In this document: one piece after another, positions 1 through 64,000 of the stretch
How positions within the stretch are numbered: the first letter of the stretch is position 1
Layout: each line of letters begins with the position of its first letter
DNA from: Flavobacteriales bacterium
GTDB taxonomy: Bacteria; Bacteroidota; Bacteroidia; Flavobacteriales; UBA7312
Direction of reading: 5' to 3'
Length of the DNA stretch: 64,000 bases
Assembly: GCA_965661345.1 (NCBI GenBank)
Contig: CBFIDK010000001.1
Coordinates: 74,543 to 138,542, forward strand
The notes under the pieces: generated by a model
The model's database searches: none
The model's input: only the letters and a program-made list of their open reading frames with translations
Told to the model about the DNA's origin: nothing
Made by a program: the position numbers and the translations under genes

Positions 1-156
1 ACCAGAAGTTGCTGTTGCGGTAGTTTCATAATATGGTGCTCTTAGAAAATCATATGTAAATCCTAAAATCAGACCTATCACAAAGAATATCGCAATGAAT
101 CTCCATTGTCTGTATAAAAAATTGAGAATAGATTTTAATAAATTAAATATGTCCAT
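1..156 (-). CDS. Partial CDS (N-terminus only, continues past window start): putative polysaccharide chain-length determinant (Wzz/PCP-like) membrane protein
   Basis: Not in the ORF track because it runs off the window. A minus-strand ATG at 156 lies 5 nt after the stop of the upstream Wzy-like gene. Hand translation: MDIFNLLKSILNFLYRQWRFIAIFFVIGLILGFTYDFLRAPYYETTATATSG. This gives a short N-tail, one TM helix, then a P-x-Y-x-x-x-A type segment, which is the usual Wzz N-terminal layout. Locus context agrees. Confidence 0.35.
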   Translation of the reverse strand, partial: MDIFNLLKSILNFLYRQWRFIAIFFVIGLILGFTYDFLRAPYYETTATATSG

Positions 157-161
157 AGTAG

Positions 162-1379
162 CTAATTTTTAGTACTCAATTGATATTGAGCAGTTTTGCA
201 AATGTATATAAATATAAAAAGATAAATTGTCCAAATAAATAATGATGAACTTGAGGAAAATAATAATAAGTTAAACAAAACTATTTGAATGCTTAAATCA
301 AAGTCTTTATGAGTCCAACTAATAAACACAAGGTAAGTATTGAGTAATATATATCCTAAAACAGCAAGAACACCACTATTTATTAAGATTTCAAAAATGT
401 AAGAATGTGGATTAACAATATGTGACAAATTAGGATCATTTATCGTTTGAAAATATTGTAAGGAGTAATCAATACCATAACCCATTCCATAGCTAGAAAA
501 GATAGACAGTAATGAGTGTTTGTAGAGGAAAAGACGAATAGACGTCGATTGTCTATCTGAAAATAATAAGTCAGTTTTTAGCTCTTTAAAACTATCCAGA
601 GCCTGCATATACCAATTGGGTTCTAAAAAAATCACACCAATAAATATTATGAAAATTCCAATTACGGAAATTGATGCTAATTTTATTGGATACCTATATA
701 AAAGGTAAATCAACGAAACAACCAAAGAAATTCTACTTTGTGAATAATAAACTATCAATAAATGAATAGCTACTGCTGCAAAAAGCCAAATCATTGATTG
801 TTTCTTTTCTTTATCTAAAGTACTTAACAAATACATAAACATAAGTGTAAAAATAGATGCAAAGTCATTCGAATTAAAATAAACAACCGTAGGTGAATAA
901 GTGAGCCAATATGGCGCGTCAAATAAAACAGAAGTACTAAGATGATTACCTGTAAATATCTCGTAAAAAGCATATAATGCATACAGGATATAAAACACTA
1001 AAGTAATCTGATTAAAAACCTTAAAAAATCTATCTCTATTTGATAAAAACGCATTATACAAAGCGAAAATTAAGACAAGTAAAAAAGTAAAATTAAGAAT
1101 AGAAGTAAACTCGTAATCGTATGCAAATAAAGTATACCTAAAAAAAGTTACTATATAAGTGTGAAAAAATAAATAAAGAAAATAAAGCAAAGAAAAAATA
1201 AGTACTGGTTGTAAACTAACTTTCTGCTTTAACAAAACTACCTTTTGGAATAAAAGAACTGAAAAAAACAGTACGACTATTGGCAGTATTAACCTCAAAG
1301 GATAAAGATTTGGTCCTATCCCAAAAGCATTCATCAAATAAATAGATGACAAAAATAATATGAGTAGTAAACTAGTCAA
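162..1379 (-). CDS. Polytopic membrane protein, O-antigen polymerase/ligase (Wzy_C-like) family
   Basis: 405 aa with about 10 hydrophobic helices. It has a Wzy_C-like segment (YYSQSRISLVVSLIYLLY), is extremely AT-rich and sits in the glycan locus. Polymerase and ligase cannot be told apart by eye. Confidence 0.6.
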   Translation of the reverse strand: MTSLLLILFLSSIYLMNAFGIGPNLYPLRLILPIVVLFFSVLLFQKVVLLKQKVSLQPVLIFSLLYFLYLFFHTYIVTFFRYTLFAYDYEFTSILNFTFLLVLIFALYNAFLSNRDRFFKVFNQITLVFYILYALYAFYEIFTGNHLSTSVLFDAPYWLTYSPTVVYFNSNDFASIFTLMFMYLLSTLDKEKKQSMIWLFAAVAIHLLIVYYSQSRISLVVSLIYLLYRYPIKLASISVIGIFIIFIGVIFLEPNWYMQALDSFKELKTDLLFSDRQSTSIRLFLYKHSLLSIFSSYGMGYGIDYSLQYFQTINDPNLSHIVNPHSYIFEILINSGVLAVLGYILLNTYLVFISWTHKDFDLSIQIVLFNLLLFSSSSSLFIWTIYLFIFIYICKTAQYQLSTKN

Positions 1380-2481
1380 TGGATAAGTTTACAGATTTAA
1401 ATTTCATATTGATGTACAATAACATTAACCAAAACAAAGAGTTAATAAAAAGTATTGACTCGACCATGCCAAGTAAAAAAACTGGTATTATAATTATTAA
1501 AAAATCGTTATAACGAGAAATGTAAAATTTAATGTATTTGTATATCATCAGAAATACATAAAAGATAACAAAGAAAACTCCTAAGTTAGAAGATTCGTTA
1601 ATATATGAGTTATGAGCAGACTTCCCATCAACAAATGTAGTAGATGGGCCACTACCAAAAAGCAAGTGAGTACCATCATTCAGCATATTACTTATAATTT
1701 TTGACCATATTTCAAATCTACCAGATGAACCTGATTTCTGAATTTTATTAACTAATTTAATGTCAGAATCTATCAAAAAGGCATTAAATGCTATTATGCT
1801 TACAAGCAAAATACCTACCCCTAAAAGACTATAAAAACTAAGTCGATTAACAGACTTTGACATTTTTATTAGGTAAAGAATTAAAAAAACTAATATGAAA
1901 AGTAATGAACCACGAGAATTAGTAAAAATTAAGAAGGGTAATAACGAGAACACATAAACCCATTTAAACACCGATTTCTTAAAACTCAAAACAGAAAAAG
2001 CTATCATAAAAGCAATAAACATTCCAAATGAATTAGAATTAATAAAAATTCCAGATGCTTTTTCAAAGCCCAATAGCTCTGGATATCCAATTCTCATAAG
2101 ATACCAAGAAGATGCTAAGACACCATAAGAGAAAAATACTAATAATTTATTCAAAAGATTAGTATTAAAACTAATACCAGTAATTGAAAATAGAGATAAA
2201 ATAATTATTATAAAAACAGCTGTATTATAACCTCCTAAGTGTAGATGACTAGAAGATATTACACTTAAAATACAAAACACTACACATGGAACAATAAATA
2301 ATAGCGCACCAAAATCGTATTTGAATTTCTTAAAGTTAAAGGCAATTAAAAAGAAAAAACACAGAAGAATAATTTCATTAAGAAAAGGGAAAAATAAATC
2401 TACAAATGAATCAGAAAGAGTTGCACACATAAATATTATAGAAAATAGCAAAGAATTTATATGTGAAAAAGATATCTTCAT
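1372..2481 (-). CDS. Polytopic membrane protein, O-antigen ligase/polymerase (Wzy_C-like) family, second copy
   Basis: 369 aa, polytopic, with the motif IFTNSRGSLLFILVFLILY typical of Wzy_C/O-antigen-ligase domains. It overlaps the downstream gene by 8 nt. Confidence 0.6.
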   Translation of the reverse strand: MKISFSHINSLLFSIIFMCATLSDSFVDLFFPFLNEIILLCFFFLIAFNFKKFKYDFGALLFIVPCVVFCILSVISSSHLHLGGYNTAVFIIIILSLFSITGISFNTNLLNKLLVFFSYGVLASSWYLMRIGYPELLGFEKASGIFINSNSFGMFIAFMIAFSVLSFKKSVFKWVYVFSLLPFLIFTNSRGSLLFILVFLILYLIKMSKSVNRLSFYSLLGVGILLVSIIAFNAFLIDSDIKLVNKIQKSGSSGRFEIWSKIISNMLNDGTHLLFGSGPSTTFVDGKSAHNSYINESSNLGVFFVIFYVFLMIYKYIKFYISRYNDFLIIIIPVFLLGMVESILFINSLFWLMLLYINMKFKSVNLSID

Positions 2482-3617
2482 CAGCTGTTTTTACTCTCTT
2501 TAAATATTGAAATTAATCGAGATGAAATAACATCCTCAGAAAAATTATCAATAACGTATTTTCTAATGTATGATGAATCAAATTCAGCATTTGTTATTTT
2601 AAGTAATTCATGCTCCAGATTTTCTAAATCACATAAAACACCAAGTTTTGAGTCAGTAATTATAGACTCTGGCCCACCTGATTTGGAAGAAATAACTGGA
2701 ACACCACAAGACATGGCTTCTATAAGAACAACACCAAAAGTTTCGTGAAAACTAGACAACACAAAACAATCCGAACGTTGTATTTCTAATTTTACTTGAT
2801 CTCTTTTTTGCCTACCCAACAAATGAACCTGACTATTTAACTCTTCATTATTTATAAAAGCTGATAGTTTTTTAAATTCTGGACCATCTCCCACAATTCT
2901 GAGATGATAGTTTTCTTGACCAAAGAATGTTTTTTTAAACGCCTTTATCAGCCCAATTTGATTCTTATTTTTATCCAAATTTGCAATATTCAAAAAGGTA
3001 AATATTTTATTTTCAGCCTTTTTTAATTGTGGTTTAAAGAAGTGCGTATCAACAACATTTGGAATATAAGTGAACTGCTTTCTAAACTTATCTGTTAGTA
3101 GAGCACAAAATGGCTCACTCACAGCAACATTATGCTGGCTTTTTGAATACACTTCTTCAGCTAAATCAATAGCATTCTTGTTGTAGTTATTTCTAACAAA
3201 ACCTGAGGAATGTTCAGTAACAATAAAAGAAATTTTATATGTTTCTTTAATCCAAATGGCAATCTCACCAGCTAGAAAGGTATGAACATGGATGATGTCA
3301 GGAGTGCCATTTTCTTCAATATATTTTTTAAATAATTGTTTGCCTTTTTCAAGTCTTACTCTTGCTGTTCTTTTTTTCAGTTTGGGGTAAGATATGAATG
3401 GCTTTACATAGGTTGGAATACCGCTATCGTTATAGAATTCATCAGAAAAATTAAAACGTTTGCTCTTTAAAATATTGGGAATAGTTATAGGCATAGGACA
3501 AATTACTCCAACCTTACAACCATTACTTAGCAAGGCTTTAGCCTGATCAAAATAGAATAGTGAATTGACAGGATTAAACTTATTTTTATAAGCTGTTGTT
3601 ATGAGTAAAACATGCAT
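2481..3617 (-). CDS. Glycosyltransferase, GT4 (GT-B fold) family
   Basis: 378 aa. It has the RIVGDGPE block and the E-x7-E signature ETFGVVLIEAMSCGVPVISS. Its start overlaps the stop of the upstream flippase gene by 1 nt. Confidence 0.8.
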   Translation of the reverse strand: MHVLLITTAYKNKFNPVNSLFYFDQAKALLSNGCKVGVICPMPITIPNILKSKRFNFSDEFYNDSGIPTYVKPFISYPKLKKRTARVRLEKGKQLFKKYIEENGTPDIIHVHTFLAGEIAIWIKETYKISFIVTEHSSGFVRNNYNKNAIDLAEEVYSKSQHNVAVSEPFCALLTDKFRKQFTYIPNVVDTHFFKPQLKKAENKIFTFLNIANLDKNKNQIGLIKAFKKTFFGQENYHLRIVGDGPEFKKLSAFINNEELNSQVHLLGRQKRDQVKLEIQRSDCFVLSSFHETFGVVLIEAMSCGVPVISSKSGGPESIITDSKLGVLCDLENLEHELLKITNAEFDSSYIRKYVIDNFSEDVISSRLISIFKESKNS

Positions 3618-4933
3618 TAGCCTTTCTTTAAAATTAAAACAAGTTTATTTTTATACAATTGAATATCAGATCTTTTGAGAATAATAAAATCCGAAAATAA
3701 CACCTTATTTTTCACTGAAAAAACAATGGATTTTATAATGACATCTAACACATAAGCGCAAGAAGTTGCCAAGGCAGCTCCTTTAATACCGTAAGCAGGT
3801 ATTAACCAAAGATTCAACAATAGATTTGTAATAGCAATAACAATTGCAATATAAGTATTAATCTCAGGTTGCCCACGACCCGTAAAATCATTGGCTAAAA
3901 CTCTTCCCATTGAAAAGATAACTACCCCAGGAATCAATATTAAAAAAGGAACAACACTTTGCATATATTCTTCTCCGAATAGTAGCACTATCAACCAATG
4001 GCTAAATACAGCTAAAAATAAGCCACCTAAGACTGAAATAAATAAAGTGTTTCGGGAAGCTAAGGATGTGAACTTATTTTTAGAGCCATCGTCATCTAGG
4101 TTAGCAACACGAGCAAACAATACGGCCGATACTGATTGAGATACCATCCAAATTCGCTCAGATAATAATACCGCAATAGAATATATTCCTACAGAAGCAT
4201 CGTCTAAAAAATAGGCAATCAAAAACATATCTAGCCTGTAATTTAAAAATGTAAGCACATTGCTAAAGTGCCCTTTTATCCCAAAATAAAAACTCTCTCT
4301 AAGATAGGTAATAGAGTATTTTTTAGGCCAAAATAAATTATAAGACTTTTTCAAAAAATAGAATGTAACGATAAGCATAAGCAGTTGTGCGGCAGCAAAA
4401 CTAACTATTGCACCAAGTATACCCCAGCCTAGAAACCAAACAAATAATAATGAAAAAACAAGAAGGCCAAATTGATTGAGGATAACAATTATATTGAATT
4501 TTTCAAATTCTTCCTTCCCTTGAAATATGGTTGGTAAATTTTTTTGAATAAACAAAATAGGCAAGATCATCAATACATAAAGCATCAGTTTTGCGCTAAT
4601 ATTCTCAAACAAAAAATCTTTGAAAAAAAAGACGATGAGTATTCCTATTAAAATAGAAAACAAACTAAGAATTAAGGATGTAAATAAATTTGTTGAATAT
4701 ATTTCTTCGTCAGAATACTTTTTTTTACCAACAAAAAAAACAGTTGAAGTAGATAGTCCAGCATTGAAAAAGGTATATAGAATAGTCGGCAACAAAATAG
4801 CCAGTGTGTATTGCCCCTGTCCTTCCGCTCCTAATGATCTCGCTATTATCATTGTAGACAATATACCAAAGCCAATACTTAACACTTGCCTAGTAATGGT
4901 TAACAACGAATTATGAAACGCTCCTTTTTTCAT
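3617..4933 (-). CDS. Polysaccharide/oligosaccharide flippase, MOP superfamily (Wzx-like)
   Basis: 438 aa with about 12-14 TM helices. The N-terminus (LLTITRQVLSIGFGILSTMIIARSLGAEGQGQY) is typical of Polysacc_synt-type flippases. Confidence 0.7.
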   Translation of the reverse strand: MKKGAFHNSLLTITRQVLSIGFGILSTMIIARSLGAEGQGQYTLAILLPTILYTFFNAGLSTSTVFFVGKKKYSDEEIYSTNLFTSLILSLFSILIGILIVFFFKDFLFENISAKLMLYVLMILPILFIQKNLPTIFQGKEEFEKFNIIVILNQFGLLVFSLLFVWFLGWGILGAIVSFAAAQLLMLIVTFYFLKKSYNLFWPKKYSITYLRESFYFGIKGHFSNVLTFLNYRLDMFLIAYFLDDASVGIYSIAVLLSERIWMVSQSVSAVLFARVANLDDDGSKNKFTSLASRNTLFISVLGGLFLAVFSHWLIVLLFGEEYMQSVVPFLILIPGVVIFSMGRVLANDFTGRGQPEINTYIAIVIAITNLLLNLWLIPAYGIKGAALATSCAYVLDVIIKSIVFSVKNKVLFSDFIILKRSDIQLYKNKLVLILKKG

Positions 4934-4939
4934 ACCAGG

Positions 4940-6199
4940 CTATTTATTTTTAGCAATTCTTAAAATAATTATGATTCTGAAGATATAAAAAATTGACATT
5001 AAAAAACTAAATAAAAGTAAATAATCCTCAAAATTCCAAGAGAAAAAATAGGCATAACTAATTGTTCCCATTGAAACAATAAACATTATCAATTGTAAAA
5101 TGAAACTGAGTTTTTGTTTTTCAAATGCAGTATGAATACTTGTTAATGGTGAAGCTATGAATTTAAAAAGGAAAAAAGGAATTAAACACTTAGCATAAAC
5201 ACCTGACAACCTCCACTCTTCTCCAAAAACAAAAGCAAATAAATCTTCAACAACAAAATACGCTACTCCAAAAAACAATACAGATACTATTGATAATTGA
5301 ATGACCATTCGTTTGGTCAAGTTATAAGCCTGATTAGTCGTATTTCTTTGGTTTACAGCATCCTCTAAAAAAACTTGATTGATGGAATTACCCAAAAATG
5401 TAAAAGGAGTACCTAAAGCTCTATACATCAAAGAGTATAAGCCTAGTAAGGAAGTAGAATATAATATAGGAATGAGCAAGTTAACAGCATTAACGCTTAA
5501 ATTATTAAGTAGTATTGAAAAATTAGTGTATTTCGGAAAATCAATATACCTTTTAGCTACAGTTTTTAATGTTGAAAAATTAACTTTTAACAATTGTAAT
5601 TTTGAGGTTTTCCACAAATAATAAGTTGTAAAAAGGGATGAAATTATCTTTCCAATCATTAAGCCAAAAAGTCCAGACTTTAGAGCTGGAAAAACTATTT
5701 GAATAGAGGCAAATGATACTGAACGGTATATTTCAGAGTTTGAAATAGATTTGAATTCCTTTTTTCTAAGTTGATAATAATTCAAAGTATTATAAACTCC
5801 AATTGAAAAGACAACCAATGGAATAAAATATATCCAAAAGACTAATTTAGGTTCATTTAAAATTTCTAAAAAAAAAGACGAAAAAAACAGGAAGAACAGT
5901 AATAGAATACTACTTACAATTAGACTTATAAGTAAGGACAAACTTGTTAAATGATTAGCTTCTTCTTCAGATTTTACTAAAACGAGAGCTTGTTCGTAAC
6001 GGCCATTTACAATTGACCCCAAAATGGTAGAAATCGAAGTAAATAAGGCCAAAACTCCTAACTCTCTTGGTGTATATAACCTGGTAATAACAGGAGATAT
6101 AAGTATAGGAATTATTTGAGAAATAGCAGACCCTTTAAACAGAGTAAATATATTCGTATAGAATAGAGAATCTTTAAATACTTTTTTTAAACCTGCCAT
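4940..6199 (-). CDS. Second oligosaccharide flippase (Wzx-like, MOP superfamily)
   Basis: 419 aa, polytopic. The N-terminus (FKGSAISQIIPILISPVITRLYTPRELGVLALF) is typical of Wzx/LPS-biosynthesis flippases. Confidence 0.6.
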   Translation of the reverse strand: MAGLKKVFKDSLFYTNIFTLFKGSAISQIIPILISPVITRLYTPRELGVLALFTSISTILGSIVNGRYEQALVLVKSEEEANHLTSLSLLISLIVSSILLLFFLFFSSFFLEILNEPKLVFWIYFIPLVVFSIGVYNTLNYYQLRKKEFKSISNSEIYRSVSFASIQIVFPALKSGLFGLMIGKIISSLFTTYYLWKTSKLQLLKVNFSTLKTVAKRYIDFPKYTNFSILLNNLSVNAVNLLIPILYSTSLLGLYSLMYRALGTPFTFLGNSINQVFLEDAVNQRNTTNQAYNLTKRMVIQLSIVSVLFFGVAYFVVEDLFAFVFGEEWRLSGVYAKCLIPFFLFKFIASPLTSIHTAFEKQKLSFILQLIMFIVSMGTISYAYFFSWNFEDYLLLFSFLMSIFYIFRIIIILRIAKNK

Positions 6200-6225
6200 A
6201 GTTGTTTAGACAACAATTCTATCCA

Positions 6226-7311
6226 CTAAAAAAACCTTGTAATATATGTTTGTTGTTCATCAGTTATAAATGGACTCATAGGCAATGAAAATACTTCATT
6301 GGCTGCTTTTTCTGAAACTGGAAAATCACCAAGCTTATGATTAAGAGACTCAAAGCATGTTTGAAGATGTAGAGGTTTTGGATAATGTATAGCCGTTGGA
6401 ACGCCATTATCATTTAATTTTGACAGTAGTTCCTCTCTATTTTCAGATTGCAAAGTAAATTGAGCAAAAACACTTGTTCTTCCATCTTTTATAGTTGGTA
6501 ACTTGAGTCCCTTATCCTTGAGTAAATCCATATACTTTTGGCCTTTTTCTCCTCTTAATTGGACTTCATTATCAAAATACTTGAGCTTTACATCTAATAT
6601 AGCTGCTTGAATAGCATCCAAACGACCATTTATTCCAATTACTTCATGATCGTATCTTCGTTTAGAGCCGTGCGCTAAGAAAAGTCGTGCTTTTTCTGCT
6701 AGTTCATCATCATTGGTAAAAAGTGCACCACCATCACCATAACAGCCTAAAGGCTTTGAAGGAAAAAAACTTGTACATCCAAAATGACTTAGATTACAGC
6801 TTTTTTTACCCTTGTAGGTTGCGCCAAAACTTTGTGCTGCATCTTCTATAACTATTAGGTTATGTTTTTCTGCAATAGCATTAATTTTATCCATATCGGC
6901 AATTTGACCGTAAAGGGATACTGGCATAATTGCTTTTGTTCTGGACGTAATTTTAGCTTCAATTAATTCGGCATTGATGTTATAGGTGTCGGCTTCTATA
7001 TCAACAAAAACAGGGATTGCACCTAACAAGCTAATTACCTCACTTGATGCAATGAATGTAAAAGGCGTTGTTATTATTTCATCATTTGGCTTTATTCCTA
7101 TCGCCATTAGAGCTAATAACAGAGCGTCTGTTCCACTCGCACAACCAATGGCATGCTTTGCGCCTACATATTCAGACAAATTCTCTTCAAATTGTTTAAC
7201 TGAAGGCCCCATAATATATTGAGAGGTATCTAAAATATTATGAATTGCTGAATCGATTTCTTCTTTGTATGTTTTATACTGTGATTGTAAATCAATGAAA
7301 GGTATCTCCAT
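6226..7311 (-). CDS. wbpE: DegT/DnrJ/EryC1-type PLP aminotransferase, WbpE-like (UDP-2-acetamido-2-deoxy-3-oxo-glucuronate aminotransferase)
   Basis: 361 aa. The blocks AIMPVSLYGQ, VIEDAAQSFGATYKGKKSCNLS and CTSFFPSKPLGCYGDGGALFTNDDELA closely track Pseudomonas WbpE as I remember it. It lies in wbpA-B-D-E order. Confidence 0.85.
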   Translation of the reverse strand: MEIPFIDLQSQYKTYKEEIDSAIHNILDTSQYIMGPSVKQFEENLSEYVGAKHAIGCASGTDALLLALMAIGIKPNDEIITTPFTFIASSEVISLLGAIPVFVDIEADTYNINAELIEAKITSRTKAIMPVSLYGQIADMDKINAIAEKHNLIVIEDAAQSFGATYKGKKSCNLSHFGCTSFFPSKPLGCYGDGGALFTNDDELAEKARLFLAHGSKRRYDHEVIGINGRLDAIQAAILDVKLKYFDNEVQLRGEKGQKYMDLLKDKGLKLPTIKDGRTSVFAQFTLQSENREELLSKLNDNGVPTAIHYPKPLHLQTCFESLNHKLGDFPVSEKAANEVFSLPMSPFITDEQQTYITRFF

Positions 7312-7314
7312 AAA

Positions 7315-7884
7315 CTAAAGAATTTGAATTGAACCGTTAGATAATTTATACGTTGTATTATCGAACGTATCTATTGCTATATTATTATCATTAAATACTA
7401 ATCTATTGCCGGCTTTACTAACCCAGCCTTGATGTTTTGCAGGAACACCATATATCATTTCAAAAGGCTTTACATCTTTTGTCACCACACTACCTGCTCC
7501 AATCAGGGCATACTCACCGACGGTAATTCCACAAACTATTGTAGCATTTGCACCTACTGTGCAACCTTTCTTCAATAATGTTTTTTGGAATTCTTCTTTG
7601 CGAACAATAAAACTTCTAGGGTTTATAACATTTGTGAAGACCATTGAAGGTCCTAAGAAAACATCATCTTCTATCTCTACGCCTTCAAAAATTGAAACAT
7701 TATTCTGAACCTTTACTCCGTTTCCTATTGTAACATTTGGACCAACAACACAGTTTTGACCGAAAGAACTGCGCTCTCCAATTACTGTATTGTTAAGAAT
7801 ATGAGAAAAATGCCAAACTTTTGTTCCTTCTCCGATACTGACATTTTCATCAATCACAGAACTACTATGAATAAAATAACTCAT
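7315..7884 (-). CDS. wbpD: Hexapeptide-repeat (left-handed beta-helix) N-acetyltransferase, WbpD-like
   Basis: 189 aa with VWHFSHI, GPSMVFTNVINPRS and GANATIVCGITVGEYALIGAGSVV. It overlaps wbpB-like by 4 nt. Confidence 0.8.
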   Translation of the reverse strand: MSYFIHSSSVIDENVSIGEGTKVWHFSHILNNTVIGERSSFGQNCVVGPNVTIGNGVKVQNNVSIFEGVEIEDDVFLGPSMVFTNVINPRSFIVRKEEFQKTLLKKGCTVGANATIVCGITVGEYALIGAGSVVTKDVKPFEMIYGVPAKHQGWVSKAGNRLVFNDNNIAIDTFDNTTYKLSNGSIQIL

Positions 7885-8831
7885 AATTTACAAAATGGAT
7901 GATAATCTCCTTTTAACCCTACAGGTTGAGAATTTCTTATATCGTGCACTATATCTATTGAAGTTTTTGCTTCCATCAATTTAAATCCATTGCCTGCCAA
8001 AACTGCCTCATAACTCTTAGTATGAAGATCGGTAAATGTTCCGCTAAATTCTATTTCTTTTCCTTCGACAGTTATTGATCGATATGTTCTTTGCCCAGTT
8101 GATTTAATATGTTCGGGTATTAAATCATAATTCACACTTAGAAACCAACGTACTCTTGCTCTTTCTAATTCTAAAAATCCTGCTGCCTTATCATCATCAG
8201 AAACGTGACAAACATTCTGTTTAACTGAACCGAAAATCCATGTCAGCATATCAAAAAAATGAATGCCAATATTAGTAGCAATTCCACCAGATTTAGATTC
8301 ATCACCTTTCCAGGAAATAAAATACCACTTTCCTCTACTCGCTAAATAAGTAAGATCGATATCATAGATTTTATCTTTTGGGCCATTTTCAACTTTTTCT
8401 TTTAATGCAATTATCGATGGGTGAAGTCTTAATTGAAGAATGTTATTAATAGTATGACCTGTTCGTTTCTCGACCTCTGCCAAAGCCTCAATATTCCATG
8501 GGTTTAAGACCAATGGTTTTTCACATATAACATCCGAACCATTTCTTAAAGCTAAACGAATGTGAGCATCATGAAGGTAGTTTGGAGAACATATACTGAC
8601 ATAATCTATCTTTGAATTTGAGCGCCTTAACTTGTCCAAATGACGATCAAATCGTTCTGGTTCTGTAAAAAAATTTGCCTCAGGAAAATAACTGTCCATT
8701 ACTCCTACACAATCAAATTTATCAAGTGCAACTGATAAATTATTGCCTGTGTCTTTAATAGCTTTCATATGCCTAGTGGCAATATATCCAGCCGCACCTA
8801 TTAATGCAAAATTTTTCACTATAACCTCCAA
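7881..8831 (-). CDS. wbpB: Gfo/Idh/MocA oxidoreductase, WbpB-like (UDP-GlcNAcA 3-dehydrogenase)
   Basis: 316 aa. It has the Rossmann start FALIGAAGYIATRHMKAIK plus YVSICSPNYLH, ICEKPL and NIGIHFFDML. The order and motifs match WbpB. Confidence 0.8.
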   Translation of the reverse strand: MEVIVKNFALIGAAGYIATRHMKAIKDTGNNLSVALDKFDCVGVMDSYFPEANFFTEPERFDRHLDKLRRSNSKIDYVSICSPNYLHDAHIRLALRNGSDVICEKPLVLNPWNIEALAEVEKRTGHTINNILQLRLHPSIIALKEKVENGPKDKIYDIDLTYLASRGKWYFISWKGDESKSGGIATNIGIHFFDMLTWIFGSVKQNVCHVSDDDKAAGFLELERARVRWFLSVNYDLIPEHIKSTGQRTYRSITVEGKEIEFSGTFTDLHTKSYEAVLAGNGFKLMEAKTSIDIVHDIRNSQPVGLKGDYHPFCKL

Positions 8832-10084
8832 CTTGGTTCATCAACTATTCCTTTTACATCCAAAATAATCGGAGTTCCAGAAGAAATTGATTTATAGTTT
8901 TCATTATTTAGTTCAGTAAATTGATGATGCGCTACGGAAACAATGATAGCATCATATAATTTATCAGACTTGAATGGATTTGAAATTAATTCTCTATCGT
9001 ATTCAGATGACATTTCTTTTTTATCAACCCATGGGTCGTAAATATGCACATTACATCCAAAATCTTCAAGTTCATCAACAATATCAATAACTTTTGTATT
9101 TCTAATATCAGGACAATTCTCTTTAAAAGTAAAACCCATTATTAAAATATCGGAGTCTTTAATTTTTTTATCGTAATCAACTAAGAAATGGACGGTCTTC
9201 TTGGCTATATAAGCAGACATCCCATTATTTATTTGTCTTGAAGAAAGTATTAAGTTAGGCTTATATCCTAATTTCTGTGCTTTATATGTAAGGTAATACG
9301 GGTCTACTCCTATGCAATGTCCTCCAACTAATCCGGGTTGAAATTTTAGAAAATTCCATTTTGTTCCTGCAGCTTTTAAAACCTCATTTGATGAAATCCC
9401 CATTGCGTCAAAAATTAAGGCTAGCTCATTAACTAAAGCAATATTCACATCTCTTTGTGTGTTTTCAATAACCTTTGCCGCTTCTGCAACCTTTATCGAT
9501 GATGCTTTATAGGTTCCAGCTGTAATAATAGTGGCGTACAAGTCATCTACTACTTTAGCTGTTTCCTCATTTGAACCACTTGTAATTTTTAAAATCTTAG
9601 TTAAAGTACGTTCTTTATCACCAGGATTTATCCTTTCCGGACTATAGCCACAGAAGAAGTCTTTATTGAAAGTTAATCCTGATTCTTTTTCTAAAATCGG
9701 CACACATTCATCTTCTGTTACACCAGGGTAAACTGTAGATTCATAAATGACTATATCGCCTTTTTTAATAACAGACCCCACAGAATGACTAGAACTAATA
9801 AGCGGAGTTAAATCAGGAAGATTCTTTTTATTAATTGGTGTTGGAACTGTTATGATAAATATGTTACAGTCTTTAGCATCGTTAATATCAGTAGTGTAGC
9901 TTAGATGTGTGGCTGACTCCAAGTCCTCTTTAGTCATTTCTAAAGTTCTGTCGAAACCTGTTTTGAGTTCATCAATCCGATCTAGATTGATATCTATTCC
10001 AATTGTAGTAATTTTTTTTCCAAATTCAACGGCCAAAGGGATACCAACATACCCCAACCCAATCACTGCAATTTTATGATTCAT
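8819..10084 (-). CDS. wbpA: UDP-N-acetyl-D-glucosamine 6-dehydrogenase (nucleotide-sugar dehydrogenase), WbpA-like
   Basis: 421 aa. It has the N-terminal IAVIGLGYVGIPLA and a catalytic Cys block (LVGGHCIGVDPYYL). It is the first gene of the wbp block. Confidence 0.8.
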   Translation of the reverse strand: MNHKIAVIGLGYVGIPLAVEFGKKITTIGIDINLDRIDELKTGFDRTLEMTKEDLESATHLSYTTDINDAKDCNIFIITVPTPINKKNLPDLTPLISSSHSVGSVIKKGDIVIYESTVYPGVTEDECVPILEKESGLTFNKDFFCGYSPERINPGDKERTLTKILKITSGSNEETAKVVDDLYATIITAGTYKASSIKVAEAAKVIENTQRDVNIALVNELALIFDAMGISSNEVLKAAGTKWNFLKFQPGLVGGHCIGVDPYYLTYKAQKLGYKPNLILSSRQINNGMSAYIAKKTVHFLVDYDKKIKDSDILIMGFTFKENCPDIRNTKVIDIVDELEDFGCNVHIYDPWVDKKEMSSEYDRELISNPFKSDKLYDAIIVSVAHHQFTELNNENYKSISSGTPIILDVKGIVDEPSWRL

Positions 10085-10094
10085 CTAAGACTAT

Positions 10095-10128
10095 TTAAAA
10101 AATTAAAGAGTCTTCAAATGAAGACTCT
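10095..10128 (-). terminator. Perfect 10-bp-stem hairpin followed (on minus strand) by a T-rich run. Either the gldN terminator or a structured wbpA leader.
   Basis: AGAGTCTTCA-AA-TGAAGACTCT at 10107-10128. On the minus strand it is followed by TTAATTTTTT. It lies between the gldN stop (10157) and the wbpA start (10084). Confidence 0.5.
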
Positions 10129-10156
10129 AAAAGTTAATATCGGAAATATTTCAAAA

Positions 10157-11014
10157 TTAATATTCCCAGAGGTCGTGCTCAATATTAAAGATTTCTTCTT
10201 TAATTTTTTCTGCTTCTAACAATGCGTCGATTCCCTCTTTATATTCTGATATTTTTCTATCATATTTATTGGACTCTTTGACAATTCGACTGCTGAAAAA
10301 ACGTTTGTGAAATATGTCGTCATAGGTTAAACGTGCCGCATCATTTTTTCTGTGGTTGAAAACTTCAGCTTTTGAAAGTATTTTTCTCGCATCTGGAAAA
10401 TATACCCAGAACAAAGAGGTTTCACCAGTGTAAACACCATCTTCATTTTTACGGTCAATTACTGGACAGATTCCAATAATTCTTACTTCCATTACAGAGC
10501 GTTGCTTGTCAAAAAACCATTCTTCTTTTATTCTGTATTTTTTAACTTCATGTCTTTCAAAAATATTAAATGTAGTATCTAAATAATATTCTTGAGTATC
10601 AGGGTCGAATCGCTCTTCAACAGACATTTTCTCTCCCTCCATTATACCAATCATTTCTACTTCTGAAGGGGACATTGGCGACTGAAATTCGTCATCATTA
10701 GTAGCATTTCCATAAGCAGTAATTGTACCCTCATCAATTGCTTGCATTAAGACATCAATTAAATTCTGACGATCATTTATCGGTAATAATGGGTAGTAGA
10801 ATACTTGATTCATCTTTTCTCTTAAATCAATAACTCTTTCAATTTTAGTTGACCACATTACATCTGCCTCACGAACGTGCTGATAAGGCTGAATCATTCT
10901 TTCTTTACCACCATCACGAATATCTTTTTCATAAGCACCATCAAGAATATCTTGTGAATAAGCGACTTGCGAAAAACATATCAACGAAATAATTACTAAA
11001 ACAATATTTTTCAT
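10157..11014 (-). CDS. gldN: Gliding motility / T9SS periplasmic ring protein GldN (PorN)
   Basis: 285 aa with a signal peptide (cleavage AYS|QD). It is the fourth gene of the canonical gldK-L-M-N order. Confidence 0.85.
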   Translation of the reverse strand: MKNIVLVIISLICFSQVAYSQDILDGAYEKDIRDGGKERMIQPYQHVREADVMWSTKIERVIDLREKMNQVFYYPLLPINDRQNLIDVLMQAIDEGTITAYGNATNDDEFQSPMSPSEVEMIGIMEGEKMSVEERFDPDTQEYYLDTTFNIFERHEVKKYRIKEEWFFDKQRSVMEVRIIGICPVIDRKNEDGVYTGETSLFWVYFPDARKILSKAEVFNHRKNDAARLTYDDIFHKRFFSSRIVKESNKYDRKISEYKEGIDALLEAEKIKEEIFNIEHDLWEY

Positions 11015-11025
11015 AATAAAAAGAT

Positions 11026-12690
11026 TTAATTAACAGTAAGCTTTACTGAAGGCAACGACTTAGGCGCGCCATCAGGTCCCTTACAGGTAATATTAGTAAA
11101 ATATAAAACTGAGCCAATCTGAAGTGACTCAAATAACGTTTTCATTTCTTGTGTAACCTTGTTGCCTTTGGCATACTTAGTTACTAATTCACCTCTTTGT
11201 GTAACGTCAACTGAAAAACCAGTAATATTATATCTGATATCAAATACAAAGTTGGTTAATTCTGCATATAGTTTTGCGTTATTTGAAAGTAATTGGCTTT
11301 TTTTAATTTTTTGATTCTTTGAGCCTAGAAACTTTGGTTCAGGCTTAGGAGTTCTCATAACTCTATACTCAATAGAACCCATGTTTCTTTTCTTACCATC
11401 TATCTCAGCTGAAACACTAATTTTAGCTTTACCCGTTACCTTTGGAAAAACTTCCCAACCTCCCCCTCTAACTTTCTTAACTGAACCGTTATCACAACTC
11501 ACACTTAACTTATCACTTGGCACTCCAGGAACTGAAACGTCAATAGGATTTCCTAAGGCATCGTCTTTTAATGGATAACTAGCAAGTATATAAAAAACAT
11601 TCATCTTAGTAGGTGAAACAACTAAGCTGGCCTTAGCTACTTGATATTCTCCATCGAAAGGATATAATTTAGTGCCTGCATCGGTTTTCATAGCAATTAA
11701 ACCTCCCCATTTTTTGTACCCTTCAGAAGTAGCTTTAGTAGAATACTTTCCTTTGCCTGCAACAACAGGTATTGAATCATAATTACCAACCATGTTATAT
11801 TTTCCGTTTTCATCGACCTCATAGTCTCCTACATAAATGATTGGATTTTGGGTAGTATCTTTTGCGGCTAAAAATACATCTGCTTTAAAAGAATCGCCTA
11901 AGAAAACATAATTAGAAGTTGCTATTTGAATAGCATCAGCCGACGTAAATTTTAAGGACCCAGCATCAATTTCTTGCTGAAGATACTTTATCACATCTGA
12001 TTCAGCATTTCTTACATCAGTTTGAATTTTAGATAAAATGGTAACTGCGGCGATTAGTGGCATATCTTGGAAGTTTTGTTGAACCCAAGATAACATTCCA
12101 GAACCATATTTTTCTTTTCTTTCTTCAAATGAAAAAGTAGTTGTCAATGAAGACTGAATTGATAGCTCATCAACCATGTTTTTCAAAAACTCTCTATATT
12201 CTTCAAGACTTTCTTGAAGTATTTGTCCATTTCCCTTATTGATCATTAATTCACCTGGTCTCTCTCTATCTTTTTTACTGATAACATCAACCATCAGTTT
12301 TTTCTTCTGATCAGAACTTAAATCATCATAAGTAACATCTTCAATTGGTTCTTCACCTTCAAAAGTAACTTGCTTGTCAGAAAGCATTACCATATCAAAC
12401 TTGAGCCTCTGAATATCATCTACAATTTTATCGGCTTTTTCTTTCACGCTAAACGCTTTATCTCGCCATGGACCAGCTTTTGCCTCATTTGTTTCAGCAG
12501 CAGCTACAAAAGAAGAATAAACTTCATCATTTTTGCTGTTGAAATTTTGGGTTGTTTTTACAATCCCACCATTAATTTTTTGAAATGCGTCGAGAACCTC
12601 CTTAGAAACGTTCAGTGCTAACATCGCTGTTAGTACTAAATACATCATCCCAATCATTTTTTGCCTCGGCGATAAATTATTTCCTGCCAT
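11026..12690 (-). CDS. gldM: Gliding motility / T9SS motor-shaft protein GldM (PorM)
   Basis: 554 aa. The start MAGNNLSPRQKMIGMMYLVLTAMLALNVSKEVL is characteristic of GldM, with a single N-terminal TM followed by a long periplasmic region. Confidence 0.85.
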   Translation of the reverse strand: MAGNNLSPRQKMIGMMYLVLTAMLALNVSKEVLDAFQKINGGIVKTTQNFNSKNDEVYSSFVAAAETNEAKAGPWRDKAFSVKEKADKIVDDIQRLKFDMVMLSDKQVTFEGEEPIEDVTYDDLSSDQKKKLMVDVISKKDRERPGELMINKGNGQILQESLEEYREFLKNMVDELSIQSSLTTTFSFEERKEKYGSGMLSWVQQNFQDMPLIAAVTILSKIQTDVRNAESDVIKYLQQEIDAGSLKFTSADAIQIATSNYVFLGDSFKADVFLAAKDTTQNPIIYVGDYEVDENGKYNMVGNYDSIPVVAGKGKYSTKATSEGYKKWGGLIAMKTDAGTKLYPFDGEYQVAKASLVVSPTKMNVFYILASYPLKDDALGNPIDVSVPGVPSDKLSVSCDNGSVKKVRGGGWEVFPKVTGKAKISVSAEIDGKKRNMGSIEYRVMRTPKPEPKFLGSKNQKIKKSQLLSNNAKLYAELTNFVFDIRYNITGFSVDVTQRGELVTKYAKGNKVTQEMKTLFESLQIGSVLYFTNITCKGPDGAPKSLPSVKLTVN

Positions 12691-12723
12691 TAGATTTTTC
12701 TAATTTACTAGTGAAAATTAATT

Positions 12724-13350
12724 TTATTTATTACTCATTGCGCTAAGCATGTTCGCATACATCTTGTTAAGTGCTTCAAGATTAGCTCCTAATTTAGATA
12801 TCTCTACCTGGAACTTTTCAGAGTCTCCAACAGAATTGCCCATGTTTTGCATTGTTTTAAGTTGCAAATCGTAATATGTATTCATTTCAGCTAACTTTCT
12901 TGCAGCTTCACGCATTTGATCGCTGTAATCTCCTGTTGCTGATACAGCGTCCATAGATTTATTTACACCCTCAACCGTCTCGTTGAATGATCGTAAGTTG
13001 TCTCCTAACCTCGTAATTAAAGCTTGGTCTACATTTGCATTTTCAAGCATATTATCTAGTTCTTGAACTGGAGTTTTAGGCGTATTTTTAGATGACTTTT
13101 CGTCTGGGTCCTTCATGTATGCTAACTCTGGATAAACTAAACTCCAATCTGGATCTTCATGCGGTTTTTCGAAAGCAGAAAAGAAGAAAATTATCGCCTC
13201 TACAGAAAGACCAATAGTCAACATAGCTCCTGCTCCTGTCCAGTGTTGTAGCTTGAACAAGGCGCCAAGAATTACAATTGCAGCACCAAATCCATACAAC
13301 TTGGCCATGTTATTTTTAAATTTCTTTGAGTTAGGGTTTAATATTGCCAT
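12724..13350 (-). CDS. gldL: Gliding motility / T9SS motor protein GldL (PorL)
   Basis: 208 aa. It has two N-terminal TM helices (YGFGAAIVILGALFKLQHW and AMLTIGLSVEAIIFFFSAFE, the second with an intramembrane Glu) and a cytoplasmic tail. Confidence 0.85.
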   Translation of the reverse strand: MAILNPNSKKFKNNMAKLYGFGAAIVILGALFKLQHWTGAGAMLTIGLSVEAIIFFFSAFEKPHEDPDWSLVYPELAYMKDPDEKSSKNTPKTPVQELDNMLENANVDQALITRLGDNLRSFNETVEGVNKSMDAVSATGDYSDQMREAARKLAEMNTYYDLQLKTMQNMGNSVGDSEKFQVEISKLGANLEALNKMYANMLSAMSNK

Positions 13351-13380
13351 AATATATTTACTAAAAGTTTATTTATAAAA

Positions 13381-14679
13381 TTATCTAAAATCTGCTTTAT
13401 CTCTTCCAATGAATGAGATTACATTTCTAAAGCCAATATAGGACTTAGCAGTATCTTGATACTCATAATCTCTTGTTCCAACTTGAATGAAATGTGAAAT
13501 GTCTTTCCACGAACCTCCGCGTATTACTTTTCTCTTAAGAATTTGAGGATCTGTATCCTGAGCATCATAATTGAAATCCATGTTCATATCGTGTGAGAAA
13601 TTGAAAGCTGATTCGTCATATGCGTTACTAGTCCACTCAGCAACGTTACCAGACATATCGTATAGTCCAAAGTTATTTGGATTGTATGAGGCTACTTTTA
13701 CAGTTTTAATACCACCGTCAGCAACATAATTACCTCTTCTAGGCTTGAAATTCGCTAAGAAACAACCTACTTCGTTTGTTGTGTAAGGACCTCCCCAAGG
13801 GTATGGAGATAAATCAAAGCCACCTCTTGCAGCGTACTCCCACTCAGTCTCTGTAGGTAAACGGAATTCATCATGTAATGGCTCATCTCTTGACATTAAA
13901 TATTTATCAAGGATACTTGTTCTCCACTTTGAAAATGCAACCGCTTGTTTCCAACTTACACCCACTACTGGATAATCGTCAAATGATGGGTGGTGAAAAT
14001 AATTTCTTGACCAAGGGTCATTGTAAGAATATGTATAGTCAGATGTCCATACTAAAGTGTCAGGGAAAATATTAAGCTCAGGTTTTTCGATAAACACAGA
14101 TCTATCGTTCTTACCTTGCGCTTTATTTTCTTTTGATGACGCTCTTTGAATGTCAACATCTTCATATTTGAAGTTTAACTTTCTAGTATCAAATTCTCTT
14201 CTTGAGTAGAATCTTTCGTGTTCGGGCAAATACATTTCGTCTTCAAGCACTTCACGAACTTCTGAATCATCCCATCTTATTGGCCTATCCCAATCAATTC
14301 GTGGAGGATCAATGAAATTGCCATAGTCGTCTTCTTCAATGAGTTCATATCCTTCAACGCCATTCTCACCAAGTATTACTCGCGCAATAGAATCTCTTAC
14401 CCAAGATACAAACTGTCTGTATTCGTTATTTGTGATTTCAGTTTCGTCAATATAAAATGCCGCTACAGAAACTGTTTTGTGTTGTGTTACATGAGCATAA
14501 GGAACATCTTGATCACCAGGCCCCATATTAAAACTTCCCTGAGGAATAAATACCATTCCGTAAGGGTCAGTTGGATTCCAGATAGGTCTATTTTGAACGC
14601 CTATCAATTCACCATTGCCTGATGTGGAGCAGCTTGCTAACACTATCGCAACAAATCCAAAGACAAATAAATTTTTCAT
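13381..14679 (-). CDS. gldK: Gliding motility / T9SS lipoprotein GldK (PorK), FGE/sulfatase-modifying-factor fold
   Basis: The ORF track gives 13381..14730. I moved the start to ATG 14679, which yields the lipoprotein signal MKNLFVFGFVAIVLASC. FGE-type blocks are present (YPVVGVSWKQAVAFSKW, VIRGGSWKD). Confidence 0.9.
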   Translation of the reverse strand: MKNLFVFGFVAIVLASCSTSGNGELIGVQNRPIWNPTDPYGMVFIPQGSFNMGPGDQDVPYAHVTQHKTVSVAAFYIDETEITNNEYRQFVSWVRDSIARVILGENGVEGYELIEEDDYGNFIDPPRIDWDRPIRWDDSEVREVLEDEMYLPEHERFYSRREFDTRKLNFKYEDVDIQRASSKENKAQGKNDRSVFIEKPELNIFPDTLVWTSDYTYSYNDPWSRNYFHHPSFDDYPVVGVSWKQAVAFSKWRTSILDKYLMSRDEPLHDEFRLPTETEWEYAARGGFDLSPYPWGGPYTTNEVGCFLANFKPRRGNYVADGGIKTVKVASYNPNNFGLYDMSGNVAEWTSNAYDESAFNFSHDMNMDFNYDAQDTDPQILKRKVIRGGSWKDISHFIQVGTRDYEYQDTAKSYIGFRNVISFIGRDKADFR

Positions 14680-14730
14680 AATACTTTTATTTAGCCTCTT
14701 TAAGAGGGTTAATAATTCATTCAAAGCCAC

Positions 14731-14759
14731 AAAATCACCACTAAATTAGTGATGATTTT
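14731..14759 (-). promoter_or_regulatory. Strong hairpin (12 of 13 bp, 3-nt loop) in the porP-gldK spacer. Terminator/attenuator or structured gldK leader.
   Basis: AAAATCACCACTA-AAT-TAGTGATGATTTT. On the minus strand it is followed by GTGGCTTTG. A TATATTTG -7-type box (plus-strand CAAATATA at 14774-14781) lies just upstream on the minus strand. Confidence 0.45.
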
Positions 14760-14787
14760 ACTTTGGAAAGCAACAAATATAACATTT

Positions 14788-15693
14788 TTATAGGAATCTA
14801 GGGTTTTTAAATCCTTTGACAACCTTGTTATAATCTATTTTAAATTGATAACCTAACATAAACTCAAAGCTTCCAGATGTAGAAACATTGGTCGTTGGAA
14901 TATCATATGAGAATCCAAATTTTAAATCATCATTTATGTGCATACCTAGCAATAGAACAGCACGAGAACTAGGTCTATATGTAACTCCACCCCATATCTT
15001 TTTATTGTATTCAAGGATAGATGTTAAATCTAAGGTAGTTGTAACACCTTCTGTTTTAACAAGTAATGATGGTTTTACATCAATTTTTGGATTCAATTCG
15101 TGAACGTATCCTGCCGTTAAATAATAATGTCTTTTTACATCAATTATATCTACAGATGTGGCAATTGTTGGTTCATTAATGTGCTTTGAAGATAAACCAA
15201 CATAAACTTTATCAGAATTGAAAAATAAACCTGCGCCTAAATCAAAACTAGAGCCTTTTTCAGTAGAAGTTGGGATACTTGGATCTGGGTTTTGAGCAAT
15301 TATTCCGCTACCGTCAAGTCCATCCTGCATTACACCAACAGAAAGCCCTATACCTAAGTTACCACCTGCTAACTCAAATCTGTAAGCATAGGATAAGTTC
15401 AATGATAAAAATTCGTTTTGACCAATTTTGTCAGTAAGGATATTCAACCCAACACCGCCGTTTAACAATTGTAAAGGAGATTGAACAGATAAATTTGTTG
15501 TTACTGGAGCATCTTCAAAACCGACCCATTGACTACGGTGAAGTGCTGTAGCACAAATTGCCTCCTCATGTCCAGCCGATCCAGGGTTAAACGACAGATT
15601 ATTAAAAATATATTGACTGAATTGAGGATCTTGCTGAGCCCTAGAGTAAAAAGCTAGAAATAACAACAAGAATAGCAAAAAATATTTTTTCAT
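14788..15693 (-). CDS. PorP/SprF family T9SS outer-membrane protein
   Basis: The ORF track gives 14788..15720. Moving the start to ATG 15693 gives MKKYFLLFLLLFLAFYSRA|QQDPQFSQYIFNNLSFNPGSAG, the hallmark PorP/SprF N-terminus. It lies immediately upstream of gldK, as in the porP-porKLMN arrangement. Confidence 0.8.
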   Translation of the reverse strand: MKKYFLLFLLLFLAFYSRAQQDPQFSQYIFNNLSFNPGSAGHEEAICATALHRSQWVGFEDAPVTTNLSVQSPLQLLNGGVGLNILTDKIGQNEFLSLNLSYAYRFELAGGNLGIGLSVGVMQDGLDGSGIIAQNPDPSIPTSTEKGSSFDLGAGLFFNSDKVYVGLSSKHINEPTIATSVDIIDVKRHYYLTAGYVHELNPKIDVKPSLLVKTEGVTTTLDLTSILEYNKKIWGGVTYRPSSRAVLLLGMHINDDLKFGFSYDIPTTNVSTSGSFEFMLGYQFKIDYNKVVKGFKNPRFL

Positions 15694-15788
15694 AAAAGGT
15701 AACGTCAAAACGTTTATCACAATTAATATTCGGCTAAAATAACTATTTTTTTTAAGTAGAAAAACAAAAAAAAGTTATCGTTACAAGA

Positions 15789-16943
15789 TTAGTTCATTTT
15801 CTGAAATGCTTTCCACCACCTTTCTGGGACATCTCCTTTTACAGCTTTCATGTAATCAGAATAGGAACATGGCACATAATAACCCTCGTCAATTCCAGCT
15901 GGACTATTATTGATTAGTGGGATTTCCATCCACCATTTTTCCGTTTTTTTATTCTTGAAAAAACAGGCATTATACTCGCCATCTCTCATTGACACATGGT
16001 ATTTAACCATATCTTTATCAGTGGGCTTGAAGGTCTTCATCTTGTGGAAAAAACCATCGAAAAAACACCAAATCATTTGTGAAATTAACTTAGCTGTCTT
16101 TGAACCATCATCCGTAATTGAATGGTAATGATAAATACCTAAGGATTTTATTCTTCCACTAATGCCAGCATATCGCATTATCTGACAAATTTCTTCTGAA
16201 TAAAATCCATTTGGAGAGCCATCATCATTTGCTGGCGAGTCGGATAATCGAACACTATTCATGTCTATAGAAACTAAATCGGCATTGCGTAAAATCGGCT
16301 CAACCTCTTCTATTTGTTGACGGATTTCGCCTAGTCTGAAAGCGTCAAAATATAAGTCGTTAATGAGTTTTACCGAATTTTGCGGATTCAGATACGACTG
16401 ATAGCCAATGTTGGAATAATTAAATAAAACGTTTGGTTTAGAATTAATTATCTCTGACAGGTATGAACTGGATGGTTTTGATGTTTTCAAAAGCCCCAAA
16501 TCCAATCTTGAATCTACACTTACCAAGTTTGAGAGTTTCCCAAGATTTACACACGATTTATACTGTGCGATTGTCAAGTCTTGTGTTCCTCCAATGATTA
16601 GCGAAAATAAATTTCGGCGTTCACATTCAGACAATACATCTGTAAGCAATTGGTAGGTGTCTGCTATTTTTTCGCCAAGCACTAGATTACCTAAATCTGC
16701 TATTCGTAATCGTTCAGGACCTTCAAAGAGCTGGTATAAATCTGTTCTGATTTTCTGGAAATCTTCTGAAGGGTTAACATCTAAACTGCCCCGATACTCT
16801 GGAATACAGAAAATTACTAAATCGGCTTCTGAAAGATTAGGGAAATTTCCTTGAGTATAAGCCATGACCTCATTGCCAAGCTGACCAGCTTGATATTCAC
16901 TCTCGTCATGAGAAATAGGTCGAAAACTTAACTCAAATTCCAT
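15789..16943 (-). CDS. Arginase/formiminoglutamase-fold (ureohydrolase superfamily) protein with apparently degenerate metal-binding motifs
   Basis: 384 aa. The motif order resembles HutG/arginase, but the motifs read IIGGTQD (usual GGDHS/GGGHE), VSVDSRLD (usual DAHxD) and VSIDMNSVRLSDSPA (usual SxDxDxxDP). Its start abuts the topA stop. Confidence 0.55.
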   Translation of the reverse strand: MEFELSFRPISHDESEYQAGQLGNEVMAYTQGNFPNLSEADLVIFCIPEYRGSLDVNPSEDFQKIRTDLYQLFEGPERLRIADLGNLVLGEKIADTYQLLTDVLSECERRNLFSLIIGGTQDLTIAQYKSCVNLGKLSNLVSVDSRLDLGLLKTSKPSSSYLSEIINSKPNVLFNYSNIGYQSYLNPQNSVKLINDLYFDAFRLGEIRQQIEEVEPILRNADLVSIDMNSVRLSDSPANDDGSPNGFYSEEICQIMRYAGISGRIKSLGIYHYHSITDDGSKTAKLISQMIWCFFDGFFHKMKTFKPTDKDMVKYHVSMRDGEYNACFFKNKKTEKWWMEIPLINNSPAGIDEGYYVPCSYSDYMKAVKGDVPERWWKAFQKMN

Positions 16944-19253
16944 TTACTTTTTTTTGCTTTTTTCGGCTAATTCCAAGCACATTTCTCTAGTTAATGATTT
17001 TGGCTCAACATCCTTAGGAATTTTCACATTAGTCTTATTCTTTCTAGCACCTTCGCCAATTTGAATAAACGGACCATATCGACCGTTTAAAACCTGAACA
17101 AGAGGCTCGCCTTCAAAACGATTAATTGTTTTTTCGGCTTCAGCTTTTCGATGAGCTAAAATAAGCTCAATTGCTCTATTGATTTCGATGGTTAGAGGAT
17201 CATCTCCTTCATCTTTTTTAATAGAAACAAACTTACCTTTAAACCTCAAATACGGACCGAAACGACCAACAGAAGCGACCACCTCTTCTCCTTCGAATTC
17301 ACCAACATTTCTTGGTAATTTGAACAGCTTTAGAGACTGTTCAAGTGTTATAGTGGAAATGCTTTGGTCTGCAAGTAATGAAGCAAATCGAGGTTTCTTT
17401 TCATCGCTTACTTCACCAATTTGAGCCATTGGTCCAAAACGGCCAATTTTTACATATACATTTTCTCCTGTACCTGGCTCTTGTCCAAGAAGTCGCTGAC
17501 CTTTTGCTGATTCTGAATTATCGGCAACCTCATTTACAGTTTTTACAAAACCTTTGTAAAATTGACCAATCATTTCATTCCACACTTTCTCACCTTTAGC
17601 AATGTCATCAAACTCTTTTTCGACATCGGCTGTAAAACCATAATCCATGACATCAGAAAAATTAGCCTTAAGAAAATCTGTTACTACTATACCAATATCC
17701 GTTGGTTTCAACTTTGATTTATCAGAACCTGTTTTTTCTGTTTTGACAGATTCATCTACTTGATTTTCTTTCAACGATAAGAATACAAACGATTTTTTAA
17801 CCCCTTCACTCTGCCCTTTTACGACGTAGCCTCTGTTTTGAACAGTGGTAATTGTTGAAGCATAGGTCGAAGGACGACCAATACCCAATTCTTCAAGTCT
17901 TTTTACCAAACTAGCTTCAGTGTATCGTGACTTTGGCTTGCTGAATCGTTCCGTAGCAGTTATTTCTTTAGAACTAACATCCTCTCCTTGAAATAAGTTT
18001 GGCAGCATGCCATCTTGCTCTTCATTTTCATCATCTGAACTCTCCATGTAAACCTTCAAAAATCCATCGAATTTTATCATCTCGCCCTTTGCAACAAACT
18101 TTTCTTTTCGATTAGAAATAGTAATTTCAGCAGTAGTTCGCTCAAGCTGAGCATCAGCCATCTGTGAAGAAATTGTACGTTTCCAAATAAGATCGTATAA
18201 CCTCATTTGATTACGCTCTCCTTCAAATGATGAATGTGCTAAATTAGTAGGACGGATAGCTTCGTGTGCTTCCTGAGCACCTTTGGATTTAGTTGAATAC
18301 GACCTCACTTTTGAATAGTCAGCTCCGAAGGTAGATTCTATGTATTGAGAAGCCGATTTCACTGCTTCACCAGATAAATTTACACTATCGGTTCTCATAT
18401 AAGTTATTTTACCAGACTCATACAACTTTTGGGCTACGCTCATTGTTTGACCAACTGTAAAACCTAACTTTCTTGACGCTTCTTGTTGTAAAGTAGATGT
18501 AGTAAAAGGTGCTGAAGGTGATTTTTTGGCAGGCTTTTTATTTAAAGAAGAAATAGTAAAATCGGATGAAGCACACGAGTTTAAAAATGCAATGGCTTCT
18601 TCTTTTGTGTCAAATCTTTCAGATAAGTCAGCACTGAATACTTTGCCTTTACTGGATTTAAATTGAGCAGTAACTCTGTATGAAGATACACTTACAAAGT
18701 CAATTATTTCTTTTTCTCTTTCAACGATTAAGCGAACTGCAACGGACTGAACACGACCTGCAGATAAACCGTATTTGACCTTTTTCCAAAGAACTGGCGA
18801 TAACTCAAACCCCACGAGTCTATCTAGTACCCGTCGTGCTTGTTGTGCATTTACCAGATTAACATCAATTTTTCTAGGATTTTCTACCGCTTTATTGATA
18901 GCTGTTTTGGTAATTTCATTGAAAACAATTCGCTTTGTCTTGCTTTCTTCTAGCTCTAATGCTTCTAGCAAATGCCATGCAATAGCTTCTCCTTCACGGT
19001 CCTCATCCGTTGCTAGCCAAACCAGTTCTGACTTTTTTGATAATTTACTTAATTCATCGACTACTTTCTTTTTGTCAGTAGAAACTTCATAAGTAGGCAT
19101 AAAGCCATTTTCAATATCAATAGCCATTCCACCTTTTTTGGGTAAATCCCGTATGTGACCAATGCTTGATTTTACAATAAAGTCTTTACCTAAAAAACCT
19201 TCAATAGTTTTTGCTTTAGCTGGAGACTCGACAATTACTAGATTTTTTGCCAT
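16944..19253 (-). CDS. topA: DNA topoisomerase I
   Basis: 769 aa. It has the Toprim start LVIVESPAKAKTIEGFLG, DEDREGE and the active-site Tyr block ITYMRTDS. Three Cys-less C-terminal repeats are present (GRFGPMAQIG, GRFGPYLRFKG, GRYGPFIQIG). Confidence 0.95.
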   Translation of the reverse strand: MAKNLVIVESPAKAKTIEGFLGKDFIVKSSIGHIRDLPKKGGMAIDIENGFMPTYEVSTDKKKVVDELSKLSKKSELVWLATDEDREGEAIAWHLLEALELEESKTKRIVFNEITKTAINKAVENPRKIDVNLVNAQQARRVLDRLVGFELSPVLWKKVKYGLSAGRVQSVAVRLIVEREKEIIDFVSVSSYRVTAQFKSSKGKVFSADLSERFDTKEEAIAFLNSCASSDFTISSLNKKPAKKSPSAPFTTSTLQQEASRKLGFTVGQTMSVAQKLYESGKITYMRTDSVNLSGEAVKSASQYIESTFGADYSKVRSYSTKSKGAQEAHEAIRPTNLAHSSFEGERNQMRLYDLIWKRTISSQMADAQLERTTAEITISNRKEKFVAKGEMIKFDGFLKVYMESSDDENEEQDGMLPNLFQGEDVSSKEITATERFSKPKSRYTEASLVKRLEELGIGRPSTYASTITTVQNRGYVVKGQSEGVKKSFVFLSLKENQVDESVKTEKTGSDKSKLKPTDIGIVVTDFLKANFSDVMDYGFTADVEKEFDDIAKGEKVWNEMIGQFYKGFVKTVNEVADNSESAKGQRLLGQEPGTGENVYVKIGRFGPMAQIGEVSDEKKPRFASLLADQSISTITLEQSLKLFKLPRNVGEFEGEEVVASVGRFGPYLRFKGKFVSIKKDEGDDPLTIEINRAIELILAHRKAEAEKTINRFEGEPLVQVLNGRYGPFIQIGEGARKNKTNVKIPKDVEPKSLTREMCLELAEKSKKK

Positions 19254-19286
19254 GAGAGAATAAGTTGTTTTCGTTTAAATTAGGTG

Positions 19287-19294
19287 CAAATATA
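19287..19294 (-). promoter_or_regulatory. Putative Bacteroidota sigma-A -7 box (TATATTTG) for topA
   Basis: The minus strand reads TATATTTGCACCTAAT, matching TAnnTTTG about 34 nt upstream of the topA ATG (19253). Confidence 0.45.
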
Positions 19295-19406
19295 TTATTC
19301 CTTTATCCAAACTTCCAAACCCATTATTTTGCAAACTGAGATTATATTATTATATAATATAAGATTTTTAAAAAAAATTAATTTCTGTCAATTTGTCAGT
19401 TTTTAT

Positions 19407-19414
19407 TAATTTTG
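19407..19414 (+). promoter_or_regulatory. Putative Bacteroidota sigma-A -7 box (TAATTTTG) for miaB
   Basis: TAATTTTGCACCTAAAT matches TAnnTTTG 24 nt upstream of the miaB ATG (19438). Confidence 0.45.
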
Positions 19415-19437
19415 CACCTAAATACTGAATAGAATTT

Positions 19438-20883
19438 ATGAACGAAGAAAAAATAATTGACGCTAGCAGACAAGGTGAAGCTTTGTCCATTAAAAGTCAT
19501 TCGACCGATAGCAAAAAGATGTACATCGAAAGCTATGGTTGCCAAATGAACTTTTCTGATAGTGAGATTGTAGCATCAATTCTAACCAAAGAAGGGTTTT
19601 CTACAACACCAAATCTAGAAGATGCTGACATTGTGTTTGTAAATACGTGTTCTATTCGAGAAAAGGCTGAACAAACTGTTCGTAATCGGCTAAAAGTCTA
19701 CAACGCCATCAAAAAAAAGCAAAACCCTAAAATGCTTGTAGGGGTGTTGGGTTGTATGGCTGAACGATTAAAAGAAAAATTTCTTGAAGAAGAAAAATTA
19801 GTAGATATGGTAGTTGGTCCCGATGCCTATCGAGATTTGCCAAATCTAATCGAAGAAGTTAACGACGGCAGAAAAGCAGTTAACGTTATACTTTCAAAAG
19901 AAGAGACTTATGCAGAAATAAGCCCCGTTCGACTGGGCGGAAACGGCATTACTGCCTTTGTTTCAATCACTAGAGGATGCGATAATATGTGTACCTTTTG
20001 TGTTGTGCCATTTACTAGAGGAAGAGAAAGAAGTAGAGACCCAAAAAGCATAGTCCAAGAATGTCAACAACTTGTTACTGATGGCTATAAAGAAGTTACT
20101 CTATTGGGACAGAATGTTGACTCTTACCTGTGGCATGGTGGCGGATTAAAAAAGGATTTCAATAAACTCAGCAAAGAAGAGCAAGAAAAGAGCACAAATT
20201 TCGCTCAACTATTAGCAATGGTTGCTGAAGTAAGCCCAGAATTAAGAGTTCGTTTTTCAACCTCTCACCCAAAAGACATGCAGGACGATGTACTTCATAC
20301 TATTTCTAAGTATGAGAATATTTGCAACTACATTCACTTGCCAGTACAGTCTGGAAACAGCCGAATTCTTGAGTTAATGAATAGAGGCTACAGTCGAGAA
20401 TGGTACCTGAACAGAATAGAATCAATTCGAAAAATAATTCCCGATTGTGCCATTTCTATGGATATCATTTCAGGATTTTGTTCTGAAACAGAGGATGAGC
20501 ATCAAGATACGCTTAGCCTCATGGATATTGTAAAATATGACTTTGGCTATATGTTCAGCTATTCTGAGCGCCCAAATACACAAGCACAAAGAAAACTTGA
20601 AGACGATGTGCCTGAAGACGTTAAAAAAAGACGTTTGCAAGAAATTATAGAAAAACAAATGGGGCATTCACTCATAAGGAATAAAAACCATGTAGGAAAA
20701 ACCCACAAAGTATTAGTCGAAGGTGTTTCTAAAAAATCCAAAGACGAATTGTTTGGAAGAAACACCCAAAACACCGTTATCGTTTTCCCAAAAGAAAACT
20801 ACAAAATTGGTGATTATGTAATGGTAAAAGTTGATGAGTGTACTTCGGCAACACTAAAAGGAACAGCAGTAAATAAAGCATGA
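19438..20883 (+). CDS. miaB: tRNA-2-methylthio-N6-dimethylallyladenosine synthase (radical-SAM methylthiotransferase)
   Basis: 481 aa. It has N-terminal MTTase cysteines ([16 protein letters not shown]), the radical-SAM motif CDNMCTFC and a C-terminal TRAM-like domain. Confidence 0.95.
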
Positions 20884-22031
20884 CATCACATCAGGACATA
20901 AAACAACGTTTTGGCATTGTAGGACAATCTATTAAACTGGAACGCGCAATTGAAATTGCAGTTCAAGTTGCCCCTACTGACATTTCTGTTTTGATTACCG
21001 GTGAAAGTGGTACTGGAAAAGAATCCATGCCTAAAATCATTCACCATAGCAGCCAACGCAAACACAATAACTACATCGCCGTCAACTGTGGCGCTATCCC
21101 TGAAGGAACCATTGACAGTGAACTATTTGGTCATGAAAAAGGTGCTTTTACAGGCGCAAGTGAAAAAAGAAAAGGGTATTTTGAAGTTGCAAATGGTGGA
21201 ACCATATTTCTTGATGAAGTTGGCGAATTACCCTTAAGTACTCAAGTAAGACTATTGCGAGTGCTTGAAAGTGGTGAATTCATGAAAGTTGGCTCTAGCG
21301 AAATTATTAAAGTTGATGTCCGCGTTGTTGCAGCTACAAATGTAAATATTGAGAAAGCCATACAAAACGGTAAATTTAGAGAAGACTTATACTACAGGCT
21401 GAATACGATAAACATCAAAATGCCTCGTCTGAAAGAAAGAAAAGAAGACATTCATCTATTGTTTAGAAAATTTGCCTCCGACTTTGCCGACAAATACAGA
21501 ATTCCAGCCATAAGACTAGATGAAGAAGCTATAGATTTATTGGAAAGCTATTCATGGCCAGGTAACATTAGGCAACTCAAAAATATTTGCGAACAAATTT
21601 CTGCCGTTGAACAAAATAGAAGTGTAAACAAGGAAACATTGAGTCGGTATATTCCAAAAGAAAATGCCACCCCAGTTTTGTTTGGAAAAGGAAACAATGA
21701 AAATGATATTTCAGAAAGAGAAATCCTTTACAAAGTTCTATTTGAGATGAAAAAAGATTTGAACGATTTGAAGCGGGTAACCAAAGAATTGATGAGTGGT
21801 AACATTGTTACACCTGAAGACAGCAAATTGACAGAAAACTTCATTATTCAGCCTAAAGAAGAAGCCTTACAAAGCCCTGTGGAAAAAGAAATATTAACTC
21901 TTCAGGAGCAAGAAAAAATATTAATTGAAGAATCTTTGATAAGGCATCAAGGGAGAAGAAAAGACGCCGCAGATGAACTCGGCATTTCTGAAAGAACACT
22001 TTATCGCAAAATTAAAGAGTATTTACTGTGA
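20880..22031 (+). CDS. Sigma-54-dependent transcriptional activator (bacterial enhancer-binding protein) lacking any N-terminal sensory/receiver domain
   Basis: 383 aa. The Walker A motif GESGTGKE sits at about residue 42. GAFTGA (EKGAFTGA) and Walker B (IFLDEVGEL) are present, with a C-terminal HTH ([19 protein letters not shown]). Its ATG overlaps the miaB stop (ATGA). Confidence 0.85.
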
Positions 22032-22528
22032 GAAATTTAAAAACATATTCAGTATTACTAGCTCTAATTATTAGTTCATGCGGTGTTTACACCTTTTCAG
22101 GCTCATCTATTTCCTCAGAAGTAAAGACCGTTAACATTCAATTTTTTGAAAATAAAACATCTTTATCACCATCAAATTTATCGAATAACTTCACTGAAGC
22201 ACTCAAAGATAAATTATCATCTGAAACGAACCTCAGCCCCGTATCAACCGATGGAGATTTGACATACACGGGTTATATTTCGAATTACGACATTAAACCC
22301 ATTGCCATACAGGCTGACGAAACTGCGGCTAAAAACAGATTAACCATTTCAGTAAAAGTCACCTTCACCAATAAGCTGCAAGAAGAATATAATTTTGACA
22401 AAACATTTAGCCGATACGCCGACTACGACAGTGGAGAAGATTTAAAATCCATTGAAGACCGACTGAATGAAGAAATTACCGAACAATTGATCGATAATAT
22501 TTTTAACGAATCTATTTCAAATTGGTAG
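22028..22528 (+). CDS. lptE: LPS-assembly lipoprotein LptE
   Basis: 166 aa with a GTG start overlapping the EBP stop (GTGA). It has a lipobox (LALIISSC) and LptE-like blocks (TVNIQFFENKT, GDLTYTGYISNYDIKP). This position after miaB/EBP is one I recall as common in Bacteroidota. Confidence 0.7.
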   Translation: MRNLKTYSVLLALIISSCGVYTFSGSSISSEVKTVNIQFFENKTSLSPSNLSNNFTEALKDKLSSETNLSPVSTDGDLTYTGYISNYDIKPIAIQADETAAKNRLTISVKVTFTNKLQEEYNFDKTFSRYADYDSGEDLKSIEDRLNEEITEQLIDNIFNESISNW

Positions 22529-23241
22529 AATTAAAAGACAAATATTCAAAATGGATTCAGCAGCCACACTCTTTAACAAGAGAGGATGCTGACACGTTAA
22601 AGGAATTAGTCGACAACTACCCCTTTTGTCAAACTAGTCGATTGCTTTACATCAAAAGTTTACAGAATATAAATAGCATACACTTCAATCAGACTTTAAA
22701 AGTCACCGCCGCACACGCTGCAGACAGACATCAACTTTTTTATTTACTTACGGACAAGAAAGCAATTGTTCAGAAAGATGAACAAAAGAAATCCACCAAA
22801 GTAGAAGTAAAAAAGGCTAATGAGGTAAAAGAAGAATCAATAAAAGAGTCTTTAAATATCGGGCAACCCATAGCATTCGAAAAAGAAGAAACTCACTCTT
22901 TCAGTCAATGGTTAAAACTAAGTCAAGCAAAACCAATTGAAAGAAAAAAAGAACAAAATAACTTACAGAAAAAAGTTAGTTTAATTGAAGACTTTATTGC
23001 AAATAGAGAAAGAACACCGCAAAAAAAGACCTTTTATTCGGCAACAAATCAAGCCAAAAAAAGCGAGACATTTGAATTTGATATTGTTACCGAAACTCTT
23101 GCTAAAGTATATCTAGAACAAGAACATTACGAAAAAGCGAAAGAAGCATATCGACAACTTTGTTTGAAATATCCCCAAAAAAGTTCTTTATTTGCATCCC
23201 AAATTGAATTAATCGATCAGTTAATTGATCAAAACAATTAA
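22522..23241 (+). CDS. Hypothetical cytoplasmic protein with a Lys/Glu-rich centre and a C-terminal TPR-like helix pair
   Basis: 239 aa with a TTG start overlapping the lptE stop by 7 nt. There is no signal peptide. The C-terminus reads LAKVYLEQEHYEKAKEAYRQLCLKYPQ. Confidence 0.5.
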   Translation: MVELKDKYSKWIQQPHSLTREDADTLKELVDNYPFCQTSRLLYIKSLQNINSIHFNQTLKVTAAHAADRHQLFYLLTDKKAIVQKDEQKKSTKVEVKKANEVKEESIKESLNIGQPIAFEKEETHSFSQWLKLSQAKPIERKKEQNNLQKKVSLIEDFIANRERTPQKKTFYSATNQAKKSETFEFDIVTETLAKVYLEQEHYEKAKEAYRQLCLKYPQKSSLFASQIELIDQLIDQNN

Positions 23242-23250
23242 AAATAAGTT

Positions 23251-23586
23251 ATGTACACTATATTTTCAGTTCTAATCATCATCACTTGTATCCTACTTCT
23301 TTTAGTAGTATTAGTTCAGAACCCTAAAGGCGGTGGCCTTTCTGCAACATTTGGTGGTGGAAATCAGGTAATGGGTGTCAAAAAAACAGCTGACTTTTTG
23401 GAAAAAGCAACATGGTATTTAGCCATTGCTCTATTGTTCTTTTCACTAATGTCTAACTTAAGTATTTCTTCTAAAGTTGACGAAAACGGACAAAACGAAT
23501 CCATTATTCAACAGCAATTAGACGAAACTCCAATACCAACGCAAAGTTTACCAGCGCTTCCAATTCAAGAAGCACCTGCCGAGTAA
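23251..23586 (+). CDS. secG: Preprotein translocase subunit SecG
   Basis: 111 aa with two TM helices flanking a Gly-rich loop (NPKGGGLSATFGGGNQVMG). Confidence 0.8.
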   Translation: MYTIFSVLIIITCILLLLVVLVQNPKGGGLSATFGGGNQVMGVKKTADFLEKATWYLAIALLFFSLMSNLSISSKVDENGQNESIIQQQLDETPIPTQSLPALPIQEAPAE

Positions 23587-23645
23587 GTTTATAACTTCTC
23601 TGACATAATTTCAAGCTGGCTGAAAAAAAGTCATCAATTTTATTA

Positions 23646-23671
23646 AGTGTGTCCTCGTGGCACACTTTTTG
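23646..23671 (+). terminator. Rho-independent terminator-like hairpin after secG
   Basis: AGTGTGTC-CTCGT-GGCACACT followed by TTTTT. The hairpin overlaps the sigma-54 -24 element. Confidence 0.55.
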
Positions 23672-23673
23672 CT
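23658..23673 (+). promoter_or_regulatory. Sigma-54 (RpoN) -24/-12 promoter upstream of groES
   Basis: TGGCAC-ACTTT-TTGCT is an exact match to the core TGGCAC-N5-TTGCW. GG is at 23659-60 and GC at 23671-72, 40 nt upstream of the groES ATG. Confidence 0.6.
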
Positions 23674-23712
23674 ATAAACTAAGCACAAACATTAACAAAT
23701 AAATTTAATCTT

Positions 23713-25627
<1,915 letters not shown>

Positions 25628-25636
25628 TCAATTTAA

Positions 25637-25663
25637 AAAAACCCCAAAATTTTTGGGGTTTTT
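25637..25663. terminator. Rho-independent terminator after groEL
   Basis: Palindrome AAAAACCCCAAAA-T-TTTTGGGGTTTTT located 10 nt after the groEL stop. Confidence 0.7.
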
Positions 25664-25703
25664 AATTGCTTTTTTCATAGCTTAGCAAGTCTTTTGAAAA
25701 GCC

Positions 25704-26522
25704 ATGATCATGAACTCAAAAATTACAAAGCTATTTACAGTTTTCCTTTTTTTGTATAGCTATACTATCAAATCCCAAACAGCTAACCAACTAATTCGCA
25801 TCAATAACGTAGCCGATAACAACGCTATGAACGCCATTGCTTCACCAAACGAAGGAAGCTTGGTTTACGTTAGTTCTTCTGATAATGTCTATTATTTTGG
25901 AAACGGTACATGGAACTTAATTGGAGGATCAGGCTCAACAACAGACACCAATGACGATGCGTGGGGAGTGACAGGTGAAGATTTAGTTTCAGACATAAAC
26001 AGAACAGGAAAAGTAACCATTGGTCAATCTGGAAACACAACGATTAAATTAGATGTAAATGGACAAACAATTGTCCGTAATTTACCCAATGATTTAAGCG
26101 GTGGAAAAGGAGTTATTAAATCTGACGATGGAGAATTGCGTTCAGACACCTATACCTCGCATGTTCATGGTGGTATTGTTAGCTATTCTTGGAAAAACCT
26201 TTGCCACACAAAGAAAGGCGTAGTAGTAACTGGCCATTATAAATCAGATAACAATTGTTCTAATGGACACTTTCAATTTAGGTTTCATATATGGGTAACA
26301 CCACCTTCAGTTAGTTTTGTCTATCCGCCATACGTACTAGTATATAATGACGGAAATGCTTCATTTACTTATGATTTAAACTCAACTATTCTTACTGTAA
26401 CGGCACCAACTTACTGTGGTAGTTACTCAACCCAATTCAGATTATTTAACAATAATTTACAAATGAAGCAAGGGAGTTCTGCCAGCCCACTTGAAATGGA
26501 TATAAGAGTCGAAGGCTATTAA
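25704..26522 (+). CDS. Secreted hypothetical protein, paralogue A (conserved N-module, variable Cys-containing C-module)
   Basis: 272 aa with a signal peptide (cleavage IKS|Q). The N-module reads QLIRINNVADNNAMNAIASPNEGSLVYV...TDTNDDAWGVTGED...RTGKVTIG...KLDVNGQTIVRNLP. The protein ends in IRVEGY. Confidence 0.7.
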   Translation: MIMNSKITKLFTVFLFLYSYTIKSQTANQLIRINNVADNNAMNAIASPNEGSLVYVSSSDNVYYFGNGTWNLIGGSGSTTDTNDDAWGVTGEDLVSDINRTGKVTIGQSGNTTIKLDVNGQTIVRNLPNDLSGGKGVIKSDDGELRSDTYTSHVHGGIVSYSWKNLCHTKKGVVVTGHYKSDNNCSNGHFQFRFHIWVTPPSVSFVYPPYVLVYNDGNASFTYDLNSTILTVTAPTYCGSYSTQFRLFNNNLQMKQGSSASPLEMDIRVEGY

Positions 26523-26539
26523 ACTAAATCTTCATAGTT

Positions 26540-27352
26540 ATGAAAAAAATATCTCTTCTAATATTATTTAGCTTTTTGATAAGCATCTATGCTATGGCAC
26601 AAAATGCTAGTCAACTTATCCGTCTGAATAATGTAGCCGATAACAATGTCATGAATGCCATTTCATCGCCCAATGAGGGTAGTTTGGTTTATGTCATCTC
26701 AACAAATAACATCTACTATTACGGAAATGGCACTTGGAACTTAATTGGAGGCTCTGGAGCCATAACCGATACTAATGACGATGCCTGGGGAGTAACTGGA
26801 GAAGACATCGCTTCGGACATTAGCAGAACAGGAAAAGTAACCATTGGTCAGGCTGGAAGCACAACTGTTAAATTAGACGTTAATGGCAGGACAATTGTAC
26901 GAAATTTACCAATTGACGAAGGTATAAATGCAAAGTCACTTCTTCATTCTACCAATGGGGAATTACGATCAGACAAATATACTGTTCCGCACTCCTATAT
27001 ATTATTACTAACCTCAGACTGGCAAGATCTTTGCTTTGCAAAAAATGGAGCTACAGTAACTGGATTTTATACAAGTAATAGCTATTGTTCCGAAGGGCAT
27101 TTTCAATTTAAATATCAAAATGGACAATCTGTACCATTCTTCATGGTATATCACCTAGAAGGTCCATTTCCTTCCCCATTCACCTATGACTCATCAACGG
27201 GTATTTATACTTCTACATCTTCCTGTGGTCCAGATTATGCCGCACCAGCTACGACTCAGTTTAGAGTAGTTAACGATATCTTACAAGTACGAAACGCAGT
27301 TCCTTCATCTCCAATGTTGCATTTATTCTATATTAGAGTTGAAGGGTATTAA
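26540..27352 (+). CDS. Secreted hypothetical protein, paralogue B
   Basis: 270 aa with signal peptide MKKISLLILFSFLISIYAMA|Q. By hand alignment it is about 80% identical to paralogue A over the first ~105 mature residues and about one third identical afterwards. Confidence 0.7.
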   Translation: MKKISLLILFSFLISIYAMAQNASQLIRLNNVADNNVMNAISSPNEGSLVYVISTNNIYYYGNGTWNLIGGSGAITDTNDDAWGVTGEDIASDISRTGKVTIGQAGSTTVKLDVNGRTIVRNLPIDEGINAKSLLHSTNGELRSDKYTVPHSYILLLTSDWQDLCFAKNGATVTGFYTSNSYCSEGHFQFKYQNGQSVPFFMVYHLEGPFPSPFTYDSSTGIYTSTSSCGPDYAAPATTQFRVVNDILQVRNAVPSSPMLHLFYIRVEGY

Positions 27353-27368
27353 AATTAATAACTCAGGT

Positions 27369-28148
27369 ATGAAAAAATTATGTATTCTAATTCCGTTAAG
27401 CTTATTAATAAGTTTGTTTAGTCAAGCCCAAAGTTCTAGCCAACTTGTTCGTTTAAATAATGTGACTGATAATAATGCAATGAATGCTATTTCCTCTCCC
27501 CTTCAAGGAAATTTGGTTTACGTTAATTCTGTAAATGACATTTATTATTTTGATGGCCTTTCATGGAATTTATTAGCAGGCGGGTCAGGATCCGCAACTG
27601 ACACCAATGATGATGCTTGGGGAGTAACTGGAGAAGATATAGCTTCAGACATTAGTAGAACAGGAAAAGTAACCATTGGCCCATCGGGAAATACAAGCGT
27701 GAAATTAGATATAAATGGGCAAGCCATTATTAGAAATTTACCTGATGACAATTATGGAAGAGGGGTACTTCATGCCCCTAACGGTGAATTACATTCAGAT
27801 AGGTATACTTCTCAATTTCATACTGCAGGCTTTTTACCAACAGGAGGCTGGATAAACATGAACTATGTAGAAAATGGGGTTGTAGTAACAGGCTATTATT
27901 CATTTTATTATGGGTGCTCATCAGGTCATTTTGAATTTAGATATCAGGCAGGTCAATCACCACTATATGTTCTAGAATATAATAATGGAGGCGCCTCTTT
28001 TTCCTATAATGGATCGACAGGAAACTATCAAGTTAATGGTGGCACTTGCCCCTATATGTTCTATTTTAGAATAAGTAACAATATGCTTCAAGTTTCACAA
28101 CCAACTTTTGGGGGTGTTACTTTAGATTTGAGAATAAAGGCCTATTAA
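27369..28148 (+). CDS. Secreted hypothetical protein, paralogue C
   Basis: The ORF track gives 27339..28148. Moving the start to ATG 27369 gives signal peptide MKKLCILIPLSLLISLFSQA|Q and removes the overlap with paralogue B. The protein ends in LRIKAY. Confidence 0.7.
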   Translation: MKKLCILIPLSLLISLFSQAQSSSQLVRLNNVTDNNAMNAISSPLQGNLVYVNSVNDIYYFDGLSWNLLAGGSGSATDTNDDAWGVTGEDIASDISRTGKVTIGPSGNTSVKLDINGQAIIRNLPDDNYGRGVLHAPNGELHSDRYTSQFHTAGFLPTGGWINMNYVENGVVVTGYYSFYYGCSSGHFEFRYQAGQSPLYVLEYNNGGASFSYNGSTGNYQVNGGTCPYMFYFRISNNMLQVSQPTFGGVTLDLRIKAY

Positions 28149-28169
28149 ATTCAAATTTCTAATTAAAAA

Positions 28170-28197
28170 AAAGGGTTTCGAATATTCGAAACCCTTT
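28170..28197. terminator. Perfect 28-nt palindrome between convergent genes (bidirectional terminator)
   Basis: AAAGGGTTTCGAATATTCGAAACCCTTT. The minus-strand reading is followed by T8, which makes a good terminator for 28218..29039. The plus-strand reading has only a short T run. Confidence 0.75.
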
Positions 28198-28217
28198 AAA
28201 AATAAAGTTGTTATTAA

Positions 28218-29039
28218 CTATCTATCAAGTGTCATTCGCTTTTCAATAGTGCCATCATTATAAATATAAAACAAGATTTGATTAGGTGTAAACTGAACGC
28301 TTTTCCCTTGTAAATCTCTTATTTCTAGCAATTGTCTTTTTTGACTTTCATCATTAGATGAATTATTTATGCCATTAAATAAATATAAGTTGTCTAGCAA
28401 ATCTTCATCAAAAATGAAGTCTTCAGAATTTACGAAGTCAAAAAACACTTCGTCAAAAGCATTAAGCTCATCGAAATAATTGTTTAGAGAAGAAATGGTG
28501 TCATTAAAACTATCCCAATCAAAACTTCCTTCAGAATCAAAGAAATCTTCAAAGACGTTATCTATTTCTACAGAATCATTGTCTACAAGTAAAATGCTAT
28601 CATTAAAATCCTCCCAATCAAAGCCTTCTTCAGAATCGAAGAAATCTTCAGCAGTAGTTTCAAAAAAGTTTTCATCGAAAGCATCTATTTCAAGAGAATC
28701 ATTATATAAAAGAGTGATGAAATCATTGAAATCATTCCAATCAAAGTACCCTAATGAATCAAAAAAATCTTCGAAATTTATATCTTCTCCAAAACCAAAA
28801 TCATCTTCAAAGTCATTGTCATCTCCAAAATCAGGATTATTCACAGAGTCACAATTAAAAAGAATCTGTAAATCCAAATCGTTTAATTCGCCATCCTCAT
28901 TGGCATCTATAGAAGAAAGAACTTCATATTCGATGGCAGATATTGTAAGATCTTGTCCTCCACAATCAAAAGTGTAAGTTTCTTGAGCCACAGCTACTCC
29001 CATGAACAGCATAAAGGCAGATAAGTAGTAAGTTTTCAT
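28218..29039 (-). CDS. Extremely acidic secreted repeat protein with an EF-hand/dockerin-like Ca-binding loop and a possible degenerate T9SS C-terminal domain
   Basis: 273 aa with signal peptide (cleavage AVA|QE). It has the loop DANEDGELNDLD (DxNxDGxLxxxD) and three FFDSxxxFDWxxFND repeats. There is no K, R or H between about residue 3 and 234. The C-terminus LLEIRDLQGKSVQFTPNQILFYIYNDGTIEKRMTLDR resembles the last two motifs of type-A T9SS CTDs but lacks the PNP motif. Confidence 0.65.
   Translation of the reverse strand: MKTYYLSAFMLFMGVAVAQETYTFDCGGQDLTISAIEYEVLSSIDANEDGELNDLDLQILFNCDSVNNPDFGDDNDFEDDFGFGEDINFEDFFDSLGYFDWNDFNDFITLLYNDSLEIDAFDENFFETTAEDFFDSEEGFDWEDFNDSILLVDNDSVEIDNVFEDFFDSEGSFDWDSFNDTISSLNNYFDELNAFDEVFFDFVNSEDFIFDEDLLDNLYLFNGINNSSNDESQKRQLLEIRDLQGKSVQFTPNQILFYIYNDGTIEKRMTLDR
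28501..28772 (-). repeat. Three copies of a ~50-nt core repeat (spacing 99 and 123 nt) encoding the FFDS..FDW..FND units
   Basis: Plus-strand copies lie at 28501-28550, 28600-28649 and 28723-28772: TCATTAAAACTATCCCAATCAAAAC..., TCATTAAAATCCTCCCAATCAAAGC... and TCATTGAAATCATTCCAATCAAAGT... Confidence 0.7.
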
Positions 29040-29064
29040 AGTTATAAGTATTTTGATTTATAAG

Positions 29065-29072
29065 CAAATCTA
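29065..29072 (-). promoter_or_regulatory. Putative -7 box (TAGATTTG) for the acidic-protein gene
   Basis: The minus strand reads TAGATTTG, matching TAnnTTTG about 25 nt upstream of ATG 29039. Confidence 0.4.
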
Positions 29073-29113
29073 GATTACTGGTTTTAAAAATAAAAACAAG
29101 AGCTGCAAAATCC

Positions 29114-30139
29114 TTACTCGTTCAAGGTGTTATTAGCCGCTCTGATTCGGAAAATTAACATAAACATTATACCTAGTAATATGCAAGCAAATAGTAGGTG
29201 AGCATTTTGTACTGCTCCAATCACACCCAAATGCGATAATACTACCCCACTAATCAACTCAATTGCCAAAATAAAATATAACCAACGCAAAGTGGTTATT
29301 TTGTAAAATCGCTCATTTATATAAGCGATGTAGGTAAGCATAGCTAATACCAACCACGAAAAGCTTCGGTGAATAAAAAATGAAACGCCAAGCTGTTCTG
29401 ACCACTGTTCTCTGCCAATTCCTAATCGTGTTAGTTCGTCTATATATTCGCGTACCTGAGTGCCCAAAAACATTTGATAGAATGTTATAAAGAAACTTAT
29501 CCAAACAAGATAATAAACCACTTTGGGAACAACTAAATTTTTCGATTGGGTGGGACTAACCATACGAATGATGTACAACTGAATACCAATAATTAGAAGC
29601 GCAAAAAATAGATGGACAGTAATTGTCCATGGCACTAAGTTTGATGCTACAACAATAGAGCCAAACCATCCCTGGAAAAGCATGAACACCAAATTAAAAA
29701 AGGATAAAAAAAGTAATAGCCGATGCTTTCTATATGCAAATGCTATCCAAATAAATAAAATTAACACCGAATTCCCAGCCAATAGGCCTAGCAAACGGTT
29801 AATATATTCAGTCCATGTTTTTCTGGCGTTAAAATCCTCTTCTTTAGTAAGATTAGGATCGTTTTTTAGCTGCATTGCTACTTCCGACATGCCAACTGCT
29901 GAAAGCAAAGCCGCAAACTTCTCTACTTTTTCTTGACGCTTCTCTACAAACTTATCCTTGTAATCTAAGGGGACTTGGCTGATTTCTGTGGGTGGTATCC
30001 ATTGATCAAAACATTTAGGCCAATCCGGACAGCCCATGCCGCTTCCTGTTACTCGCACAAAACTTCCAGCAATAACTACCAAAAAAATGAATACCAATGC
30101 CAGCCAATTAAAACGGACGAATAACTTAGAAAAATCCAT
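29114..30139 (-). CDS. ctaA: Heme A synthase (COX15/CtaA family)
   Basis: 341 aa with GSGMGCPDWPKCF near the N-terminus and about 8 TM helices carrying conserved His residues. Confidence 0.85.
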   Translation of the reverse strand: MDFSKLFVRFNWLALVFIFLVVIAGSFVRVTGSGMGCPDWPKCFDQWIPPTEISQVPLDYKDKFVEKRQEKVEKFAALLSAVGMSEVAMQLKNDPNLTKEEDFNARKTWTEYINRLLGLLAGNSVLILFIWIAFAYRKHRLLLFLSFFNLVFMLFQGWFGSIVVASNLVPWTITVHLFFALLIIGIQLYIIRMVSPTQSKNLVVPKVVYYLVWISFFITFYQMFLGTQVREYIDELTRLGIGREQWSEQLGVSFFIHRSFSWLVLAMLTYIAYINERFYKITTLRWLYFILAIELISGVVLSHLGVIGAVQNAHLLFACILLGIMFMLIFRIRAANNTLNE

Positions 30140-30145
30140 AAAATA

Positions 30146-30517
30146 CTAATGAGTATCTATTTTTACGTTCTCAACAGCCTGAAGAATTTCAACTTCTACC
30201 GAACTGACAGTATACAAACTGTCTTTTAGGGTATTGATTAAATCAATCATAGTGTATTCGCTGATTAGACTATTGTCATAATTCACAACCGCTTGCTTGC
30301 TTTCAAAATCAACCTCAGCTTTAGCTACACCATCTAATTTTTCCAATTCTTCATCAATATAAGCTGCACATCCAACCTGACAGCTCATGCCCTCAATCAT
30401 GAATTCAGCTTTAGCATCAGCTAAAACTGTTACTTCTGAATCAACTTTGGAAGTTGAGTTCTGCCCGCAGCTAACGAGAACTAAAATTGATAAAACAGTT
30501 AAAAAGTTTTTGAACAT
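30146..30517 (-). CDS. Heavy-metal-associated (HMA) domain lipoprotein
   Basis: The ORF track gives 30146..30565. Moving the start to ATG 30517 gives the lipobox MFKNFLTVLSILVLVSC. The HMA-like core reads FMIEGMSCQVGCAAYIDEELEKLDGV, with C-x3-C spacing. The gene lies 6 nt upstream of ctaA. Confidence 0.7.
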   Translation of the reverse strand: MFKNFLTVLSILVLVSCGQNSTSKVDSEVTVLADAKAEFMIEGMSCQVGCAAYIDEELEKLDGVAKAEVDFESKQAVVNYDNSLISEYTMIDLINTLKDSLYTVSSVEVEILQAVENVKIDTH

Positions 30518-30571
30518 AATTTCATATTTATAATAGGTTACAAAAATACTAACATATCTTCGCAAAAATTA

Positions 30572-31450
30572 TTGTTTGTGTCATTTTCTAACAAAAAAGT
30601 TTTTACCTGGCTTTTACTTATCCTTCTCGCTTTCATTTGGGGAAGCTCGTTTATACTTATGAAAAAAGGCCTTATCGTTTTTAACGACCTGGAAGTGGCA
30701 CAGCTAAGAATGAGCATAGCTTGGCTAAGCCTCTTGCCATTTGTTTGGAAAAAAATCTTCAAAATACAAAAGCACCACATTCTACCCATTATCATTGTTG
30801 GTTTATTCGGGAATGGAATACCTGCTTTCCTATTTACTAAAGCACAAACACAACTTGACAGCTCACTCGTAGGAATATTAAATGCGCTCGTTCCTATTTT
30901 CACTTTTATTATTGCGGTTTTTTTGTTCAAAAATAAAGTTAAAAGAAGCCAGCTCGCTGGCTTATTAATTGGACTTTGTGGAGCCGTTTCACTTATAGCT
31001 TACGGAGGAGTGAACTTTGACAATATGAACTATTCGTACTACGTCATCGCCGCAACAATATGCTATGCCATTAGTTTGAACACCATAAAAAACTCATTGC
31101 AGGATATGTCTTCAATGGATATCTCTGGTCTAGCATTTTTTGTGATTGGACCGTTCTGTTTATTGGCCTTATATTTTTCAGAGTTTAGCTACAAAATGCA
31201 GAATAGCGAAGGCGCCTCTACAGCCTTGTGGTATATCATCTTACTTTCTACGGTTGGCACTTCTTTAGCACTAGTAGCATTCAATATTTTGGTAAAGAAA
31301 ACCACTGCAATATTTGCTTCATCTGTAACCTATCTTATTCCCATTGTTGCTATATTTTGGGGCTTTGTAGACGGCGAACTAATCACCTGGAACCATTTCG
31401 TAAGCATAGGTATAATTTTGGGGGGAATTCACCTAGTCAACAAAGGGTAA
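30572..31450 (+). CDS. EamA/DMT-superfamily transporter
   Basis: 292 aa with 10 TM helices in two similar halves. The N-terminus WLLLILLAFIWGSSFILMK is typical of EamA. Confidence 0.8.
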   Translation: MFVSFSNKKVFTWLLLILLAFIWGSSFILMKKGLIVFNDLEVAQLRMSIAWLSLLPFVWKKIFKIQKHHILPIIIVGLFGNGIPAFLFTKAQTQLDSSLVGILNALVPIFTFIIAVFLFKNKVKRSQLAGLLIGLCGAVSLIAYGGVNFDNMNYSYYVIAATICYAISLNTIKNSLQDMSSMDISGLAFFVIGPFCLLALYFSEFSYKMQNSEGASTALWYIILLSTVGTSLALVAFNILVKKTTAIFASSVTYLIPIVAIFWGFVDGELITWNHFVSIGIILGGIHLVNKG

Positions 31451-31456
31451 TTTTAT

Positions 31457-31487
31457 TTTGCTAGTTGTTTATTAATTATTACATTTG
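31457..31487 (+). promoter_or_regulatory. Bacteroidota sigma-A promoter for rplU-rpmA (TTTG-N19-TACATTTG)
   Basis: The -33 TTTG is at 31457-60 and the -7 TACATTTG at 31480-87, 40 nt before the rplU ATG. Confidence 0.55.
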
Positions 31488-31526
31488 CACCCCACAAAAA
31501 CAAAGTGGATTAAAAAAACATTTAGA

Positions 31527-32045
31527 ATGTATGCAATTGTAGAAATAGCAGGGCAACAATTTAAAGTTGAAAAAGACCAACAAATCTTTGTTCATCGTCT
31601 AGATAATGAAGAAGGTTCTAAAGTTGAATTCGATAAAGTATTATTGATTGACAACGGCGGAAAAATAAACGTTGGCGCCCCAGCTATCAGTGGTGCAAAA
31701 GTAACTGCAAAAGTGCTTGGCCACATGAAAGGAGACAAAGTAGTTGTCTTCAAAAAGAAAAGAAGAAAAGGATATAAAGTGAAAAATGGTCACAGACAAT
31801 CGTTTTCTCAAATTGAAATTCAAAGTATTGTTGAAAAAGGCACTACTGCTAAAAAAGCTGCTCCAAAAGCAGAAGCTAAGCCAGTAGCTGAAAAAGCAAC
31901 AACTGCCAAAAAAGAAGCTGCTCCAAAAGAAGCTGCTCCAAAAAAGGCGACCGCTGCCAAGCCTAAAGCAGCAGCAGCTAAAAAGCCTGCTGCTAAAAAA
32001 ACAACAACAGCTAAGAAGACAACAGCTAAAAAAACTGACAAATAG
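31527..32045 (+). CDS. rplU: 50S ribosomal protein L21 with ~67-aa Lys/Ala/Thr/Pro-rich C-terminal extension
   Basis: The ORF track gives 31485..32045, a start that falls inside the promoter. The start ATG 31527 gives MYAIVEIAGQQFKV. The L21 core is about 105 aa and is followed by the tail TTAKKAAPKAEAKPVAEKATTAKKEAAPKEAAPKK... Confidence 0.9.
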   Translation: MYAIVEIAGQQFKVEKDQQIFVHRLDNEEGSKVEFDKVLLIDNGGKINVGAPAISGAKVTAKVLGHMKGDKVVVFKKKRRKGYKVKNGHRQSFSQIEIQSIVEKGTTAKKAAPKAEAKPVAEKATTAKKEAAPKEAAPKKATAAKPKAAAAKKPAAKKTTTAKKTTAKKTDK

Positions 32046-32070
32046 TTTAACAATATAAAATTCAAATACT

Positions 32071-32328
32071 ATGGCTCATAAGAAAGGTGTAGGAAGTAGT
32101 AAGAACGGAAGAGAATCAGAAAGTAAACGACTTGGCGTAAAGATATTCGGTGGTCAAGGCGCTATCGCTGGTAACATTATCGTTCGTCAAAGAGGAACTA
32201 AACATCATCCAGGTGAAAATGTAGGTATCGGTAAAGACCATACGCTATTCGCTTTAACTGATGGTGTCGTTAAGTTTACTAAGAAAACTAATAACCGATC
32301 ATACGTTTCCGTAGACCCTATTAACTAA
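32071..32328 (+). CDS. rpmA: 50S ribosomal protein L27
   Basis: 85 aa: [24 protein letters not shown]. Confidence 0.95.
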
Positions 32329-32353
32329 AAGGTAGCGTATTTATTAAATATTT

Positions 32354-32388
32354 AAACTCCCTGCTTTTTAAGTTAGGGAGTTTTTTTT
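32354..32388 (+). terminator. Rho-independent terminator after rpmA
   Basis: AAACTCCCT-loop-AGGGAGTTT followed by a T8 run. Confidence 0.7.
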
Positions 32389-32427
32389 GATTAAGAATAT
32401 TATTTTTGTAATTCTAGAAATACAAAC

Positions 32428-33699
32428 ATGTTACAAATTAACTACATAAGAGAACATAAAACTGAAGCCTTAGAACGCTTACAGAAAAGAAATATTCAAG
32501 CAGAAGAACTCTTTAATGAAATCATCCAAAAAGACGATTTAAGAAAAGATACTCAAAGTAAACTTGACAATGTATTAGCCCAGTCTAATCAAATTGCAAA
32601 AGAGATAGGTCAATACTTTAAAAATGGCGAAAAAGAAAAGGCTGAAGAAGCCAAACTAAAAACCGTTGAGCTAAAACAAGCCAGTAAATCCTTGACAGAA
32701 GATCTAAATAGCGTCAGCAATGAACTAACTGATTTACTTACTCAAATTCCAAATGTACCTCACCAAAGCGTACCTTCAGGAAATTCAGAAGAAGATAACG
32801 AAACGGTTCTTGAAGAAGGTAATATCCCTAAGCTTCACGACAATGCATTGCCGCATTGGGACTTAGCAAAGAAATACGACCTGATAGATTTTGAACTCGG
32901 AAATAAAATTTCTGGAGCAGGATTTCCCGTCTACAAAGGAAAAGGAGCCAGACTACAACGGGCCTTAATTAATTACTTTTTAGATAAAAACACTAAGGCT
33001 GGCTATCTAGAAATTCAACCCCCACATCTTGTCAACGAGGCCAGTGGATTTGGCACTGGACAACTTCCAGACAAAGAAGGACAAATGTACCACACCGCAG
33101 TAGATAACTTGTACTTAATACCTACTGCTGAAGTCCCAGTAACAAATATTTTTAGAGATGTTATCGTTAAAAGCGAAGACTTACCCATAAAGTACACCGC
33201 ATACACCCCATGTTTCAGACGAGAAGCCGGTTCTTACGGAAAGGACGTAAGAGGGTTAAATCGTCTTCATCAATTTGATAAAGTAGAAATTGTTCAGGTT
33301 CAAAAGCCTGAGGAATCGTATCAAACTCTTGACAAAATGGTTGAGCATGTAACTCAAATTTTGAGAGAATTAGAATTACCGTTTAGAATATTAAAACTTT
33401 GTGGTGGAGACATGGGCTTCACATCTGCCCTAACATTTGATATGGAAGTATACTCTGCGGCTCAAAAACGCTGGTTAGAAGTTAGTTCTATTTCAAATTT
33501 TGAAAGCTTCCAAGCAAACAGACTAAAACTAAGGTACAAGGATGAAAATAAAAAAAATGCGCTTTGCCACACATTAAATGGCAGTGCGCTTGCGCTACCT
33601 CGCATTGTAGCCTCCTTATTAGAAAACAACCAAGACGAAAAAGTGATAAGAATACCAAAGGTCTTGATTCCATATACCGGATTTGAATACATAGACTAA
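32428..33699 (+). CDS. serS: Seryl-tRNA synthetase
   Basis: 423 aa with an N-terminal coiled-coil arm and class II motifs (GAGFPVYKGKGARLQRALINYF, TAEVPV, FRREAGSYGKDVRGLNRLHQFDKVE). Confidence 0.95.
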   Translation: MLQINYIREHKTEALERLQKRNIQAEELFNEIIQKDDLRKDTQSKLDNVLAQSNQIAKEIGQYFKNGEKEKAEEAKLKTVELKQASKSLTEDLNSVSNELTDLLTQIPNVPHQSVPSGNSEEDNETVLEEGNIPKLHDNALPHWDLAKKYDLIDFELGNKISGAGFPVYKGKGARLQRALINYFLDKNTKAGYLEIQPPHLVNEASGFGTGQLPDKEGQMYHTAVDNLYLIPTAEVPVTNIFRDVIVKSEDLPIKYTAYTPCFRREAGSYGKDVRGLNRLHQFDKVEIVQVQKPEESYQTLDKMVEHVTQILRELELPFRILKLCGGDMGFTSALTFDMEVYSAAQKRWLEVSSISNFESFQANRLKLRYKDENKKNALCHTLNGSALALPRIVASLLENNQDEKVIRIPKVLIPYTGFEYID

Positions 33700-34223
33700 T
33701 GAAATACTTTTTTATACTTTTTTTAGCTACAATGATTGGCTGTAGCAACTCCCATTTTCAAGCAGAAAAGGAAACAATCGACGAATTAATCACTCAATAC
33801 GATAGCTTGTTAAATGCAATTAATAGCGTAGATATAAATTCGGCAAAACCTAACTTGCAGAAATACAATGCATCATTAGAATACTCTAAGACACAACTAA
33901 GTACGGAGAAAAAACCCAGTTTGAAGACCATGAATTTCATGAACGATATGAAATTGATGAAACGTCAATTCAAAAATGCCTCAAAGACAAAAAATAATCT
34001 AATTTCTAATTCCGTTAGAAATCAAGAGCAATTGGATAATTTAATAACCGACATAGAAAATCGTATTTTTGAAAAAGACGAACTTGAGCTTATTCTAAGC
34101 AGAGAAAAGCAGGCTTTTAAAGAGCTATCAGAATCATTGATGAATTTTGAAAAATCCTTTAAAAATGCAGAGTCTCGTTTTGACAGTCTTTATGTGCTAT
34201 CAAAAACCTTCCAATACAACTAA
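33699..34223 (+). CDS. Hypothetical lipoprotein (helical, Lys/Asn-rich)
   Basis: 174 aa with lipobox MKYFFILFLATMIGC. Its ATG overlaps the serS stop (TAATG). Confidence 0.5.
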   Translation: MKYFFILFLATMIGCSNSHFQAEKETIDELITQYDSLLNAINSVDINSAKPNLQKYNASLEYSKTQLSTEKKPSLKTMNFMNDMKLMKRQFKNASKTKNNLISNSVRNQEQLDNLITDIENRIFEKDELELILSREKQAFKELSESLMNFEKSFKNAESRFDSLYVLSKTFQYN

Positions 34224-36041
34224 ATGAAGTGGCTAACAACTTTTACCTTAACATTTATTCTATGCTTTCAAGCATTTACACAGTCTAGTAATGATTTACG
34301 AATTGCTAACAAATTAGCCTACAGCGGACAATGTACGAGCGCCATTGAAATGTACGAAACCTTTGAATCAAAACTAAGGCTTAACAACTACTACAACACA
34401 TACCTTAAATGTTTACTAGAAGTTGAGAAATTCAATGACGCCCTTGTTCTAGTGAGAAATGCTCAAAAGCAATACCCAAATCAAATTCAATACATTTTCG
34501 ATTTAGGCTTAGTTTATAAATCCAAAGGGGATAATTTTAGAGCCGAAAAAGAATTTAAAAAATGCATCAACAATTTAAGGGCTGGCAGAACTAATGATGT
34601 ATTTACCCTAGCCACTAAGTTTTCAAAAAATGGCGAAAGCGATTGGCTAAATAAAGTCTATGAAAAAGGCCAAGAACTAAACCCTAGTTTTGAATTTGGA
34701 TTTCAACAAGCTACTTCTCTAGCAAACCTTGGTCAGACAGAGAAAATGATTGACATCTATCTTGACTTAATTGAAAAAAAAGGAAGTCACCTAAATACAG
34801 TAAAAATTAAACTGCAAAATAGTTTAGGACGAACAAAAAGCAGTAAAGATAACTACGATTTGTTGCAGAAAAAACTTCTGCTGAGGGTTCAAAAAACCAA
34901 TAACAGCGAACTCACCGAATTATTAGTTTGGCTCTATATTCAATCTAACGAATACGATGCGGCATATATTTATACCAAAGCCCTTGACAAACGACTGCGA
35001 GAAGATGGAAGCCGTATGTTTGACTTAGCTTATGTCGCTTACGAAAACAAAGCCTATCAAAGCGCTATAAAATGCTATCAGTACATTATAGAACTTGGCT
35101 CTGAAAACCCATATTACAAGGATTCAAAAATTTCCGAACTTATCGTTGCTGGTGAAGCTTTAGTAGAAAAGGATTATAGCACAGATGAACTTTTAGAATT
35201 AGACAAAAACTATCAATCGGTAATTGAAGAATTGGGAGAAACAAAAGACATGGTCTACCTGATGAAAGACTACGCTAAAATAAAAGCCTTTTATTTATAC
35301 GACTACCCCTCTGCCATCAAACTACTTGAAAAATCAATTCAATTACTTGATGAAGGAAAATTACAAGCAGAATGTAAACTCATGCTTGGAGACATTCTGC
35401 TTATTACTAACGAAGATTGGGATGCTATCATCCTTTATTCACAAGTAGAAAAAGCCTTCAAAGAAAATCCAATTGGTCATCAAGCTAAATTTAATCGTGC
35501 AAAAGTATCCTATTATCAAGGGCAATTTGAATGGGCACAGGCTCAGCTAGATGTACTAAAGGCTTCAACCACAAAGCTTATTTCCAATAATGCCATGAAG
35601 CTATCGTTATTTATTACTGATAATTTAGGTCTTGACACCTCAGAAATGGCAATGAACATGTATGCCAAAGCAGACCTTTTAGAGTTTCAAAATAAGCTTG
35701 ACGAAAGTGTAAGTGTATTGGACAGTATGCTATCTATTTTCCCTGGCCACAGCTTGACTGATGAAATTATTTTCAAAAAAGCAGATATACACATCAAGAG
35801 AAAAGAATACTCTAAAGCGGTTACTTTGTACGAGAAAGTGGCCACAGAATTTTCATACGATATACTTGCCGATGATGCTTTGTTTAAGTGGGCAGATTTA
35901 TTGGAAAACAAACTTGGTCAAAAAGAAAAAGCTATGGAAATTTTTGAAAAAATAGTCGTAGATTACTCGGATAGCATATTTACAACTGAAGCAAGAAAAC
36001 GATTCAGAAAATTAAGAGGAGACGAAAATATTGAGTTATGA
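34224..36041 (+). CDS. Secreted TPR-repeat protein
   Basis: 605 aa with a signal peptide (cleavage AFT|QS). Multiple TPR-like helix pairs carry the typical A/Y/L spacing. Confidence 0.6.
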   Translation: MKWLTTFTLTFILCFQAFTQSSNDLRIANKLAYSGQCTSAIEMYETFESKLRLNNYYNTYLKCLLEVEKFNDALVLVRNAQKQYPNQIQYIFDLGLVYKSKGDNFRAEKEFKKCINNLRAGRTNDVFTLATKFSKNGESDWLNKVYEKGQELNPSFEFGFQQATSLANLGQTEKMIDIYLDLIEKKGSHLNTVKIKLQNSLGRTKSSKDNYDLLQKKLLLRVQKTNNSELTELLVWLYIQSNEYDAAYIYTKALDKRLREDGSRMFDLAYVAYENKAYQSAIKCYQYIIELGSENPYYKDSKISELIVAGEALVEKDYSTDELLELDKNYQSVIEELGETKDMVYLMKDYAKIKAFYLYDYPSAIKLLEKSIQLLDEGKLQAECKLMLGDILLITNEDWDAIILYSQVEKAFKENPIGHQAKFNRAKVSYYQGQFEWAQAQLDVLKASTTKLISNNAMKLSLFITDNLGLDTSEMAMNMYAKADLLEFQNKLDESVSVLDSMLSIFPGHSLTDEIIFKKADIHIKRKEYSKAVTLYEKVATEFSYDILADDALFKWADLLENKLGQKEKAMEIFEKIVVDYSDSIFTTEARKRFRKLRGDENIEL

Positions 36042-36334
36042 TACTATATAATGTTACTGTAAGTTTAGACCCAAGTATTCATACCGATTGGCTAGAATGG
36101 ATGAAAAACATTCATATTCCTGAAGTCATGGCAACAGGTTTTTTTGTCGAAAATAAAATATGCAGGGTACTCGTTGACGACGAAATTACTTATGCTATTC
36201 AATACAGTTGCGAGAGTTTAGAAAAGCTTCACGATTATCAAGAAAATTACGCCCCTGAACTTCAAAAAAAACATACAGAGCGGTACAAAGGAAAGTTCGG
36301 AGCTTTTCGTACACTTCTAGAAATCATTCAATAA
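36038..36334 (+). CDS. Small conserved Bacteroidota protein (DUF4286-like)
   Basis: 98 aa: MILYNVTVSLDPSIHTDWLEWMKNIHIPEVMATGFF... This matches my memory of the DUF4286 family. It overlaps the upstream gene by ATGA. Confidence 0.5.
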   Translation: MILYNVTVSLDPSIHTDWLEWMKNIHIPEVMATGFFVENKICRVLVDDEITYAIQYSCESLEKLHDYQENYAPELQKKHTERYKGKFGAFRTLLEIIQ

Positions 36335-36335
36335 A

Positions 36336-37100
36336 ATGAGTAAAGTAAGAGCAAAAAAACACCTAGGACAACATTTTCTGACCGACTTAGAAATTGCTCA
36401 AAATATTGCTCACAGTTTAGACACAAACCTTCACAGCACCATTTTAGAAGTTGGACCAGGAATGGGCGTACTTACCAAATACCTCCTGCCTCTCAACTCA
36501 GAGCTTTTTGTTGTAGAAATAGATAAGGAGTCGGTACGCTATCTTAAAAATCATTATCCAAAACTTGAAAACCATATTATTGAAGGTGATTTTTTACAGT
36601 TACCAATAGAACAAATTTTCCAAACCAAAATCGGGCTAATAGGTAATTTCCCCTATAATATTTCATCCCAAATTTTGTTTAAAGCCCTAGATCACAAAAA
36701 CACTATTACAGAAATTGTTGGCATGTTTCAAAAAGAAGTCGCTGAAAGAGTAGCCTCACCTCCTGGCAAAAAAGCCTACGGAATAATCAGCGTTTTACTT
36801 CAGTGTTATTATGATATTGAATACCTTTTTACAGTGAACGAAGATGTCTTTGATCCTCCGCCAAAAGTAAAATCTGCCGTCATAAGACTCCGAAGAAATA
36901 ATCGGGAAAACTTACCATGTGACGAAAAAAAATTCATCAGAACAGTAAAGACGGCTTTCTCAATGAGAAGAAAGACTTTGAGAAATGCTTTGAAAAGTCT
37001 TAACTTGGTGGACGAAATAAAGGCAAAAAAATTCCTTGACTTAAGAGCTGAACAACTGAGTGTGGAAGATTTTTTTGAACTAACAGATTGCTTTGAATGA
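36336..37100 (+). CDS. rsmA: 16S rRNA (adenine1518/1519-N6)-dimethyltransferase
   Basis: 254 aa with KKHLGQHFLTD and the SAM site ILEVGPGMGVLT. Confidence 0.9.
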   Translation: MSKVRAKKHLGQHFLTDLEIAQNIAHSLDTNLHSTILEVGPGMGVLTKYLLPLNSELFVVEIDKESVRYLKNHYPKLENHIIEGDFLQLPIEQIFQTKIGLIGNFPYNISSQILFKALDHKNTITEIVGMFQKEVAERVASPPGKKAYGIISVLLQCYYDIEYLFTVNEDVFDPPPKVKSAVIRLRRNNRENLPCDEKKFIRTVKTAFSMRRKTLRNALKSLNLVDEIKAKKFLDLRAEQLSVEDFFELTDCFE

Positions 37101-38449
37101 TGAAGTTTGACCTAACAAAAGATTACTTAAATGAACTAAACGCGCTTATTGATAGCAAACAAGCGACGTCTATTCTATCATTCATAGAAGAATGTCATAC
37201 TGCTGATATTGCCGAAATTCTAGACCAACTAGATTTTGAAGATGCTAGTTTTCTTTTTGAACTTTTGGAAGATGAAATCGCTGCTGAAGTTTTAGTTGAA
37301 CTTGAAGATGACCTCAGAGAGAAGTTACTAAAAATTCATTCCCCAAAAGAAATTGCAGAAGAGTTTGTCGACAATCTTGAAACCGATGATGCTGCTGATA
37401 TAATTTCCGAACTTCCTGAAAGCAAAAAACGAGAAGTATTATCACACATTGAAGACCTAGAACACGCCAGTGACATCGTTGATTTATTAACCTACGACGA
37501 AGATACTGCCGGCGGTCTTATGGCCAAAGAACTTATCAAAGTAAATACCAATTGGACAGTAATGCGCTGCGTTAAAGAAATGCGCAAACAGGCCGAAGAT
37601 CTCGATTTTGTCTATACTATTTATGTAGTGAATGATAAAAACATTCTTCTTGGCACATTATCTCTAAAAAGGCTACTTCTGACCGATTCTAAAACGATAA
37701 TTTCTGAAATAATGAAAGAAGACATTATCAAGGTTAACGCTTCATTAAGCCAAGAGGAAGTTGCTTACACCATGAATAAATATGACCTTGTTGTTCTGCC
37801 AGTTGTAAATGATAAAGAACAGCTTTTAGGCCGAATTACGGCGGATGATGTTATGGATGTCATGAAAGAAGAGGCTGACAAAGACTATCAAATGGCATCC
37901 GGTATTTCCGAAGATGTAGAATCAAGCGATAGCGTTTGGGAAATTACTCGAGCTCGTTTACCTTGGCTGCTTATAGGCATGGTTGGCGGGCTGTTTGGCG
38001 CTAAAGTCATCGGTATTTTTGATATCGAAAAGAATTACGAAATGGCATTTTTTATACCACTTATTGCCGCAATGGGCGGTAATGTAGGTGTGCAATCTGC
38101 CGCCATTGTTGTGCAAAGTTTAGCCAGCGGAACAACCTCATTGGGCAATATTTCTCAGCGACTGGTCAAAGAGTTTGGAGTAGCGCTTGTAAATGGTATT
38201 ATTTGCTCAACTATTATTCTATGCTCTTCCTATCTTTTAGGATATGGAATTGACCTTAGCTTAACGGTGAGTATTGCATTATTATCTGTCATTATTTTTG
38301 CCGCACTTTTTGGAACATTTGTGCCATTAACTCTCAATAAATATAAGATTGACCCTGCCCTAGCTACTGGTCCGTTTATCACTACAGTCAATGATATTTT
38401 AGGATTATTTATCTATTTCCTTATTGGTCAGCTCATCATTTCTATATGA
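37097..38449 (+). CDS. mgtE: Magnesium transporter MgtE
   Basis: 450 aa with an acidic N-domain, a CBS pair and a C-terminal TM domain carrying IAAMGGNVGVQSAAIVVQ. Confidence 0.9.
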   Translation: MMKFDLTKDYLNELNALIDSKQATSILSFIEECHTADIAEILDQLDFEDASFLFELLEDEIAAEVLVELEDDLREKLLKIHSPKEIAEEFVDNLETDDAADIISELPESKKREVLSHIEDLEHASDIVDLLTYDEDTAGGLMAKELIKVNTNWTVMRCVKEMRKQAEDLDFVYTIYVVNDKNILLGTLSLKRLLLTDSKTIISEIMKEDIIKVNASLSQEEVAYTMNKYDLVVLPVVNDKEQLLGRITADDVMDVMKEEADKDYQMASGISEDVESSDSVWEITRARLPWLLIGMVGGLFGAKVIGIFDIEKNYEMAFFIPLIAAMGGNVGVQSAAIVVQSLASGTTSLGNISQRLVKEFGVALVNGIICSTIILCSSYLLGYGIDLSLTVSIALLSVIIFAALFGTFVPLTLNKYKIDPALATGPFITTVNDILGLFIYFLIGQLIISI

Positions 38450-39375
38450 AAAAAGTACTTTTCATTGACACCGTTCATCCCGTTCTTTGGGAAGAATTAG
38501 AAAAAGATGGGTTCCATTGCGTTGAAGCCTACAGTTTAAGTAAAGAAGAAATTCAAGACATTGCTTCAAATGTATATGGGTTAGTCATTCGCTCACGGTT
38601 TAAAATTGACCATACGTTTTTAGATGCTTTTAACGACTTAAAATTCATAGCACGTGCTGGCTCAGGCATGGAAAACATAGACGAAGATTACGCTAAATCA
38701 AAAGGTATTTCATGTTTGAATGCACCTGAAGGAAACCGTCAAGCAGTTGCTGAACATGCTGTAGGAATGCTATTAAGCCTATTCAATAAACTAAATATTG
38801 CCGATAGTGAAGTGCGAAAAGCGTTGTGGAAAAGAGAGGAAAATAGAGGAGTCGAAATTGAAGGCAAAACCATAGGGATTATTGGCTACGGAAATAACGG
38901 CAAGGCATTTGCCAAAGTACTTCAGGGTTTTAACTGCCAAGTCTTAGGGTATGATAAATACCTCAACAATTTTGATGACGATTATTGCACTCCATCAAAT
39001 ATGGATACTATATTTGAGAAAGCTGATATTCTAAGTCTGCACATTCCACTGACTAAAGAAACGCACTATTTAGTAAACACCCTATTCTTAAACCAATTTA
39101 AAAAGAACATTTACCTTATAAATACATCAAGAGGGCAATGCGTTCATACCTCTGAACTCTTAGACGCCATGCAAGATGGTAAAGTATTAGGCGCTTGTTT
39201 GGATGTGTTGGAATACGAAAAGACCTCATTTGAAAATCTAGAAAATTCCGAAAATTTTAAACGGCTAACCCAATCCGAAAAAGTCATTTTATCGCCACAT
39301 ATTGCTGGCTGGACAGTAGAAAGCAAATTTAAATTGGCAAGCGTACTCCTAAACAAAATTCGGCAACTGCATTAG
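38446..39375 (+). CDS. D-isomer-specific 2-hydroxyacid dehydrogenase (phosphoglycerate-dehydrogenase-like), NAD-binding
   Basis: 309 aa with GIIGYGNNGKAFAKVL (GxGxxG) and the catalytic region ILSPHIAGWT. Confidence 0.8.
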   Translation: MKKVLFIDTVHPVLWEELEKDGFHCVEAYSLSKEEIQDIASNVYGLVIRSRFKIDHTFLDAFNDLKFIARAGSGMENIDEDYAKSKGISCLNAPEGNRQAVAEHAVGMLLSLFNKLNIADSEVRKALWKREENRGVEIEGKTIGIIGYGNNGKAFAKVLQGFNCQVLGYDKYLNNFDDDYCTPSNMDTIFEKADILSLHIPLTKETHYLVNTLFLNQFKKNIYLINTSRGQCVHTSELLDAMQDGKVLGACLDVLEYEKTSFENLENSENFKRLTQSEKVILSPHIAGWTVESKFKLASVLLNKIRQLH

Positions 39376-41105
39376 TGAATAACAAAACGTTTTCTACTAA
39401 GTTTATCTCCAGATTTAATAGAGATAAAATATATCCCTTTTTCAAAATGCTCTAGATTAAATTTTTGTTGAATTTCTGTTGAATGTGATTCAAAAGCCTC
39501 TCTGTGAACAACTTGGCCAAAAGCATTAAACACCTCGGCTTGTATTGGAGAAGAATCACCAAAATCTGAAATACTAACCGTAAAATTACCGTCATTAGGA
39601 TTAGGGAAGATGCTAATTGGAAAACTGTTACCATCTCTAACACCAGCGTACCACCAAAATACCATAACACTATCCTTAACTAAACAACCATTACTATCGA
39701 TAGCCTCTAAGTAAATAACAATTTCTGTCCCATAGTTATTGGAAGCTGGGCTATATTCTATAAAATTAACTATTAAGGCTGAGTCATAATGATGAATAAT
39801 TGTATCAGCATAATAATATTCATAATAAAAATGGTAGGATTCGAAAGGCTCAATAGTTGTTAAAAAAACCTCATCATATGAATTCGGTTCAATAAGATGG
39901 ACACCTTCAATATGGATATTGGCACCTGTTTCTGTGTAAGTAGTATCTCCATTCAATCCCAATCCCACAGTAATAAAGTTCAGTTCTGGAACAACATAAT
40001 CCACTTCAACCGCTACTGTATCGGCATAGCATAAGTTATGCGCATAGAAATAAAAAGAAGTGTCCGACGTCGGAAAAACAAGAAGTTGTTGAGTGGTGTC
40101 GCCAGTATTCCAGGCATAAAAATCAGCACCACTTATCTGAGCGTCCAGTACTAAAGTATCTTGGTCATGGCAATACACAATGTTATTATCTAAATTAATA
40201 ATAAGAGAGTCATCATCATATAAGTCAATGGCATAAAAAAGCGTGTCGCTAAATAGTAGAGAGTCCGTGTGTATCCATGCCTTAAAATTATAGGTGCCCA
40301 CCTGCGATAAATCCACCGTTTGAGAAAACATAAATTCCAAACTATCTTGAATCGCTAAACTTTGATAAAGCGTATCATTTATAAGTATGCTGTCGTTAGT
40401 TTGAAGAAATACTACTAGCGTATCTGTTGAATTGGAATAACTGCTATTTATCAATTGAATGGTAAGGCTTTCGGTTGAAGATAAAACACATGAACTACTA
40501 TCCAATTGCAATTGACTTAACTCTACATTGTTCAAGCAAAAGTTTTGCTGAGTATTAATTTGCCCATAAGTCGATGAATCAGATTGCCATACAAAACCCG
40601 TATCCAAATTGCCCTGAAATTGTAAACTTGTTCCAATAGGGTCTCCATTTTGGAAAATGCCAATATCTTCAGAAACTGCTCCAGAAAACGGGCCGTTAGT
40701 TGCCGTTATTACGCCTTCATAACTGATAAACTGCACTAACATATTAGTACATAGATTATATAAAGCAATGCCGTCTCCTTGAGTTGTCGAGCCATTTTGT
40801 ATGGAAGACTTTGGGTAAAACAAAAATCCCATACCACAATCACTTTCGGGCATAATGGTATCTAAACTAATCGTGGCATAATATCCCCCGTCATTACCAT
40901 TAACAAAATATACTTTATAACAGGATAAATCAGTACCAGACAAAGCAGCGATTTCAATACCCTCCAAGTTATCAGCACCCAAATTATCATAATGGATTTC
41001 GTTAATAAAAACCGTGGTAGAGTCGTCTAATAAAAAAGAATTTTGAGAAAAACTTAAAAAAGGAAAAAGCAGTGCTAGAAGCAAATTTAAACGTTTCATG
41101 GGCAT
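39372..41105 (-). CDS. Secreted protein with an N-terminal lamin-tail-domain (LTD)-like module and a type-A T9SS C-terminal sorting domain
   Basis: 577 aa with a signal peptide (cleavage SFS|QN). The LTD-like segment reads VFINEIHYDNLGADNLEGIEIAALSGTDLSCYKVYF. The CTD reads ISIFPNPNDGNFTVSI...AEVFNAFGQVVHRE...KGIYFISIKSGDKLSRKRFVIH. Confidence 0.7.
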   Translation of the reverse strand: MPMKRLNLLLALLFPFLSFSQNSFLLDDSTTVFINEIHYDNLGADNLEGIEIAALSGTDLSCYKVYFVNGNDGGYYATISLDTIMPESDCGMGFLFYPKSSIQNGSTTQGDGIALYNLCTNMLVQFISYEGVITATNGPFSGAVSEDIGIFQNGDPIGTSLQFQGNLDTGFVWQSDSSTYGQINTQQNFCLNNVELSQLQLDSSSCVLSSTESLTIQLINSSYSNSTDTLVVFLQTNDSILINDTLYQSLAIQDSLEFMFSQTVDLSQVGTYNFKAWIHTDSLLFSDTLFYAIDLYDDDSLIINLDNNIVYCHDQDTLVLDAQISGADFYAWNTGDTTQQLLVFPTSDTSFYFYAHNLCYADTVAVEVDYVVPELNFITVGLGLNGDTTYTETGANIHIEGVHLIEPNSYDEVFLTTIEPFESYHFYYEYYYADTIIHHYDSALIVNFIEYSPASNNYGTEIVIYLEAIDSNGCLVKDSVMVFWWYAGVRDGNSFPISIFPNPNDGNFTVSISDFGDSSPIQAEVFNAFGQVVHREAFESHSTEIQQKFNLEHFEKGIYFISIKSGDKLSRKRFVIH

Positions 41106-41131
41106 AAGAATTTGAAACTAATATAAGAAAA

Positions 41132-42367
41132 TTAGTACACAAATTGAGCGGTTTCGTTACTCTTCTGTTCTAATAATAGTGATTTACCTGCAGAAACTCT
41201 AGAAATATCATTATCGCTATAGTGTCTAATGGTGCACAATGTAAGTCCATCAATATACTTTACCAAGTATCCCGATTCTAGTTCTTTTATCAAGGCTGGC
41301 ACTTTCTGAATATCATTATCAGTACAAGCAGAAAAACTGACTGCCGTATTTTGCATTACGTTTATTCTTAACCCATATTTTGAAAATAAAGCGAAAATAT
41401 GACTCAAATGGTCTTCAACAATAAAGGATAAGTCTTTGGCAGAAATGGAAATTAATATTTGATTTTCTTTAATAATGTAAGAGGGCAAAAAAGGACGCAT
41501 TTCGGCATCTTCAAAAATAATTGTCCCTTCATTTTCAGGCTTAATAAACGACTTTACTCGAAGAGGTATGTTTTTTTCTTTTAACGGCTGAATGGTCTTA
41601 GGGTGTATAACCTTTGCGCCGAAATAAGCCAACTCAATAGCTTCTGAGAATGATAATTGATGAAGTAACTGAGCATCATCAAAATAACGCGGGTCAGCAT
41701 TTAACATGCCGTCAACATCTTTCCAAATTACAACCTCATCGGACTCCAAAACGAATGATAATATAGCGGCTGTAAAGTCAGAACCCTCACGACCTAAAGT
41801 CGTGGTGAAATTTTCAGAAGTGCAACCAATGAAACCCTGAGTAATATAAATACCTTTTGGCGAAATGAATTTGCGAATTAATTCAGTTGTTAACTCCCAA
41901 TCAAGCCTAGCATTTCTAAAAGTATTATCTGTTCTGATAATATCCCTTGCATCAATCCAGCTGTTTTCATACCCTTTTAAACTCAGAAAAGCACTCACAA
42001 TTTTAGTAGATAATAACTCACCAACAGAAACGATTTGATCGTATTCATAATCATAAGTCGAGGTTGGCGCATCTTCAATAGCCCATTCTATTTCGACAAA
42101 TAAATTATTCACTTCATCATAAATGGAATGATTTTCTGGAAACAGTTCCTTAATAATAGAGAAATGGTAGTTTTTCACATCATCCAACGAAGGAGATTTG
42201 CCATTGACATAATCATTAACGACATCCTCTAGCATATTAGTTATTTTTCCCATTGCAGAAATAACAATTACCTTATCGTTGTTTTTATCTTCTTTTAGAA
42301 TTGAAAAGACATTTCGAACACCATTGGCATCTTTGACTGAGGCTCCTCCAAATTTATATACCTTCAT
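41132..42367 (-). CDS. lysC: Aspartate kinase (monofunctional)
   Basis: 411 aa with MKVYKFGGASV and C-terminal ACT-like repeats. Confidence 0.9.
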   Translation of the reverse strand: MKVYKFGGASVKDANGVRNVFSILKEDKNNDKVIVISAMGKITNMLEDVVNDYVNGKSPSLDDVKNYHFSIIKELFPENHSIYDEVNNLFVEIEWAIEDAPTSTYDYEYDQIVSVGELLSTKIVSAFLSLKGYENSWIDARDIIRTDNTFRNARLDWELTTELIRKFISPKGIYITQGFIGCTSENFTTTLGREGSDFTAAILSFVLESDEVVIWKDVDGMLNADPRYFDDAQLLHQLSFSEAIELAYFGAKVIHPKTIQPLKEKNIPLRVKSFIKPENEGTIIFEDAEMRPFLPSYIIKENQILISISAKDLSFIVEDHLSHIFALFSKYGLRINVMQNTAVSFSACTDNDIQKVPALIKELESGYLVKYIDGLTLCTIRHYSDNDISRVSAGKSLLLEQKSNETAQFVY

Positions 42368-42841
42368 TTAGAATGTGAATTTTTTAAGTTGATTATACGT
42401 AAGTTTTCCATTATACCAATCTGAACTAATTTCAGAATTATATTTTTTATAAAATCTAATAGCATCTTTGTTCCAGTCTAATACCTGCCAAATCATTCCC
42501 TTGACATCTAAGGCTTTGGCTATTCTAATGGTCTCTTCAAAAAGCAATGCGCCAATACCCTTGTTCCTAAACGATGCCTTAACCACGAAATCTTCTAAAA
42601 ACAGAAAACGCCCCTTCCAAGTCGAGTACCGAATAAAGTAAAACGATAAACCAATTATTTCGCCTTCACTTTCTGCTACAATAAACCAATAATATGGGTG
42701 ATCACCAAAGCCATCTTTCTCCAAATCTTCTAAGGTAACGGTTACTTCATTGAGCGCTTTTTCATACTCTGCCAATTCCTTTATCAATTCCAAAACCGAA
42801 GGAAGGTCGGATTGAATACCTTTTCTAATTACTACTTCCAT
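42368..42841 (-). CDS. GNAT N-acetyltransferase of the spermidine/spermine (SSAT)/thialysine acetyltransferase type
   Basis: 157 aa. The blocks VLELIKELAEYEKA, LEKDGFGDHPYYWFIVAE, YSTWKGRFLFLEDFVV, RNKGIGALL and VLDWNKDAIRFYKK parallel mammalian SSAT as I recall it. Its stop abuts the aspartate kinase start. Confidence 0.7.
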   Translation of the reverse strand: MEVVIRKGIQSDLPSVLELIKELAEYEKALNEVTVTLEDLEKDGFGDHPYYWFIVAESEGEIIGLSFYFIRYSTWKGRFLFLEDFVVKASFRNKGIGALLFEETIRIAKALDVKGMIWQVLDWNKDAIRFYKKYNSEISSDWYNGKLTYNQLKKFTF

Positions 42842-42924
42842 ATCGAATAGAGGGCAAAGTTAATTATTTTTGAGTGCTATTTTTTATTTAAAAATTCGAT
42901 ATTTGCTAAATATTTAAAGTTGAA

Positions 42925-43923
42925 ATGAGCAAAATCACAACACTAGCAGAATTTATTACCGAGCAACAAATCTTAAAACCTGAAGCTACTGGAAATCTTA
43001 CGCGCTTGTTGTACGACATTTCAATAGCCGCCAAAATTGTAAATAGAGAAATAAACAAAGCTGGCCTTGTAGATATACTTGGTGAAATTGGCGATGAAAA
43101 CGTTCAGGGTGAGTCAGTAAAAAAGTTGGATATTTATGCCAACGACGCTTTTATTTCCTCTTTGAATGCCGGTGGACAATGCGCCGCAATTGCCTCAGAA
43201 GAAAATGAAGATATCATTGTATTAGATGGTGCTAATGCTGAAAAAGGGAGGTACCTTGTTTGCATGGATCCTCTTGACGGCTCATCAAATATAGATGTGA
43301 ATGTGTCAGTAGGGACAATTTTCTCCGTTTTAAAAAGAAAAGAAACAAACGTAAAAGTTACTGAAAAAGAATTTTTTGTTGCAGGAACCGAACAAGTAGC
43401 TGCTGGATATGTTATTTATGGCTCATCTACCATGTTGGTGTATACCACAGGTAATGGTGTAAATGGTTTTACGCTTGATCCCTCTATCGGCGAGTTTTGC
43501 CTCTCCCACCCTAACATTAAAACGCCTTTGAATGGAGAAATTTTCTCTATCAATGAAGCTAACGAAAAGGTTATGCCCGAAGGCGTTAGAAAATACGCTC
43601 AATTCTGTCACGAAACTAAAGACGGTAAACGAACACATACAGCCCGTTTCATGGGCTCCTTAGTTGCTGACTTTCATAGAAATATGCTTAAAGGCGGCAT
43701 CTACATTTATCCAAACACTAATGCCGCTCCTCTTGGAAGGCTCCGTCTTTTATACGAATGCTCTCCCCTAGCATGGATTATCGAAGAAGCTGGCGGAAAA
43801 GCATCAGACGGCTTTAAGAGAATATTGGATATTGAGGCAAGCGATTTACACCAAAGAGTACCATTCTTCATTGGCTCTACTGAAATGGTTGAGAAGGCCG
43901 AAAAATTCATGCAGGATAATTGA
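42925..43923 (+). CDS. fbp: Fructose-1,6-bisphosphatase class 1
   Basis: 332 aa with [21 protein letters not shown] and GGIYIYP. Confidence 0.9.
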
Positions 43924-46900
43924 AATCATCAGACCTAAAAGACGTTTATAAAAACCACCCGTGTTTTACATCCATTACTAAGTGTTTTGAAAAAAATGCT
44001 TCAGCAAAATTTCACGTTAAAAATTTAATCGGTGCTCAAAGTGCACTAATAGCCTCTCAAAGTGTCAAATCGGTTAGGCGTCCTCAATTTTTTATTTTAA
44101 ACGACAAAGAAGAAGCCGCCTACTTCCTCAATGATCTTGAAACATTACTTCAAAAAAAAGTGCTGTTTTATCCAAGCTCATACAGAAGACCCTATCAACT
44201 TGAAGAAACGGATAATGCCAACATTCTTTTAAGGACCGAAGTATTAAACAGTCTTAACCACAAAAACTTACCGATAATAGTAAGTTATCCTGAAGCTATT
44301 TTTGAAAAGGTAATCAGTCAAGAACAGCTTAAAAACAATTCACTAGACATACAAACAAACGATAGCATTTCAATTGATTTCTTAAACGATTGCCTACAAG
44401 AATATCATTTCGAAATGGTCGATTTTGTAATTGAGCCTGGGCAATATTCTATAAGAGGTGGCATCGTAGATATTTTTTCTTTTTCGAATGAGCTACCCTA
44501 CAGAATTGAGTTCTTTGACGAAGAGGTTGAAAGCATCAGAACCTTTGATATTAACAGCCAACGCTCAAAGGAAAAACAAAAAAAAATTAGCATTGTCCCT
44601 CGTTTTCCAGTATTTAGCGATAATTCACAAGAAAGTATTTTAGAGTTTCTTCCCAAGAATTCAAAAATATGGATTATTGATACGGAAGCAACCCAAGCAA
44701 AATTGAATGATTTCTTCGAAAAGGCTAATACGCATTTCCAAAGCATCAAAGAAAATACCATCAAACACATTGAGCCTGAAAAATTATTTTTAGATGGTGA
44801 TAATTTCATCAGACAACTGCATGGCTTTGGAGTAGTGGAATTTGGCAATCAATTTTTCTTTAAAGCAGACGATTCTTACGAATTTCGTTCTTCGCCTCAA
44901 CCGGTTTTTAATAAACAGTTTGATTTACTAATCGACGATTTAGAAGACTCCCATACCAAAGGATATAGCAACTTTATTCTGTGTTCTGGCAAAGAACAAA
45001 TAAATCGATTCGATAGCATCATAAAAGATTTTGAAAAAGAAGTCCATTTTACGCCCATACTTCTAAGTCTTAGTAAAGGATTTATCGACCATCAAGAAAA
45101 AATATGTTTCTACACAGATCATCAAATTTTCGAGCGATATCATAAATTTCATCTAAAGACAAGTTTCGCCAATAATAATGCCATTACACTTCAGCAACTA
45201 AGCAACTTGCAACCTGGAGATTACGTGACACACATTGACCACGGTATTGGGAAATTTGCTGGATTACACACCATTGATATAAATAATAAAAAACAAGAAG
45301 CTATAAAGCTAATTTATAAAGATAATGACACCTTATTCATAAGTATTCATTCCTTACATAAAATTGCAAAATACAGCGGTAAAGATGGTGCAGAACCCAA
45401 AACAAACAAACTTGGATCAGGAGCTTGGCAAAAAACTAAAGCCAAAACAAAAAGTAGGGTAAAAACAATTGCCTACGACCTCATACAACTATATGCCAAA
45501 CGTAAAGAACAAAAAGGATTTGAATTCTCTCCTGATAGCTTTTTACAACATGAACTCGAAGCTTCCTTTATGTTTGAAGATACACCTGACCAATTCAAGG
45601 CTACGCAGGATATCAAAAGGGACATGGAACACAGCATGCCAATGGACAGACTAATTTGTGGAGATGTAGGGTTTGGAAAAACGGAAGTTGCAATACGAGC
45701 AGCCTTCAAAGCAGTTGCAGATAACAAACAAGTAGCCGTACTAGTACCAACTACTATTCTAGCTATGCAACATGCTAAAACATTCAAAAAAAGATTGAAA
45801 GGCTTGCCCTGTAAAGTTGATTATATAAATCGATTTAGAACCGCTAAAGAGCTAAGAGAAACTTTGAAAGCAACAGCAAATGGTGAAGTTGATATCTTAA
45901 TCGGTACGCACAGAATTGTTGGAAAAGATGTCTCCTTCAGCGATTTAGGATTGCTCATTATTGATGAAGAACAAAAATTTGGAGTTGGGGTAAAAGACAA
46001 ATTAAAAACGTTCAAAGCTAATGTGGATACCTTAACGCTCACAGCTACACCTATACCCAGAACGCTGCAGTTTTCACTGATGGGAGCCAGAGACCTATCT
46101 GTTATCAATACGCCACCACCGAATAGGTATCCCGTAGAAACTGAAATTTGCACCTTTGATGAAGAAACCATTAGAGATGCCATTAGTTATGAAATTTCAA
46201 GAGGTGGCCAAGTCTATTTTGTTCATAATAGAATTGAAAACATAAAAGAAGTTGCTGGGCTAATTCAACGCCTTTGTCCTGACGCGAAAATTGGTATTGG
46301 GCATGGGCAAATGGATGGAAAGAAATTAGAAAGCCTCATGATTTCGTTTATGGAAAATGAGTTTGATATTTTAGTTTCAACAACAATTATTGAAAATGGA
46401 CTAGACATTCCAAATGCCAACACAATCATTATCAACAATGCCAATAACTTTGGACTAAGCGACCTTCATCAAATGCGTGGTCGTGTGGGAAGGTCCAACA
46501 AGAAATCATTCTGCTACCTCATCTCACCGCCAAATTATTCGCTAACAGCAGATGCCAGAAAACGACTGAACGCACTAGAGCAATTTTCAGAACTAGGTAG
46601 TGGATTTAACATTGCTATGCGTGACCTAGACATCAGAGGAGCGGGTGATTTATTGGGTGCTGAACAAAGTGGATTTATCAGTGACATAGGTTTTGAAATG
46701 TACCAAAAAATACTTGATGAAGCTATTTCAGAACTAAAGGAAGAAGAATTTAAGGAACTGTACGCTGACGAAAATAACAACGACTCTTTCGTTGATGATT
46801 GTCAATTGGATACCGATATGGAAATATTGATTCCAAACAATTATGTAAACAGTATAAGTGAAAGACTAAATCTTTACAATGAACTCGGAAGCTTTGAAAC

Positions 46901-47237
46901 AGAAGAGGATTTAGTAGAGTTTGAGGCTAAATTGTCCGATAGATTTGGACCAATTCCTGCCGAAGTAAACGAGTTAATTAAATCAGTAAAATTAAGGTGG
47001 TTAGCAAAGCAAATAGGTTTCCAAAGGCTTTCATTAAAAAACACTAACATGACTGGTTATTTTCCGCCACAAGACAGCCCCTACTTCCAATCTTCTCAAT
47101 TTGGAAAAATACTTGATTACCTAAAAAATAATCATCAAAACTGTGAAATGAAAGAGCTCAAAGGAAAACTAATCTTTAGAGTGAAAAACGTACTCAGTAT
47201 TCAAGAGGCGATATTATCGTGTGAGAAGCTAAAATAA
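43920..47237 (+). CDS. mfd: Transcription-repair coupling factor
   Basis: 1105 aa with a TTG start overlapping the fbp stop. It has Walker [12 protein letters not shown], the DEEQ box [11 protein letters not shown], helicase motif [11 protein letters not shown] and a central CarD/TRCF-like segment. Confidence 0.95.
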
Positions 47238-47247
47238 AGTTAAAAGA

Positions 47248-48489
47248 CTATCGTCTTATCGCCTCTACAGGGTCAAGCTTTGAAGCCGATAAGGCTGGCA
47301 CGATACCCGAAACAATTCCAATTATAGCGGATACAGATAAGCCCAAAAGAATATTTTCAATTGACAATTCTATTCCAAAATCTGAAAAGTTATTTATAAC
47401 TAAAGTCAGTGCAAAAACTAGCAATAGACCTAATATACCGCCAATTAAACACAAAAAAACAGACTCAAACAAGAACTGATATAAGATAAAAGAATTCTTT
47501 GCCCCGAGAGATTTTTGTATGCCAATTAGCTTGGTACGTTCTTTTACTGAAACGAACATTATGTTTGCTATTCCAAAACCCCCAACTAAAATAGAGAAGC
47601 CTCCAATAATCCATCCTGCTAATCCGATTACAGAAAAAAGTCCATCTAATTGATTACTAATCAAACTAATTTCATTCATGGCAAAATTATTAGGCATGGT
47701 TGGCTTCAATCTTCTTATTGACCTCATAATTCCAGAAAGTTCATCTTTCATTTCGTCATTAGAAACGCCTAATTTGGCCTTGGCTATGATTGTTGGATTG
47801 CTACGCCTTTTATTCATCAGGCGCTGACCAAAAGTTACAGGCACCACTGCACTATTGTCCAATGAATTTCCAGTTATATCTTCGCCCTCAGGTGAAAATA
47901 CGCCAATGACAATGGCCTTTTCTCCTCTGATTTTTATGTTTTCTCCAAAGCAATCATAGTTATTGAATAACGCTCTAGCTACTTTACTGCCTAAAATAAC
48001 CTGATTTTTTCCACTTTCAATTTCTTGCTCGGTAAAATACCGCCCACTAATTAAATCAAAGCTTCTTATATCTTTCCAATCATAAGAAACAGCTGAAACA
48101 TCAACTCCTTCAATGCTGTTGTTGCCAAACTTTAACGTTCGGTTAGCACTATTCATAAACGCGATTGCTTGAGATTTTTGAGATTTTGAAGAAAGCTTTC
48201 GCATCTCAGAAATTTCAACCTCCGGTCTACTCATAAAATCCCACCATTTATACTCTCCACCATCAGATGAACCCCAAGGCCATTTCTGAATGTACAAAAC
48301 ATCACTGCCCAATTTATTAATGCTATCCCTCACATTTTTCTCTAAAGAATCAACAATAGTAAAAACCGTTATTACGGCTAAAATTCCAATAGTTACACCT
48401 AGTAAAGACAAAAAAGTACGTAACTTATTATTTACAATGGCATGCCAGGCAAACCGTAAACTTTCAGAAAATAATCGTAATAAAATCAT
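47248..48489 (-). CDS. ABC transporter permease, FtsX/MacB-like (no adjacent ATPase gene)
   Basis: The ORF track gives 47248..48546. The start ATG 48489 gives MILLRLFSESLRFAWHAIVNNKLRTFLS, the typical MacB/FtsX N-terminus. A periplasmic domain and three C-terminal TM helices follow. Confidence 0.8.
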   Translation of the reverse strand: MILLRLFSESLRFAWHAIVNNKLRTFLSLLGVTIGILAVITVFTIVDSLEKNVRDSINKLGSDVLYIQKWPWGSSDGGEYKWWDFMSRPEVEISEMRKLSSKSQKSQAIAFMNSANRTLKFGNNSIEGVDVSAVSYDWKDIRSFDLISGRYFTEQEIESGKNQVILGSKVARALFNNYDCFGENIKIRGEKAIVIGVFSPEGEDITGNSLDNSAVVPVTFGQRLMNKRRSNPTIIAKAKLGVSNDEMKDELSGIMRSIRRLKPTMPNNFAMNEISLISNQLDGLFSVIGLAGWIIGGFSILVGGFGIANIMFVSVKERTKLIGIQKSLGAKNSFILYQFLFESVFLCLIGGILGLLLVFALTLVINNFSDFGIELSIENILLGLSVSAIIGIVSGIVPALSASKLDPVEAIRR

Positions 48490-48621
48490 GTGTGAAAATA
48501 GGTGCTCAAAGATAATTAAAATAGTCTTAACGAAAGTTATTAACAAAGACTAAAAACCTTTAAATAGTGGTTGATTGTAAGATAGTAATTAGGTAATATT
48601 GCAGTATAACTGTCAAATTTC

Positions 48622-50142
48622 ATGAACAATTTTATTCAACCCAAAAATGCTTTAATTTCTGTTTTCTATAAAGACGGATTAGCACCAATTGTAGAAGAGT
48701 TAAGCCGATTAGGAGTAAATATTTATTCCACTGGAGGAACACAATCCTTTATTGAAGAGCTCGGAACAGAGGTTAATCGTGTAGAAGACTTAACTTCCTA
48801 CCCTTCAATCTTAGGAGGTCGGGTAAAAACATTACACCCAAAAGTATTTGGAGGCATCTTAAGCCGAAGAGAATTAGAATCTGATAATGAGCAGTTGAAA
48901 GAATATGATATTCCAGAGTTTGACATTGTCATTGTTGACCTTTATCCTTTTGAAGAAACCGTAGCTTCTGGAGCCGATGAGCAATCCATTATTGAAAAAA
49001 TTGATATCGGAGGAATCTCACTTATTAGGGCTGCAGCAAAAAACTTTAAAGACGTAGTGGTTATTTCTTCAAAAGACGATTATTCAGAGTTTCATTCTAT
49101 TCTAAAAGAAAAAAACGGAACGACAATCGAAGATCGAAGGCGTTTTGCAAAAAAGTCTTTTCACATATCGTCTCACTACGATAGCGCCATATTTTCATAC
49201 TTTGATGAAGATGACAACACAGCTTTTAAATTTAGTATGCCAGATGGTACCGTTCTCAGGTATGGAGAAAACCCTCACCAAAAAGGTGTTTTCTACGGCA
49301 ATTTAGATGGCTTTTTTGACCAACTTCATGGAAAAGCATTATCGTATAATAATTTGTTAGATGTTGACGCTGCTGTTCATCTTATCACAGAGTTTGAAGA
49401 CACTACTTTTGCAATTTTAAAACATAATAATGCATGTGGTATAGCATCTAGAAATAGTCTAAAGAAAGCCTATGTTGACGCTCTAGCAGGAGATCCTATT
49501 TCTGCTTTTGGCGGTGTACTCGTTTGCAACTCTGAACTTGACTTAGATACTGCAAATGAAATCAACACATTATTTTTTGAAATCATCATTGCTCCTTCAT
49601 ACCAAAATGAAGCGCTCGAAGTATTGAAATCTAAGAAAAATCGTATTATATTAGTGCAGAAGGAAACTGTTTTACCGAATAGGCAATTTCGCACAATACT
49701 AAATGGTGTCTTAGAACAAGAAAAAGACACAGTTATTGACAAAGCCGAAGGTATGAAAACGGTGACAGAGATTGAGCCAAGCGAACAACAATTGACCGAT
49801 TTAGAGTTTGCCAGTAAAGTGTGTAAAAACACTAAATCAAATGCAATTGTTCTAGTAAAGAACAATCAACTGTTGGCTAGTGGAGTAGGACAAACCTCTC
49901 GAGTTGACGCCTTAAAGCAAGCTATTGCAAAGGCAAGACAATTTGATTTTGAACTCGAAGGAAGTGTAATGGCGTCTGACGCATTCTTTCCGTTCGCTGA
50001 TTGTGTAGAAATAGCACACGATGCGGGCATAAAAGCAGTAGTACAACCTGGCGGGTCGATAAAAGACCAACTATCAATTGATTACTGTAATGAAAATAAA
50101 ATGGTTATGGTAATGACCGGAACTAGACACTTTAAACATTAA
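48622..50142 (+). CDS. purH: Bifunctional AICAR transformylase / IMP cyclohydrolase
   Basis: 506 aa with the MGS-like N-domain (ALISVFYKDGL, STGGTQSFI) and a C-terminal AICARFT domain ending in TGTRHFKH. Confidence 0.95.
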   Translation: MNNFIQPKNALISVFYKDGLAPIVEELSRLGVNIYSTGGTQSFIEELGTEVNRVEDLTSYPSILGGRVKTLHPKVFGGILSRRELESDNEQLKEYDIPEFDIVIVDLYPFEETVASGADEQSIIEKIDIGGISLIRAAAKNFKDVVVISSKDDYSEFHSILKEKNGTTIEDRRRFAKKSFHISSHYDSAIFSYFDEDDNTAFKFSMPDGTVLRYGENPHQKGVFYGNLDGFFDQLHGKALSYNNLLDVDAAVHLITEFEDTTFAILKHNNACGIASRNSLKKAYVDALAGDPISAFGGVLVCNSELDLDTANEINTLFFEIIIAPSYQNEALEVLKSKKNRIILVQKETVLPNRQFRTILNGVLEQEKDTVIDKAEGMKTVTEIEPSEQQLTDLEFASKVCKNTKSNAIVLVKNNQLLASGVGQTSRVDALKQAIAKARQFDFELEGSVMASDAFFPFADCVEIAHDAGIKAVVQPGGSIKDQLSIDYCNENKMVMVMTGTRHFKH

Positions 50143-50153
50143 AACTTAATAAT

Positions 50154-51176
50154 ATGGGTTTTTTCGATTTTATGACGCAAGAGATTGCAATTGACTTAGG
50201 CACTGCAAACACTCTTATTATACACAATGACAAAGTTGTTGTGGACGAACCCTCAATTGTTGCTAAAGACATCATACTTGGTAAAGTTGTAGCCATTGGA
50301 AAAAAGGCTCAACAAATGCATGGAAAAACGCATAAAACGATTGAAACCATTCGGCCTTTAAAAGATGGTGTAATCGCTGATTTCTCTGCTGCTGAACAAA
50401 TGATTCGCGGAATGATTAAAATGATTCCTAGACGAAAAACATTGTTTTCGCCATCTTTAAAAATGGTTGTTTGTATTCCCTCAGGAATTACTGAAGTGGA
50501 GAAAAGGGCTGTTAAAGACTCCGCTGAACACGCTGGTGCTAAAGAAGTATTCTTGATTCATGAACCAATGGCGGCAGCGATTGGTATTGGAGTCGATGTA
50601 CTAGAGCCGAAAGGAAACATGATAATTGACATAGGCGGTGGTACTTCAGAAATTGCCGTTATCTCTTTAGGAGGTATTGTTACCGACCGTTCAATTAGAG
50701 TCGCAGGTGATAATTTCACAACCGACATTCGTATTTACATGAGAAATCATCACAATATAGATATCGGTGAACGAATGGCTGAGAAAATTAAAATTAATGT
50801 CGGAGCAGCCCTTCAAGAATTAGACGAGCCACCACCAAATTTTGCCGTTCACGGAAGAGATTTAATGAGTGGTATTCCAAAAGAAATTATTGTAACCTAT
50901 AAAGAGATTGCACGCGCATTGGATCAAACTATATCGCAAATTGAGCAGGCGGTTTTGGCAGCATTAGGTCAAACTCCACCTGAACTTTCTGCAGACATTT
51001 ATAACACTGGAATTTATCTAACTGGTGGAGGGTCTATGTTAAGAGGTCTTGATAAACGAATTTCTTTAAAAACTAAGCTACCAGTTTATGTAGCCGAAGA
51101 CCCATTAAGAGCAGTAGCAAGAGGAACGGGTATTGCACTTAAAAACACCGACAACTTCCCATTTTTAATTCGATAA
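50154..51176 (+). CDS. mreB: Rod-shape-determining actin homologue MreB
   Basis: 340 aa with IAIDLGTANTLI and DIGGGTSEIAV. Confidence 0.95.
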   Translation: MGFFDFMTQEIAIDLGTANTLIIHNDKVVVDEPSIVAKDIILGKVVAIGKKAQQMHGKTHKTIETIRPLKDGVIADFSAAEQMIRGMIKMIPRRKTLFSPSLKMVVCIPSGITEVEKRAVKDSAEHAGAKEVFLIHEPMAAAIGIGVDVLEPKGNMIIDIGGGTSEIAVISLGGIVTDRSIRVAGDNFTTDIRIYMRNHHNIDIGERMAEKIKINVGAALQELDEPPPNFAVHGRDLMSGIPKEIIVTYKEIARALDQTISQIEQAVLAALGQTPPELSADIYNTGIYLTGGGSMLRGLDKRISLKTKLPVYVAEDPLRAVARGTGIALKNTDNFPFLIR

Positions 51177-51190
51177 TTATTGAGTAGATA

Positions 51191-51988
51191 ATGCGTAACT
51201 TAATAGAATTATTAAATAAGTATAATCATCAGATTTTATTTATTCTTCTAGAGTTTTTTGCATTTTTTCTCATAATTCAGAATAACAGTTTTCAAAAAGC
51301 GGCTTTCATCAATTCCACAAATGGCATAACCGCTTCTAGCTTTTTAGCAATCAGTAATGTTAAAAGTTATTTTTCTTTAAAAAGCACAAACGAGCTACTG
51401 TTACTGGAGAATGCAAAGCTTAAAAGTTTAATAAGTTACCAGAGTAAGGATAGCATAAGCTCTACAAATCCGAACCATTATATTCCTGCCACAATAATTA
51501 ATAATTCGGTAGCACGCGCAAACAATTATATCACTATTGACAAAGGAAGTATTGACGGTATTAAAAAAGGAATGGGTGTAGTGAGCAACAATGGTGTTAT
51601 CGGCATTGTAAAAGAAACATCAAAACACTTTAGCAGTGTGTTATCCGTACTTCACAGCCAAAGTAAAGTAAGTGTCGTGCTCAAAAAGAACAACCATTTC
51701 GGCTCATTACAGTGGGACGGCAGAAGCTATAAAAAAGCTAAAATATACGATATACCCTCTCACGTAAATTTGGAAATAGGTGATACCATAACAACAAGTG
51801 GCTTTTCATATATTTTTCCATCCAATACTATAGTTGGAGTAATAAGCGAGATTAAAACCAAAGATGATGACAAATTTCATAATCTTAGAATGTCATTTAT
51901 GGAAGATTTAAAAGAAGTGAAATACGTTAATGTTTGTCAACCTCTTAAAAAGCAGGAGAAGGAATTATTAGAATCTGAAATTGAATAA
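51191..51988 (+). CDS. mreC: Rod-shape-determining protein MreC
   Basis: 265 aa with an N-terminal TM, a coiled segment and beta-barrel domains. It lies between mreB and mreD. Confidence 0.8.
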   Translation: MRNLIELLNKYNHQILFILLEFFAFFLIIQNNSFQKAAFINSTNGITASSFLAISNVKSYFSLKSTNELLLLENAKLKSLISYQSKDSISSTNPNHYIPATIINNSVARANNYITIDKGSIDGIKKGMGVVSNNGVIGIVKETSKHFSSVLSVLHSQSKVSVVLKKNNHFGSLQWDGRSYKKAKIYDIPSHVNLEIGDTITTSGFSYIFPSNTIVGVISEIKTKDDDKFHNLRMSFMEDLKEVKYVNVCQPLKKQEKELLESEIE

Positions 51989-52509
51989 TGAATAAATTAA
52001 TAGTTAAACATATCATCAATTTCATAGTATTTGTATCCTTACAAGTATTGGTATTTAATAATGTTTTTTTCATGGGTTACATTAACCCTTATATCTACCT
52101 AATGTTCCTTTTTCTTCTTCCAATTAGCAAAAAAAACCAAAACTTTTTACTGCTAATTGCATTTACAACAGGTATAATTATTGATGCATTTCAAAACTCA
52201 ATGGGGCTACATACTTTTGCTTGCGTGCTTCTAATGTATCTTAAAAGCCCGATACTACTCTCTCTTGTCCCTCAATTAAAGAATAGAACCCAAAGTAATA
52301 TCGTGTTTTCAATTAATGAGTTTGGCTTACCAGTTACAATTATATACACTTCTAGCTTAGTTTTTATTCATCACTTTGCATTGTTTTTTATTGAAGCTTT
52401 TCAGTTCGATTTAGGCAATATTCTTCTTCGAACAATAGCAAGCGGATTGGTAACTTCTATATTGCTTATCATATTCCAATTTTTGAACGCTAGAAATACA
52501 TTGAAGTGA
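51988..52509 (+). CDS. mreD: Rod-shape-determining protein MreD
   Basis: 173 aa, a polytopic small membrane protein in the canonical position. Confidence 0.65.
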   Translation: MNKLIVKHIINFIVFVSLQVLVFNNVFFMGYINPYIYLMFLFLLPISKKNQNFLLLIAFTTGIIIDAFQNSMGLHTFACVLLMYLKSPILLSLVPQLKNRTQSNIVFSINEFGLPVTIIYTSSLVFIHHFALFFIEAFQFDLGNILLRTIASGLVTSILLIIFQFLNARNTLK

Positions 52510-54323
52510 GAAAGTTTGAAAATAGACCCTATATCATTGGAGGATTTTTCTGTGTTATAATTATCATTTTTATAATCCGTTTATTTTCTATTCAAGTAGT
52601 TGATGACAGTTTTAAAACATCTTCAGAAAACAACGTTATCAGAAAACAAACTGACCATCCCAGAAGAGGACTTATCTACGACAGAAACAATGAGCTGATT
52701 GTTTACAATGAAGCTGCTTACGATTTAATGATAACTCCAAATCAAGCTACAAAAATTGATACGGCCCTAATCTGCACACTCCTGTCAATAGACACTATAA
52801 GCTTAGAAAATAGACTAGAAAAAGCTAAAAAACATTCCATTTATAAATCCAGTATATTCATGAAACAAATCTCTGTAGAAACGTACACCAAGCTACAAGA
52901 GAATATGTTTCTGATGCCAGGATTTTACGTTCAAGCCAGAACGTTAAGAAAGTACCCCTATTCAACTGCCAGTCACCTTTTGGGATATGTTGGAGAAGTC
53001 AATCAACAAATTATTAAGAAAACACCTTATTACAAAGAAGGCGATTACATTGGAGTTAGCGGTATAGAAAAAGCTTACGAAGACCAACTTAAAGGCATAA
53101 AAGGCGAAAAATTATTACTCAAAGATGTTCACAATAACATTAAAGGCAGTTTCAAAAATGGGAAATTTGACACCAAATCTATTCCAGGAAAAAACCTAAC
53201 ATCTTCTATTGATATTTTTCTTCAAAATTATGGCGAGCAACTCATGCAAAACAAACGAGGAAGCATTGTAGCTATTGAACCATCAACTGGCGAAATTTTG
53301 TGCCTTATTTCTGCACCAAACTATGACCCCAATACTTTAGTCGGTCGCAAACGATCTGAAAACTATAACATACTGAATAGTGACAGCGTAAGTAAACCCC
53401 TTTTCAACAGAGCAGCTTTGGCACAATACCCTCCAGGCTCAACATTCAAGCTTATAAACGCACTTATTGCTTTACAAGAAAAAGTCATTAAACCGAGTAG
53501 TCGTTTTGATTGTGACGATGGCTTTATCTATGGCGAGGAAAAAAGAAAAATGAAATGCCACGAACATCGTTCTCCATTAGACTTATCAGAATCCATAGCA
53601 ACATCGTGTAATGCCTACTTCTGTAATGTGTACAAAGCCATCATAGAAAGCTATCCGTCAACCTATGAAGGATACGATAGGTGGCGAAAGTATGTGGTAA
53701 GTTTTGGGCTAGGAAATTGGCTGAATAATGATTTACCCACTGGGCAAAAAGGATTTGTGCCAAATAGAAACTACTACGATAAAATCTATGGTAAAAAAAG
53801 ATGGAAATCATTAACCAACTTATCCTTATCAATTGGACAAGACGCACTATTGACAACACCTATTCAAATGGCTAACATGACTGCAGCCATTGCTAACAGA
53901 GGCTATTATTATACCCCTCACATTGTCAAACACATAGAGAATGATAGCATTGATTCACGCTTCAAAAAAAGAAATTATACTGAGATAGATTCCTCATATT
54001 TTGACATCGTAATTAATGGTATGCAAGAAGTTGTTGAAAACAAAGAGCTCGGAACATCAAATATTGCTATAATGGATGATGTAGCAGTATGTGGCAAAAC
54101 AGGAACGGCACAAAATCCACATGGTGAAGATCACTCTATTTTTATTGGGTTTGCCCCAAAAGACAATCCAAAGATAGCATTAGCAGTATATGTCGAAAAT
54201 GGGGGCTGGGGCTCTACATGGGCAGTGCCAATTGGTAGCCTGATGATTGAAAAATATATTAATGATACTATTACTAGAAACTATTTAGAAGAACGTATTA
54301 TAAATGGTGAAATAAAATATTAA
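52506..54323 (+). CDS. mrdA: Penicillin-binding protein 2 (elongasome transpeptidase)
   Basis: 605 aa with a GTG start overlapping the mreD stop. It has the SxxK motif (GSTFK), SxN (SCN) and KTG (GKTGTAQ). Confidence 0.9.
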   Translation: MRKFENRPYIIGGFFCVIIIIFIIRLFSIQVVDDSFKTSSENNVIRKQTDHPRRGLIYDRNNELIVYNEAAYDLMITPNQATKIDTALICTLLSIDTISLENRLEKAKKHSIYKSSIFMKQISVETYTKLQENMFLMPGFYVQARTLRKYPYSTASHLLGYVGEVNQQIIKKTPYYKEGDYIGVSGIEKAYEDQLKGIKGEKLLLKDVHNNIKGSFKNGKFDTKSIPGKNLTSSIDIFLQNYGEQLMQNKRGSIVAIEPSTGEILCLISAPNYDPNTLVGRKRSENYNILNSDSVSKPLFNRAALAQYPPGSTFKLINALIALQEKVIKPSSRFDCDDGFIYGEEKRKMKCHEHRSPLDLSESIATSCNAYFCNVYKAIIESYPSTYEGYDRWRKYVVSFGLGNWLNNDLPTGQKGFVPNRNYYDKIYGKKRWKSLTNLSLSIGQDALLTTPIQMANMTAAIANRGYYYTPHIVKHIENDSIDSRFKKRNYTEIDSSYFDIVINGMQEVVENKELGTSNIAIMDDVAVCGKTGTAQNPHGEDHSIFIGFAPKDNPKIALAVYVENGGWGSTWAVPIGSLMIEKYINDTITRNYLEERIINGEIKY

Positions 54324-55582
54324 TGCGATTAAAGAAACAAATATTTGACCATGTTGATTGGTGGACAATTTCAATGTACCTTATTTTGGTACTCATTGGA
54401 TGGTTAAACATTTACGCTGCTTTATATAACGAAAATTATGGGATTTTTGATTTCAGCCAGAAGTATGGACGACAGTTAGTTTGGATATTAATAGCATTTG
54501 TTATTGCCTTGTTCATACTATTTTTTAACTGGAAATTTTTTGATGGTTTTGCGTACATAATCTATTTTATATCCATATTAAGCCTTATCGGGGTGTTATT
54601 ATTTGGTATCGAAGTAAATGGCGCAAAGTCGTGGTTAGATATTGGGTTTACTCGAATTCAACCCTCTGAATTCGCAAAAGTAGCCAGCTGCATGGCTGTT
54701 GCTAAATTCCTGAGTACACTAAATGTCAGTATCGCAAAATTTAAAAATAAAATTTTGGTAGCTCTCATAATTTTATGTCCATTTTTTCTAATCATATTGC
54801 AAAACGATACTGGCTCGGCTCTTGTTTATTCGGCATTTATTTTGGTACTGTACCGTTTTGGATTGCCAGCTAACTTTTTGATTTTTGCCATTGTAACGGC
54901 GATATTATTTATCACCTCTATTATTGTTCCAAAGGTTGTACTTATTGTCATTTTATCGTCTTTGGCCATTTTCTTTTTTATTATTTCTAGCAGAAAATTA
55001 AGAGAGTTGGTTATTATCATTTCTCTTTTAGCATCTAGTATTGGATTTATTTATAGTGTCGATTATGTTTTTGACAATGTGTTAGAGCCTCATCATGTCA
55101 GTAGAATTAAAATTCTATTGGGTCAAGAAAGCGATCCTCAAGGCGCAGGCTATAACGTTAATCAATCTATGATAGCAATAGGTTCTGGAGGTTTCGCTGG
55201 GAAGGGGTTTTTAAATGGTACGCAAACGAAATTCAACTTTGTACCAGAACAAAGTACCGATTTCATTTTTTGTACAATTGGTGAAGAATGGGGTTTTATT
55301 GGTAGTTTTTTATTATTAGCGCTTTATCTAGCATTTCTATTGCGCTTGATCTATTTAGCAGAACGACAGCGATCAATTTTTAGTAAAGTCTTTGGTTATG
55401 GTGTAGTAAGTATTTTGTTCTTTCATATCGCCATAAACATAGCTATGACTATAGGTCTAGCTCCTGTCATAGGTATTCCATTACCATTTCTTAGCTATGG
55501 AGGCTCATCCCTTTGGGGCTTTACTATTTTAATATTTACATTTCTTAACTTAGACTCTTACCGACTTCAGGTATTGAGATAA
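54323..55582 (+). CDS. rodA: SEDS-family peptidoglycan polymerase RodA
   Basis: 419 aa, a 10-TM FtsW/RodA family protein, with FIFCTIGEEWGFIG and PLPFLSYGGSS. Confidence 0.9.
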   Translation: MRLKKQIFDHVDWWTISMYLILVLIGWLNIYAALYNENYGIFDFSQKYGRQLVWILIAFVIALFILFFNWKFFDGFAYIIYFISILSLIGVLLFGIEVNGAKSWLDIGFTRIQPSEFAKVASCMAVAKFLSTLNVSIAKFKNKILVALIILCPFFLIILQNDTGSALVYSAFILVLYRFGLPANFLIFAIVTAILFITSIIVPKVVLIVILSSLAIFFFIISSRKLRELVIIISLLASSIGFIYSVDYVFDNVLEPHHVSRIKILLGQESDPQGAGYNVNQSMIAIGSGGFAGKGFLNGTQTKFNFVPEQSTDFIFCTIGEEWGFIGSFLLLALYLAFLLRLIYLAERQRSIFSKVFGYGVVSILFFHIAINIAMTIGLAPVIGIPLPFLSYGGSSLWGFTILIFTFLNLDSYRLQVLR

Positions 55583-55584
55583 AA

Positions 55585-55614
55585 AAACCCTCAATGATAA
55601 TATCATGAGGGTTT
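55585..55614. terminator. Bidirectional terminator hairpin between convergent rodA and the ppiD-like gene
   Basis: AAACCCTCAATGAT-AAT-ATCATGAGGGTTT (one bulge). The minus-strand reading is followed by T7. Confidence 0.65.
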
Positions 55615-55634
55615 AATGTGATTTTTATAAACTA

Positions 55635-57695
55635 TTAATAAAAGTCAGCTCTATTATCTTTAACATCAGCAAGTTCTAACAAAGCTTGATATACTTGAAA
55701 TGATGATCTGCTTTTTAAAGTTGAGATTATTGAATTTTTTGTACTGGCAAATTCAACTGAAGATGGTGAGGCGATTACTTTATCAACCTGTATCATACAA
55801 ACGCCTTTAGAAGTAGCAAATACATTTGTTGTTTCCCCTTCTTCAACGGCAAAAACAGCGCCCACAAAAGCTGGCTCGTTTCCTAAAGATGGAACTTGAC
55901 TACTTGAGAACGATAAGCCCTCGGCCTTACTCATGCTCACACCATAATTTGATTCTACTTCTTGAAGCGATGAATATTGAGAAAGCTCTTCCAGTAGCAT
56001 TTCAGATTTTTTATTGTTTCGTACTATTGGCTCAATTGTAGAACGTACATCCTCTATGTCGACTATTCCTTCGTCTTTGATTGATGTTAGACAAGCAACA
56101 ACAATTTTATCGTTGAATTCAAATACATCGGATACATCGCCAATTTCAGCATCATATGCCCATTTTACTAATTCTCTTGGGCTTTCTAAACCAGCAATAT
56201 TAATAGTGTTTGCCAATAAGCCGTCAGCTAATCGTTTCGTCAAATTTTGATTTACTACATTTTCGTTAAACTGATCATAGTTAGTGGTTTCAGAAGCAAA
56301 CTTACCTGCAGCGGCAAATACTTTTTGGTATGTGGCATTGCTGTACTCTACCCTACGATCTAGATAGGCTACTTTATATTTTTTTGATTTTGAAGATTGA
56401 TCAGTAACTTCTATTAGGTGTGTTCCAAATTGAGTATTTACTGATACCAATTCCCCTTTTTTAGCCGAAAAACAAGCGTCGTTGAACTCTGTTACCATTA
56501 CGCCTTCAGCAAACCACTCGAGATTACCTCCGTTAGCAGCAGAACCTCTATCTTCAGAGAACTCTTGGGCTAGGTCAGAAAAAGATTGTCCTGAATTAAT
56601 TAATGATTTTATACTGTCAATTCTTTCTTCGGCATTAGCTCCACTAATTAAAATGTGTCTTGCTTCAACAGAATCAGGTCTATTAGAAGTGTCAACAAGC
56701 TTTGCTAAACGAAGTATACCAGATGATTGAGTGTATGGCCCAACTACTGTTCCATTATCTGCACCAACTAGTGAACTTGCGTTAGCTCGTAAATCGCTTT
56801 CAGAAACGAATATGACTCTGTTGAACACGTCTGAGTTTTTTCTTGTAAACTGATCGTCATCATCAGAATTAGCAAAATCTGTTTTGATATCTTCAATCCA
56901 GTTAGACGCATCCTCTCTGTCTTCTTGTGATGGCGTTACATTGAACACTACATATTCAATTTCTCTTGAAGCATCTTGCTGATATTCCTCACTATTTTCT
57001 TCAATGTAATTTTCTAAATCGTTATCGGAAATTTCTATTAAACTATCAGGGATAGTATTGAAAGGTATCTGTACGTAGGATACATTTCTTATTTCACTTT
57101 GAGAAGCTCTATCAGATTTGGCCTGCCAATCAGACACAAATAAGCCTTTGCTTATCATAGCATTGTATTTATTGTTACGACGCTCTTCCAGAATTGCTTT
57201 TTCAAAATTTAACCATTGGGCTTTTGCTTGACCGGTTTCATCGTTATTGATATCCTCTTTCAAAAATTGTAATAAACGTGATCTATCAAACTGACCAGTT
57301 TCAGGATTTGAAAAAGCTTGCTTGACAGTCTCGTATGGATTTTCGCCTTGAACCATTTCAAAGATTTCTGAAGCAGAAACCTCAACTCCTAAGTCTGAGA
57401 ACTGACCTTTTAGTACCGTTTCTCTTACCATCTGATTCCACACTGAATTACGAATTTGCGCAATGTCAATGTTTGGATTTGATTGCTTCTGTGTATCAAA
57501 TGTTTGTTGAACTCTTTGTTCAAAAACCTGAAAGTCTATTTCTTCGTTAGCTACTGTACCAACAACTAAATCAGTAGGTCCAGACCCTCCATTTTGAGAA
57601 GACAATAAGTCAGTTAATATAAAAGCTAATAGTGCAAAACCAATTACAAAAAGTAATAGTCCTGAACGGTTTCTAATTTTTTCTAAGGTTATCAT
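55635..57695 (-). CDS. Periplasmic peptidyl-prolyl isomerase/chaperone (PpiD/SurA-like, parvulin domain)
   Basis: 686 aa with an N-terminal TM anchor. The parvulin block reads ARHILISG...DLAQEFSEDRGSAANGGNLEWF...FGTHLIEV. Confidence 0.8.
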   Translation of the reverse strand: MITLEKIRNRSGLLLFVIGFALLAFILTDLLSSQNGGSGPTDLVVGTVANEEIDFQVFEQRVQQTFDTQKQSNPNIDIAQIRNSVWNQMVRETVLKGQFSDLGVEVSASEIFEMVQGENPYETVKQAFSNPETGQFDRSRLLQFLKEDINNDETGQAKAQWLNFEKAILEERRNNKYNAMISKGLFVSDWQAKSDRASQSEIRNVSYVQIPFNTIPDSLIEISDNDLENYIEENSEEYQQDASREIEYVVFNVTPSQEDREDASNWIEDIKTDFANSDDDDQFTRKNSDVFNRVIFVSESDLRANASSLVGADNGTVVGPYTQSSGILRLAKLVDTSNRPDSVEARHILISGANAEERIDSIKSLINSGQSFSDLAQEFSEDRGSAANGGNLEWFAEGVMVTEFNDACFSAKKGELVSVNTQFGTHLIEVTDQSSKSKKYKVAYLDRRVEYSNATYQKVFAAAGKFASETTNYDQFNENVVNQNLTKRLADGLLANTINIAGLESPRELVKWAYDAEIGDVSDVFEFNDKIVVACLTSIKDEGIVDIEDVRSTIEPIVRNNKKSEMLLEELSQYSSLQEVESNYGVSMSKAEGLSFSSSQVPSLGNEPAFVGAVFAVEEGETTNVFATSKGVCMIQVDKVIASPSSVEFASTKNSIISTLKSRSSFQVYQALLELADVKDNRADFY

Positions 57696-57756
57696 ACGTC
57701 AATAATTATCAAGATGGCGAATATACAAATGTTAAATGACATAAAAAATAGATAAA

Positions 57757-59004
57757 TTACTCAGTTTTTACAATAGTAATTTCGTCAATTTTATTGTTGG
57801 AAACTTCTTCTATCAGAAATTGATAATCTCCTATAGAAATCTCAGTATTTTTTTCAGGAATTTCCTCTAAATAACTGATTAGCAATCCACCGAGCGTTTC
57901 ATACTCTTCGGATTTGGGGAGGTTGAAATGGTATTTGTCGTTCAAGTAGTCTATTTCCAGGCGAGCAGAAAATTTAAAAGTGTATTCATTCAACTGTTTT
58001 TCTAGTTCAGTTTCGTTATCGTGTTCATCTTCAATATCACCAAGTATTTCTTCGACGACATCTTCAACGGTAATCATGCCCGATGTTCCTCCAAATTCGT
58101 CTACGACTACTGCTACACCCTTTCTTTTTTTGATGAACAACTCTAGTAAATCAATGGCTAACATGCTTTCTGGCACATAAGGTATTGGAATTAATATTGA
58201 CTTAATATCTTTTGGCGAGGTAAACATCTCGTTGGAATGTGCATAACCAATTATTTTATCAATATTTTCTTTGTAAATAAGAACCTTGGAGAGTTTCGTA
58301 CTTATAAAAATATCACGTAAATCTTCTATGGATTTTGTGACATCTATGGCTACAATTTCAGTTCTCGGCAGCATGCATTCTCTGATCTTCACGTTGGAAA
58401 AGTCAAGCGCATTTTGAAGGATGTGAACTTCAACATCAAGGTTTTTATTTTCTCTGTCGTCAATGTGTAACTTCAGGTATTCTTCTAAGTCAATTTTACC
58501 AAATACAGGAGAGTCTTCTACCAAAGCCATTCCCAATATTTTTAATCCCTTTTTGGATAGGTAAAGTGTTATAGATACTATTGGCGAAAGCAGATAATAG
58601 AAAATTACTAAGGGAACTATACCAGCTTTTAAAAAACGATTGGGATTTAGTCTAAAAAAGGCTTTTGGCAAAAACTCGGCACTAACGAGTATAATTAACG
58701 TTGAAATAAGAGTTTGTATTAAAAGAACTAGAAATGACGACTGGGTAAAAACCTCTATTTTTGGCTCTAGAATTTTCGCCATACAAATTCCATAGACGAC
58801 TAATGAAATATTATTCCCAACGAGCATAGTCGCAATAAATCGTGACGGCGAATGAAGAATTTTTTCAAGCATGTTAGACACAAAAGAATTGGATTGTTTA
58901 TCCAGTTCTAACTTCAGCTTGTTAGAAGAAACATAGGCAATTTCCATTCCTGAAAAAAATGCTGAAAGAATAATGGTAATTAAAATGATTGACCAAATTG
59001 TCAT
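57757..59004 (-). CDS. CNNM/HlyC/CorC-family membrane protein (DUF21 TM domain, CBS pair and CorC_HlyC domain), GldE-like
   Basis: 415 aa with 4 N-terminal TM helices, a CBS pair region and the C-terminal transporter-associated domain. Confidence 0.8.
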   Translation of the reverse strand: MTIWSIILITIILSAFFSGMEIAYVSSNKLKLELDKQSNSFVSNMLEKILHSPSRFIATMLVGNNISLVVYGICMAKILEPKIEVFTQSSFLVLLIQTLISTLIILVSAEFLPKAFFRLNPNRFLKAGIVPLVIFYYLLSPIVSITLYLSKKGLKILGMALVEDSPVFGKIDLEEYLKLHIDDRENKNLDVEVHILQNALDFSNVKIRECMLPRTEIVAIDVTKSIEDLRDIFISTKLSKVLIYKENIDKIIGYAHSNEMFTSPKDIKSILIPIPYVPESMLAIDLLELFIKKRKGVAVVVDEFGGTSGMITVEDVVEEILGDIEDEHDNETELEKQLNEYTFKFSARLEIDYLNDKYHFNLPKSEEYETLGGLLISYLEEIPEKNTEISIGDYQFLIEEVSNNKIDEITIVKTE

Positions 59005-59005
59005 G

Positions 59006-59524
59006 CTAGCGATCTATTGAAATAGTTCCTTTAATCTTGTTTATTGTGTATTTAGTAAAGTTTTGATTAGAAACTAATCCTTGACCAAATATAACTTCAT
59101 TTTGAGTAGTTATCTTTATAAAATCATCAGTAAAAATTTCTTGCTTTTTTTGACTCCAATTTAGGGTCTCGGTTTCCAGAACATCACCATTTACATTACG
59201 TACAACTACATTTTTTTCTGCTTGCATTATATCATTTTCTTCATCAATAATTGCATAATCCGATAATAGCTCAGACTCTTTTTTACCTTTTTCATCAAAA
59301 AACTGAACCCTTAATCCATCTTTTAGTTCTAGGTAATTTTTTTCGTCATTATACCGATTCATAACCGCTGCATTTAGCAGAACTCTGACTTTTGAAGAGT
59401 CACTGTAAATAATTTCGCAATCCTTGATGGTTTCTACAGGAAATGAAGATTGGTTTTGTATGGAAATTTCTATAATAGTCTCCAAGTCATTTGAACATGA
59501 AAATAAAAGAATACTAAGCCACAA
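59006..59524 (-). CDS. lptC: LPS export periplasmic protein LptC-like lipoprotein
   Basis: 172 aa with a TTG start as tracked, so the N-terminus is uncertain. It has a lipobox (LLFSC) and a beta-jellyroll-like sequence. I recall the neighbourhood coaX...lptC-CNNM-ppiD as common in Bacteroidota. Confidence 0.6.
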   Translation of the reverse strand: MWLSILLFSCSNDLETIIEISIQNQSSFPVETIKDCEIIYSDSSKVRVLLNAAVMNRYNDEKNYLELKDGLRVQFFDEKGKKESELLSDYAIIDEENDIMQAEKNVVVRNVNGDVLETETLNWSQKKQEIFTDDFIKITTQNEVIFGQGLVSNQNFTKYTINKIKGTISIDR

Positions 59525-59573
59525 AAAATGTACTTTGAAAAAGGCAGTATGAGGTTGCTCGTCTATGGACTAA

Positions 59574-60872
59574 CTATTTAATTCTAACCTTTGTTGACTC
59601 ATTAATCCAACACCCAACAGTATACGAATCTCCTTCCTTAAATCCATTAAAGAAGGCGTCTTCGTTGGATGGTAGATATTTGGAATAAGAGGCTATTTTC
59701 TTGTCCGCAAAATCACCAACTGAACTGTCTTTTGACTTGGCGGTAATAAATTTATCAATTGCGGCAGAGTAGAGCATTGCTGATTCGAAAGAATTTGAAC
59801 CACACTCATTAGCAGATGCAGCGTAAATATCTCCGATTAGAACAAAAGGTTTGCCCCAGCTCGGCTTAATATCAATAGCTTTATAAGCATAGCTTCTTGC
59901 AGAGGAATTACTCCCAGACTTAAAGTAAGCTCCTGAAAGCCCATAATAGTAATTGGCCTTATCTTCATCATTTTCAGCCATTTCAAGCGCTTGGTTATAA
60001 AACCCTATTGCCTGTGAATACTTGTTTTTTCTTAAGGATAAGTTACCCATGTTATAGGCCGATAATGCGGATGGCTCTGATTCATGAAGCTTAGTTGCTG
60101 CTTCAAAGTAAACCGTTGCATCGGTACAGTCTTTTTTGTCTAATACTTTAACTATCCTTTTGATTAAAGTCAAATCATCTGGAGTTTCTTGGTATTTAGC
60201 ATCAAACATTGCTATTAAATCTTCACAAGTTGCGAAAGGCACAAATAATTTCTCCACATTTTCAGATGCTTTTTCATAAAACTTTTTGCTTTTAGACTCA
60301 TTACTTAGGTTATATTCTAAATAATCTGAGACAGCTGCATAAACTTCCAAAACTTGAGCTTTTGTAAATGTCTTTTCTTGAAACTTTTGCGTTGCTGCTT
60401 TGAAATATGAGAACAAAGCAGTTGCTTTAGATTTGTTTTGAAGACCTTCAACCGATTCTTTAAGGTATTCAAAAGCAAGGTCTAAGTCCGCAAAGGAATA
60501 CTTTAGCATGTCTGAACCTTTTAATCCGAGTACATATTCTCTTTTACCAAAGTGTACTACCCTGTTGTCGTATATTGTAGATAATGTATCTAAATATGCT
60601 TTTTGGAGCTCTTCGTTGCCTTTGCTTTTATTAATTAGATAATTGAAAATCTTTGCGCCGTCAATGTAAATATTTTTGGTAGCCTTGGGGCAGTTTATGT
60701 ATGCTTTTCTCCATGGCGATAATGCATCGTCATAATTTTTTTGCTTCACGTATTCTCTATAAAGAGAGATATTAGTTACACATGAAACGCTATCCTCACC
60801 AAACTTGCTTTCAACAACTGCTGATGCAGAAATAGTAATTAAAAGGAAAAGGGATAAAAAAGTATATCTCAT
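59574..60872 (-). CDS. Secreted TPR-repeat protein
   Basis: The ORF track gives 59574..60902. The start ATG 60872 gives signal peptide MRYTFLSLFLLITISASAVV and removes the overlap with the upstream gene. TPR-like pairs are present (for example YSQAIGFYNQALEM, ARSYAYKAIDIKP). Confidence 0.55.
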   Translation of the reverse strand: MRYTFLSLFLLITISASAVVESKFGEDSVSCVTNISLYREYVKQKNYDDALSPWRKAYINCPKATKNIYIDGAKIFNYLINKSKGNEELQKAYLDTLSTIYDNRVVHFGKREYVLGLKGSDMLKYSFADLDLAFEYLKESVEGLQNKSKATALFSYFKAATQKFQEKTFTKAQVLEVYAAVSDYLEYNLSNESKSKKFYEKASENVEKLFVPFATCEDLIAMFDAKYQETPDDLTLIKRIVKVLDKKDCTDATVYFEAATKLHESEPSALSAYNMGNLSLRKNKYSQAIGFYNQALEMAENDEDKANYYYGLSGAYFKSGSNSSARSYAYKAIDIKPSWGKPFVLIGDIYAASANECGSNSFESAMLYSAAIDKFITAKSKDSSVGDFADKKIASYSKYLPSNEDAFFNGFKEGDSYTVGCWINESTKVRIK

Positions 60873-60874
60873 AA

Positions 60875-62122
60875 TTAATCGTATTTTCTTTTTACAAACC
60901 AAACATCGCTAAAAATAAAGCCTATTTTAAAACGGGCGAATGACTCTTGAATTAAATCATTGTCTAACGTACCCATTTGGCCAAATTCAGCAGAAACATT
61001 AAATAAAGTGCCACTTCTTTTGAGTGGTAATCCTAACCCAAAACTAACCGCAATTTCGTTTAGTTGTTGGTTTTTTAAGTTCAAATATGTTTTTGAACTA
61101 TACATTCCTAAACGGTAACGAATCATTTTGTAGTATTTATTGATGGCTTTTTTGTCTGGAACAAATTCACATCCAAAAGACATTCTTGAGCTATTGCTTA
61201 AACTATCAGACTCATTAAACAACTGATAGTCTGCCCAATTCTCATTTTTATAATCGGCTAGTATCTTCCAATTATCGTTGGAAAGTGAAAGCCCCATTCC
61301 AAACGCCGATGGTAAATTAAGTACACCATTATTGAGCGTTAAATTTTCAACTGTATCTTCTACAATTTCGAGCACCCCAGAAAGCCTGTAGGTTTCAGTC
61401 AATGTGGTTCTTTTGGCTGAAATTTCCGCACCATCGTCAAGAGTAATACCAATGACTGAATGCCAATCACCTAATTTTACTTTGTATTGTAATCCAAAGT
61501 CTAGATTAAAACCTTTGATGTTTGTGTCATCGTTATTTCTAGTATTGAAAATATCTGAATCGGTGAATACTACTTTTCTACTGCTATTTAGGTTTCCAAA
61601 GAGATAATTAATATTGAAGCCCAATGATAAATTTTTGACCGGCGTTACAGAATTTCCAAAATAAAACTTTGTAATTCCACCGTTACCTTCAAAAAATAAA
61701 TTTGCTGACGGATAATAATTAACATCAGAAAAGGAATACGACATTTCAGAGTAAGGCAATAAACCTATGCTACTAGCCCAGAACTTGTGCACAGGAAAGG
61801 CTAACATTAGGTAATTAAAATTAGTAGAGTTTACTACCTGATTTTGAGTATTAGTTTTTAGAAGTTTAGAGGTATGAAACCCACCCGTTTGCATAATAAA
61901 ACGCTGTTTAAAAATCGTAGAATAAGAAGCTGGGTTATTAAAGTTGATGGAATAAGGGTCATTATCGGCAATGCTTACGCCACCCATAGCAGACTGTGTG
62001 GCTGTTGAGAAATCATGTAACTCTCCAATTCCAAATCGTGAATACGGTGAATTTGATTCGTTCTGAGCGTGAACGCTTAATGATAGAACTAATAAGCCAA
62101 ATACTCTAAAAAGATGCTTCAT
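60875..62122 (-). CDS. Outer-membrane beta-barrel protein (unassigned family)
   Basis: 415 aa with a signal peptide (cleavage VHA|QN) and N-terminal SPYSRFGIGEL. Alternating amphipathic strands run throughout, and the C-terminus KIGFIFSDVWFVKRKYD is aromatic-rich. Confidence 0.55.
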   Translation of the reverse strand: MKHLFRVFGLLVLSLSVHAQNESNSPYSRFGIGELHDFSTATQSAMGGVSIADNDPYSINFNNPASYSTIFKQRFIMQTGGFHTSKLLKTNTQNQVVNSTNFNYLMLAFPVHKFWASSIGLLPYSEMSYSFSDVNYYPSANLFFEGNGGITKFYFGNSVTPVKNLSLGFNINYLFGNLNSSRKVVFTDSDIFNTRNNDDTNIKGFNLDFGLQYKVKLGDWHSVIGITLDDGAEISAKRTTLTETYRLSGVLEIVEDTVENLTLNNGVLNLPSAFGMGLSLSNDNWKILADYKNENWADYQLFNESDSLSNSSRMSFGCEFVPDKKAINKYYKMIRYRLGMYSSKTYLNLKNQQLNEIAVSFGLGLPLKRSGTLFNVSAEFGQMGTLDNDLIQESFARFKIGFIFSDVWFVKRKYD

Positions 62123-62816
62123 TATAATCCAAAATTTTATTTAGTCCAATCATTAATAAATCTGAGGATGCAAATATGGTGTTTTTTAATCCCTTATCAA
62201 AAAAATTAGCATCGCCGCCCGTAATTATTGTTTTTAGATTGGGGTGTTTGATAGTGTAACGTTGAATTATGCCATCTATTTCAGAAAACATGCCATTTAT
62301 TACGCCAGACAAAATAGAACTTTCGGTTGTATCACCAATTAAAGAAGGAATAGTTGTGGGCTTAACCAATGGAAGTTTATCTGTAAAATCGTGTAAGGCA
62401 TTGCATCGCATACGTAATCCTGGCGAAATACTTCCTCCTAAATAATGACCTTCTGAATTTAAAAAATCATACGTTAAGCAAGTGCCTAAATCAATTACCA
62501 AGACGTTCTGATTTGGAAAGAGATGATTTGCACCAACAACTAAAGCCAATCTATCTTTGCCTAATGTGCGTGGTGTTGTGTATTTATTTACAATAGGGGT
62601 TGGCGTAGTCGTATCAAGATTTAAAAATGAAGAATGAGAAAGGTTTAGATACTTACTGTTAGACTTTACTGTCGACAATATAGCTCGATCTGCTTCTTTA
62701 AGACGGTTTATGACCTCCTCAAAACCTACATTCGAGATTTTTTGAAGCAATTCGTCGTCTTTGAATAAGGCCACCTTAGTTGAGGTGTTCCCTTCGTCTA
62801 TTGTTAATTTAAGCAT
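62106..62816 (-). CDS. coaX: Type III pantothenate kinase
   Basis: The ORF track gives 62106..62846. The start ATG 62816 gives MLKLTIDEGNTSTKVALF (DxGNT phosphate-1 motif), with VIDLGTCLTYD and TGGDA further on. Confidence 0.85.
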   Translation of the reverse strand: MLKLTIDEGNTSTKVALFKDDELLQKISNVGFEEVINRLKEADRAILSTVKSNSKYLNLSHSSFLNLDTTTPTPIVNKYTTPRTLGKDRLALVVGANHLFPNQNVLVIDLGTCLTYDFLNSEGHYLGGSISPGLRMRCNALHDFTDKLPLVKPTTIPSLIGDTTESSILSGVINGMFSEIDGIIQRYTIKHPNLKTIITGGDANFFDKGLKNTIFASSDLLMIGLNKILDYNEASF

Positions 62817-62863
62817 AATTTGAAGGCTCAAATTTAATAAATCCAAAAGCTACCTTAAAATTA

Positions 62864-62893
62864 TTTGACACAATAGATTTTTTTTTACATTTG
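62864..62893 (+). promoter_or_regulatory. Bacteroidota sigma-A promoter for tRNA-Phe (TTTG-N18-TACATTTG)
   Basis: The -33 TTTG is at 62864-67 and the -7 TACATTTG at 62886-93, 13 nt before the mature tRNA 5' end. Confidence 0.55.
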
Positions 62894-62906
62894 CATCCCA
62901 ATAAAG

Positions 62907-62979
62907 GGTGCTATAGCTCAGTTGGTAGAGCAAAGGACTGAAAATCCTTGTGTCCCCGGTTCGAATCCTGGTAGCACCA
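62907..62979 (+). tRNA. tRNA-Phe (anticodon GAA)
   Basis: 73 nt. Hand-folded cloverleaf: acceptor GGTGCTA/TAGCACC, D-arm GCTC-AGTTGGTA-GAGC, anticodon arm AAGGA-CTGAAAA-TCCTT, variable loop GTGTC, T-arm CCCGG-TTCGAAT-CCTGG (one C-U mismatch at 51-63), discriminator A. CCA is not encoded. Confidence 0.9.
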
Positions 62980-62987
62980 CAATAAAT

Positions 62988-63020
62988 AAACCCTCATCCT
63001 CTATTAGAGTGAGGGTTTTT
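62988..63020 (+). terminator. Rho-independent terminator after tRNA-Phe
   Basis: AAACCCTCA...TGAGGGTTT with an inner CTCT/AGAG extension, followed by TTTTT. Confidence 0.65.
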
Positions 63021-63182
63021 GCTTTTAAGCCCCAGCACTTTCCCAATATTTAGAAAGGTAAGAATAGTTCTCTATCAACATTAAAAAATTTAATAAAAGC
63101 GAAAAAAACTTTGAAATTATCCTCAAAGACTTTGATTTTAAGAATTAAAGTGTAGATTTAACACTTATAAAATTTTACAAGA

Positions 63183-64000
63183 ATGTCACACCTTAACTCG
63201 ATTAGTTGCGCCTTTAAATATGCGCTTATCTTAATATTTTGTATGTCTAGTGTTTTTGCTCAAAACGGACCAATTGATTTTGAAACCGAAGGCATCGGAA
63301 CAGACTGGACATGGACAGTATTTGAAAACGGTACAAATCCAGAGGTTGAATTTGTAAGCAACCCAAGTTCTGACGGAGTAAACTCATCAGCCACAGTGGC
63401 AAAAATTACTGCTTTACAAGTAGGGGCTCCATGGGTTGGCTGCGAATCCCAACACGGTTTTGATATTGGCTCTTTCTCTTTTGATGAAACTAATTCTACC
63501 ATAACCATTATGGTTTGGAAGCCAATCATTAGTGATGTTGGTCTTAAATTTGCATCCGCTACAGGAGCAGCTCAACCTGAAATTAAAGTTGCAAATACCT
63601 TAGTTAATCAATGGGAAGAAATAACTTTTGATTTCTCGCAATATATTGGCGTTTATCCTCAAGTAGTTGACCAAATTATCATTTTTCCAGACTTTGACTT
63701 AAATGGTAGAACACAAGATAATGTCATTTATTTTGACAATATATCCTTTTCGGAAGCTGTAATAATAGATGTTTTCGGCTGTACCGACCCTATAGCAACT
63801 AATTATAATGCAAACGCTAATCAAGAAGATGGCTCATGCGTTTATCCTGAAGGAAATGTTGTTACATTATCGGTAAATACTGCAAACATTACTGTAGGTC
63901 CTAATGGCATGTATGCCGGTGGTGGTATTTTAGGAGACGCAATGGCCGTTCCATTATCTGATGAAGATGGAGATGGAACATGGACTGGCAACGTACTTTT
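63183..64000 (+). CDS. Partial CDS (C-terminus beyond window end): secreted protein with a beta-sandwich/carbohydrate-binding-like N-module and a GCTD..NY..DGSC Cys-knot linker
   Basis: Not in the ORF track because there is no stop in the window. ATG 63183 is the first start after the in-frame TAA at 63168. Hand translation: MSHLNSISCAFKYALILIFCMSSVFA|QNGPIDFETEGIGTDWTWTVFENGTNPEVEFVSNPSSDGVNSSATVAKITALQVGAPWVGCES...GCTDPIATNYNANANQEDGSCVY... The frame stays open to 64000. Confidence 0.6.
   Translation, partial: MSHLNSISCAFKYALILIFCMSSVFAQNGPIDFETEGIGTDWTWTVFENGTNPEVEFVSNPSSDGVNSSATVAKITALQVGAPWVGCESQHGFDIGSFSFDETNSTITIMVWKPIISDVGLKFASATGAAQPEIKVANTLVNQWEEITFDFSQYIGVYPQVVDQIIIFPDFDLNGRTQDNVIYFDNISFSEAVIIDVFGCTDPIATNYNANANQEDGSCVYPEGNVVTLSVNTANITVGPNGMYAGGGILGDAMAVPLSDEDGDGTWTGNVL

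Follow-up and report, generated by a model that had tools for sequence, protein, structure and literature searches.

Do T9SS genes and a surface-polysaccharide cluster that lies beside them work together, or are they neighbors only? In an uncultured marine Flavobacteriales genome, the T9SS core genes porP-gldKLMN adjoin a large surface-polysaccharide gene cluster, the first four genes of which encode enzymes for a di-N-acetylated uronic acid (Table 1). A preliminary description of the 64-kb window (the whole stretch of DNA that was analyzed) read the two as a candidate joint locus for secretion and anchoring. The layout is real and the gene identities hold, as judged by profile and PDB sequence matches, and the neighborhood is inherited across a whole clade. 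However, nothing shows that the T9SS genes and the polysaccharide cluster are a single working unit.

Table 1. Features of the window that bear on the relationship between the T9SS operon and the polysaccharide cluster.
Feature	Position	Strand	Evidence
porP/sprF-family T9SS outer-membrane protein	14788..15720	-	310 aa; TIGR03519, 265 bits (cut-off 90.6)
gldK/porK ring lipoprotein	13381..14730	-	longest ORF, 449 aa; TIGR03525, 576 bits (cut-off 350)
gldL/porL motor protein	12724..13350	-	TIGR03513, 171.5 bits (cut-off 68.3)
gldM/porM motor protein	11026..12690	-	TIGR03517, 313 bits (cut-off 180)
gldN/porN ring subunit	10157..11014	-	TIGR03523, 206 bits (cut-off 85.9)
Intrinsic-terminator-like hairpin and T-run	10097..10128	-	AGAGTCTTCAtttgAAGACTCT; in gldN-wbpA gap
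wbpA/tviB-type UDP-GlcNAc 6-dehydrogenase	8819..10084	-	421 aa; NF011729 TviB, 555 bits; TIGR03026, 399 bits
wbpB-type UDP-GlcNAcA 3-dehydrogenase	7881..8831	-	PDB 3oa2 (P. aeruginosa WbpB), E 1e-105; 3o9z, E 3e-99
wbpD/wlbB-type 3-N-acetyltransferase	7315..7884	-	PDB 3mqg, E 1.4e-56; hexapeptide repeats
wbpE-type PLP aminotransferase	6226..7311	-	PDB 3nu7 (WbpE), E 5e-121; PF01041, 403 bits
Wzx-type flippase 1	4940..6199	-	PF13440, 85 bits; starts 26 nt after wbpE
Wzx-type flippase 2	3617..4933	-	PF01943, 72 bits; PF13440, 68 bits
GT4 glycosyltransferase	2481..3617	-	PF00534, 123 bits
Wzy_C protein 1	1372..2481	-	PF04932, 35 bits; hypervariable
Wzy_C protein 2	162..1379	-	PF04932, 53 bits; moderately conserved, 45-71%
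Wzz-like (chain-length determinant) gene start	1..155	-	cut by window edge
Secreted protein, type A T9SS C-terminal sorting domain (CTD)	39372..41105	-	PF18962, 52.5 bits; TIGR04183, 44.4 bits

All five T9SS genes scored above their NCBIfam cut-offs. The porP/sprF product was called at an identical 310 aa in relatives, and gldK was called there at 432 aa, which places its start near 14679. The block topA-arginase-like-porP-gldKLMN was common to most of the 80 Bacteroidota loci that we sampled. TopA identity served as the yardstick of relatedness to the window's lineage; clade A denotes the 12 sampled lineages with TopA 73-92%. PorU, PorZ, PorV, and PorQ were not encoded within the window, and PorU and PorZ went unseen because they are outside it, if present at all. 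Away from the polysaccharide/T9SS locus, the window encodes one confirmed cargo protein with a CTD; in the second one proposed previously as possible, at 28218-29039, no CTD was detected even at E 0.05-0.1.

The Wbp genes probably direct synthesis of a gluco-configured sugar. The four enzymes would convert UDP-GlcNAc to UDP-2,3-diacetamido-2,3-dideoxy-glucuronic acid in four steps, with WbpA oxidizing C6, WbpB oxidizing C3, WbpE transaminating, and WbpD N-acetylating. The WbpA, WbpB, WbpD, and WbpE counterparts named in the preliminary description were confirmed by profile or PDB matches, with the WbpA counterpart, which has three UDPG_MGDP_dh domains (Pfam), falling just below the equivalog cut-off of NF011729 TviB (592 bits). 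The absence of a WbpI-type 2-epimerase (Epimerase_2) from the window was also borne out: none was found in Pfam scans that covered all but two of the ORFs of 120 aa or more at 17.5-64 kb, minus-strand ORFs of 80 aa or more at 1-17.5 kb, and the ORFs called in the 10 kb past the window start. Because WbpI is absent, the sugar is probably gluco- and not manno-configured.

From wbpA onward, genes either overlap or have at most 26 nt between them. The tight packing goes on in a near-identical contig (L098) through genes for a Wzz-like protein, a GT4, two unknowns, a GT2, and PglC-like, DegT, PglF/WbpM-like, and GT4 proteins, reaching the last complete ORF before a WbaP-like gene; the cluster is at least 25 kb long. 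The PglC-like and WbaP-like products of this continuation are both Bac_transf initiating enzymes. Pfam matches upheld the two Wzx-like flippases, the GT4, and the two Wzy/ligase-like proteins of the earlier description. The flippases are unrelated (only 24% identity, E 0.14). Wzy_C protein 1 would be the O-unit polymerase, and Wzy_C protein 2 appears ligase-like, of the WaaL or PglL type. The proposed Wzz-like start is plausible but sub-threshold, since the full-length product in L098 (282 aa) scored 21.7 bits against the PF02706 cut-off of 25.5, and three homologues scored 15-20 bits. GC content was 0.27-0.31 in positions 1-6000 and rose to 0.33-0.37 over the following 10 kb.

The junction between gldN and the Wbp genes was conserved throughout clade A. 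wbpA followed gldN in 12 of 12 lineages (in L016, as no more than a remnant), and wbpB-D-E was present wherever the sequence extended that far. Thus, the adjacency is no strain-specific chance juxtaposition, a possibility that the preliminary description had itself raised. The junction persisted over deep divergence (GldN down to 53% identity, TopA 73%), and wbpABDE identity (69-80%) tracked the core genome; selection for linkage would also fit this pattern. The center of the cluster was variable, with divergence climbing steeply past wbpE. Compared to the closest relative (TopA 92%), identities were 87-91% for WbpA-E, 64-67% for Wzx, 54% for GT4, and 53% for Wzy_C protein 2, and Wzy_C protein 1 had no detectable similarity to its positional equivalent. 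Gene content after wbpE was swapped in L013, L014, and L015/L096. In the sister clade (TopA 56-66%), gldN was followed by Wzz-like, Ugd, wzx, and Wzy_C genes and farther on by GT2, PglC-like, and DegT genes, and wbpB, wbpD, and wbpE were absent at this site. No polysaccharide gene followed gldN (within up to 10 kb) at about 57 of the 63 other Bacteroidota loci.

A conserved terminator separates gldN from wbpA. The 72-nt gap holds the top terminator-like site within positions 1-17000, and nearly all relatives from clade A and the sister clade have a hairpin at the orthologous position, in three stem classes and with compensatory changes in five of eight stem pairs. In one relative (L013), the gap is 46 nt and has no hairpin. 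Given this conserved, covarying terminator, the colinearity with the motor genes that the preliminary description noted need not mean a single unit. In deeper members of clade A, a TAnnTTTG box similar to the -7 promoter element of Bacteroidota is found downstream of the terminator, 26-30 nt before the wbpA ATG. The lineage of the window itself has a spacing of only ~22 nt from T-run to ATG and lacks an exact copy of the promoter box, the closest match being TAATTTTT at -21, so wbpA may be expressed by read-through from the gld operon.

Based on these results, we believe that the region probably consists of two separate functional units that are neighbors by descent. The conserved terminator, the gene content of the sister clade, the other Bacteroidota loci, and the divergence profile favor reading the cluster as an ordinary O-antigen-type locus with its anchor at gldN. 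One unit would be the phylum-wide T9SS core operon, porP-gldK-gldL-gldM-gldN, with an intrinsic terminator directly after gldN. The other would be a Wzx/Wzy-pathway surface-polysaccharide locus, in which the downstream transferases (GT4, GT2, and the PglC-like and WbaP-like initiators) would build the Wbp sugar into undecaprenyl-linked units that are flipped by Wzx, polymerized by the hypervariable Wzy_C protein under Wzz-like control, and ligated by the more conserved one. We infer both this division between polymerase and ligase and the lack of functional coupling to the T9SS. In a family-level group of marine Flavobacteriales, the locus would be anchored at gldN much as O-antigen loci are anchored between housekeeping flanks. 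We count against two separate units the duplication of parts (Wzx, Wzy_C, and initiators) as in Porphyromonas gingivalis A-LPS (PMC13086638), the wbpE-wzx adjacency (PMC7468200), the deep persistence of the junction, the short space between T-run and ATG, and the missing hairpin in L013.

We consider it unlikely that the locus makes the anchor glycan for type A T9SS cargo, with an LPS-type polymer that carries a linking sugar from the Wbp pathway and a position beside gldKLMN that reflects functional coupling and possibly co-transcription. The idea is unsupported, although the parts list (two each of flippases, Wzy_C proteins, and initiating transferases, plus a Wzz-like protein) parallels a 2026 model of P. 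gingivalis A-LPS (PMC13086638). The 12 conserved junctions and the type A CTD protein inside the window agree with it, as do a core-like wbpABDE next to variable polymer genes (compatible with a constant linker joined to a changing polymer), the missing WbpI (a gluco-configured linker, compare P. gingivalis), and wbpE-wzx, which mirrors porR directly followed by porS in P. gingivalis (PMC7468200). CTD proteins are mislocalized in Cytophaga hutchinsonii that has lost its O-antigen ligase (PMC11611037). However, formation of the P. gingivalis linking sugar depends on two enzymes, the CE4 deacetylase VimE and the FemAB-like aminoacyl transferase VimA, which create the amine attacked by PorU (PMC7468200). 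Scans of ORFs in the window and the next 10 kb detected neither family, so the claim that the whole functional set is present fails, and a fully N-acetylated sugar would offer no amine for PorU transpeptidation (PMC7468200). The terminator, the absence of PorU, PorZ, PorV, and PorQ from the window, and a sister clade that retains the T9SS operon without wbpB/D/E at the site also count against anchoring. Prevotella intermedia anchors cargo without WbpB and WbpD (PMC11969387), and the Wbp genes are therefore neither necessary nor diagnostic.

Equally doubtful is that some of these genes make an additional glycan outside LPS (protein O-glycosylation or capsule) that takes the Wbp sugar, with Wzy_C protein 2 as a PglL-like oligosaccharyltransferase of Bacteroidota general protein O-glycosylation. 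N-acetylated uronic acids are found in flavobacterial protein O-glycans. The unrelated flippases, the greatly differing conservation of the two Wzy_C proteins, and the two initiating enzymes would fit, and the Wzy_C family spans WaaL ligases and PglL O-oligosaccharyltransferases (PMC3643930). However, no sequence feature separates ligase, polymerase, and oligosaccharyltransferase, Wzy_C protein 2 has no PDB sequence match, no Wza/Wzc capsule export genes were seen in the window or L098, and the entire region is packed as a single gene string. That a strain-specific polysaccharide island was acquired horizontally and came to lie here by chance is very improbable: the low GC in 1-6000, replacement of Wzy_C protein 1 even in the closest relative, and a near-identical metagenome contig that breaks inside wbpE would suit it, but all clade-A lineages have the junction and wbpABDE, whose identities follow TopA, and the sister clade too has a polysaccharide locus at gldN.

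The two units that we favor resemble different known systems. The five T9SS genes match the P. gingivalis porP-porKLMN and Flavobacterium johnsoniae gldKLMN(O) operons in content and order; the window operon has no gldO-type duplicate of gldN, in contrast to about 11 other sampled loci. Four of the five enzymes of the Pseudomonas aeruginosa O5 B-band O-antigen and Bordetella band A LPS pathway (WbpA, WbpB, WbpE, WbpD, and WbpI) are in one block inside a Wzx/Wzy-type cluster, with strong matches to solved WbpB, WlbB/WbpD, and WbpE structures. The differences are that no WbpI was found, that the best model for the WbpA counterpart is TviB, and that the organism is a marine Flavobacteriales. Likeness to the P. 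gingivalis A-LPS/Wbp-Vim system extends to the WbpA/B/D/E homologues, wzx directly after wbpE, the two flippases, Wzy- and WaaL-family proteins, Wzz-like protein and two initiating transferases, and a T9SS with type A CTD cargo within one genome. Unlike that system, the cluster here is without VimE, VimA, and a WbpS homologue, and a link to cargo is hypothetical here. The genes are clustered beside gldN, whereas those of P. gingivalis are dispersed according to the preliminary description; Veith 2020 confirms only the adjacency of porR, porS, and wbpS. Compared to enterobacterial O-antigen clusters, the one here differs in being anchored at a secretion-system gene, in its greater length, and in an apparent double set of flippase and initiating enzyme. 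Enterobacterial clusters lie between fixed galF-gnd flanks, begin at the 5' end with conserved genes for nucleotide sugars, and have hypervariable wzx, wzy, and glycosyltransferase genes. The cluster beside gldN is like them in its fixed chromosomal anchor, its conserved precursor module at the start, its rising divergence and falling GC towards wzy, and the replacement of genes between close relatives.

The T9SS core genes, a Wbp-type module and a set of polysaccharide genes follow one another on the minus strand without a break (window 1-15720; see table). T9SS genes were called with NCBIfam models and their curated cut-offs, and we found porP-porK/gldK-porL/gldL-porM/gldM-porN/gldN, all five in this order on one strand and each above the cut-off of its own family. 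The preliminary description had placed Wbp genes, flippases, a GT4 and two Wzy/ligase-like proteins after the T9SS genes, and the family models and PDB matches bore this out. The closest GldN proteins, at no more than 97% identity, were from uncultured marine MAGs labelled 'Flavobacteriales bacterium' and from ocean metagenomes.

Features of the minus-strand gene string and the matches that identify them
Feature	Position	Strand	Evidence
PorP/SprF	14788-15720	-	TIGR03519, 265 bits vs cut-off 90.6
GldK	13381-14730	-	TIGR03525, 576 bits vs cut-off 350
GldL	12724-13350	-	TIGR03513, 171.5 bits vs cut-off 68
GldM	11026-12690	-	TIGR03517, 313 bits vs cut-off 180
GldN	10157-11014	-	TIGR03523, 206 bits vs cut-off 86
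Terminator-like hairpin	10128-10097	-	AGAGTCTTCA-tttg-AAGACTCT, then T-run
TviB/WbpA-type UDP-GlcNAc C6-dehydrogenase (putative substrate)	8819-10084	-	TviB equivalog 555 bits, just below cut-off of 592
WbpB 3-dehydrogenase	7881-8831	-	P. aeruginosa WbpB, PDB 3oa2, E 1e-105
WlbB/WbpD N-acetyltransferase	7315-7884	-	PDB 3mqg, E 1.4e-56
WbpE aminotransferase	6226-7311	-	PDB 3nu7, E 5e-121
Wzx-type flippase	4940-6199	-	Pfam
Wzx-type flippase	3617-4933	-	Pfam
GT4	2481-3617	-	Pfam
Wzy_C protein 1	1372-2481	-	Pfam
Wzy_C protein 2	162-1379	-	Pfam

The junction between gldN and wbpA was conserved in one group of relatives. We fetched gldN loci at graded distances from the window, together with 80 gldN loci (one genome per species) from across Bacteroidota, and mapped all window proteins onto them with tblastn. 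Three groups emerged. Clade A comprised 12 lineages besides the window (TopA 73-92% and GldN 53-96% identical to those of the window), in which wbpA always lay 50-120 nt after gldN (as a remnant only in one locus, L016) and was followed by wbpB-D-E wherever the sequence reached. Clade B (12 loci, TopA 56-66%) had a different polysaccharide cluster directly after gldN, in the order Wzz-like, Ugd, wzx, Wzy_C ... GT2, PglC-like, DegT; a WbpA-like gene (52-57% identity) stood in front of it in four loci, and WbpB-, WbpD- and WbpE-type genes were absent from the clade-B gldN loci. The remaining 63 loci had in common the upstream block topA-arginase-like-porP-gldKLMN, and in about 57 of them there was no recognizable polysaccharide gene within up to 10 kb after gldN. 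The preliminary description had allowed for a chance neighborhood that close relatives would lack; the adjacency is present in the 12 clade-A lineages, and a chance or strain-specific juxtaposition is essentially excluded because the junction is kept there. From these sequence comparisons, we conclude that polysaccharide genes beside gldN are a trait of one family-level group and not of T9SS operons generally, and that deeper conservation concerns the presence of some polysaccharide locus beside gldN, not that of the Wbp pathway. Searching the literature for joint mentions of gldN and wbpA returned one review that names both and describes no linkage.

The upstream neighborhood was shared more widely. 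The order topA, a gene for an arginase-family protein (15789-16943; the two together, window 15789-19253), porP and gldKLMN recurred in the majority of the 80 gldN loci sampled across Bacteroidota (within the numbered range L016-L095), from Flavobacteriales, Bacteroidales, Sphingobacteriales and Chitinophaga-labelled MAGs, and the linkage of topA and the arginase/formimidoylglutamase-like gene to the T9SS core operon appears to be phylum-wide. Tandem second copies of gldN, resembling gldO, were found in loci L030, L031, L035, L038, L040, L065, L070, L074, L078, L088 and L092, the last with three copies; gldN is single-copy in the window and its clade.

The highest-ranking terminator-like site in the first 17 kb falls in the 72-nt gap between gldN and wbpA. 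Almost every clade-A and clade-B locus had a hairpin with a T-run at the equivalent place; it was lacking in L013 (gap of 46 nt) and L009 (an error-ridden long-read contig). There were three distinct stems (GTCTTC/GAAGAC, GCCCTCG/CGAGGGC and GCYCC/GGGGC), and in an alignment of 12 terminators five of the eight predicted pairs were changed on both sides with pairing kept. The deeper clade-A members have a longer gap. Between terminator and wbpA it contains a perfect TAnnTTTG box, similar to the -7 promoter element of Bacteroidota, at 26-30 nt ahead of the wbpA start. In the window, about 22 nt separate the T-run from the wbpA start; the best box, TAATTTTT at -21, is imperfect, and in the window's own lineage the sequence after the hairpin lacks an exact TAnnTTTG box. 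We read these features as placing gldN and wbpA in two transcription units, with read-through possible in the window's own lineage. A single supra-operon of gld and wbp genes is unlikely because the terminator is conserved and covarying, although the case is weaker in the window's own lineage, which is without the exact box.

Three of the four Wbp enzymes were assigned with confidence and the first one tentatively, and the module is fixed in clade A. The product of 8819-10084 passes the nucleotide-sugar dehydrogenase subfamily model, and its presumed action on UDP-GlcNAc is taken from family and context only. For the other three products the top PDB matches (3oa2, 3mqg and 3nu7) each lead by a wide margin. 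The preliminary description had noted that the window holds no WbpI-type 2-epimerase; Pfam scans, which covered nearly all long window ORFs and the ORFs called in the 10-kb extension past the window start, found no Epimerase_2 match; such a gene may lie elsewhere in the genome. WbpI is required just for the manno form of UDP-2,3-diacetamido-2,3-dideoxy-uronic acid. In deep clade-A members the WbpA-E identities (69-80%) track that of TopA (73-77%), which indicates that the wbpABDE module has been vertically inherited.

Two other loci bore on wbp gene history. In L016, a clade-A MAG (GldN 88%), wbpA is reduced to a remnant of about 44 codons (10860-11090) that runs from its own start to a stop just before wbpB, with the terminator and wbpB-D-E intact; this may be either a real deletion that breaks the first step of the pathway or a MAG assembly artefact. 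In L075, an unrelated Flavobacteriales MAG, genes for WbpA-like (54%), WbpD-like (54%) and WbpE-like (42%) proteins cluster on the opposite strand 4.5-9.3 kb after gldN (14400-20800), in what looks like an independent nearby placement.

Downstream of wbpE, the region diverges between close relatives. The genes there encode two Wzx-type flippases, one GT4 and two Wzy_C proteins; the flippases are only 24% identical to each other (E 0.14) and are therefore not recent duplicates. A marine metagenome contig, L098, matched window 1-6394 at 99.2% identity (BLASTN), so that it represents a near-identical strain rather than the window sequence itself, and extended 10 kb past the window start. The extension carries tightly packed genes on the same strand, in the order Wzz-like, GT4, two without a family match, GT2, a 195-aa PglC-like Bac_transf protein, a DegT aminotransferase, a 626-aa Polysacc_synt_2 protein (PglF/WbpM type), GT4 and a WbaP-like initiating transferase (CoA_binding_3 plus Bac_transf), so that the polysaccharide region spans at least 25 kb. 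Window and contig together carry the genes of a Wzx/Wzy O-antigen-type locus: flippases, Wzy_C proteins, glycosyltransferases (GT4, GT2) and initiating phosphoglycosyl transferases. The preliminary description had also reported a Wzz-like start; a gene does start at 155 and continues past the window edge, and its Wzz label comes from sub-threshold matches (PF02706, four homologues at 21.7, 20.1, 16.2 and 15.2 bits, all below the cut-off of 25.5).

GC content was 0.27-0.31 in window 1-6000 versus 0.33-0.37 in the next 10 kb. Compared with the closest relative (TopA 92%), WbpA-E were 87-91% identical, the two Wzx proteins 64-67%, GT4 54% and Wzy_C protein 2 53%, and for Wzy_C protein 1 similarity was not detectable (E 1.1). 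In more distant clade-A members the genes after wbpE are replaced: by a sulfotransferase gene in L015 and L096, by cytidylyltransferase and glycerophosphotransferase genes in L014, and by Ugd and epimerase genes in L013. A fixed flank and a variable low-GC center between close relatives are the mark of an O-antigen-type locus, and by this pattern we conclude that the polysaccharide region behaves like one. Judged from conservation only, the hypervariable Wzy_C protein 1 would be the polymerase and the more conserved protein 2 a ligase-type enzyme; neither protein matched a solved structure at E 1 in a PDB sequence search. The product would be a true O-antigen if it is ligated to lipid A-core.

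The L098 contig showed further features. It is 67 kb long, and its position 1 corresponds to window position ~6549, inside the 3' part of wbpE; its start coincides with the switch from conserved to strain-variable sequence, as assembly breaks at variable loci typically do. The two proteins without a family match (275 and 161 aa, L098:8382-9695), encoded before the GT2 and PglC-like genes, had no match in Pfam at E 1 or NCBIfam at E 0.05. They are conserved, with homologues (38-48% identity) in the corresponding position of the sister clade, itself without wbpB/D/E. In the window, genes for outer membrane and LPS assembly are scattered and unlinked to the polysaccharide locus: LptE, LptC-related and BamG-family (375 bits versus a cut-off of 250), at 22028-22528, 59006-59524 and 60875-62122.

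Of two T9SS cargo proteins proposed in the window, one held up. The product of 39372-41105 has a type A CTD in both Pfam and NCBIfam. That of 28218-29039 had no detectable CTD in either at lenient thresholds, and we rejected it as a second cargo protein. It is a secreted protein of 273 aa, with a signal peptide, a long, highly acidic, repetitive body rich in D/E/F/N and no family match. Directly after groEL (25704-28148) are three tandem paralogues of 272, 270 and 269 aa (49-54% mutual identity). Their N-termini resemble signal peptides, and neither Pfam nor NCBIfam gave a match.

Based on these results, we believe, with some reservation, that the T9SS core operon is probably a unit separate from the surface-polysaccharide locus, which is an ordinary one of Wzx/Wzy type, and that the two are neighbors by descent in one marine Flavobacteriales group, with a Wbp-type precursor module fixed in the clade. 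The genes and locus types are already of known kinds, and as a comparative result the conserved synteny is modest. The data define where an abundant, uncultured group of marine Flavobacteriales has its main surface-polysaccharide locus, with wbpABDE as the fixed part and wzx, GT and wzy as the diversifying part, a map useful for strain typing and for phage or grazer interactions in ocean metagenomes. The candidate glycan genes, in one block beside gldN, would also be a convenient test case for cargo retention outside Bacteroidales.

That the locus makes a glycan tethering T9SS cargo, as was originally proposed, seems unlikely to us. If its putative Wzz-like protein is counted, the region has the same parts list as the 2026 model for the P. 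gingivalis A-LPS. That model comprises two undecaprenyl-linked units, namely the O-unit and a linker of five sugars whose synthesis WbaP starts, together with WzzP, a Wzy, a WaaL and two flippases (PMC13086638); wzx directly follows wbpE here, as porS follows porR there. However, in P. gingivalis the amine comes from the combined action of VimE, which takes off the N-acetyl group at position 2, and VimA, which adds a serine or glycine (PMC7468200), and unlike the Wbp/Vim system of P. gingivalis and T. forsythia, in which the mature C-terminus of type A CTD cargo is amide-linked to the sugar, the present region has no VimE- or VimA-type gene: there was no match to CE4 deacetylase (VimE) or Acetyltransf_6/FemAB (VimA) in the scanned window ORFs or the 10-kb L098 extension. 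A fully N-acetylated uronic acid would offer no nucleophile for a sortase-type reaction. The PorU sortase, PorZ, PorV and PorQ are not encoded within the 64-kb window. Prevotella intermedia anchors cargo via an N-alanyl deoxyhexose without WbpB, WbpD, VimA or VimE (PMC11969387), so Wbp genes are neither necessary nor diagnostic for anchoring. Synthesis of a second glycan, for example for protein O-glycosylation, is another reading that we regard as improbable.

We give even less credence to the idea that cooperation with the T9SS core operon is what has kept the O-antigen-type locus at its side, such that a conserved gluco-configured diacetamido-uronic acid (wbpABDE) would sit in a linker unit with its own Wzx and its own initiating transferase, cap the variable polymer and serve as the tether for type A CTD cargo. 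Such cooperation would require an amine-generating step unrelated to VimA/VimE, perhaps carried out by an unknown protein of the cluster. If this is true, glycan anchoring of T9SS cargo would reach into Flavobacteriia, and one compact locus would be available for its study. The larger meaning would follow only if cargo carries the sugar, or if genomes of the clade encode both the attachment complex and a step that generates the amine. Our literature search found no direct anchoring chemistry for Flavobacteriia. The direct chemistry of cargo attachment is limited to Porphyromonas, Tannerella and Prevotella, and there are genetic hints in Cytophaga (PMC7468200, PMC11969387, PMC11611037), where loss of an O-antigen ligase in C. 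hutchinsonii causes CTD proteins to be mislocalized (PMC11611037).

Follow-up and report, generated by a model that had tools for sequence, protein, structure and literature searches.

Sigma-54 motif, phased palindromes and a candidate sensor-less activator upstream of groES-groEL in a Flavobacteriales bacterium

The Bacteroidota are a major phylum of gut, soil and ocean, and their control of heat shock does not follow the textbook schemes built on sigma-32 and HrcA. What, then, switches on groES-groEL in the genome of an uncultured member of the Flavobacteriales, where a canonical sigma-54 motif stands directly before groES and a gene for a sigma-54 activator (EBP) lies in the same gene string? 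The window analyzed here is a 64-kb stretch of DNA in which this arrangement occurs, and the question can be divided into whether the motif is a promoter, what its activator binds, and whether groESL could be transcribed by another route.

The groES promoter and the hairpin that overlaps it

The gene string, which runs from miaB to the end of the groESL operon, and the sigma-54 motif within it are as follows:

19438 to 20883, + strand: miaB, tRNA methylthiotransferase, first gene in the string (Pfam UPF0004, Radical_SAM and TRAM)
20880 to 22031, + strand: sensor-less sigma-54 EBP, proposed activator of groES (Pfam Sigma54_activat, 6e-70, with AAA_lid_14 and HTH_8)
22028 to 22528, + strand: LptE-like lipoprotein (Pfam LptE, 5.7e-17)
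22522 to 23241, + strand: conserved protein with weak TPR similarity (Pfam), syntenic between lptE and secG, with no NCBIfam match
23251 to 23586, + strand: secG (Pfam SecG, 3.2e-20)
23658 to 23673, + strand: putative sigma-54 promoter core TGGCACACTTTTTGCT (sequence read, shuffles, conservation across loci)
23713 to 23982, + strand: groES (Pfam Cpn10, 1.6e-35)
23996 to 25627, + strand: groEL (ORF translation, tblastn synteny)
25637 to 25663, + strand: strong hairpin of terminator type, closing the groESL operon (12-bp stem, then a T-run)

Other chaperone and protease genes of interest (dnaK, htpG, lon) do not occur within the window.

Read again on the + strand, the exact TGGCAC-N5-TTGCW described earlier lies at the same coordinates and has the layout TGGCAC-ACTTT-TTGCT, with the -24 box TGGCAC at 23658-63 and the -12 box TTGC at 23669-72. 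The GG at 23659-60 and the GC at 23671-72 have the exact 10-bp separation of sigma-54 promoters; 39 nt separate the end of the motif from the groES ATG (23713), and 55 nt separate the T of TGGCAC from it. A scan of both strands agrees with the preliminary description that the window holds this exact motif only once, and the earlier estimate of a few percent for a chance match in 64 kb was about right: dinucleotide-preserving shuffles of the window contain a mean of 0.08 exact matches, with at least one match in 8 of 100 shuffles. By arithmetic, the shuffles translate into ∼6e-5 expected matches for a 100-nt region at a suitable promoter distance from a single gene. Searched with the looser motif of the phylum, TGGCAY-N7-G[ACT], the window has 11 sites, of which the groES site is the sole intergenic, correctly placed one; the other sigma-54 candidates (single-mismatch sites at 27020, 29630, 31255, and 38311, and the remaining relaxed matches) all lie within ORFs and were rejected.

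We compared the locus with groES loci from 80 Bacteroidota species belonging to several classes (81-locus counts include the window). TGGCA[CT] is present upstream of groES in 80/80 species, at 42-144 nt before the ATG (median 68 across the 81 loci), and the -12 box G, which played no part in anchoring the loci, occupies +13 in 79/81 loci; as background, TGGCAY-N7-G[CA] occurs 0.087 times per kb and strand. The motif accompanies groES even where the upstream neighbor is not secG. Conservation in relatives, on which the preliminary description had made its reading depend, is therefore universal in this set and implies that the motif is used. These comparative data indicate that 23658-23673 is a real sigma-54 promoter of groES-groEL, and that this promoter is conserved across the phylum.

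Sigma-54 control of groESL is already published for flavobacteria, and as an instance of it the window is ordinary. In Flavobacterium psychrophilum OSU THCO2-90, the groS transcription start site (TSS) at 867211 was placed under the sigma-54 motif SM4 (probability 1) and gives groS a leader of 30 nt (Guérin et al., 2021, ISME Commun; PMC9723704). Sigma-54 promoters with mapped TSSs in this species precede groES-groEL, dnaK, grpE-dnaJ, htpG, lon, and clpB, and SM4 promoters drive its chaperone co-expression cluster, B254 (PMC9723704). Additionally, a PSSM-based survey (PLoS One, 2025) reports significant enrichment of sigma-54 predictions at GroEL, GroES, GrpE, DnaJ, DnaK, and IbpA in Bacteroidota, with the highest enrichment in Flavobacteriia (PMC12316311). 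Given the TSSs mapped in 2021 (PMC9723704) and the phylum-wide enrichment reported in 2025 (PMC12316311), the earlier view of this circuit as uncharacterised in Bacteroidota does not stand. The same survey calls GroES of Bacteroides thetaiotaomicron sigma-54-dependent, citing a Blattabacterium genome paper (PMC12316311), a statement that is not relied on here; transcriptome papers on B. thetaiotaomicron are silent on sigma-54 and on groES promoters (PMC7366714, PMC10994844), and Bacteroidetes, groES, miaB, and secG go unnamed in the main text of Francke et al. (2011; PMC3162934).

With geometry borrowed from the groS TSS at 867211, the groES TSS in the window is predicted at ∼23684-23685 with a leader of ∼28 nt, which agrees with the 23683-23685 estimated previously. 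The groS TSS also fits the spacing expected of sigma-54 promoters, at which transcription begins ∼11-14 nt past the -12 GC.

The preliminary description also placed a hairpin on the -24 element, and the overlap is real:

23645 to 23667, + strand: hairpin AAGTGTGTC-CTCGT-GGCACACTT followed by a T-run, probable secG terminator (flagged as terminator-like; folding energy)

The 3' arm of this hairpin is the -24 box. It begins 59 nt past the secG stop and consists of a 9-bp stem with 4 GC pairs and a 5-nt loop, followed by UUUGCU, which is the form of a terminator (GC-containing stem-loop, U-tract, proximity to a stop codon). The folding energy is -11.4 kcal/mol (z = -4.3), and 0/200 shuffles fold as well. 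In L001, the locus of the closest relative, the hairpin is stronger (-14.3 kcal/mol, z = -5.4), and the sole difference between the two 5' arms changes a T.G pair to C-G, which lengthens the stem. The hairpin could plausibly serve to terminate secG. Hairpins overlapping the promoter occur in 3/81 loci (the window, L001, and one unrelated locus) and are absent in 78, and the hairpin was rejected as a conserved promoter feature; this distribution indicates that the overlap is a lineage-specific local quirk and no part of the mechanism.

The same rarity, together with the constraint that the promoter places on the 3' arm anyway and the derivation of all support for the hairpin from just two related sequences, would fit a structure that is not a terminator, i.e., an inverted repeat that arose incidentally or an element that modulates sigma-54 binding at the level of DNA. 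We regard this as unlikely, if the least unlikely of the alternatives, in view of folding far above the shuffles in both the window and L001, the nature of the 5'-arm change (T.G to C-G, with a longer stem), and the terminator-like position ∼60 nt past the secG stop with a T-run. A secG terminator and a groES promoter at the same nucleotides need not interfere, since the hairpin would act on RNA and the promoter on DNA.

A phased palindrome and the neighboring EBP

In 76/81 loci, a 13-bp palindrome, TGACAnnnTGTCA, precedes the -24 box with ≤2 mismatches, while 0.046 are expected per 100 nt. It is comprised of the half-sites TGACA and TGTCA, with an N3 spacer as judged from position counts. Two copies precede the groES promoter in the window, and a third is associated with the promoter of the miaB-EBP operon:

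23601 to 23613, no strand: candidate upstream activator site 1, TGACATAATTTCA (1 mismatch; centre 51 nt before the T of TGGCAC)
23621 to 23633, no strand: candidate upstream activator site 2, TGAAAAAAAGTCA (2 mismatches; centre 31 nt before TGGCAC)
19385 to 19399, no strand: palindrome CTGTCAATTTGTCAG, candidate operator for autoregulation of the miaB-EBP operon (core 19386-98; 1 mismatch to TGACAnnnTGTCA)
19407 to 19414, + strand: putative sigma-A -7 box TAATTTTG (TAnnTTTG) of the miaB-EBP operon (sequence read)

The spacing of the palindrome centres is periodic, repeating every 10.5-10.6 bp (R = 0.88, Rayleigh p ∼5e-32, where the 80 loci are from related species and p-values hence overstate their independence). 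Across the phylum they form a ladder at -19, -30, -40, -51 and onward relative to the -24 box, over ∼8 turns. Both palindromes of the window (-51 and -30/-31) fall on ladder positions; the commonest proximal palindrome, at -19, is missing there, and the two copies present are imperfect (1 and 2 mismatches). A metagenome scan for the palindrome combined with the promoter returned 95 downstream ORFs, including Cpn10 (17), HSP70 (15), HSP90/HATPase (13), and HSP20 (7), and additional palindromes at the metagenomic chaperone promoters are mostly on the same ladder. In F. psychrophilum, TGTC(A/C) occurs at -17 of the groS and clpB SM4 promoters, and the SM4 promoters of remF and THC0290_0297 are without it. 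Activator sites with centres just ∼46-78 nt from the TSS would lie nearer than classical enhancers, which is a point against their assignment.

No description of the palindrome was found in the relevant papers or in further full-text literature searches, the coverage of which was incomplete, and the palindrome, its phasing, and the activator assignment appear to be undescribed before. The 2025 survey nowhere uses UAS, 'upstream activat', or PspF in its text and proposes neither an activator nor an activator site for this regulon (PMC12316311).

The sigma-54 activator gene noted earlier 1.6 kb upstream in the same string is borne out by its Pfam domains and by a GAFTGA motif (at 21141). The protein begins directly at the AAA+ domain, which is followed by the lid, a conserved linker (residues ∼281-300), and HTH_8, and 39/43 orthologues are likewise without an N-terminal sensor domain. 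It aligns end to end only with the PspF model, below the cut-off (TIGR02974, 269.5 bits against 443.55; NF008622, 217.7 against 529). In roughly half of the loci, from more than one class, the gene is found in synteny with groESL, and no second EBP was found within the window. A conserved 11-residue stretch in the EBP HTH was considered as evidence for a link to the palindrome and set aside, as it is generic to HTH_8 and not diagnostic. An RpoN box was not found in the 64-kb window; rpoN is assumed to be encoded in this genome, given the intact EBP and the one sigma-54 of F. psychrophilum.

The palindrome occurs upstream of miaB in 24/24 checkable loci, adjoining the TAnnTTTG box at a spacing of 21-34 nt, and in F. 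psychrophilum it closely precedes the sigma-A TSSs mapped for miaB. In the window, TAATTTTG begins 21 nt after the start of the palindrome, and the TSS of the miaB-EBP operon is predicted near 19420. TTTG, the -33 motif of sigma-A, is part of some of the palindromes and may inflate matches at the miaB promoter. Of five Bacteroidales loci where miaB does not precede the EBP gene, four gave no palindrome ahead of the latter.

The palindrome is common to the groES and EBP-operon promoters, and from this we infer that the sensor-less EBP is a self-regulated heat-shock activator and the cognate activator of the groES promoter, a link that the preliminary description had suggested and that gains support in this way. 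The palindrome is probably bound by this neighboring EBP. Another binder, such as a heat-shock repressor or co-activator encoded elsewhere, would leave the sigma-54 promoter in place, with the EBP acting from other sites or from solution. F. psychrophilum has one sigma-54 and three EBPs, none of which its authors assigned to the chaperone cluster (PMC9723704), and both the HTH stretch typical of many EBPs and the 4/5 Bacteroidales loci without an upstream palindrome would be compatible with such a protein. It is nevertheless distinctly improbable: presence at the EBP's own operon promoter in 24/24 loci is a classic autoregulator signature, strict phasing over ∼8 turns fits an activator that faces sigma-54 and not an occluding repressor, and the EBP gene is in synteny with groESL across classes, in roughly half of the loci.

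In the mechanism proposed here, sigma-54 RNA polymerase would bind 23658-23673 as a closed complex, and transcription would start only after this complex is remodeled by an AAA+ EBP, most likely the sensor-less protein encoded 1.6 kb upstream (20880-22031). The HTH of this EBP would bind the TGACAnnnTGTCA palindromes at 23601-13 and 23621-33, on the same helix face as the -24 box, and also the palindrome at 19386-98 beside its own sigma-A promoter, resulting in PspF-like autoregulation. The module of palindrome and sigma-54 promoter heads groES, dnaK, htpG, and hsp20 across Bacteroidota, which makes these genes the heat-shock or proteostasis regulon of the phylum. In this lineage, the hairpin at 23645-67 would terminate secG, with the -24 box doubling as its 3' arm. 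We consider this explanation as a whole (sigma-54 promoter, EBP-bound palindrome, autoregulation, chaperone regulon, and secG terminator) to be quite probable. Within it, the motif and its conservation, the palindrome, its phasing, and its association with the regulon were observed here, and the TSS and co-expression are published for an orthologue; the palindrome-binding protein, the sign of autoregulation, the terminator function, and the stress signal are all inferred. More tentatively, and with somewhat less than even confidence, the miaB-linked EBP may be the phylum-wide heat-shock master activator of Bacteroidota, binding phased (C)TGACAnnnTGTCA(G) ∼20-95 bp upstream of the -24 boxes of sigma-54 promoters at groES, dnaK, htpG, hsp20, and other genes, and autoregulating.

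Other routes to groESL transcription

Scans of the region before groES agree with the earlier report that it has neither a TAnnTTTG box nor a CIRCE element. No TAnnTTTG sigma-A box occurs in 23400-23712, the only near match, TAAATTTA at 23700, being too close to the ATG; CIRCE (TTAGCACTC-N9-GAGTGCTAA) is not present upstream of groES, and the sequence closest to it anywhere in the window, at 33787, differs at 5 positions; and no CCCCAT-type sigma-32-like -10 was read in the sequence of 23587-23712. All three were rejected as controls acting from the secG-groES spacer. A scan for E. coli-type sigma-70 promoters was uninformative (18 found, 18.8 expected), and a search of 19000-26000 against Rfam revealed no known RNA element such as a thermometer or leader, with only sub-threshold noise at the groEL terminator.

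If most groESL transcripts came from polymerase running on past secG, or from a sigma-A promoter that went unrecognised, the sigma-54 site would be auxiliary or silent here, and the short, interrupted U-tract of the hairpin (UUUUUGCU) means that termination could leak. This is very unlikely, given the lack of a TAnnTTTG box in 23400-23712 and the use implied by universal conservation of the motif at groES; moreover, the groS TSS listed at the equivalent position in F. psychrophilum is the sigma-54 one, and the signal in that species is ∼12-13 in secG, ∼8-9 in its 3' region, and ∼13-14 in groS. A functionless chance match, such as arises somewhere in 8/100 window shuffles, is effectively refuted by the motif at the same place in 80/80 other species and by the mapped TSS of the orthologous motif in F. 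psychrophilum.

Significance and comparison with known systems

The window adds one more, unusually canonical, example to the published chaperone sigma-54 promoters, and the less familiar part of the locus is the phased palindrome and not the promoter. What the comparison contributes is a testable wiring, i.e., an operator sequence, a face-of-helix rule, a sensor-less candidate activator, and an autoregulatory site, which makes the identity of the regulon's EBP and the sensing of stress without a sensor domain approachable in F. johnsoniae, F. psychrophilum, and B. thetaiotaomicron. Furthermore, the composite motif of palindrome and promoter could serve as a practical annotation tool for the stress regulons of uncultured Bacteroidota.

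The closest known system is the SM4/B254 regulon of F. psychrophilum, to which the window corresponds in having a groES sigma-54 promoter in an EBP-lptE-x-secG-groES context, together with a phased palindrome (a regulon criterion defined in this analysis and not by the F. psychrophilum paper). The gene order is the same in both (miaB, EBP, LptE, x, secG, groES, groEL; THC0290_0733 is the EBP and 0729 is groS), as are the TGGCA-type -24 and TG -12 boxes and an upstream TGTCAG half-site, and the leader of 30 nt there compares with ∼28 nt predicted here. The two loci differ in the core motif, which is TGGCAT-N5-CTGA in F. psychrophilum and the fully canonical TGGCAC-N5-TTGC in the window; in the palindromes, which are at -31 and -51 in the window instead of -19; and in the secG 3' region, which ends ∼63 nt before the groS TSS in F. 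psychrophilum, whereas the window hairpin overlaps the -24 box.

The EBP also invites comparison with PspF of the E. coli psp system. PspF autoregulates, and the candidate EBP site at the EBP's own sigma-70-type promoter suggests autoregulation here as well; the window EBP consists of an AAA+ domain and a C-terminal HTH only, with no regulatory domain, and would likewise be associated with a stress-response regulon. However, it is no PspF orthologue (269.5 bits against the cut-off of 443.55), no pspA-like partner is evident in the window string, the proposed targets are cytoplasmic chaperones and not envelope proteins, and the candidate sites (centres ∼46 to 120 nt before the TSS) are much nearer to the promoter than the PspF enhancer. 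With the sigma-32 and HrcA/CIRCE systems, the proposed circuit shares its targets (groESL, dnaK, htpG, and small HSPs) and the use of a regulon-wide cis element, but it would rely on sigma-54 and activation by an ATPase, in place of a sigma-70-family factor or the release of a repressor.

The groES promoter and its conservation

The groES-groEL genes close a gene string confirmed with Pfam:

Gene string of the window (window positions)
19438-20883, miaB
20880-22031, sigma-54 enhancer-binding protein (EBP)
22028-22528, LptE
22522-23241, weak-TPR protein
23251-23586, secG
23713-23982, groES
23996-25627, groEL

This seven-gene order (19438-25627), in which an activator gene is linked to genes for LPS assembly, a translocon subunit, and the chaperonin, is kept across Flavobacteriales, Cytophagales, Sphingobacteriales, and some Bacteroidales, the last without miaB. 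Directly downstream of groEL there are two tandem paralogous ORFs, 25704-26522 (272 aa) and 26540-27352 (270 aa), with signal-peptide-like N-termini and long common N-terminal stretches (e.g., LIRxNNVADNN and TDTNDDAWGVTGED).

The + strand reads TGGCAC-ACTTT-TTGCT at 23658-23673, before the groES ATG at 23713, and a scan of both strands of the 64-kb window returned this as the single occurrence of the exact TGGCAC-N5-TTGCW consensus, as the preliminary description had proposed by eye. Shuffled windows contained a mean of 0.08 exact matches, with at least one match in 8 of 100 shuffles. Allowing up to two mismatches gives 31 matches in the window where 24 are expected, and these looser matches are therefore noise. 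The earlier reading that secG and groES are separated by neither a sigma-A box nor a CIRCE element also stands: the Bacteroidota sigma-A -7 box (TAnnTTTG) is absent from 23400-23712, and the best CIRCE match anywhere in the window has 5 mismatches. Neither an RpoN box nor a second EBP was found within the 64-kb window, and an Rfam search of 19000-26000 found no RNA element.

A GroES query, with one genome per species, yielded 80 loci from Flavobacteriales, Cytophagales, Chitinophagales, Sphingobacteriales, and Bacteroidales, about half of which have the complete miaB-EBP-lptE-TPR-secG-groES-groEL string; the neighbors of groES differ in the remainder. Conservation of the motif in related genomes, a check named in the preliminary description, is complete for the -24 box: TGGCA[CT] occurs 42-144 nt (median 68) before the groES start in 80/80 loci, irrespective of the upstream gene. 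With TGGCA as the sole anchor for aligning these loci and the window, 79/81 have a G at +13, which corresponds to the G of the -12 TTGC and matches the canonical spacing exactly. In the same loci, TGGCAY-N7-G[CA] has a background of 0.087 per kb per strand, or ∼1 chance match over all 80 promoter regions. The motif thus tracks groES rather than secG, and is strongly selected. The feature at 23658-23673 is real and its reading as a sigma-54 promoter is right, given this conservation and the mapped groS transcription start site (TSS) of Flavobacterium psychrophilum (PMC9723704).

The -12 box of Bacteroidota groES promoters is degenerate, tTG[A/C], with A commoner than C after the G among the 80 other loci. 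None of these has the full exact consensus; the TTGC of the window is the most canonical of the 81, and the sole exact match to the proteobacterial consensus. Consensus scans demanding TTGC would miss most Bacteroidota groES promoters.

The -24 box had also been described as sharing its nucleotides with the secG terminator hairpin. The overlap itself is confirmed: a hairpin at 23645-23667 is flagged as terminator-like (-11.4 kcal/mol, z = -4.3 vs. shuffles) and, since it begins 59 nt past the secG stop and is directly followed by a T-run, a putative secG terminator is the natural reading. The arrangement is not generally conserved, as only 3/81 loci have an uninterrupted hairpin (≥6 bp) with the -24 box in its 3′ arm: the window, L001 (its closest relative), and one unrelated locus. 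In L001, whose GroES is 98% identical, a single difference in the 5′ arm changes a T.G pair to C-G and yields a longer stem of 10 bp (-14.3 kcal/mol, z = -5.4), which suggests that this lineage has kept the structure. The overlap is a lineage-specific, local sequence economy outside the conserved mechanism; in F. psychrophilum, by contrast, ∼63 nt separate the end of the secG 3′ region from the groS TSS downstream.

A phased palindrome and the chaperone regulon

Two pentamers, TGTCA and TGACA, are each found in 47/81 loci (3.7 expected) within the 55 nt that precede the -24 box; combined, they make up the palindrome (C)TGACAnnnTGTCA(G), 13 bp long. With up to two mismatches, 76/81 groES loci have it in the interval from -110 to -10, over a background of 0.046 per 100 nt. 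Its centers, numbered relative to the T of TGGCA, fall on a ladder (-19, -30, -40, -51, -61, -72, -82, -93). The pattern is evident by eye; a period of 10.5-10.6 bp fits best (R = 0.88, Rayleigh p ∼5e-32) and phasing persists without the proximal class (p ∼1e-21), both p values being generous since the loci come from related species. The hairpin of the window occupies the customary -19 position, and two copies lie further upstream:

23601-23613, palindrome copy TGACATAATTTCA, center -51 (ladder position), 1 mismatch
23621-23633, palindrome copy TGAAAAAAAGTCA, center -31 (ladder position), 2 mismatches

The EBP may use the palindrome as an enhancer, which would be unusually near the promoter.

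A scan of a metagenome collection with GACANNNTGTCA-N11-14-TGGCAY-N7-G returned 120 stretches; in 95 of these, an ORF (≥60 aa) begins no more than 260 nt downstream. Classical heat-shock chaperones make up more than half of these ORFs:

Pfam assignments among the 95 downstream ORFs
Cpn10, 17
HSP70, 15
HSP90/HATPase (HtpG), 13
HSP20, 7

Apart from the other proteins named below, most of the rest lie on contigs rich in GC, frequently with no proper -12 box, and look like chance matches. Second palindromes at dnaK, htpG, and other promoters are mostly on the ladder as well. Among the F. psychrophilum promoters with SM4, the sigma-54 motif of that species, the mapped groS and clpB promoters have TGTC(A/C) at -17, and those of remF and THC0290_0297, members of another co-expression cluster, lack it. 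Together with the chaperone-heavy scan, this indicates that the palindrome sets the chaperone promoters apart from other sigma-54 promoters.

Several other proteins are encoded behind the palindrome-promoter module: a ∼620-aa protein with TPR and UVR domains (L094, L152, L170), Bax1-I/YccA-like proteins (L119, L190), patatin-like proteins (L102, L143), and, as single cases, a trigger-factor-like protein (L178), a thioredoxin (L122), and a DnaJ-like protein (L182). All are possible additional members of the regulon.

The miaB promoter and the candidate activator

The palindrome also occurs upstream of miaB in 24/24 loci for which the miaB start and upstream DNA are available (e.g., L013, L018, L029, L037), and in these a sigma-A -7 box (TAnnTTTG) begins 21-34 nt after the palindrome start. 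In the window, both precede the miaB ATG at 19438:

19385-19399, palindrome CTGTCAATTTGTCAG
19407-19414, sigma-A -7 box TAATTTTG

In F. psychrophilum, ...ACATCTTGTCAGA... lies at the 5′ edge of the -50 to +10 interval around the mapped miaB TSSs (872408 and 872418). A DNA site common to a regulon and to the promoter of a DNA-binding regulator's own operon is the usual signature of autoregulation. As the palindrome is common to the chaperone regulon and the EBP operon promoter, we infer that its binder is the EBP (20880-22031). Against this assignment, the palindrome is missing upstream of the EBP in 4/5 Bacteroidales loci where miaB does not precede it, and some palindromes contain the sigma-A -33 motif, TTTG.

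The EBP has GAFTGA, a lid domain, and HTH_8. It aligns end to end with the PspF model only, at a score far below the PspF cut-off, and the closest solved AAA+ cores are those of NtrC, FleQ, NtrC1, ZraR, and PspF. The start lies within 4 residues of that of the window EBP in 39/43 orthologues, and the family is thus without a receiver or sensor domain. The linker from the AAA+ lid to the HTH is otherwise variable but includes a short segment (∼residues 281-300) that is conserved across the 41 sequences aligned; this segment may be the entry point of the stress signal, or a regulatory or partner-binding helix.

In the proposed mechanism, the sigma-54 holoenzyme would sit on 23658-23673 as a closed complex, and the EBP would occupy the phased palindromes at 23601-23633, touch sigma-54 from the same helical face, and open the promoter with ATP, so that groESL mRNA would begin near 23685. 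At 19386-19398, the EBP would also bind and modulate the sigma-A promoter from which its own operon is transcribed; the PspF precedent makes repression the probable mode. For a sensor-less EBP responding to proteotoxic stress, titration of chaperones or of an inhibitor would be the obvious model.

Comparison with published sigma-54 chaperone promoters

Genome-wide 5′-end mapping in F. psychrophilum gave the motif SM4, which is the sigma-54 -24/-12 consensus, with mapped-TSS promoters upstream of groES-groEL, lon, dnaK, grpE-dnaJ, htpG, skp, and clpB; in B254, the chaperone co-expression cluster, 5/7 transcription units begin at SM4 promoters (Guérin et al., 2021; PMC9723704). The groS TSS (867211) has an SM4 probability of 1, a 30-nt leader, and the sequence AAAaaatgtcagttttaaatccTTGGCATAATTTCTGAAAAGacaataac... 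(PMC9723704, Table S2). Transfer of this geometry predicts a window groES TSS at about 23684-23685 with a leader of ∼28 nt, in agreement with the earlier estimate of 23683-23685. A PSSM survey from 2025 found sigma-54 promoters significantly enriched at GroEL, GroES, GrpE, DnaJ, DnaK, and IbpA in Bacteroidota, with the highest enrichment in Flavobacteriia (PMC12316311); it also calls GroES of B. thetaiotaomicron sigma-54-dependent, citing a Blattabacterium genome paper (its ref. 80), a statement that should not count as experimental evidence. Because both papers already report sigma-54 chaperone promoters, the suggestion that such control of groESL was uncharacterized in Bacteroidota was wrong.

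In PMC9723704 and PMC12316311 we found no assignment of the EBP that drives the chaperone set or of its DNA site, and in these and the other full-text literature searched no description of the phased palindrome, its regulon, or the autoregulatory site. These three make the question of the Bacteroidota heat-shock activator experimentally simple to approach. The window promoter itself is a further member of an already published kind, and the F. psychrophilum locus has the same synteny (locus tags 0734 miaB, 0733 EBP, 0732 LptE, 0730 secG, 0729 groS, and 0728 groL).

Follow-up and report, generated by a model that had tools for sequence, protein, structure and literature searches.

A tandem triplet of exported paralogues lies between groEL and COX15

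In the window, i.e. the whole 64,000-nt stretch of DNA analyzed here, which belongs to an uncultured marine flavobacterium, three genes follow each other on the forward strand with spacers of 17 and 16 nt and encode proteins of 272, 270 and 259 amino acids. Gene 1 (T1; 25704–26522) is composed of a signal peptide (25704–25775), an N-terminal module (N-module; 25776–26087) and a C-terminal module (C-module; 26088–26519). Gene 2 (T2; 26540–27352) shows the same arrangement (26540–26599, 26600–26911 and 26912–27349), as does gene 3 (T3; 27369–28148; 27369–27428, 27429–27743 and 27744–28145). An alternative TTG start is found upstream of gene 3 at 27339; we assigned the start of gene 3 to the ATG at 27369, because it matches the paralogues. 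An ORF check confirmed the open reading frames, strand, protein lengths and spacers that a first-pass annotation of this DNA had listed.

The groEL intrinsic terminator, a hairpin with a 12-bp stem followed by a T-run (25637–25663, forward strand), divides the triplet from groESL. It is present in all strains, with a different stem sequence in a second species (species 2; L018). Downstream, a bidirectional terminator hairpin (28170–28197; 12-bp stem, T-runs on both sides) marks the end of the operon, between gene 3 and a convergent accessory gene on the reverse strand (28218–29039). The latter encodes a secreted, very acidic repeat protein of 272 amino acids without match in Pfam and NCBIfam scans; it is missing in species 2 and split in strain L019. 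Further neighbors are groEL, COX15 and ribosomal proteins, and the site of the triplet between groEL and COX15 is fixed in the two species.

The −7 promoter box of Bacteroidota has the consensus TAnnTTTG. Upstream of gene 1, the stretch from the groEL terminator onwards contains no strict copy, as previously annotated, but an element with one mismatch, TAGCTTAG (25678–25685, forward strand), precedes the start codon of gene 1 by 18 nt and is conserved across strains and in the second species. In the alignment, its counterpart is TAAGTTAG in L017 and L021, TAACTTAG in species 2, and TACATTGT and TACATTTT in L001 and L019, respectively. The three genes constitute one operon, and we regard TAGCTTAG, which is close to the consensus and directly follows the groEL terminator, as its own putative promoter.

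The predicted cleavage regions are IKS↓Q (gene 1), AMA↓Q (gene 2) and SQA↓Q (gene 3), and Gln at position +1 fits the Bacteroidetes Q-rule (PMC5837995). These features support the proposed tandem operon of Sec/signal peptidase I (SPI)-exported paralogues. The cleavage junctions are devoid of Cys and thus of a lipobox, and no type 9 secretion system C-terminal domain (T9SS CTD; types A/B, TIGR04183/TIGR04131) was matched in the three proteins in NCBIfam or Pfam scans at E-values up to 1, both in line with the annotation. An outer-membrane protein β-signal, defined by an aromatic last residue and hydrophobic residues 3, 5 and 7 from the end, was likewise not found; Tyr is the last residue, but in all 15 aligned members the third residue from the end is E/D/K and the fifth is R. 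The proteins carry neither T9SS CTD, lipobox nor β-signal, so that they have no known route to the surface and would be periplasmic by default. Our provisional assignment is to the cell envelope or the extracellular space.

The N-module resembles the stalks of Bacteroidota tail-fiber-like proteins

The N-modules of the three paralogues are 81, 70 and 73% identical, so that the originally estimated identity of about 80% holds for the gene 1-gene 2 pair only. Their approximately 105 residues fall into three parts: a first unit of 45 residues (QLIRxxNV..NAIxxPxEGxLVYV....YYYxGxxW), a stalk motif (DAWGVxGED..RTGxVxIG..KLDVNG) and a short linker ending in GELRSD. In an exhaustive profile search, the two motifs were detected in 566 proteins. 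Only about 10 of these matches were full length; the rest align to N-module positions 29–75 or 70–122, with the motifs mostly residing inside larger, often repetitive proteins. A scan of GTDB species-representative genomes returned the stalk motifs in larger proteins only, with zero full-length members. Several of the relatives contain Peptidase_S74 (P0018, P0020, P0021, P0051, P0058, P0068, P0070) or F5/8 type C domains (P0023, P0147, P0043), and profile positions 70–122 match the S74-bearing P0018, P0020 and P0021 at E-values of 1e-22 to 1e-25. The suspected likeness of the stalk to Bacteroidota tail-fiber-like surface proteins is thereby upheld, and the designation as an unassigned family no longer applies to the N-module, with motifs in more than 500 Bacteroidota proteins, while it still fits the C-module.

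Tail-fiber proteins of Bacteroidota that end in S74, the intramolecular chaperone of trimeric fibers of the endosialidase class (PF13884; P0018, P0020, P0021, P0051, P0058), share with the triplet the signal peptide, the 45-residue unit (NAIxxPxEGxLVYV..YYYDGxxW) and the stalk motif (DAWGVxGED..GxVGIG..KLxVxG). In contrast to these proteins of 400–1000 residues, the triplet proteins have about 260 residues and lack Peptidase_S74 (no Pfam match at E-values up to 10), carrying a family-specific β head at the end instead. The relatives with F5/8 type C (discoidin) domains (P0023, P0043, P0147) join this signal peptide and stalk to a carbohydrate-binding domain, and the mini-fibers P0045, P0134 and P0163 join them to other small β heads. 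The discoidin domain lies internally in P0023 and P0147, where a conserved TPDYVFE..HLPG tail that the triplet lacks comes after it. The joining of the stalk to lectin or small β domains in these relatives therefore supports the idea that it presents interchangeable binding modules.

The first unit shows a hairpin pattern, P.xG.lvY....y.y.dG.W, also present in the trimerization hairpins of phage fibers and bacterial collagens (T4 fibritin foldon, PF07921; Collagen_trimer, PF20010; DUF2793, PF10983; and PF26696), but none of the three triplet proteins reaches the curated threshold of any of these families. Among 46 copies of the first motif, 25 match the end of DUF2793 (best E-value 0.0027) and eight match Collagen_trimer (best E-value 5e-4), all below cut-off, as is the match of the T2 first unit to DUF2793 (E-value 0.094). 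For Collagen_trimer, DUF2793 and Phage_T7_tail, repeats of the homologue P0016 exceed the cut-offs. A weak precomputed Pfam match to PF26696 ("PTL_trimer") is present on all three syntenic triplet genes of a related strain (L001/L002); the window proteins did not match PF26696 in a Pfam-A scan, the release of which may be without that model. Comparison of T4 fibritin with the first unit by hhalign was not significant (probability 1.3%), a first-motif profile gave no significant match to PDB sequences, and a PDB search with P0016 returned chance matches only. We found no literature on PTL_trimer/PF26696 or on S74/tail-fiber proteins in Flavobacteria or Bacteroidota. As judged from these comparisons, the first unit may be weakly related to collagen/fiber trimerization hairpins.

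An AF2 model of the full-length monomer was poor (pLDDT 52, with residues 70–156 below 50), which is what one would anticipate if the stalk required oligomerization to fold. We consider trimeric stalk assembly the most likely role of the N-module.

The C-module is a family-specific all-β domain

The C-modules of about 130 residues are 42, 41 and 37% identical among the paralogues, which bears out the annotated contrast between a conserved stalk and differing tips. They occur in no more than about a dozen protein clusters. No Pfam match was found for the C-module; neither its profile nor the full profile yielded a significant match to PDB sequences, and a word-index search with the C-module alone revealed no further relatives. 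One Cys is invariant in the family and a second occupies a conserved position in most members, but is shifted in gene 2. The pair probably forms a disulfide. A gene 1 allele in L017 has lost the otherwise invariant Cys. The C-terminus follows the pattern R-[VIL]-[EDK]-[GAS]-Y, with an invariant last aromatic residue.

With a deeper alignment, AF2 modeling of gene 2 residues 98–270 gave a pLDDT of 72.6 (80–91 in the core) and about 10–12 consecutive, short strands of 5–9 residues. The best structural neighbors of this model are predicted phage tail-fiber or collagen-repeat proteins (TM-score 0.42–0.47, E-value ~1e-3), and the resemblance of the modeled head to predicted phage-fiber tips is weak. 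A Foldseek search against the PDB produced no clear match (best TM-score 0.30), and none was obtained with known lectin families. We suggest that the C-module most likely constitutes a distal binding head, the specificity of which would differ among the three paralogues.

Weak PDB matches in Foldseek included closed meander barrels such as lipocalins and nitrobindin, as might be expected if the C-module were an integral outer-membrane β-barrel anchoring the N-module in a small autotransporter-like or OmpA-like design. The SPI signal as sole export signal, the all-β C-module with its consecutive strands and the invariant C-terminal aromatic residue would also suit such an arrangement. However, the TM-scores to barrels are just 0.21–0.26, the strands are short, the third and fifth residues from the end are charged although the β-signal requires hydrophobic ones there, and a conserved Cys is unusual in outer-membrane proteins. 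We therefore deem a membrane barrel very unlikely.

A conserved base with variable tips, together with the remote motif-level kinship to phage fiber modules, could also denote polymorphic toxins or effectors, in which a conserved delivery module bears toxic tips that vary, or else what is left of a prophage or tailocin tail fiber. Yet spacers of 16–17 nt leave no room for immunity ORFs, and the three proteins gave no usable match to Pfam (E-values up to 10), NCBIfam, PHROGs or PADLOC, with no toxin, defense or phage family among the matches and a best PHROGs E-value of at least 0.06. No phage genes flank the locus, whose position between groEL and COX15 does not vary between the species; a tblastn search of 50,697 phage records was without match, and an IMG/VR contig scan yielded no confirmed one. 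Moreover, virion fibers do not characteristically carry Sec signal peptides, and the heads are conserved between orthologues. On these grounds, a toxin or phage origin appears very unlikely.

The triplet is old, strain-variable and recombines within its stalk-coding segments

The second species contains an orthologous triplet with the same gene order and 16–17-nt spacers. Gene 1 corresponds to the orthologues P0004/P0005 of other strains and has its species 2 counterpart in P0008; in species 2, genes 2 and 3 are represented by P0003 (bootstrap 0.995) and P0009 (bootstrap 1.0), respectively. In C-module trees, the head orthologues pair with those of species 2 with bootstrap values of 0.81, 0.995 and 1.0. 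Judging from this orthology, the triplet is ancestral to the two species; the triplication is old, with each head type kept. Elsewhere, the family is represented by one copy (L031), at least two copies (L003) or one copy plus a truncated one (L033).

The window and two other strains have the full set of three intact ORFs. In L019, by contrast, only one gene is left, a gene-1/gene-3 chimera whose crossover falls exactly within a 23-nt block that is identical in the three genes; this chimera later gained a stop codon and a frameshift. The independent P0007 exhibits the same chimera and 2-nt deletion as L019; this collapsed allele comprises 15 member sequences and was sampled about as often as intact alleles. 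The locus is thus dispensable and strain-variable, in agreement with the accessory status assigned to it.

The block, AGAACAGGAAAAGTAACCATTGG, encodes RTGKVTIG and is located at 26001–26023 in T1, which is the crossover site of the L019 collapse, at 26825–26847 in T2 and at 27657–27679 in T3 (all forward strand), as first annotated; the differing DDA codons (GACGATGCG, GACGATGCC and GATGATGCT) were also as quoted. Under the codon usage of the window, three-copy codon identity across the block has a probability of ~1.5e-6, and codons at invariant residues are identical in all three copies in 44 of 98 cases, versus 21.5 expected. Functional constraint on the block at the nucleotide level was ruled out, because the three copies of species 2 differ at synonymous sites there.

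Between paralogues, ω is 0.05–0.16 for the N-module and 0.28–0.50 for the C-module; pooled between strains, the values are 0.17 and 0.32, respectively, and the two modules are about equally conserved. Synonymous divergence of the paralogous N-modules is near saturation (pS 0.58–0.71). A search for gene conversion in three strains revealed no identical tracts between paralogues longer than 35 nt (longest tracts 20–35 nt), which, together with a paralogue dS of 1.1–2.3, bears out the absence of recent large gene conversion. However, the gene 1 and gene 2 stalks of one genome group with each other and not with their orthologues (bootstrap 0.985), which points to old concerted evolution. Purifying selection, to which the annotation ascribed the conservation of the N-module (ω 0.05–0.17), thus does not act alone.

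The portrayal of the C-module as a rapidly diverged, diversifying tip was not supported, as each head groups with its orthologue in species 2 and ω is 0.28–0.50 between paralogues and 0.32 between strains. Under the dN/dS criterion that the first-pass annotation had set, the C-module looks relaxed rather than diversifying, and the locus has decayed in one strain. For the T2 C-module, ω above 1 was considered (2.4 synonymous versus 17.6 non-synonymous changes) and rejected as not significant (P ~0.14, hand binomial estimate). The excess of non-synonymous changes there stems largely from one linker cluster.

Strain-to-strain dN at the triplet is 0.024–0.061, compared to ≤0.005 in the flanks; the acidic neighbor gene displays similarly raised divergence (dS 0.158, dN 0.017, versus ≤0.07 and ≤0.005 in the flanks). 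The locus evolves faster than its neighbors, and its copy number is altered by homologous recombination between the conserved stalk-coding segments. The elevated dN, the nonsense codon and frameshift in the chimeric gene, the sampling frequency of P0007 and the L017 allele without the invariant Cys might all be expected if the genes were relaxed, decaying leftovers of a once larger fiber-gene family, functionless in this genome. We hold this to be unlikely, considering the intact ORFs in three strains, ω well below 1 in both modules, and the survival of the triplet and of each head type beyond a species split with saturated synonymous sites.

Discussion

Our preferred reading, which we rate at about an even chance, is that the triplet encodes accessory binding proteins that reside in the cell envelope and are probably trimeric. 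Gene structure, homology network, selection regime, the recombination event and dispensability follow from the data, whereas trimerization, ligand binding, export route and location are inferred. Each product is a predicted Sec/signal peptidase I substrate and a miniature of the common tail-fiber-like proteins of Bacteroidota. Counting against this reading, the proteins have neither the S74 chaperone by which the best-understood relatives are defined nor a known path to the surface; the foldon-type link stays below threshold, the head is only weakly similar to phage fiber tips, and phage genomes and viral contigs gave no match. This is not a new kind of system, but a common stalk joined to a rare, unannotated all-β head.

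The layout recalls C1q in its gene-level logic alone, with three adjacent paralogues, a conserved stalk and divergent heads; there is no sequence or detectable fold similarity. By analogy with C1q A/B/C, the products of three tandem genes, the three chains might co-assemble into one heterotrimer, with the shared stalk gathering three heads into one composite binding surface. The fixed gene order and short spacers in two species and the maintenance of all three head types are consistent with such a heterotrimer, and clustering of the gene 1 and gene 2 stalks by genome would be expected of co-evolving, interacting stalks. However, the stalk tree is equally well explained by old gene conversion, and other lineages have one or two copies (L031, L003, L033), rendering co-assembly improbable in our judgment. 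Quite improbable, too, is the more elaborate picture of a heterotrimeric, C1q-like envelope lectin with a head of undescribed fold, whose stalk-coding repeats also recombine and thereby exchange or remove heads in populations.

As a whole, the findings represent a modest extension of a known theme and leave current understanding unchanged. Bacteroidota encode hundreds of Sec-exported tail-fiber-like proteins, the functions and export routes of which are essentially unstudied. With about 260 residues per protein, a stalk and one small head, the triplet provides a minimal, tractable model, for which nature supplies three variants of the head as well as knock-out strains. It is suited to asking how such fibers trimerize without S74, where in the cell they are located and what their ligands are. 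Among known protein domains, the head would represent a small family not described before, and perhaps an unknown fold. If the elaborate heterotrimer picture were right, the locus would offer a compact bacterial system for composite, strain-variable ligand recognition. At nucleotide resolution, it records the way in which a module shared by tandem paralogues drives both their concerted evolution and the loss of copies in natural marine populations.

Organization of the triplet locus

The triplet reported in the first-pass annotation is genuine. Gene 1 (T1; 25704-26522, plus strand, 272 aa), gene 2 (T2; 26540-27352, plus strand, 270 aa) and gene 3 (T3; 27369-28148, plus strand, 259 aa from its ATG; initiation at a TTG, 27339, is improbable) were read as ORFs in the same-strand tandem arrangement described before, with spacers of 17 and 16 nt. 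Downstream of groEL lies a strong terminator hairpin (25637-25663), and gene 3 is followed by a bidirectional terminator (28170-28197); as terminators flank the array without interrupting it, the triplet constitutes a three-gene operon. It has a putative promoter of its own, supported by a conserved TAnnTTAG box (25678-25685) that lies 18 nt from the gene 1 start codon. The groEL hairpin is retained in a second, more distant species (species 2; L018, ~1215-1260), with a changed stem sequence (AAACCCCAAAA.. vs AATCCCCATCAAAAGGGGATT); its persistence despite the different stem is natural compensatory evidence that the terminator is functional.

The predicted signal-peptidase-I signals end in IKS↓Q (T1), AMA↓Q (T2) and SQA↓Q (T3), so that all three N-termini fit the proposed cleavage before Gln; Gln at +1 corresponds to the Bacteroidetes Q-rule (PMC5837995). 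Likewise, family scans and inspection of the cleavage sites bore out the absence of a T9SS CTD and a lipobox from all three proteins. On the opposite strand, the neighboring gene (28218-29039, minus strand) encodes an extremely acidic secreted protein of 272 aa with FFDSxGxFDWxxFND repeats and an EF-hand/dockerin-like loop (DANEDGELNDLD), without a match in Pfam or NCBIfam; the gene is absent from species 2.

The stalk belongs to a class of tail-fiber-like proteins by homology

Homologs of the N-module (stalk) are numerous: when 1.84 billion representative proteins were searched exhaustively by HMM, 566 matched with E below 1e-3, only about ten of them over the full length. All others cover profile positions ~29-75 or ~70-122, many repeatedly, and mostly lie inside longer proteins (maximum 2,579 aa). 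The first of the two pieces comprises 45 residues (QLIRxHNV..NAIxxPxEGxLVYV....YYYDGxxW) and in relatives is usually repeated or placed immediately after the signal peptide; the second reads DGDAWGVxGED..RTGxVxIG..KLxVxG. These pieces recur in proteins with a terminal Peptidase_S74 (S74) "chaperone of endosialidase" domain (P0018, P0020, P0021, P0051, P0058, P0068, P0070) or with F5/8 type C discoidin domains (P0023, P0043, P0147). Based on these motif homologs, the stalk is assigned to a large uncharacterized class of tail-fiber-like secreted proteins of Bacteroidota, in line with the resemblance noted earlier; the label "unassigned family" thus stands for the C-module, which has no family match, and falls for the N-module. 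S74-terminated "tail fiber domain-containing" proteins and the stalk-plus-discoidin proteins are the closest known relatives. The triplet proteins resemble truncated members of the former but lack the defining S74 domain, and were therefore not placed in that class.

S74 domains are chaperones of trimeric fibers, and their association with the stalk motifs suggests that the stalk trimerizes. The repeat protein P0016, above the Pfam cut-offs for Phage_T7_tail, Collagen_trimer and DUF2793, is the strongest bridge from the first motif to annotated phage-fiber/collagen trimerization families. In this 966-aa protein, seven tandem first-unit copies alternate with segments matching Phage_T7_tail, and its C-terminus is Cys-rich, unlike all others in the set. 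Among 46 first-unit copies, 25 match the final 25 positions of DUF2793 and 8 match Collagen_trimer, all below threshold. A weak precomputed match to PF26696 ("PTL_trimer") in all three genes of the syntenic L001/L002 triplet was not reproduced with local Pfam; in a direct comparison with the T4 fibritin foldon, the last hairpin aligned, without significance, and the first-motif profile found nothing significant among PDB sequences. A monomer AF2 model was disordered over residues 70-156 (pLDDT below 50). Three different chains in one operon could also form a C1q-like heterotrimer, a reading that is not better supported than separate mini-fibers.

Among the relatives, two large Tenacibaculum fibers with stalk motifs (L007 4411-6906, 831 aa; L010 3826-7017, 1063 aa) have at their ends a conserved tail (TPDYVFD..HLPG) and a coiled coil. 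The next gene in each case (L007 6917-8359; L010 7030-8481) encodes a conserved secreted protein of ~480 aa, which may be a dedicated fiber partner, of interest for export.

The C-module is a rare β head

In a set of 5.8 billion clustered proteins, the full-length family comprises about a dozen clusters (90% identity), whose sequences come from marine or seawater metagenomes and one MAG. None occurred in 185,579 species-representative genomes, in phage genomes or in IMG/VR contigs, and the C-module had no match in Pfam, NCBIfam, PHROGs, PADLOC or PDB sequences. A polymorphic toxin or a prophage remnant is not better supported than the mini-fiber reading.

Invariant throughout the family are a Cys motif (C-[SGEQA]-x(0-3)-G-[HNS]-F-x-[FL]-[RKL]-[YF]), a second Cys ~60 residues on, F-[RK], Q and the C-terminal signature R-[VIL]-[EDK]-[GAS]-Y. 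Residues 98-270 of T2 were modeled with AF2 from a 15-sequence alignment (pLDDT 72.6, core 80-91), and the model has about twelve consecutive β strands. According to this model, the head is a small β domain at the position occupied by binding domains in relatives. An outer-membrane barrel would likewise be β-rich; the triplet C-termini do not fit the OMP β-signal, and this alternative is not better supported than a fiber head. In the gene 1 allele of L017 (7162-7983; also P0004), Tyr replaces the invariant Cys (NNYSNGHF) next to a 1-residue insertion in an intact ORF; either the disulfide is dispensable or the allele is beginning to decay.

Paralog divergence and recombination

Between paralogs, mature N-modules are 81, 70 and 73% identical and C-modules 42, 41 and 37%. 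The 23-nt identical block (AGAACAGGAAAAGTAACCATTGG) was confirmed once per gene, at 26001, 26825 and 27657, and the DDA codons had been quoted correctly for all three genes. Given window codon usage, sharing of all seven block codons by three independent copies has P ~1.5e-6; over all invariant residues, the three genes share the codon at 44 of 98 positions vs 21.5 expected. Together with a pS of 0.58-0.71 between N-modules, this excess indicates that synonymous sites are strongly diverged yet incompletely randomized. No conversion tracts >35 nt between paralogs were found in three strains. The block codons vary among the three species 2 genes, so that the block is under no family-wide nucleotide constraint.

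Contig L019, whose GroEL is nearly identical to that of the window, carries a single gene in place of the 2.4-kb array, 92-100% identical to gene 1 before the block and 93-100% to gene 3 beyond it, so that the crossover interval is exactly the 23-nt block. In the chimera, a GGA codon has become a TGA stop and 2 nt are deleted. P0007 (15 member sequences), from an independent assembly, shares the chimeric structure and the deletion but lacks the stop; this is therefore a real allele in stepwise decay. The acidic gene is likewise split in L019. A more distant lineage has the family in a different context, with the gene for a membrane protein of 399 aa on one side and LuxE-like/acetyltransferase genes on the other, in one copy, two, or one plus a truncated copy. 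The locus is dispensable, and its earlier designation as an accessory patch is apt.

Age, selection and allelic divergence

Three further close-strain assemblies were found; the L001/L002 and L016/L017 triplets are intact in the window's context, groES-groEL-triplet-acidic gene-COX15. The species 2 locus, reconstructed from overlapping contigs L018 and L020, reads groEL-P0008-P0003-P0009-COX15 (protein identity to the window 97% for GroEL and 81% for COX15; dS saturated). In neighbor-joining trees of the C-module, window genes pair with the species 2 genes at the same positions (bootstrap 0.81, 0.995, 1.0); the triplication is therefore older than the species split, and each head type was retained. 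In the tree of N-modules, gene 1 of the window groups with gene 2 (0.985), and groupings of either with its ortholog receive 0.01 or less; dN is 0.097 between the two genes vs ~0.2 between orthologs. This clustering indicates old concerted evolution of the two stalks.

Nei-Gojobori ω between paralogs was 0.05-0.16 for the N-module and 0.28-0.50 for the C-module, and 0.17 and 0.32, respectively, pooled over three strains; orthologous alleles are about equally conserved in both modules (89-95%). These values do not support the rapidly diversifying receptor-binding tip proposed earlier. Functionless decay, as in the L019 allele, is not better supported than the mini-fiber reading either. Local ω in T2 reached 0.8-2.2 (2-6 synonymous vs 11-19 non-synonymous changes; not significant), centered on the linker cluster IDEGINAK/DLENFDFK at the stalk-head junction. 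There (26906-26935, residues ~123-132), the window has NLPIDEGINAK vs ELPDLENFDFK in L017, in otherwise near-identical alleles; the cluster could reflect import of a short tract, or a hinge that is hypervariable.

Between close strains, the triplet and acidic gene (25704-29039) form a divergence island (dS 0.13-0.18, 0.158 in the acidic gene, raised like the triplet's; dN 0.017-0.061). Flanking genes have dS of 0.01-0.07 (EamA gene 0.12) and dN mostly of 0.005 or less, with a maximum of 0.010 in the short L21 gene. Allele pairs in the four-gene patch reach dS 0.41. The island suggests old (balanced) or imported alleles. Ribosomal protein L21 (31527-32045, plus strand) has a long Lys/Ala/Pro-rich C-terminal tail of ~70 residues, with 4 non-synonymous vs 1 synonymous difference between strains.

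Discussion

The evidence best fits an accessory operon of exported, probably trimeric mini-fibers with a conserved stalk and paralog-specific heads. The analysis establishes the anatomy, homology network, selection regime and dispensability of the locus, the recombination event and the age of its triplication. From its own putative promoter after the groEL terminator, the operon would produce three exported proteins, each stalk presenting its own β head; the heads would most plausibly bind ligands of the envelope or the environment. Trimerization, binding and localization are what we infer here. What is new is the small head, the stalk being already known, and the population genetics of the triplet are more interesting than its biochemistry.
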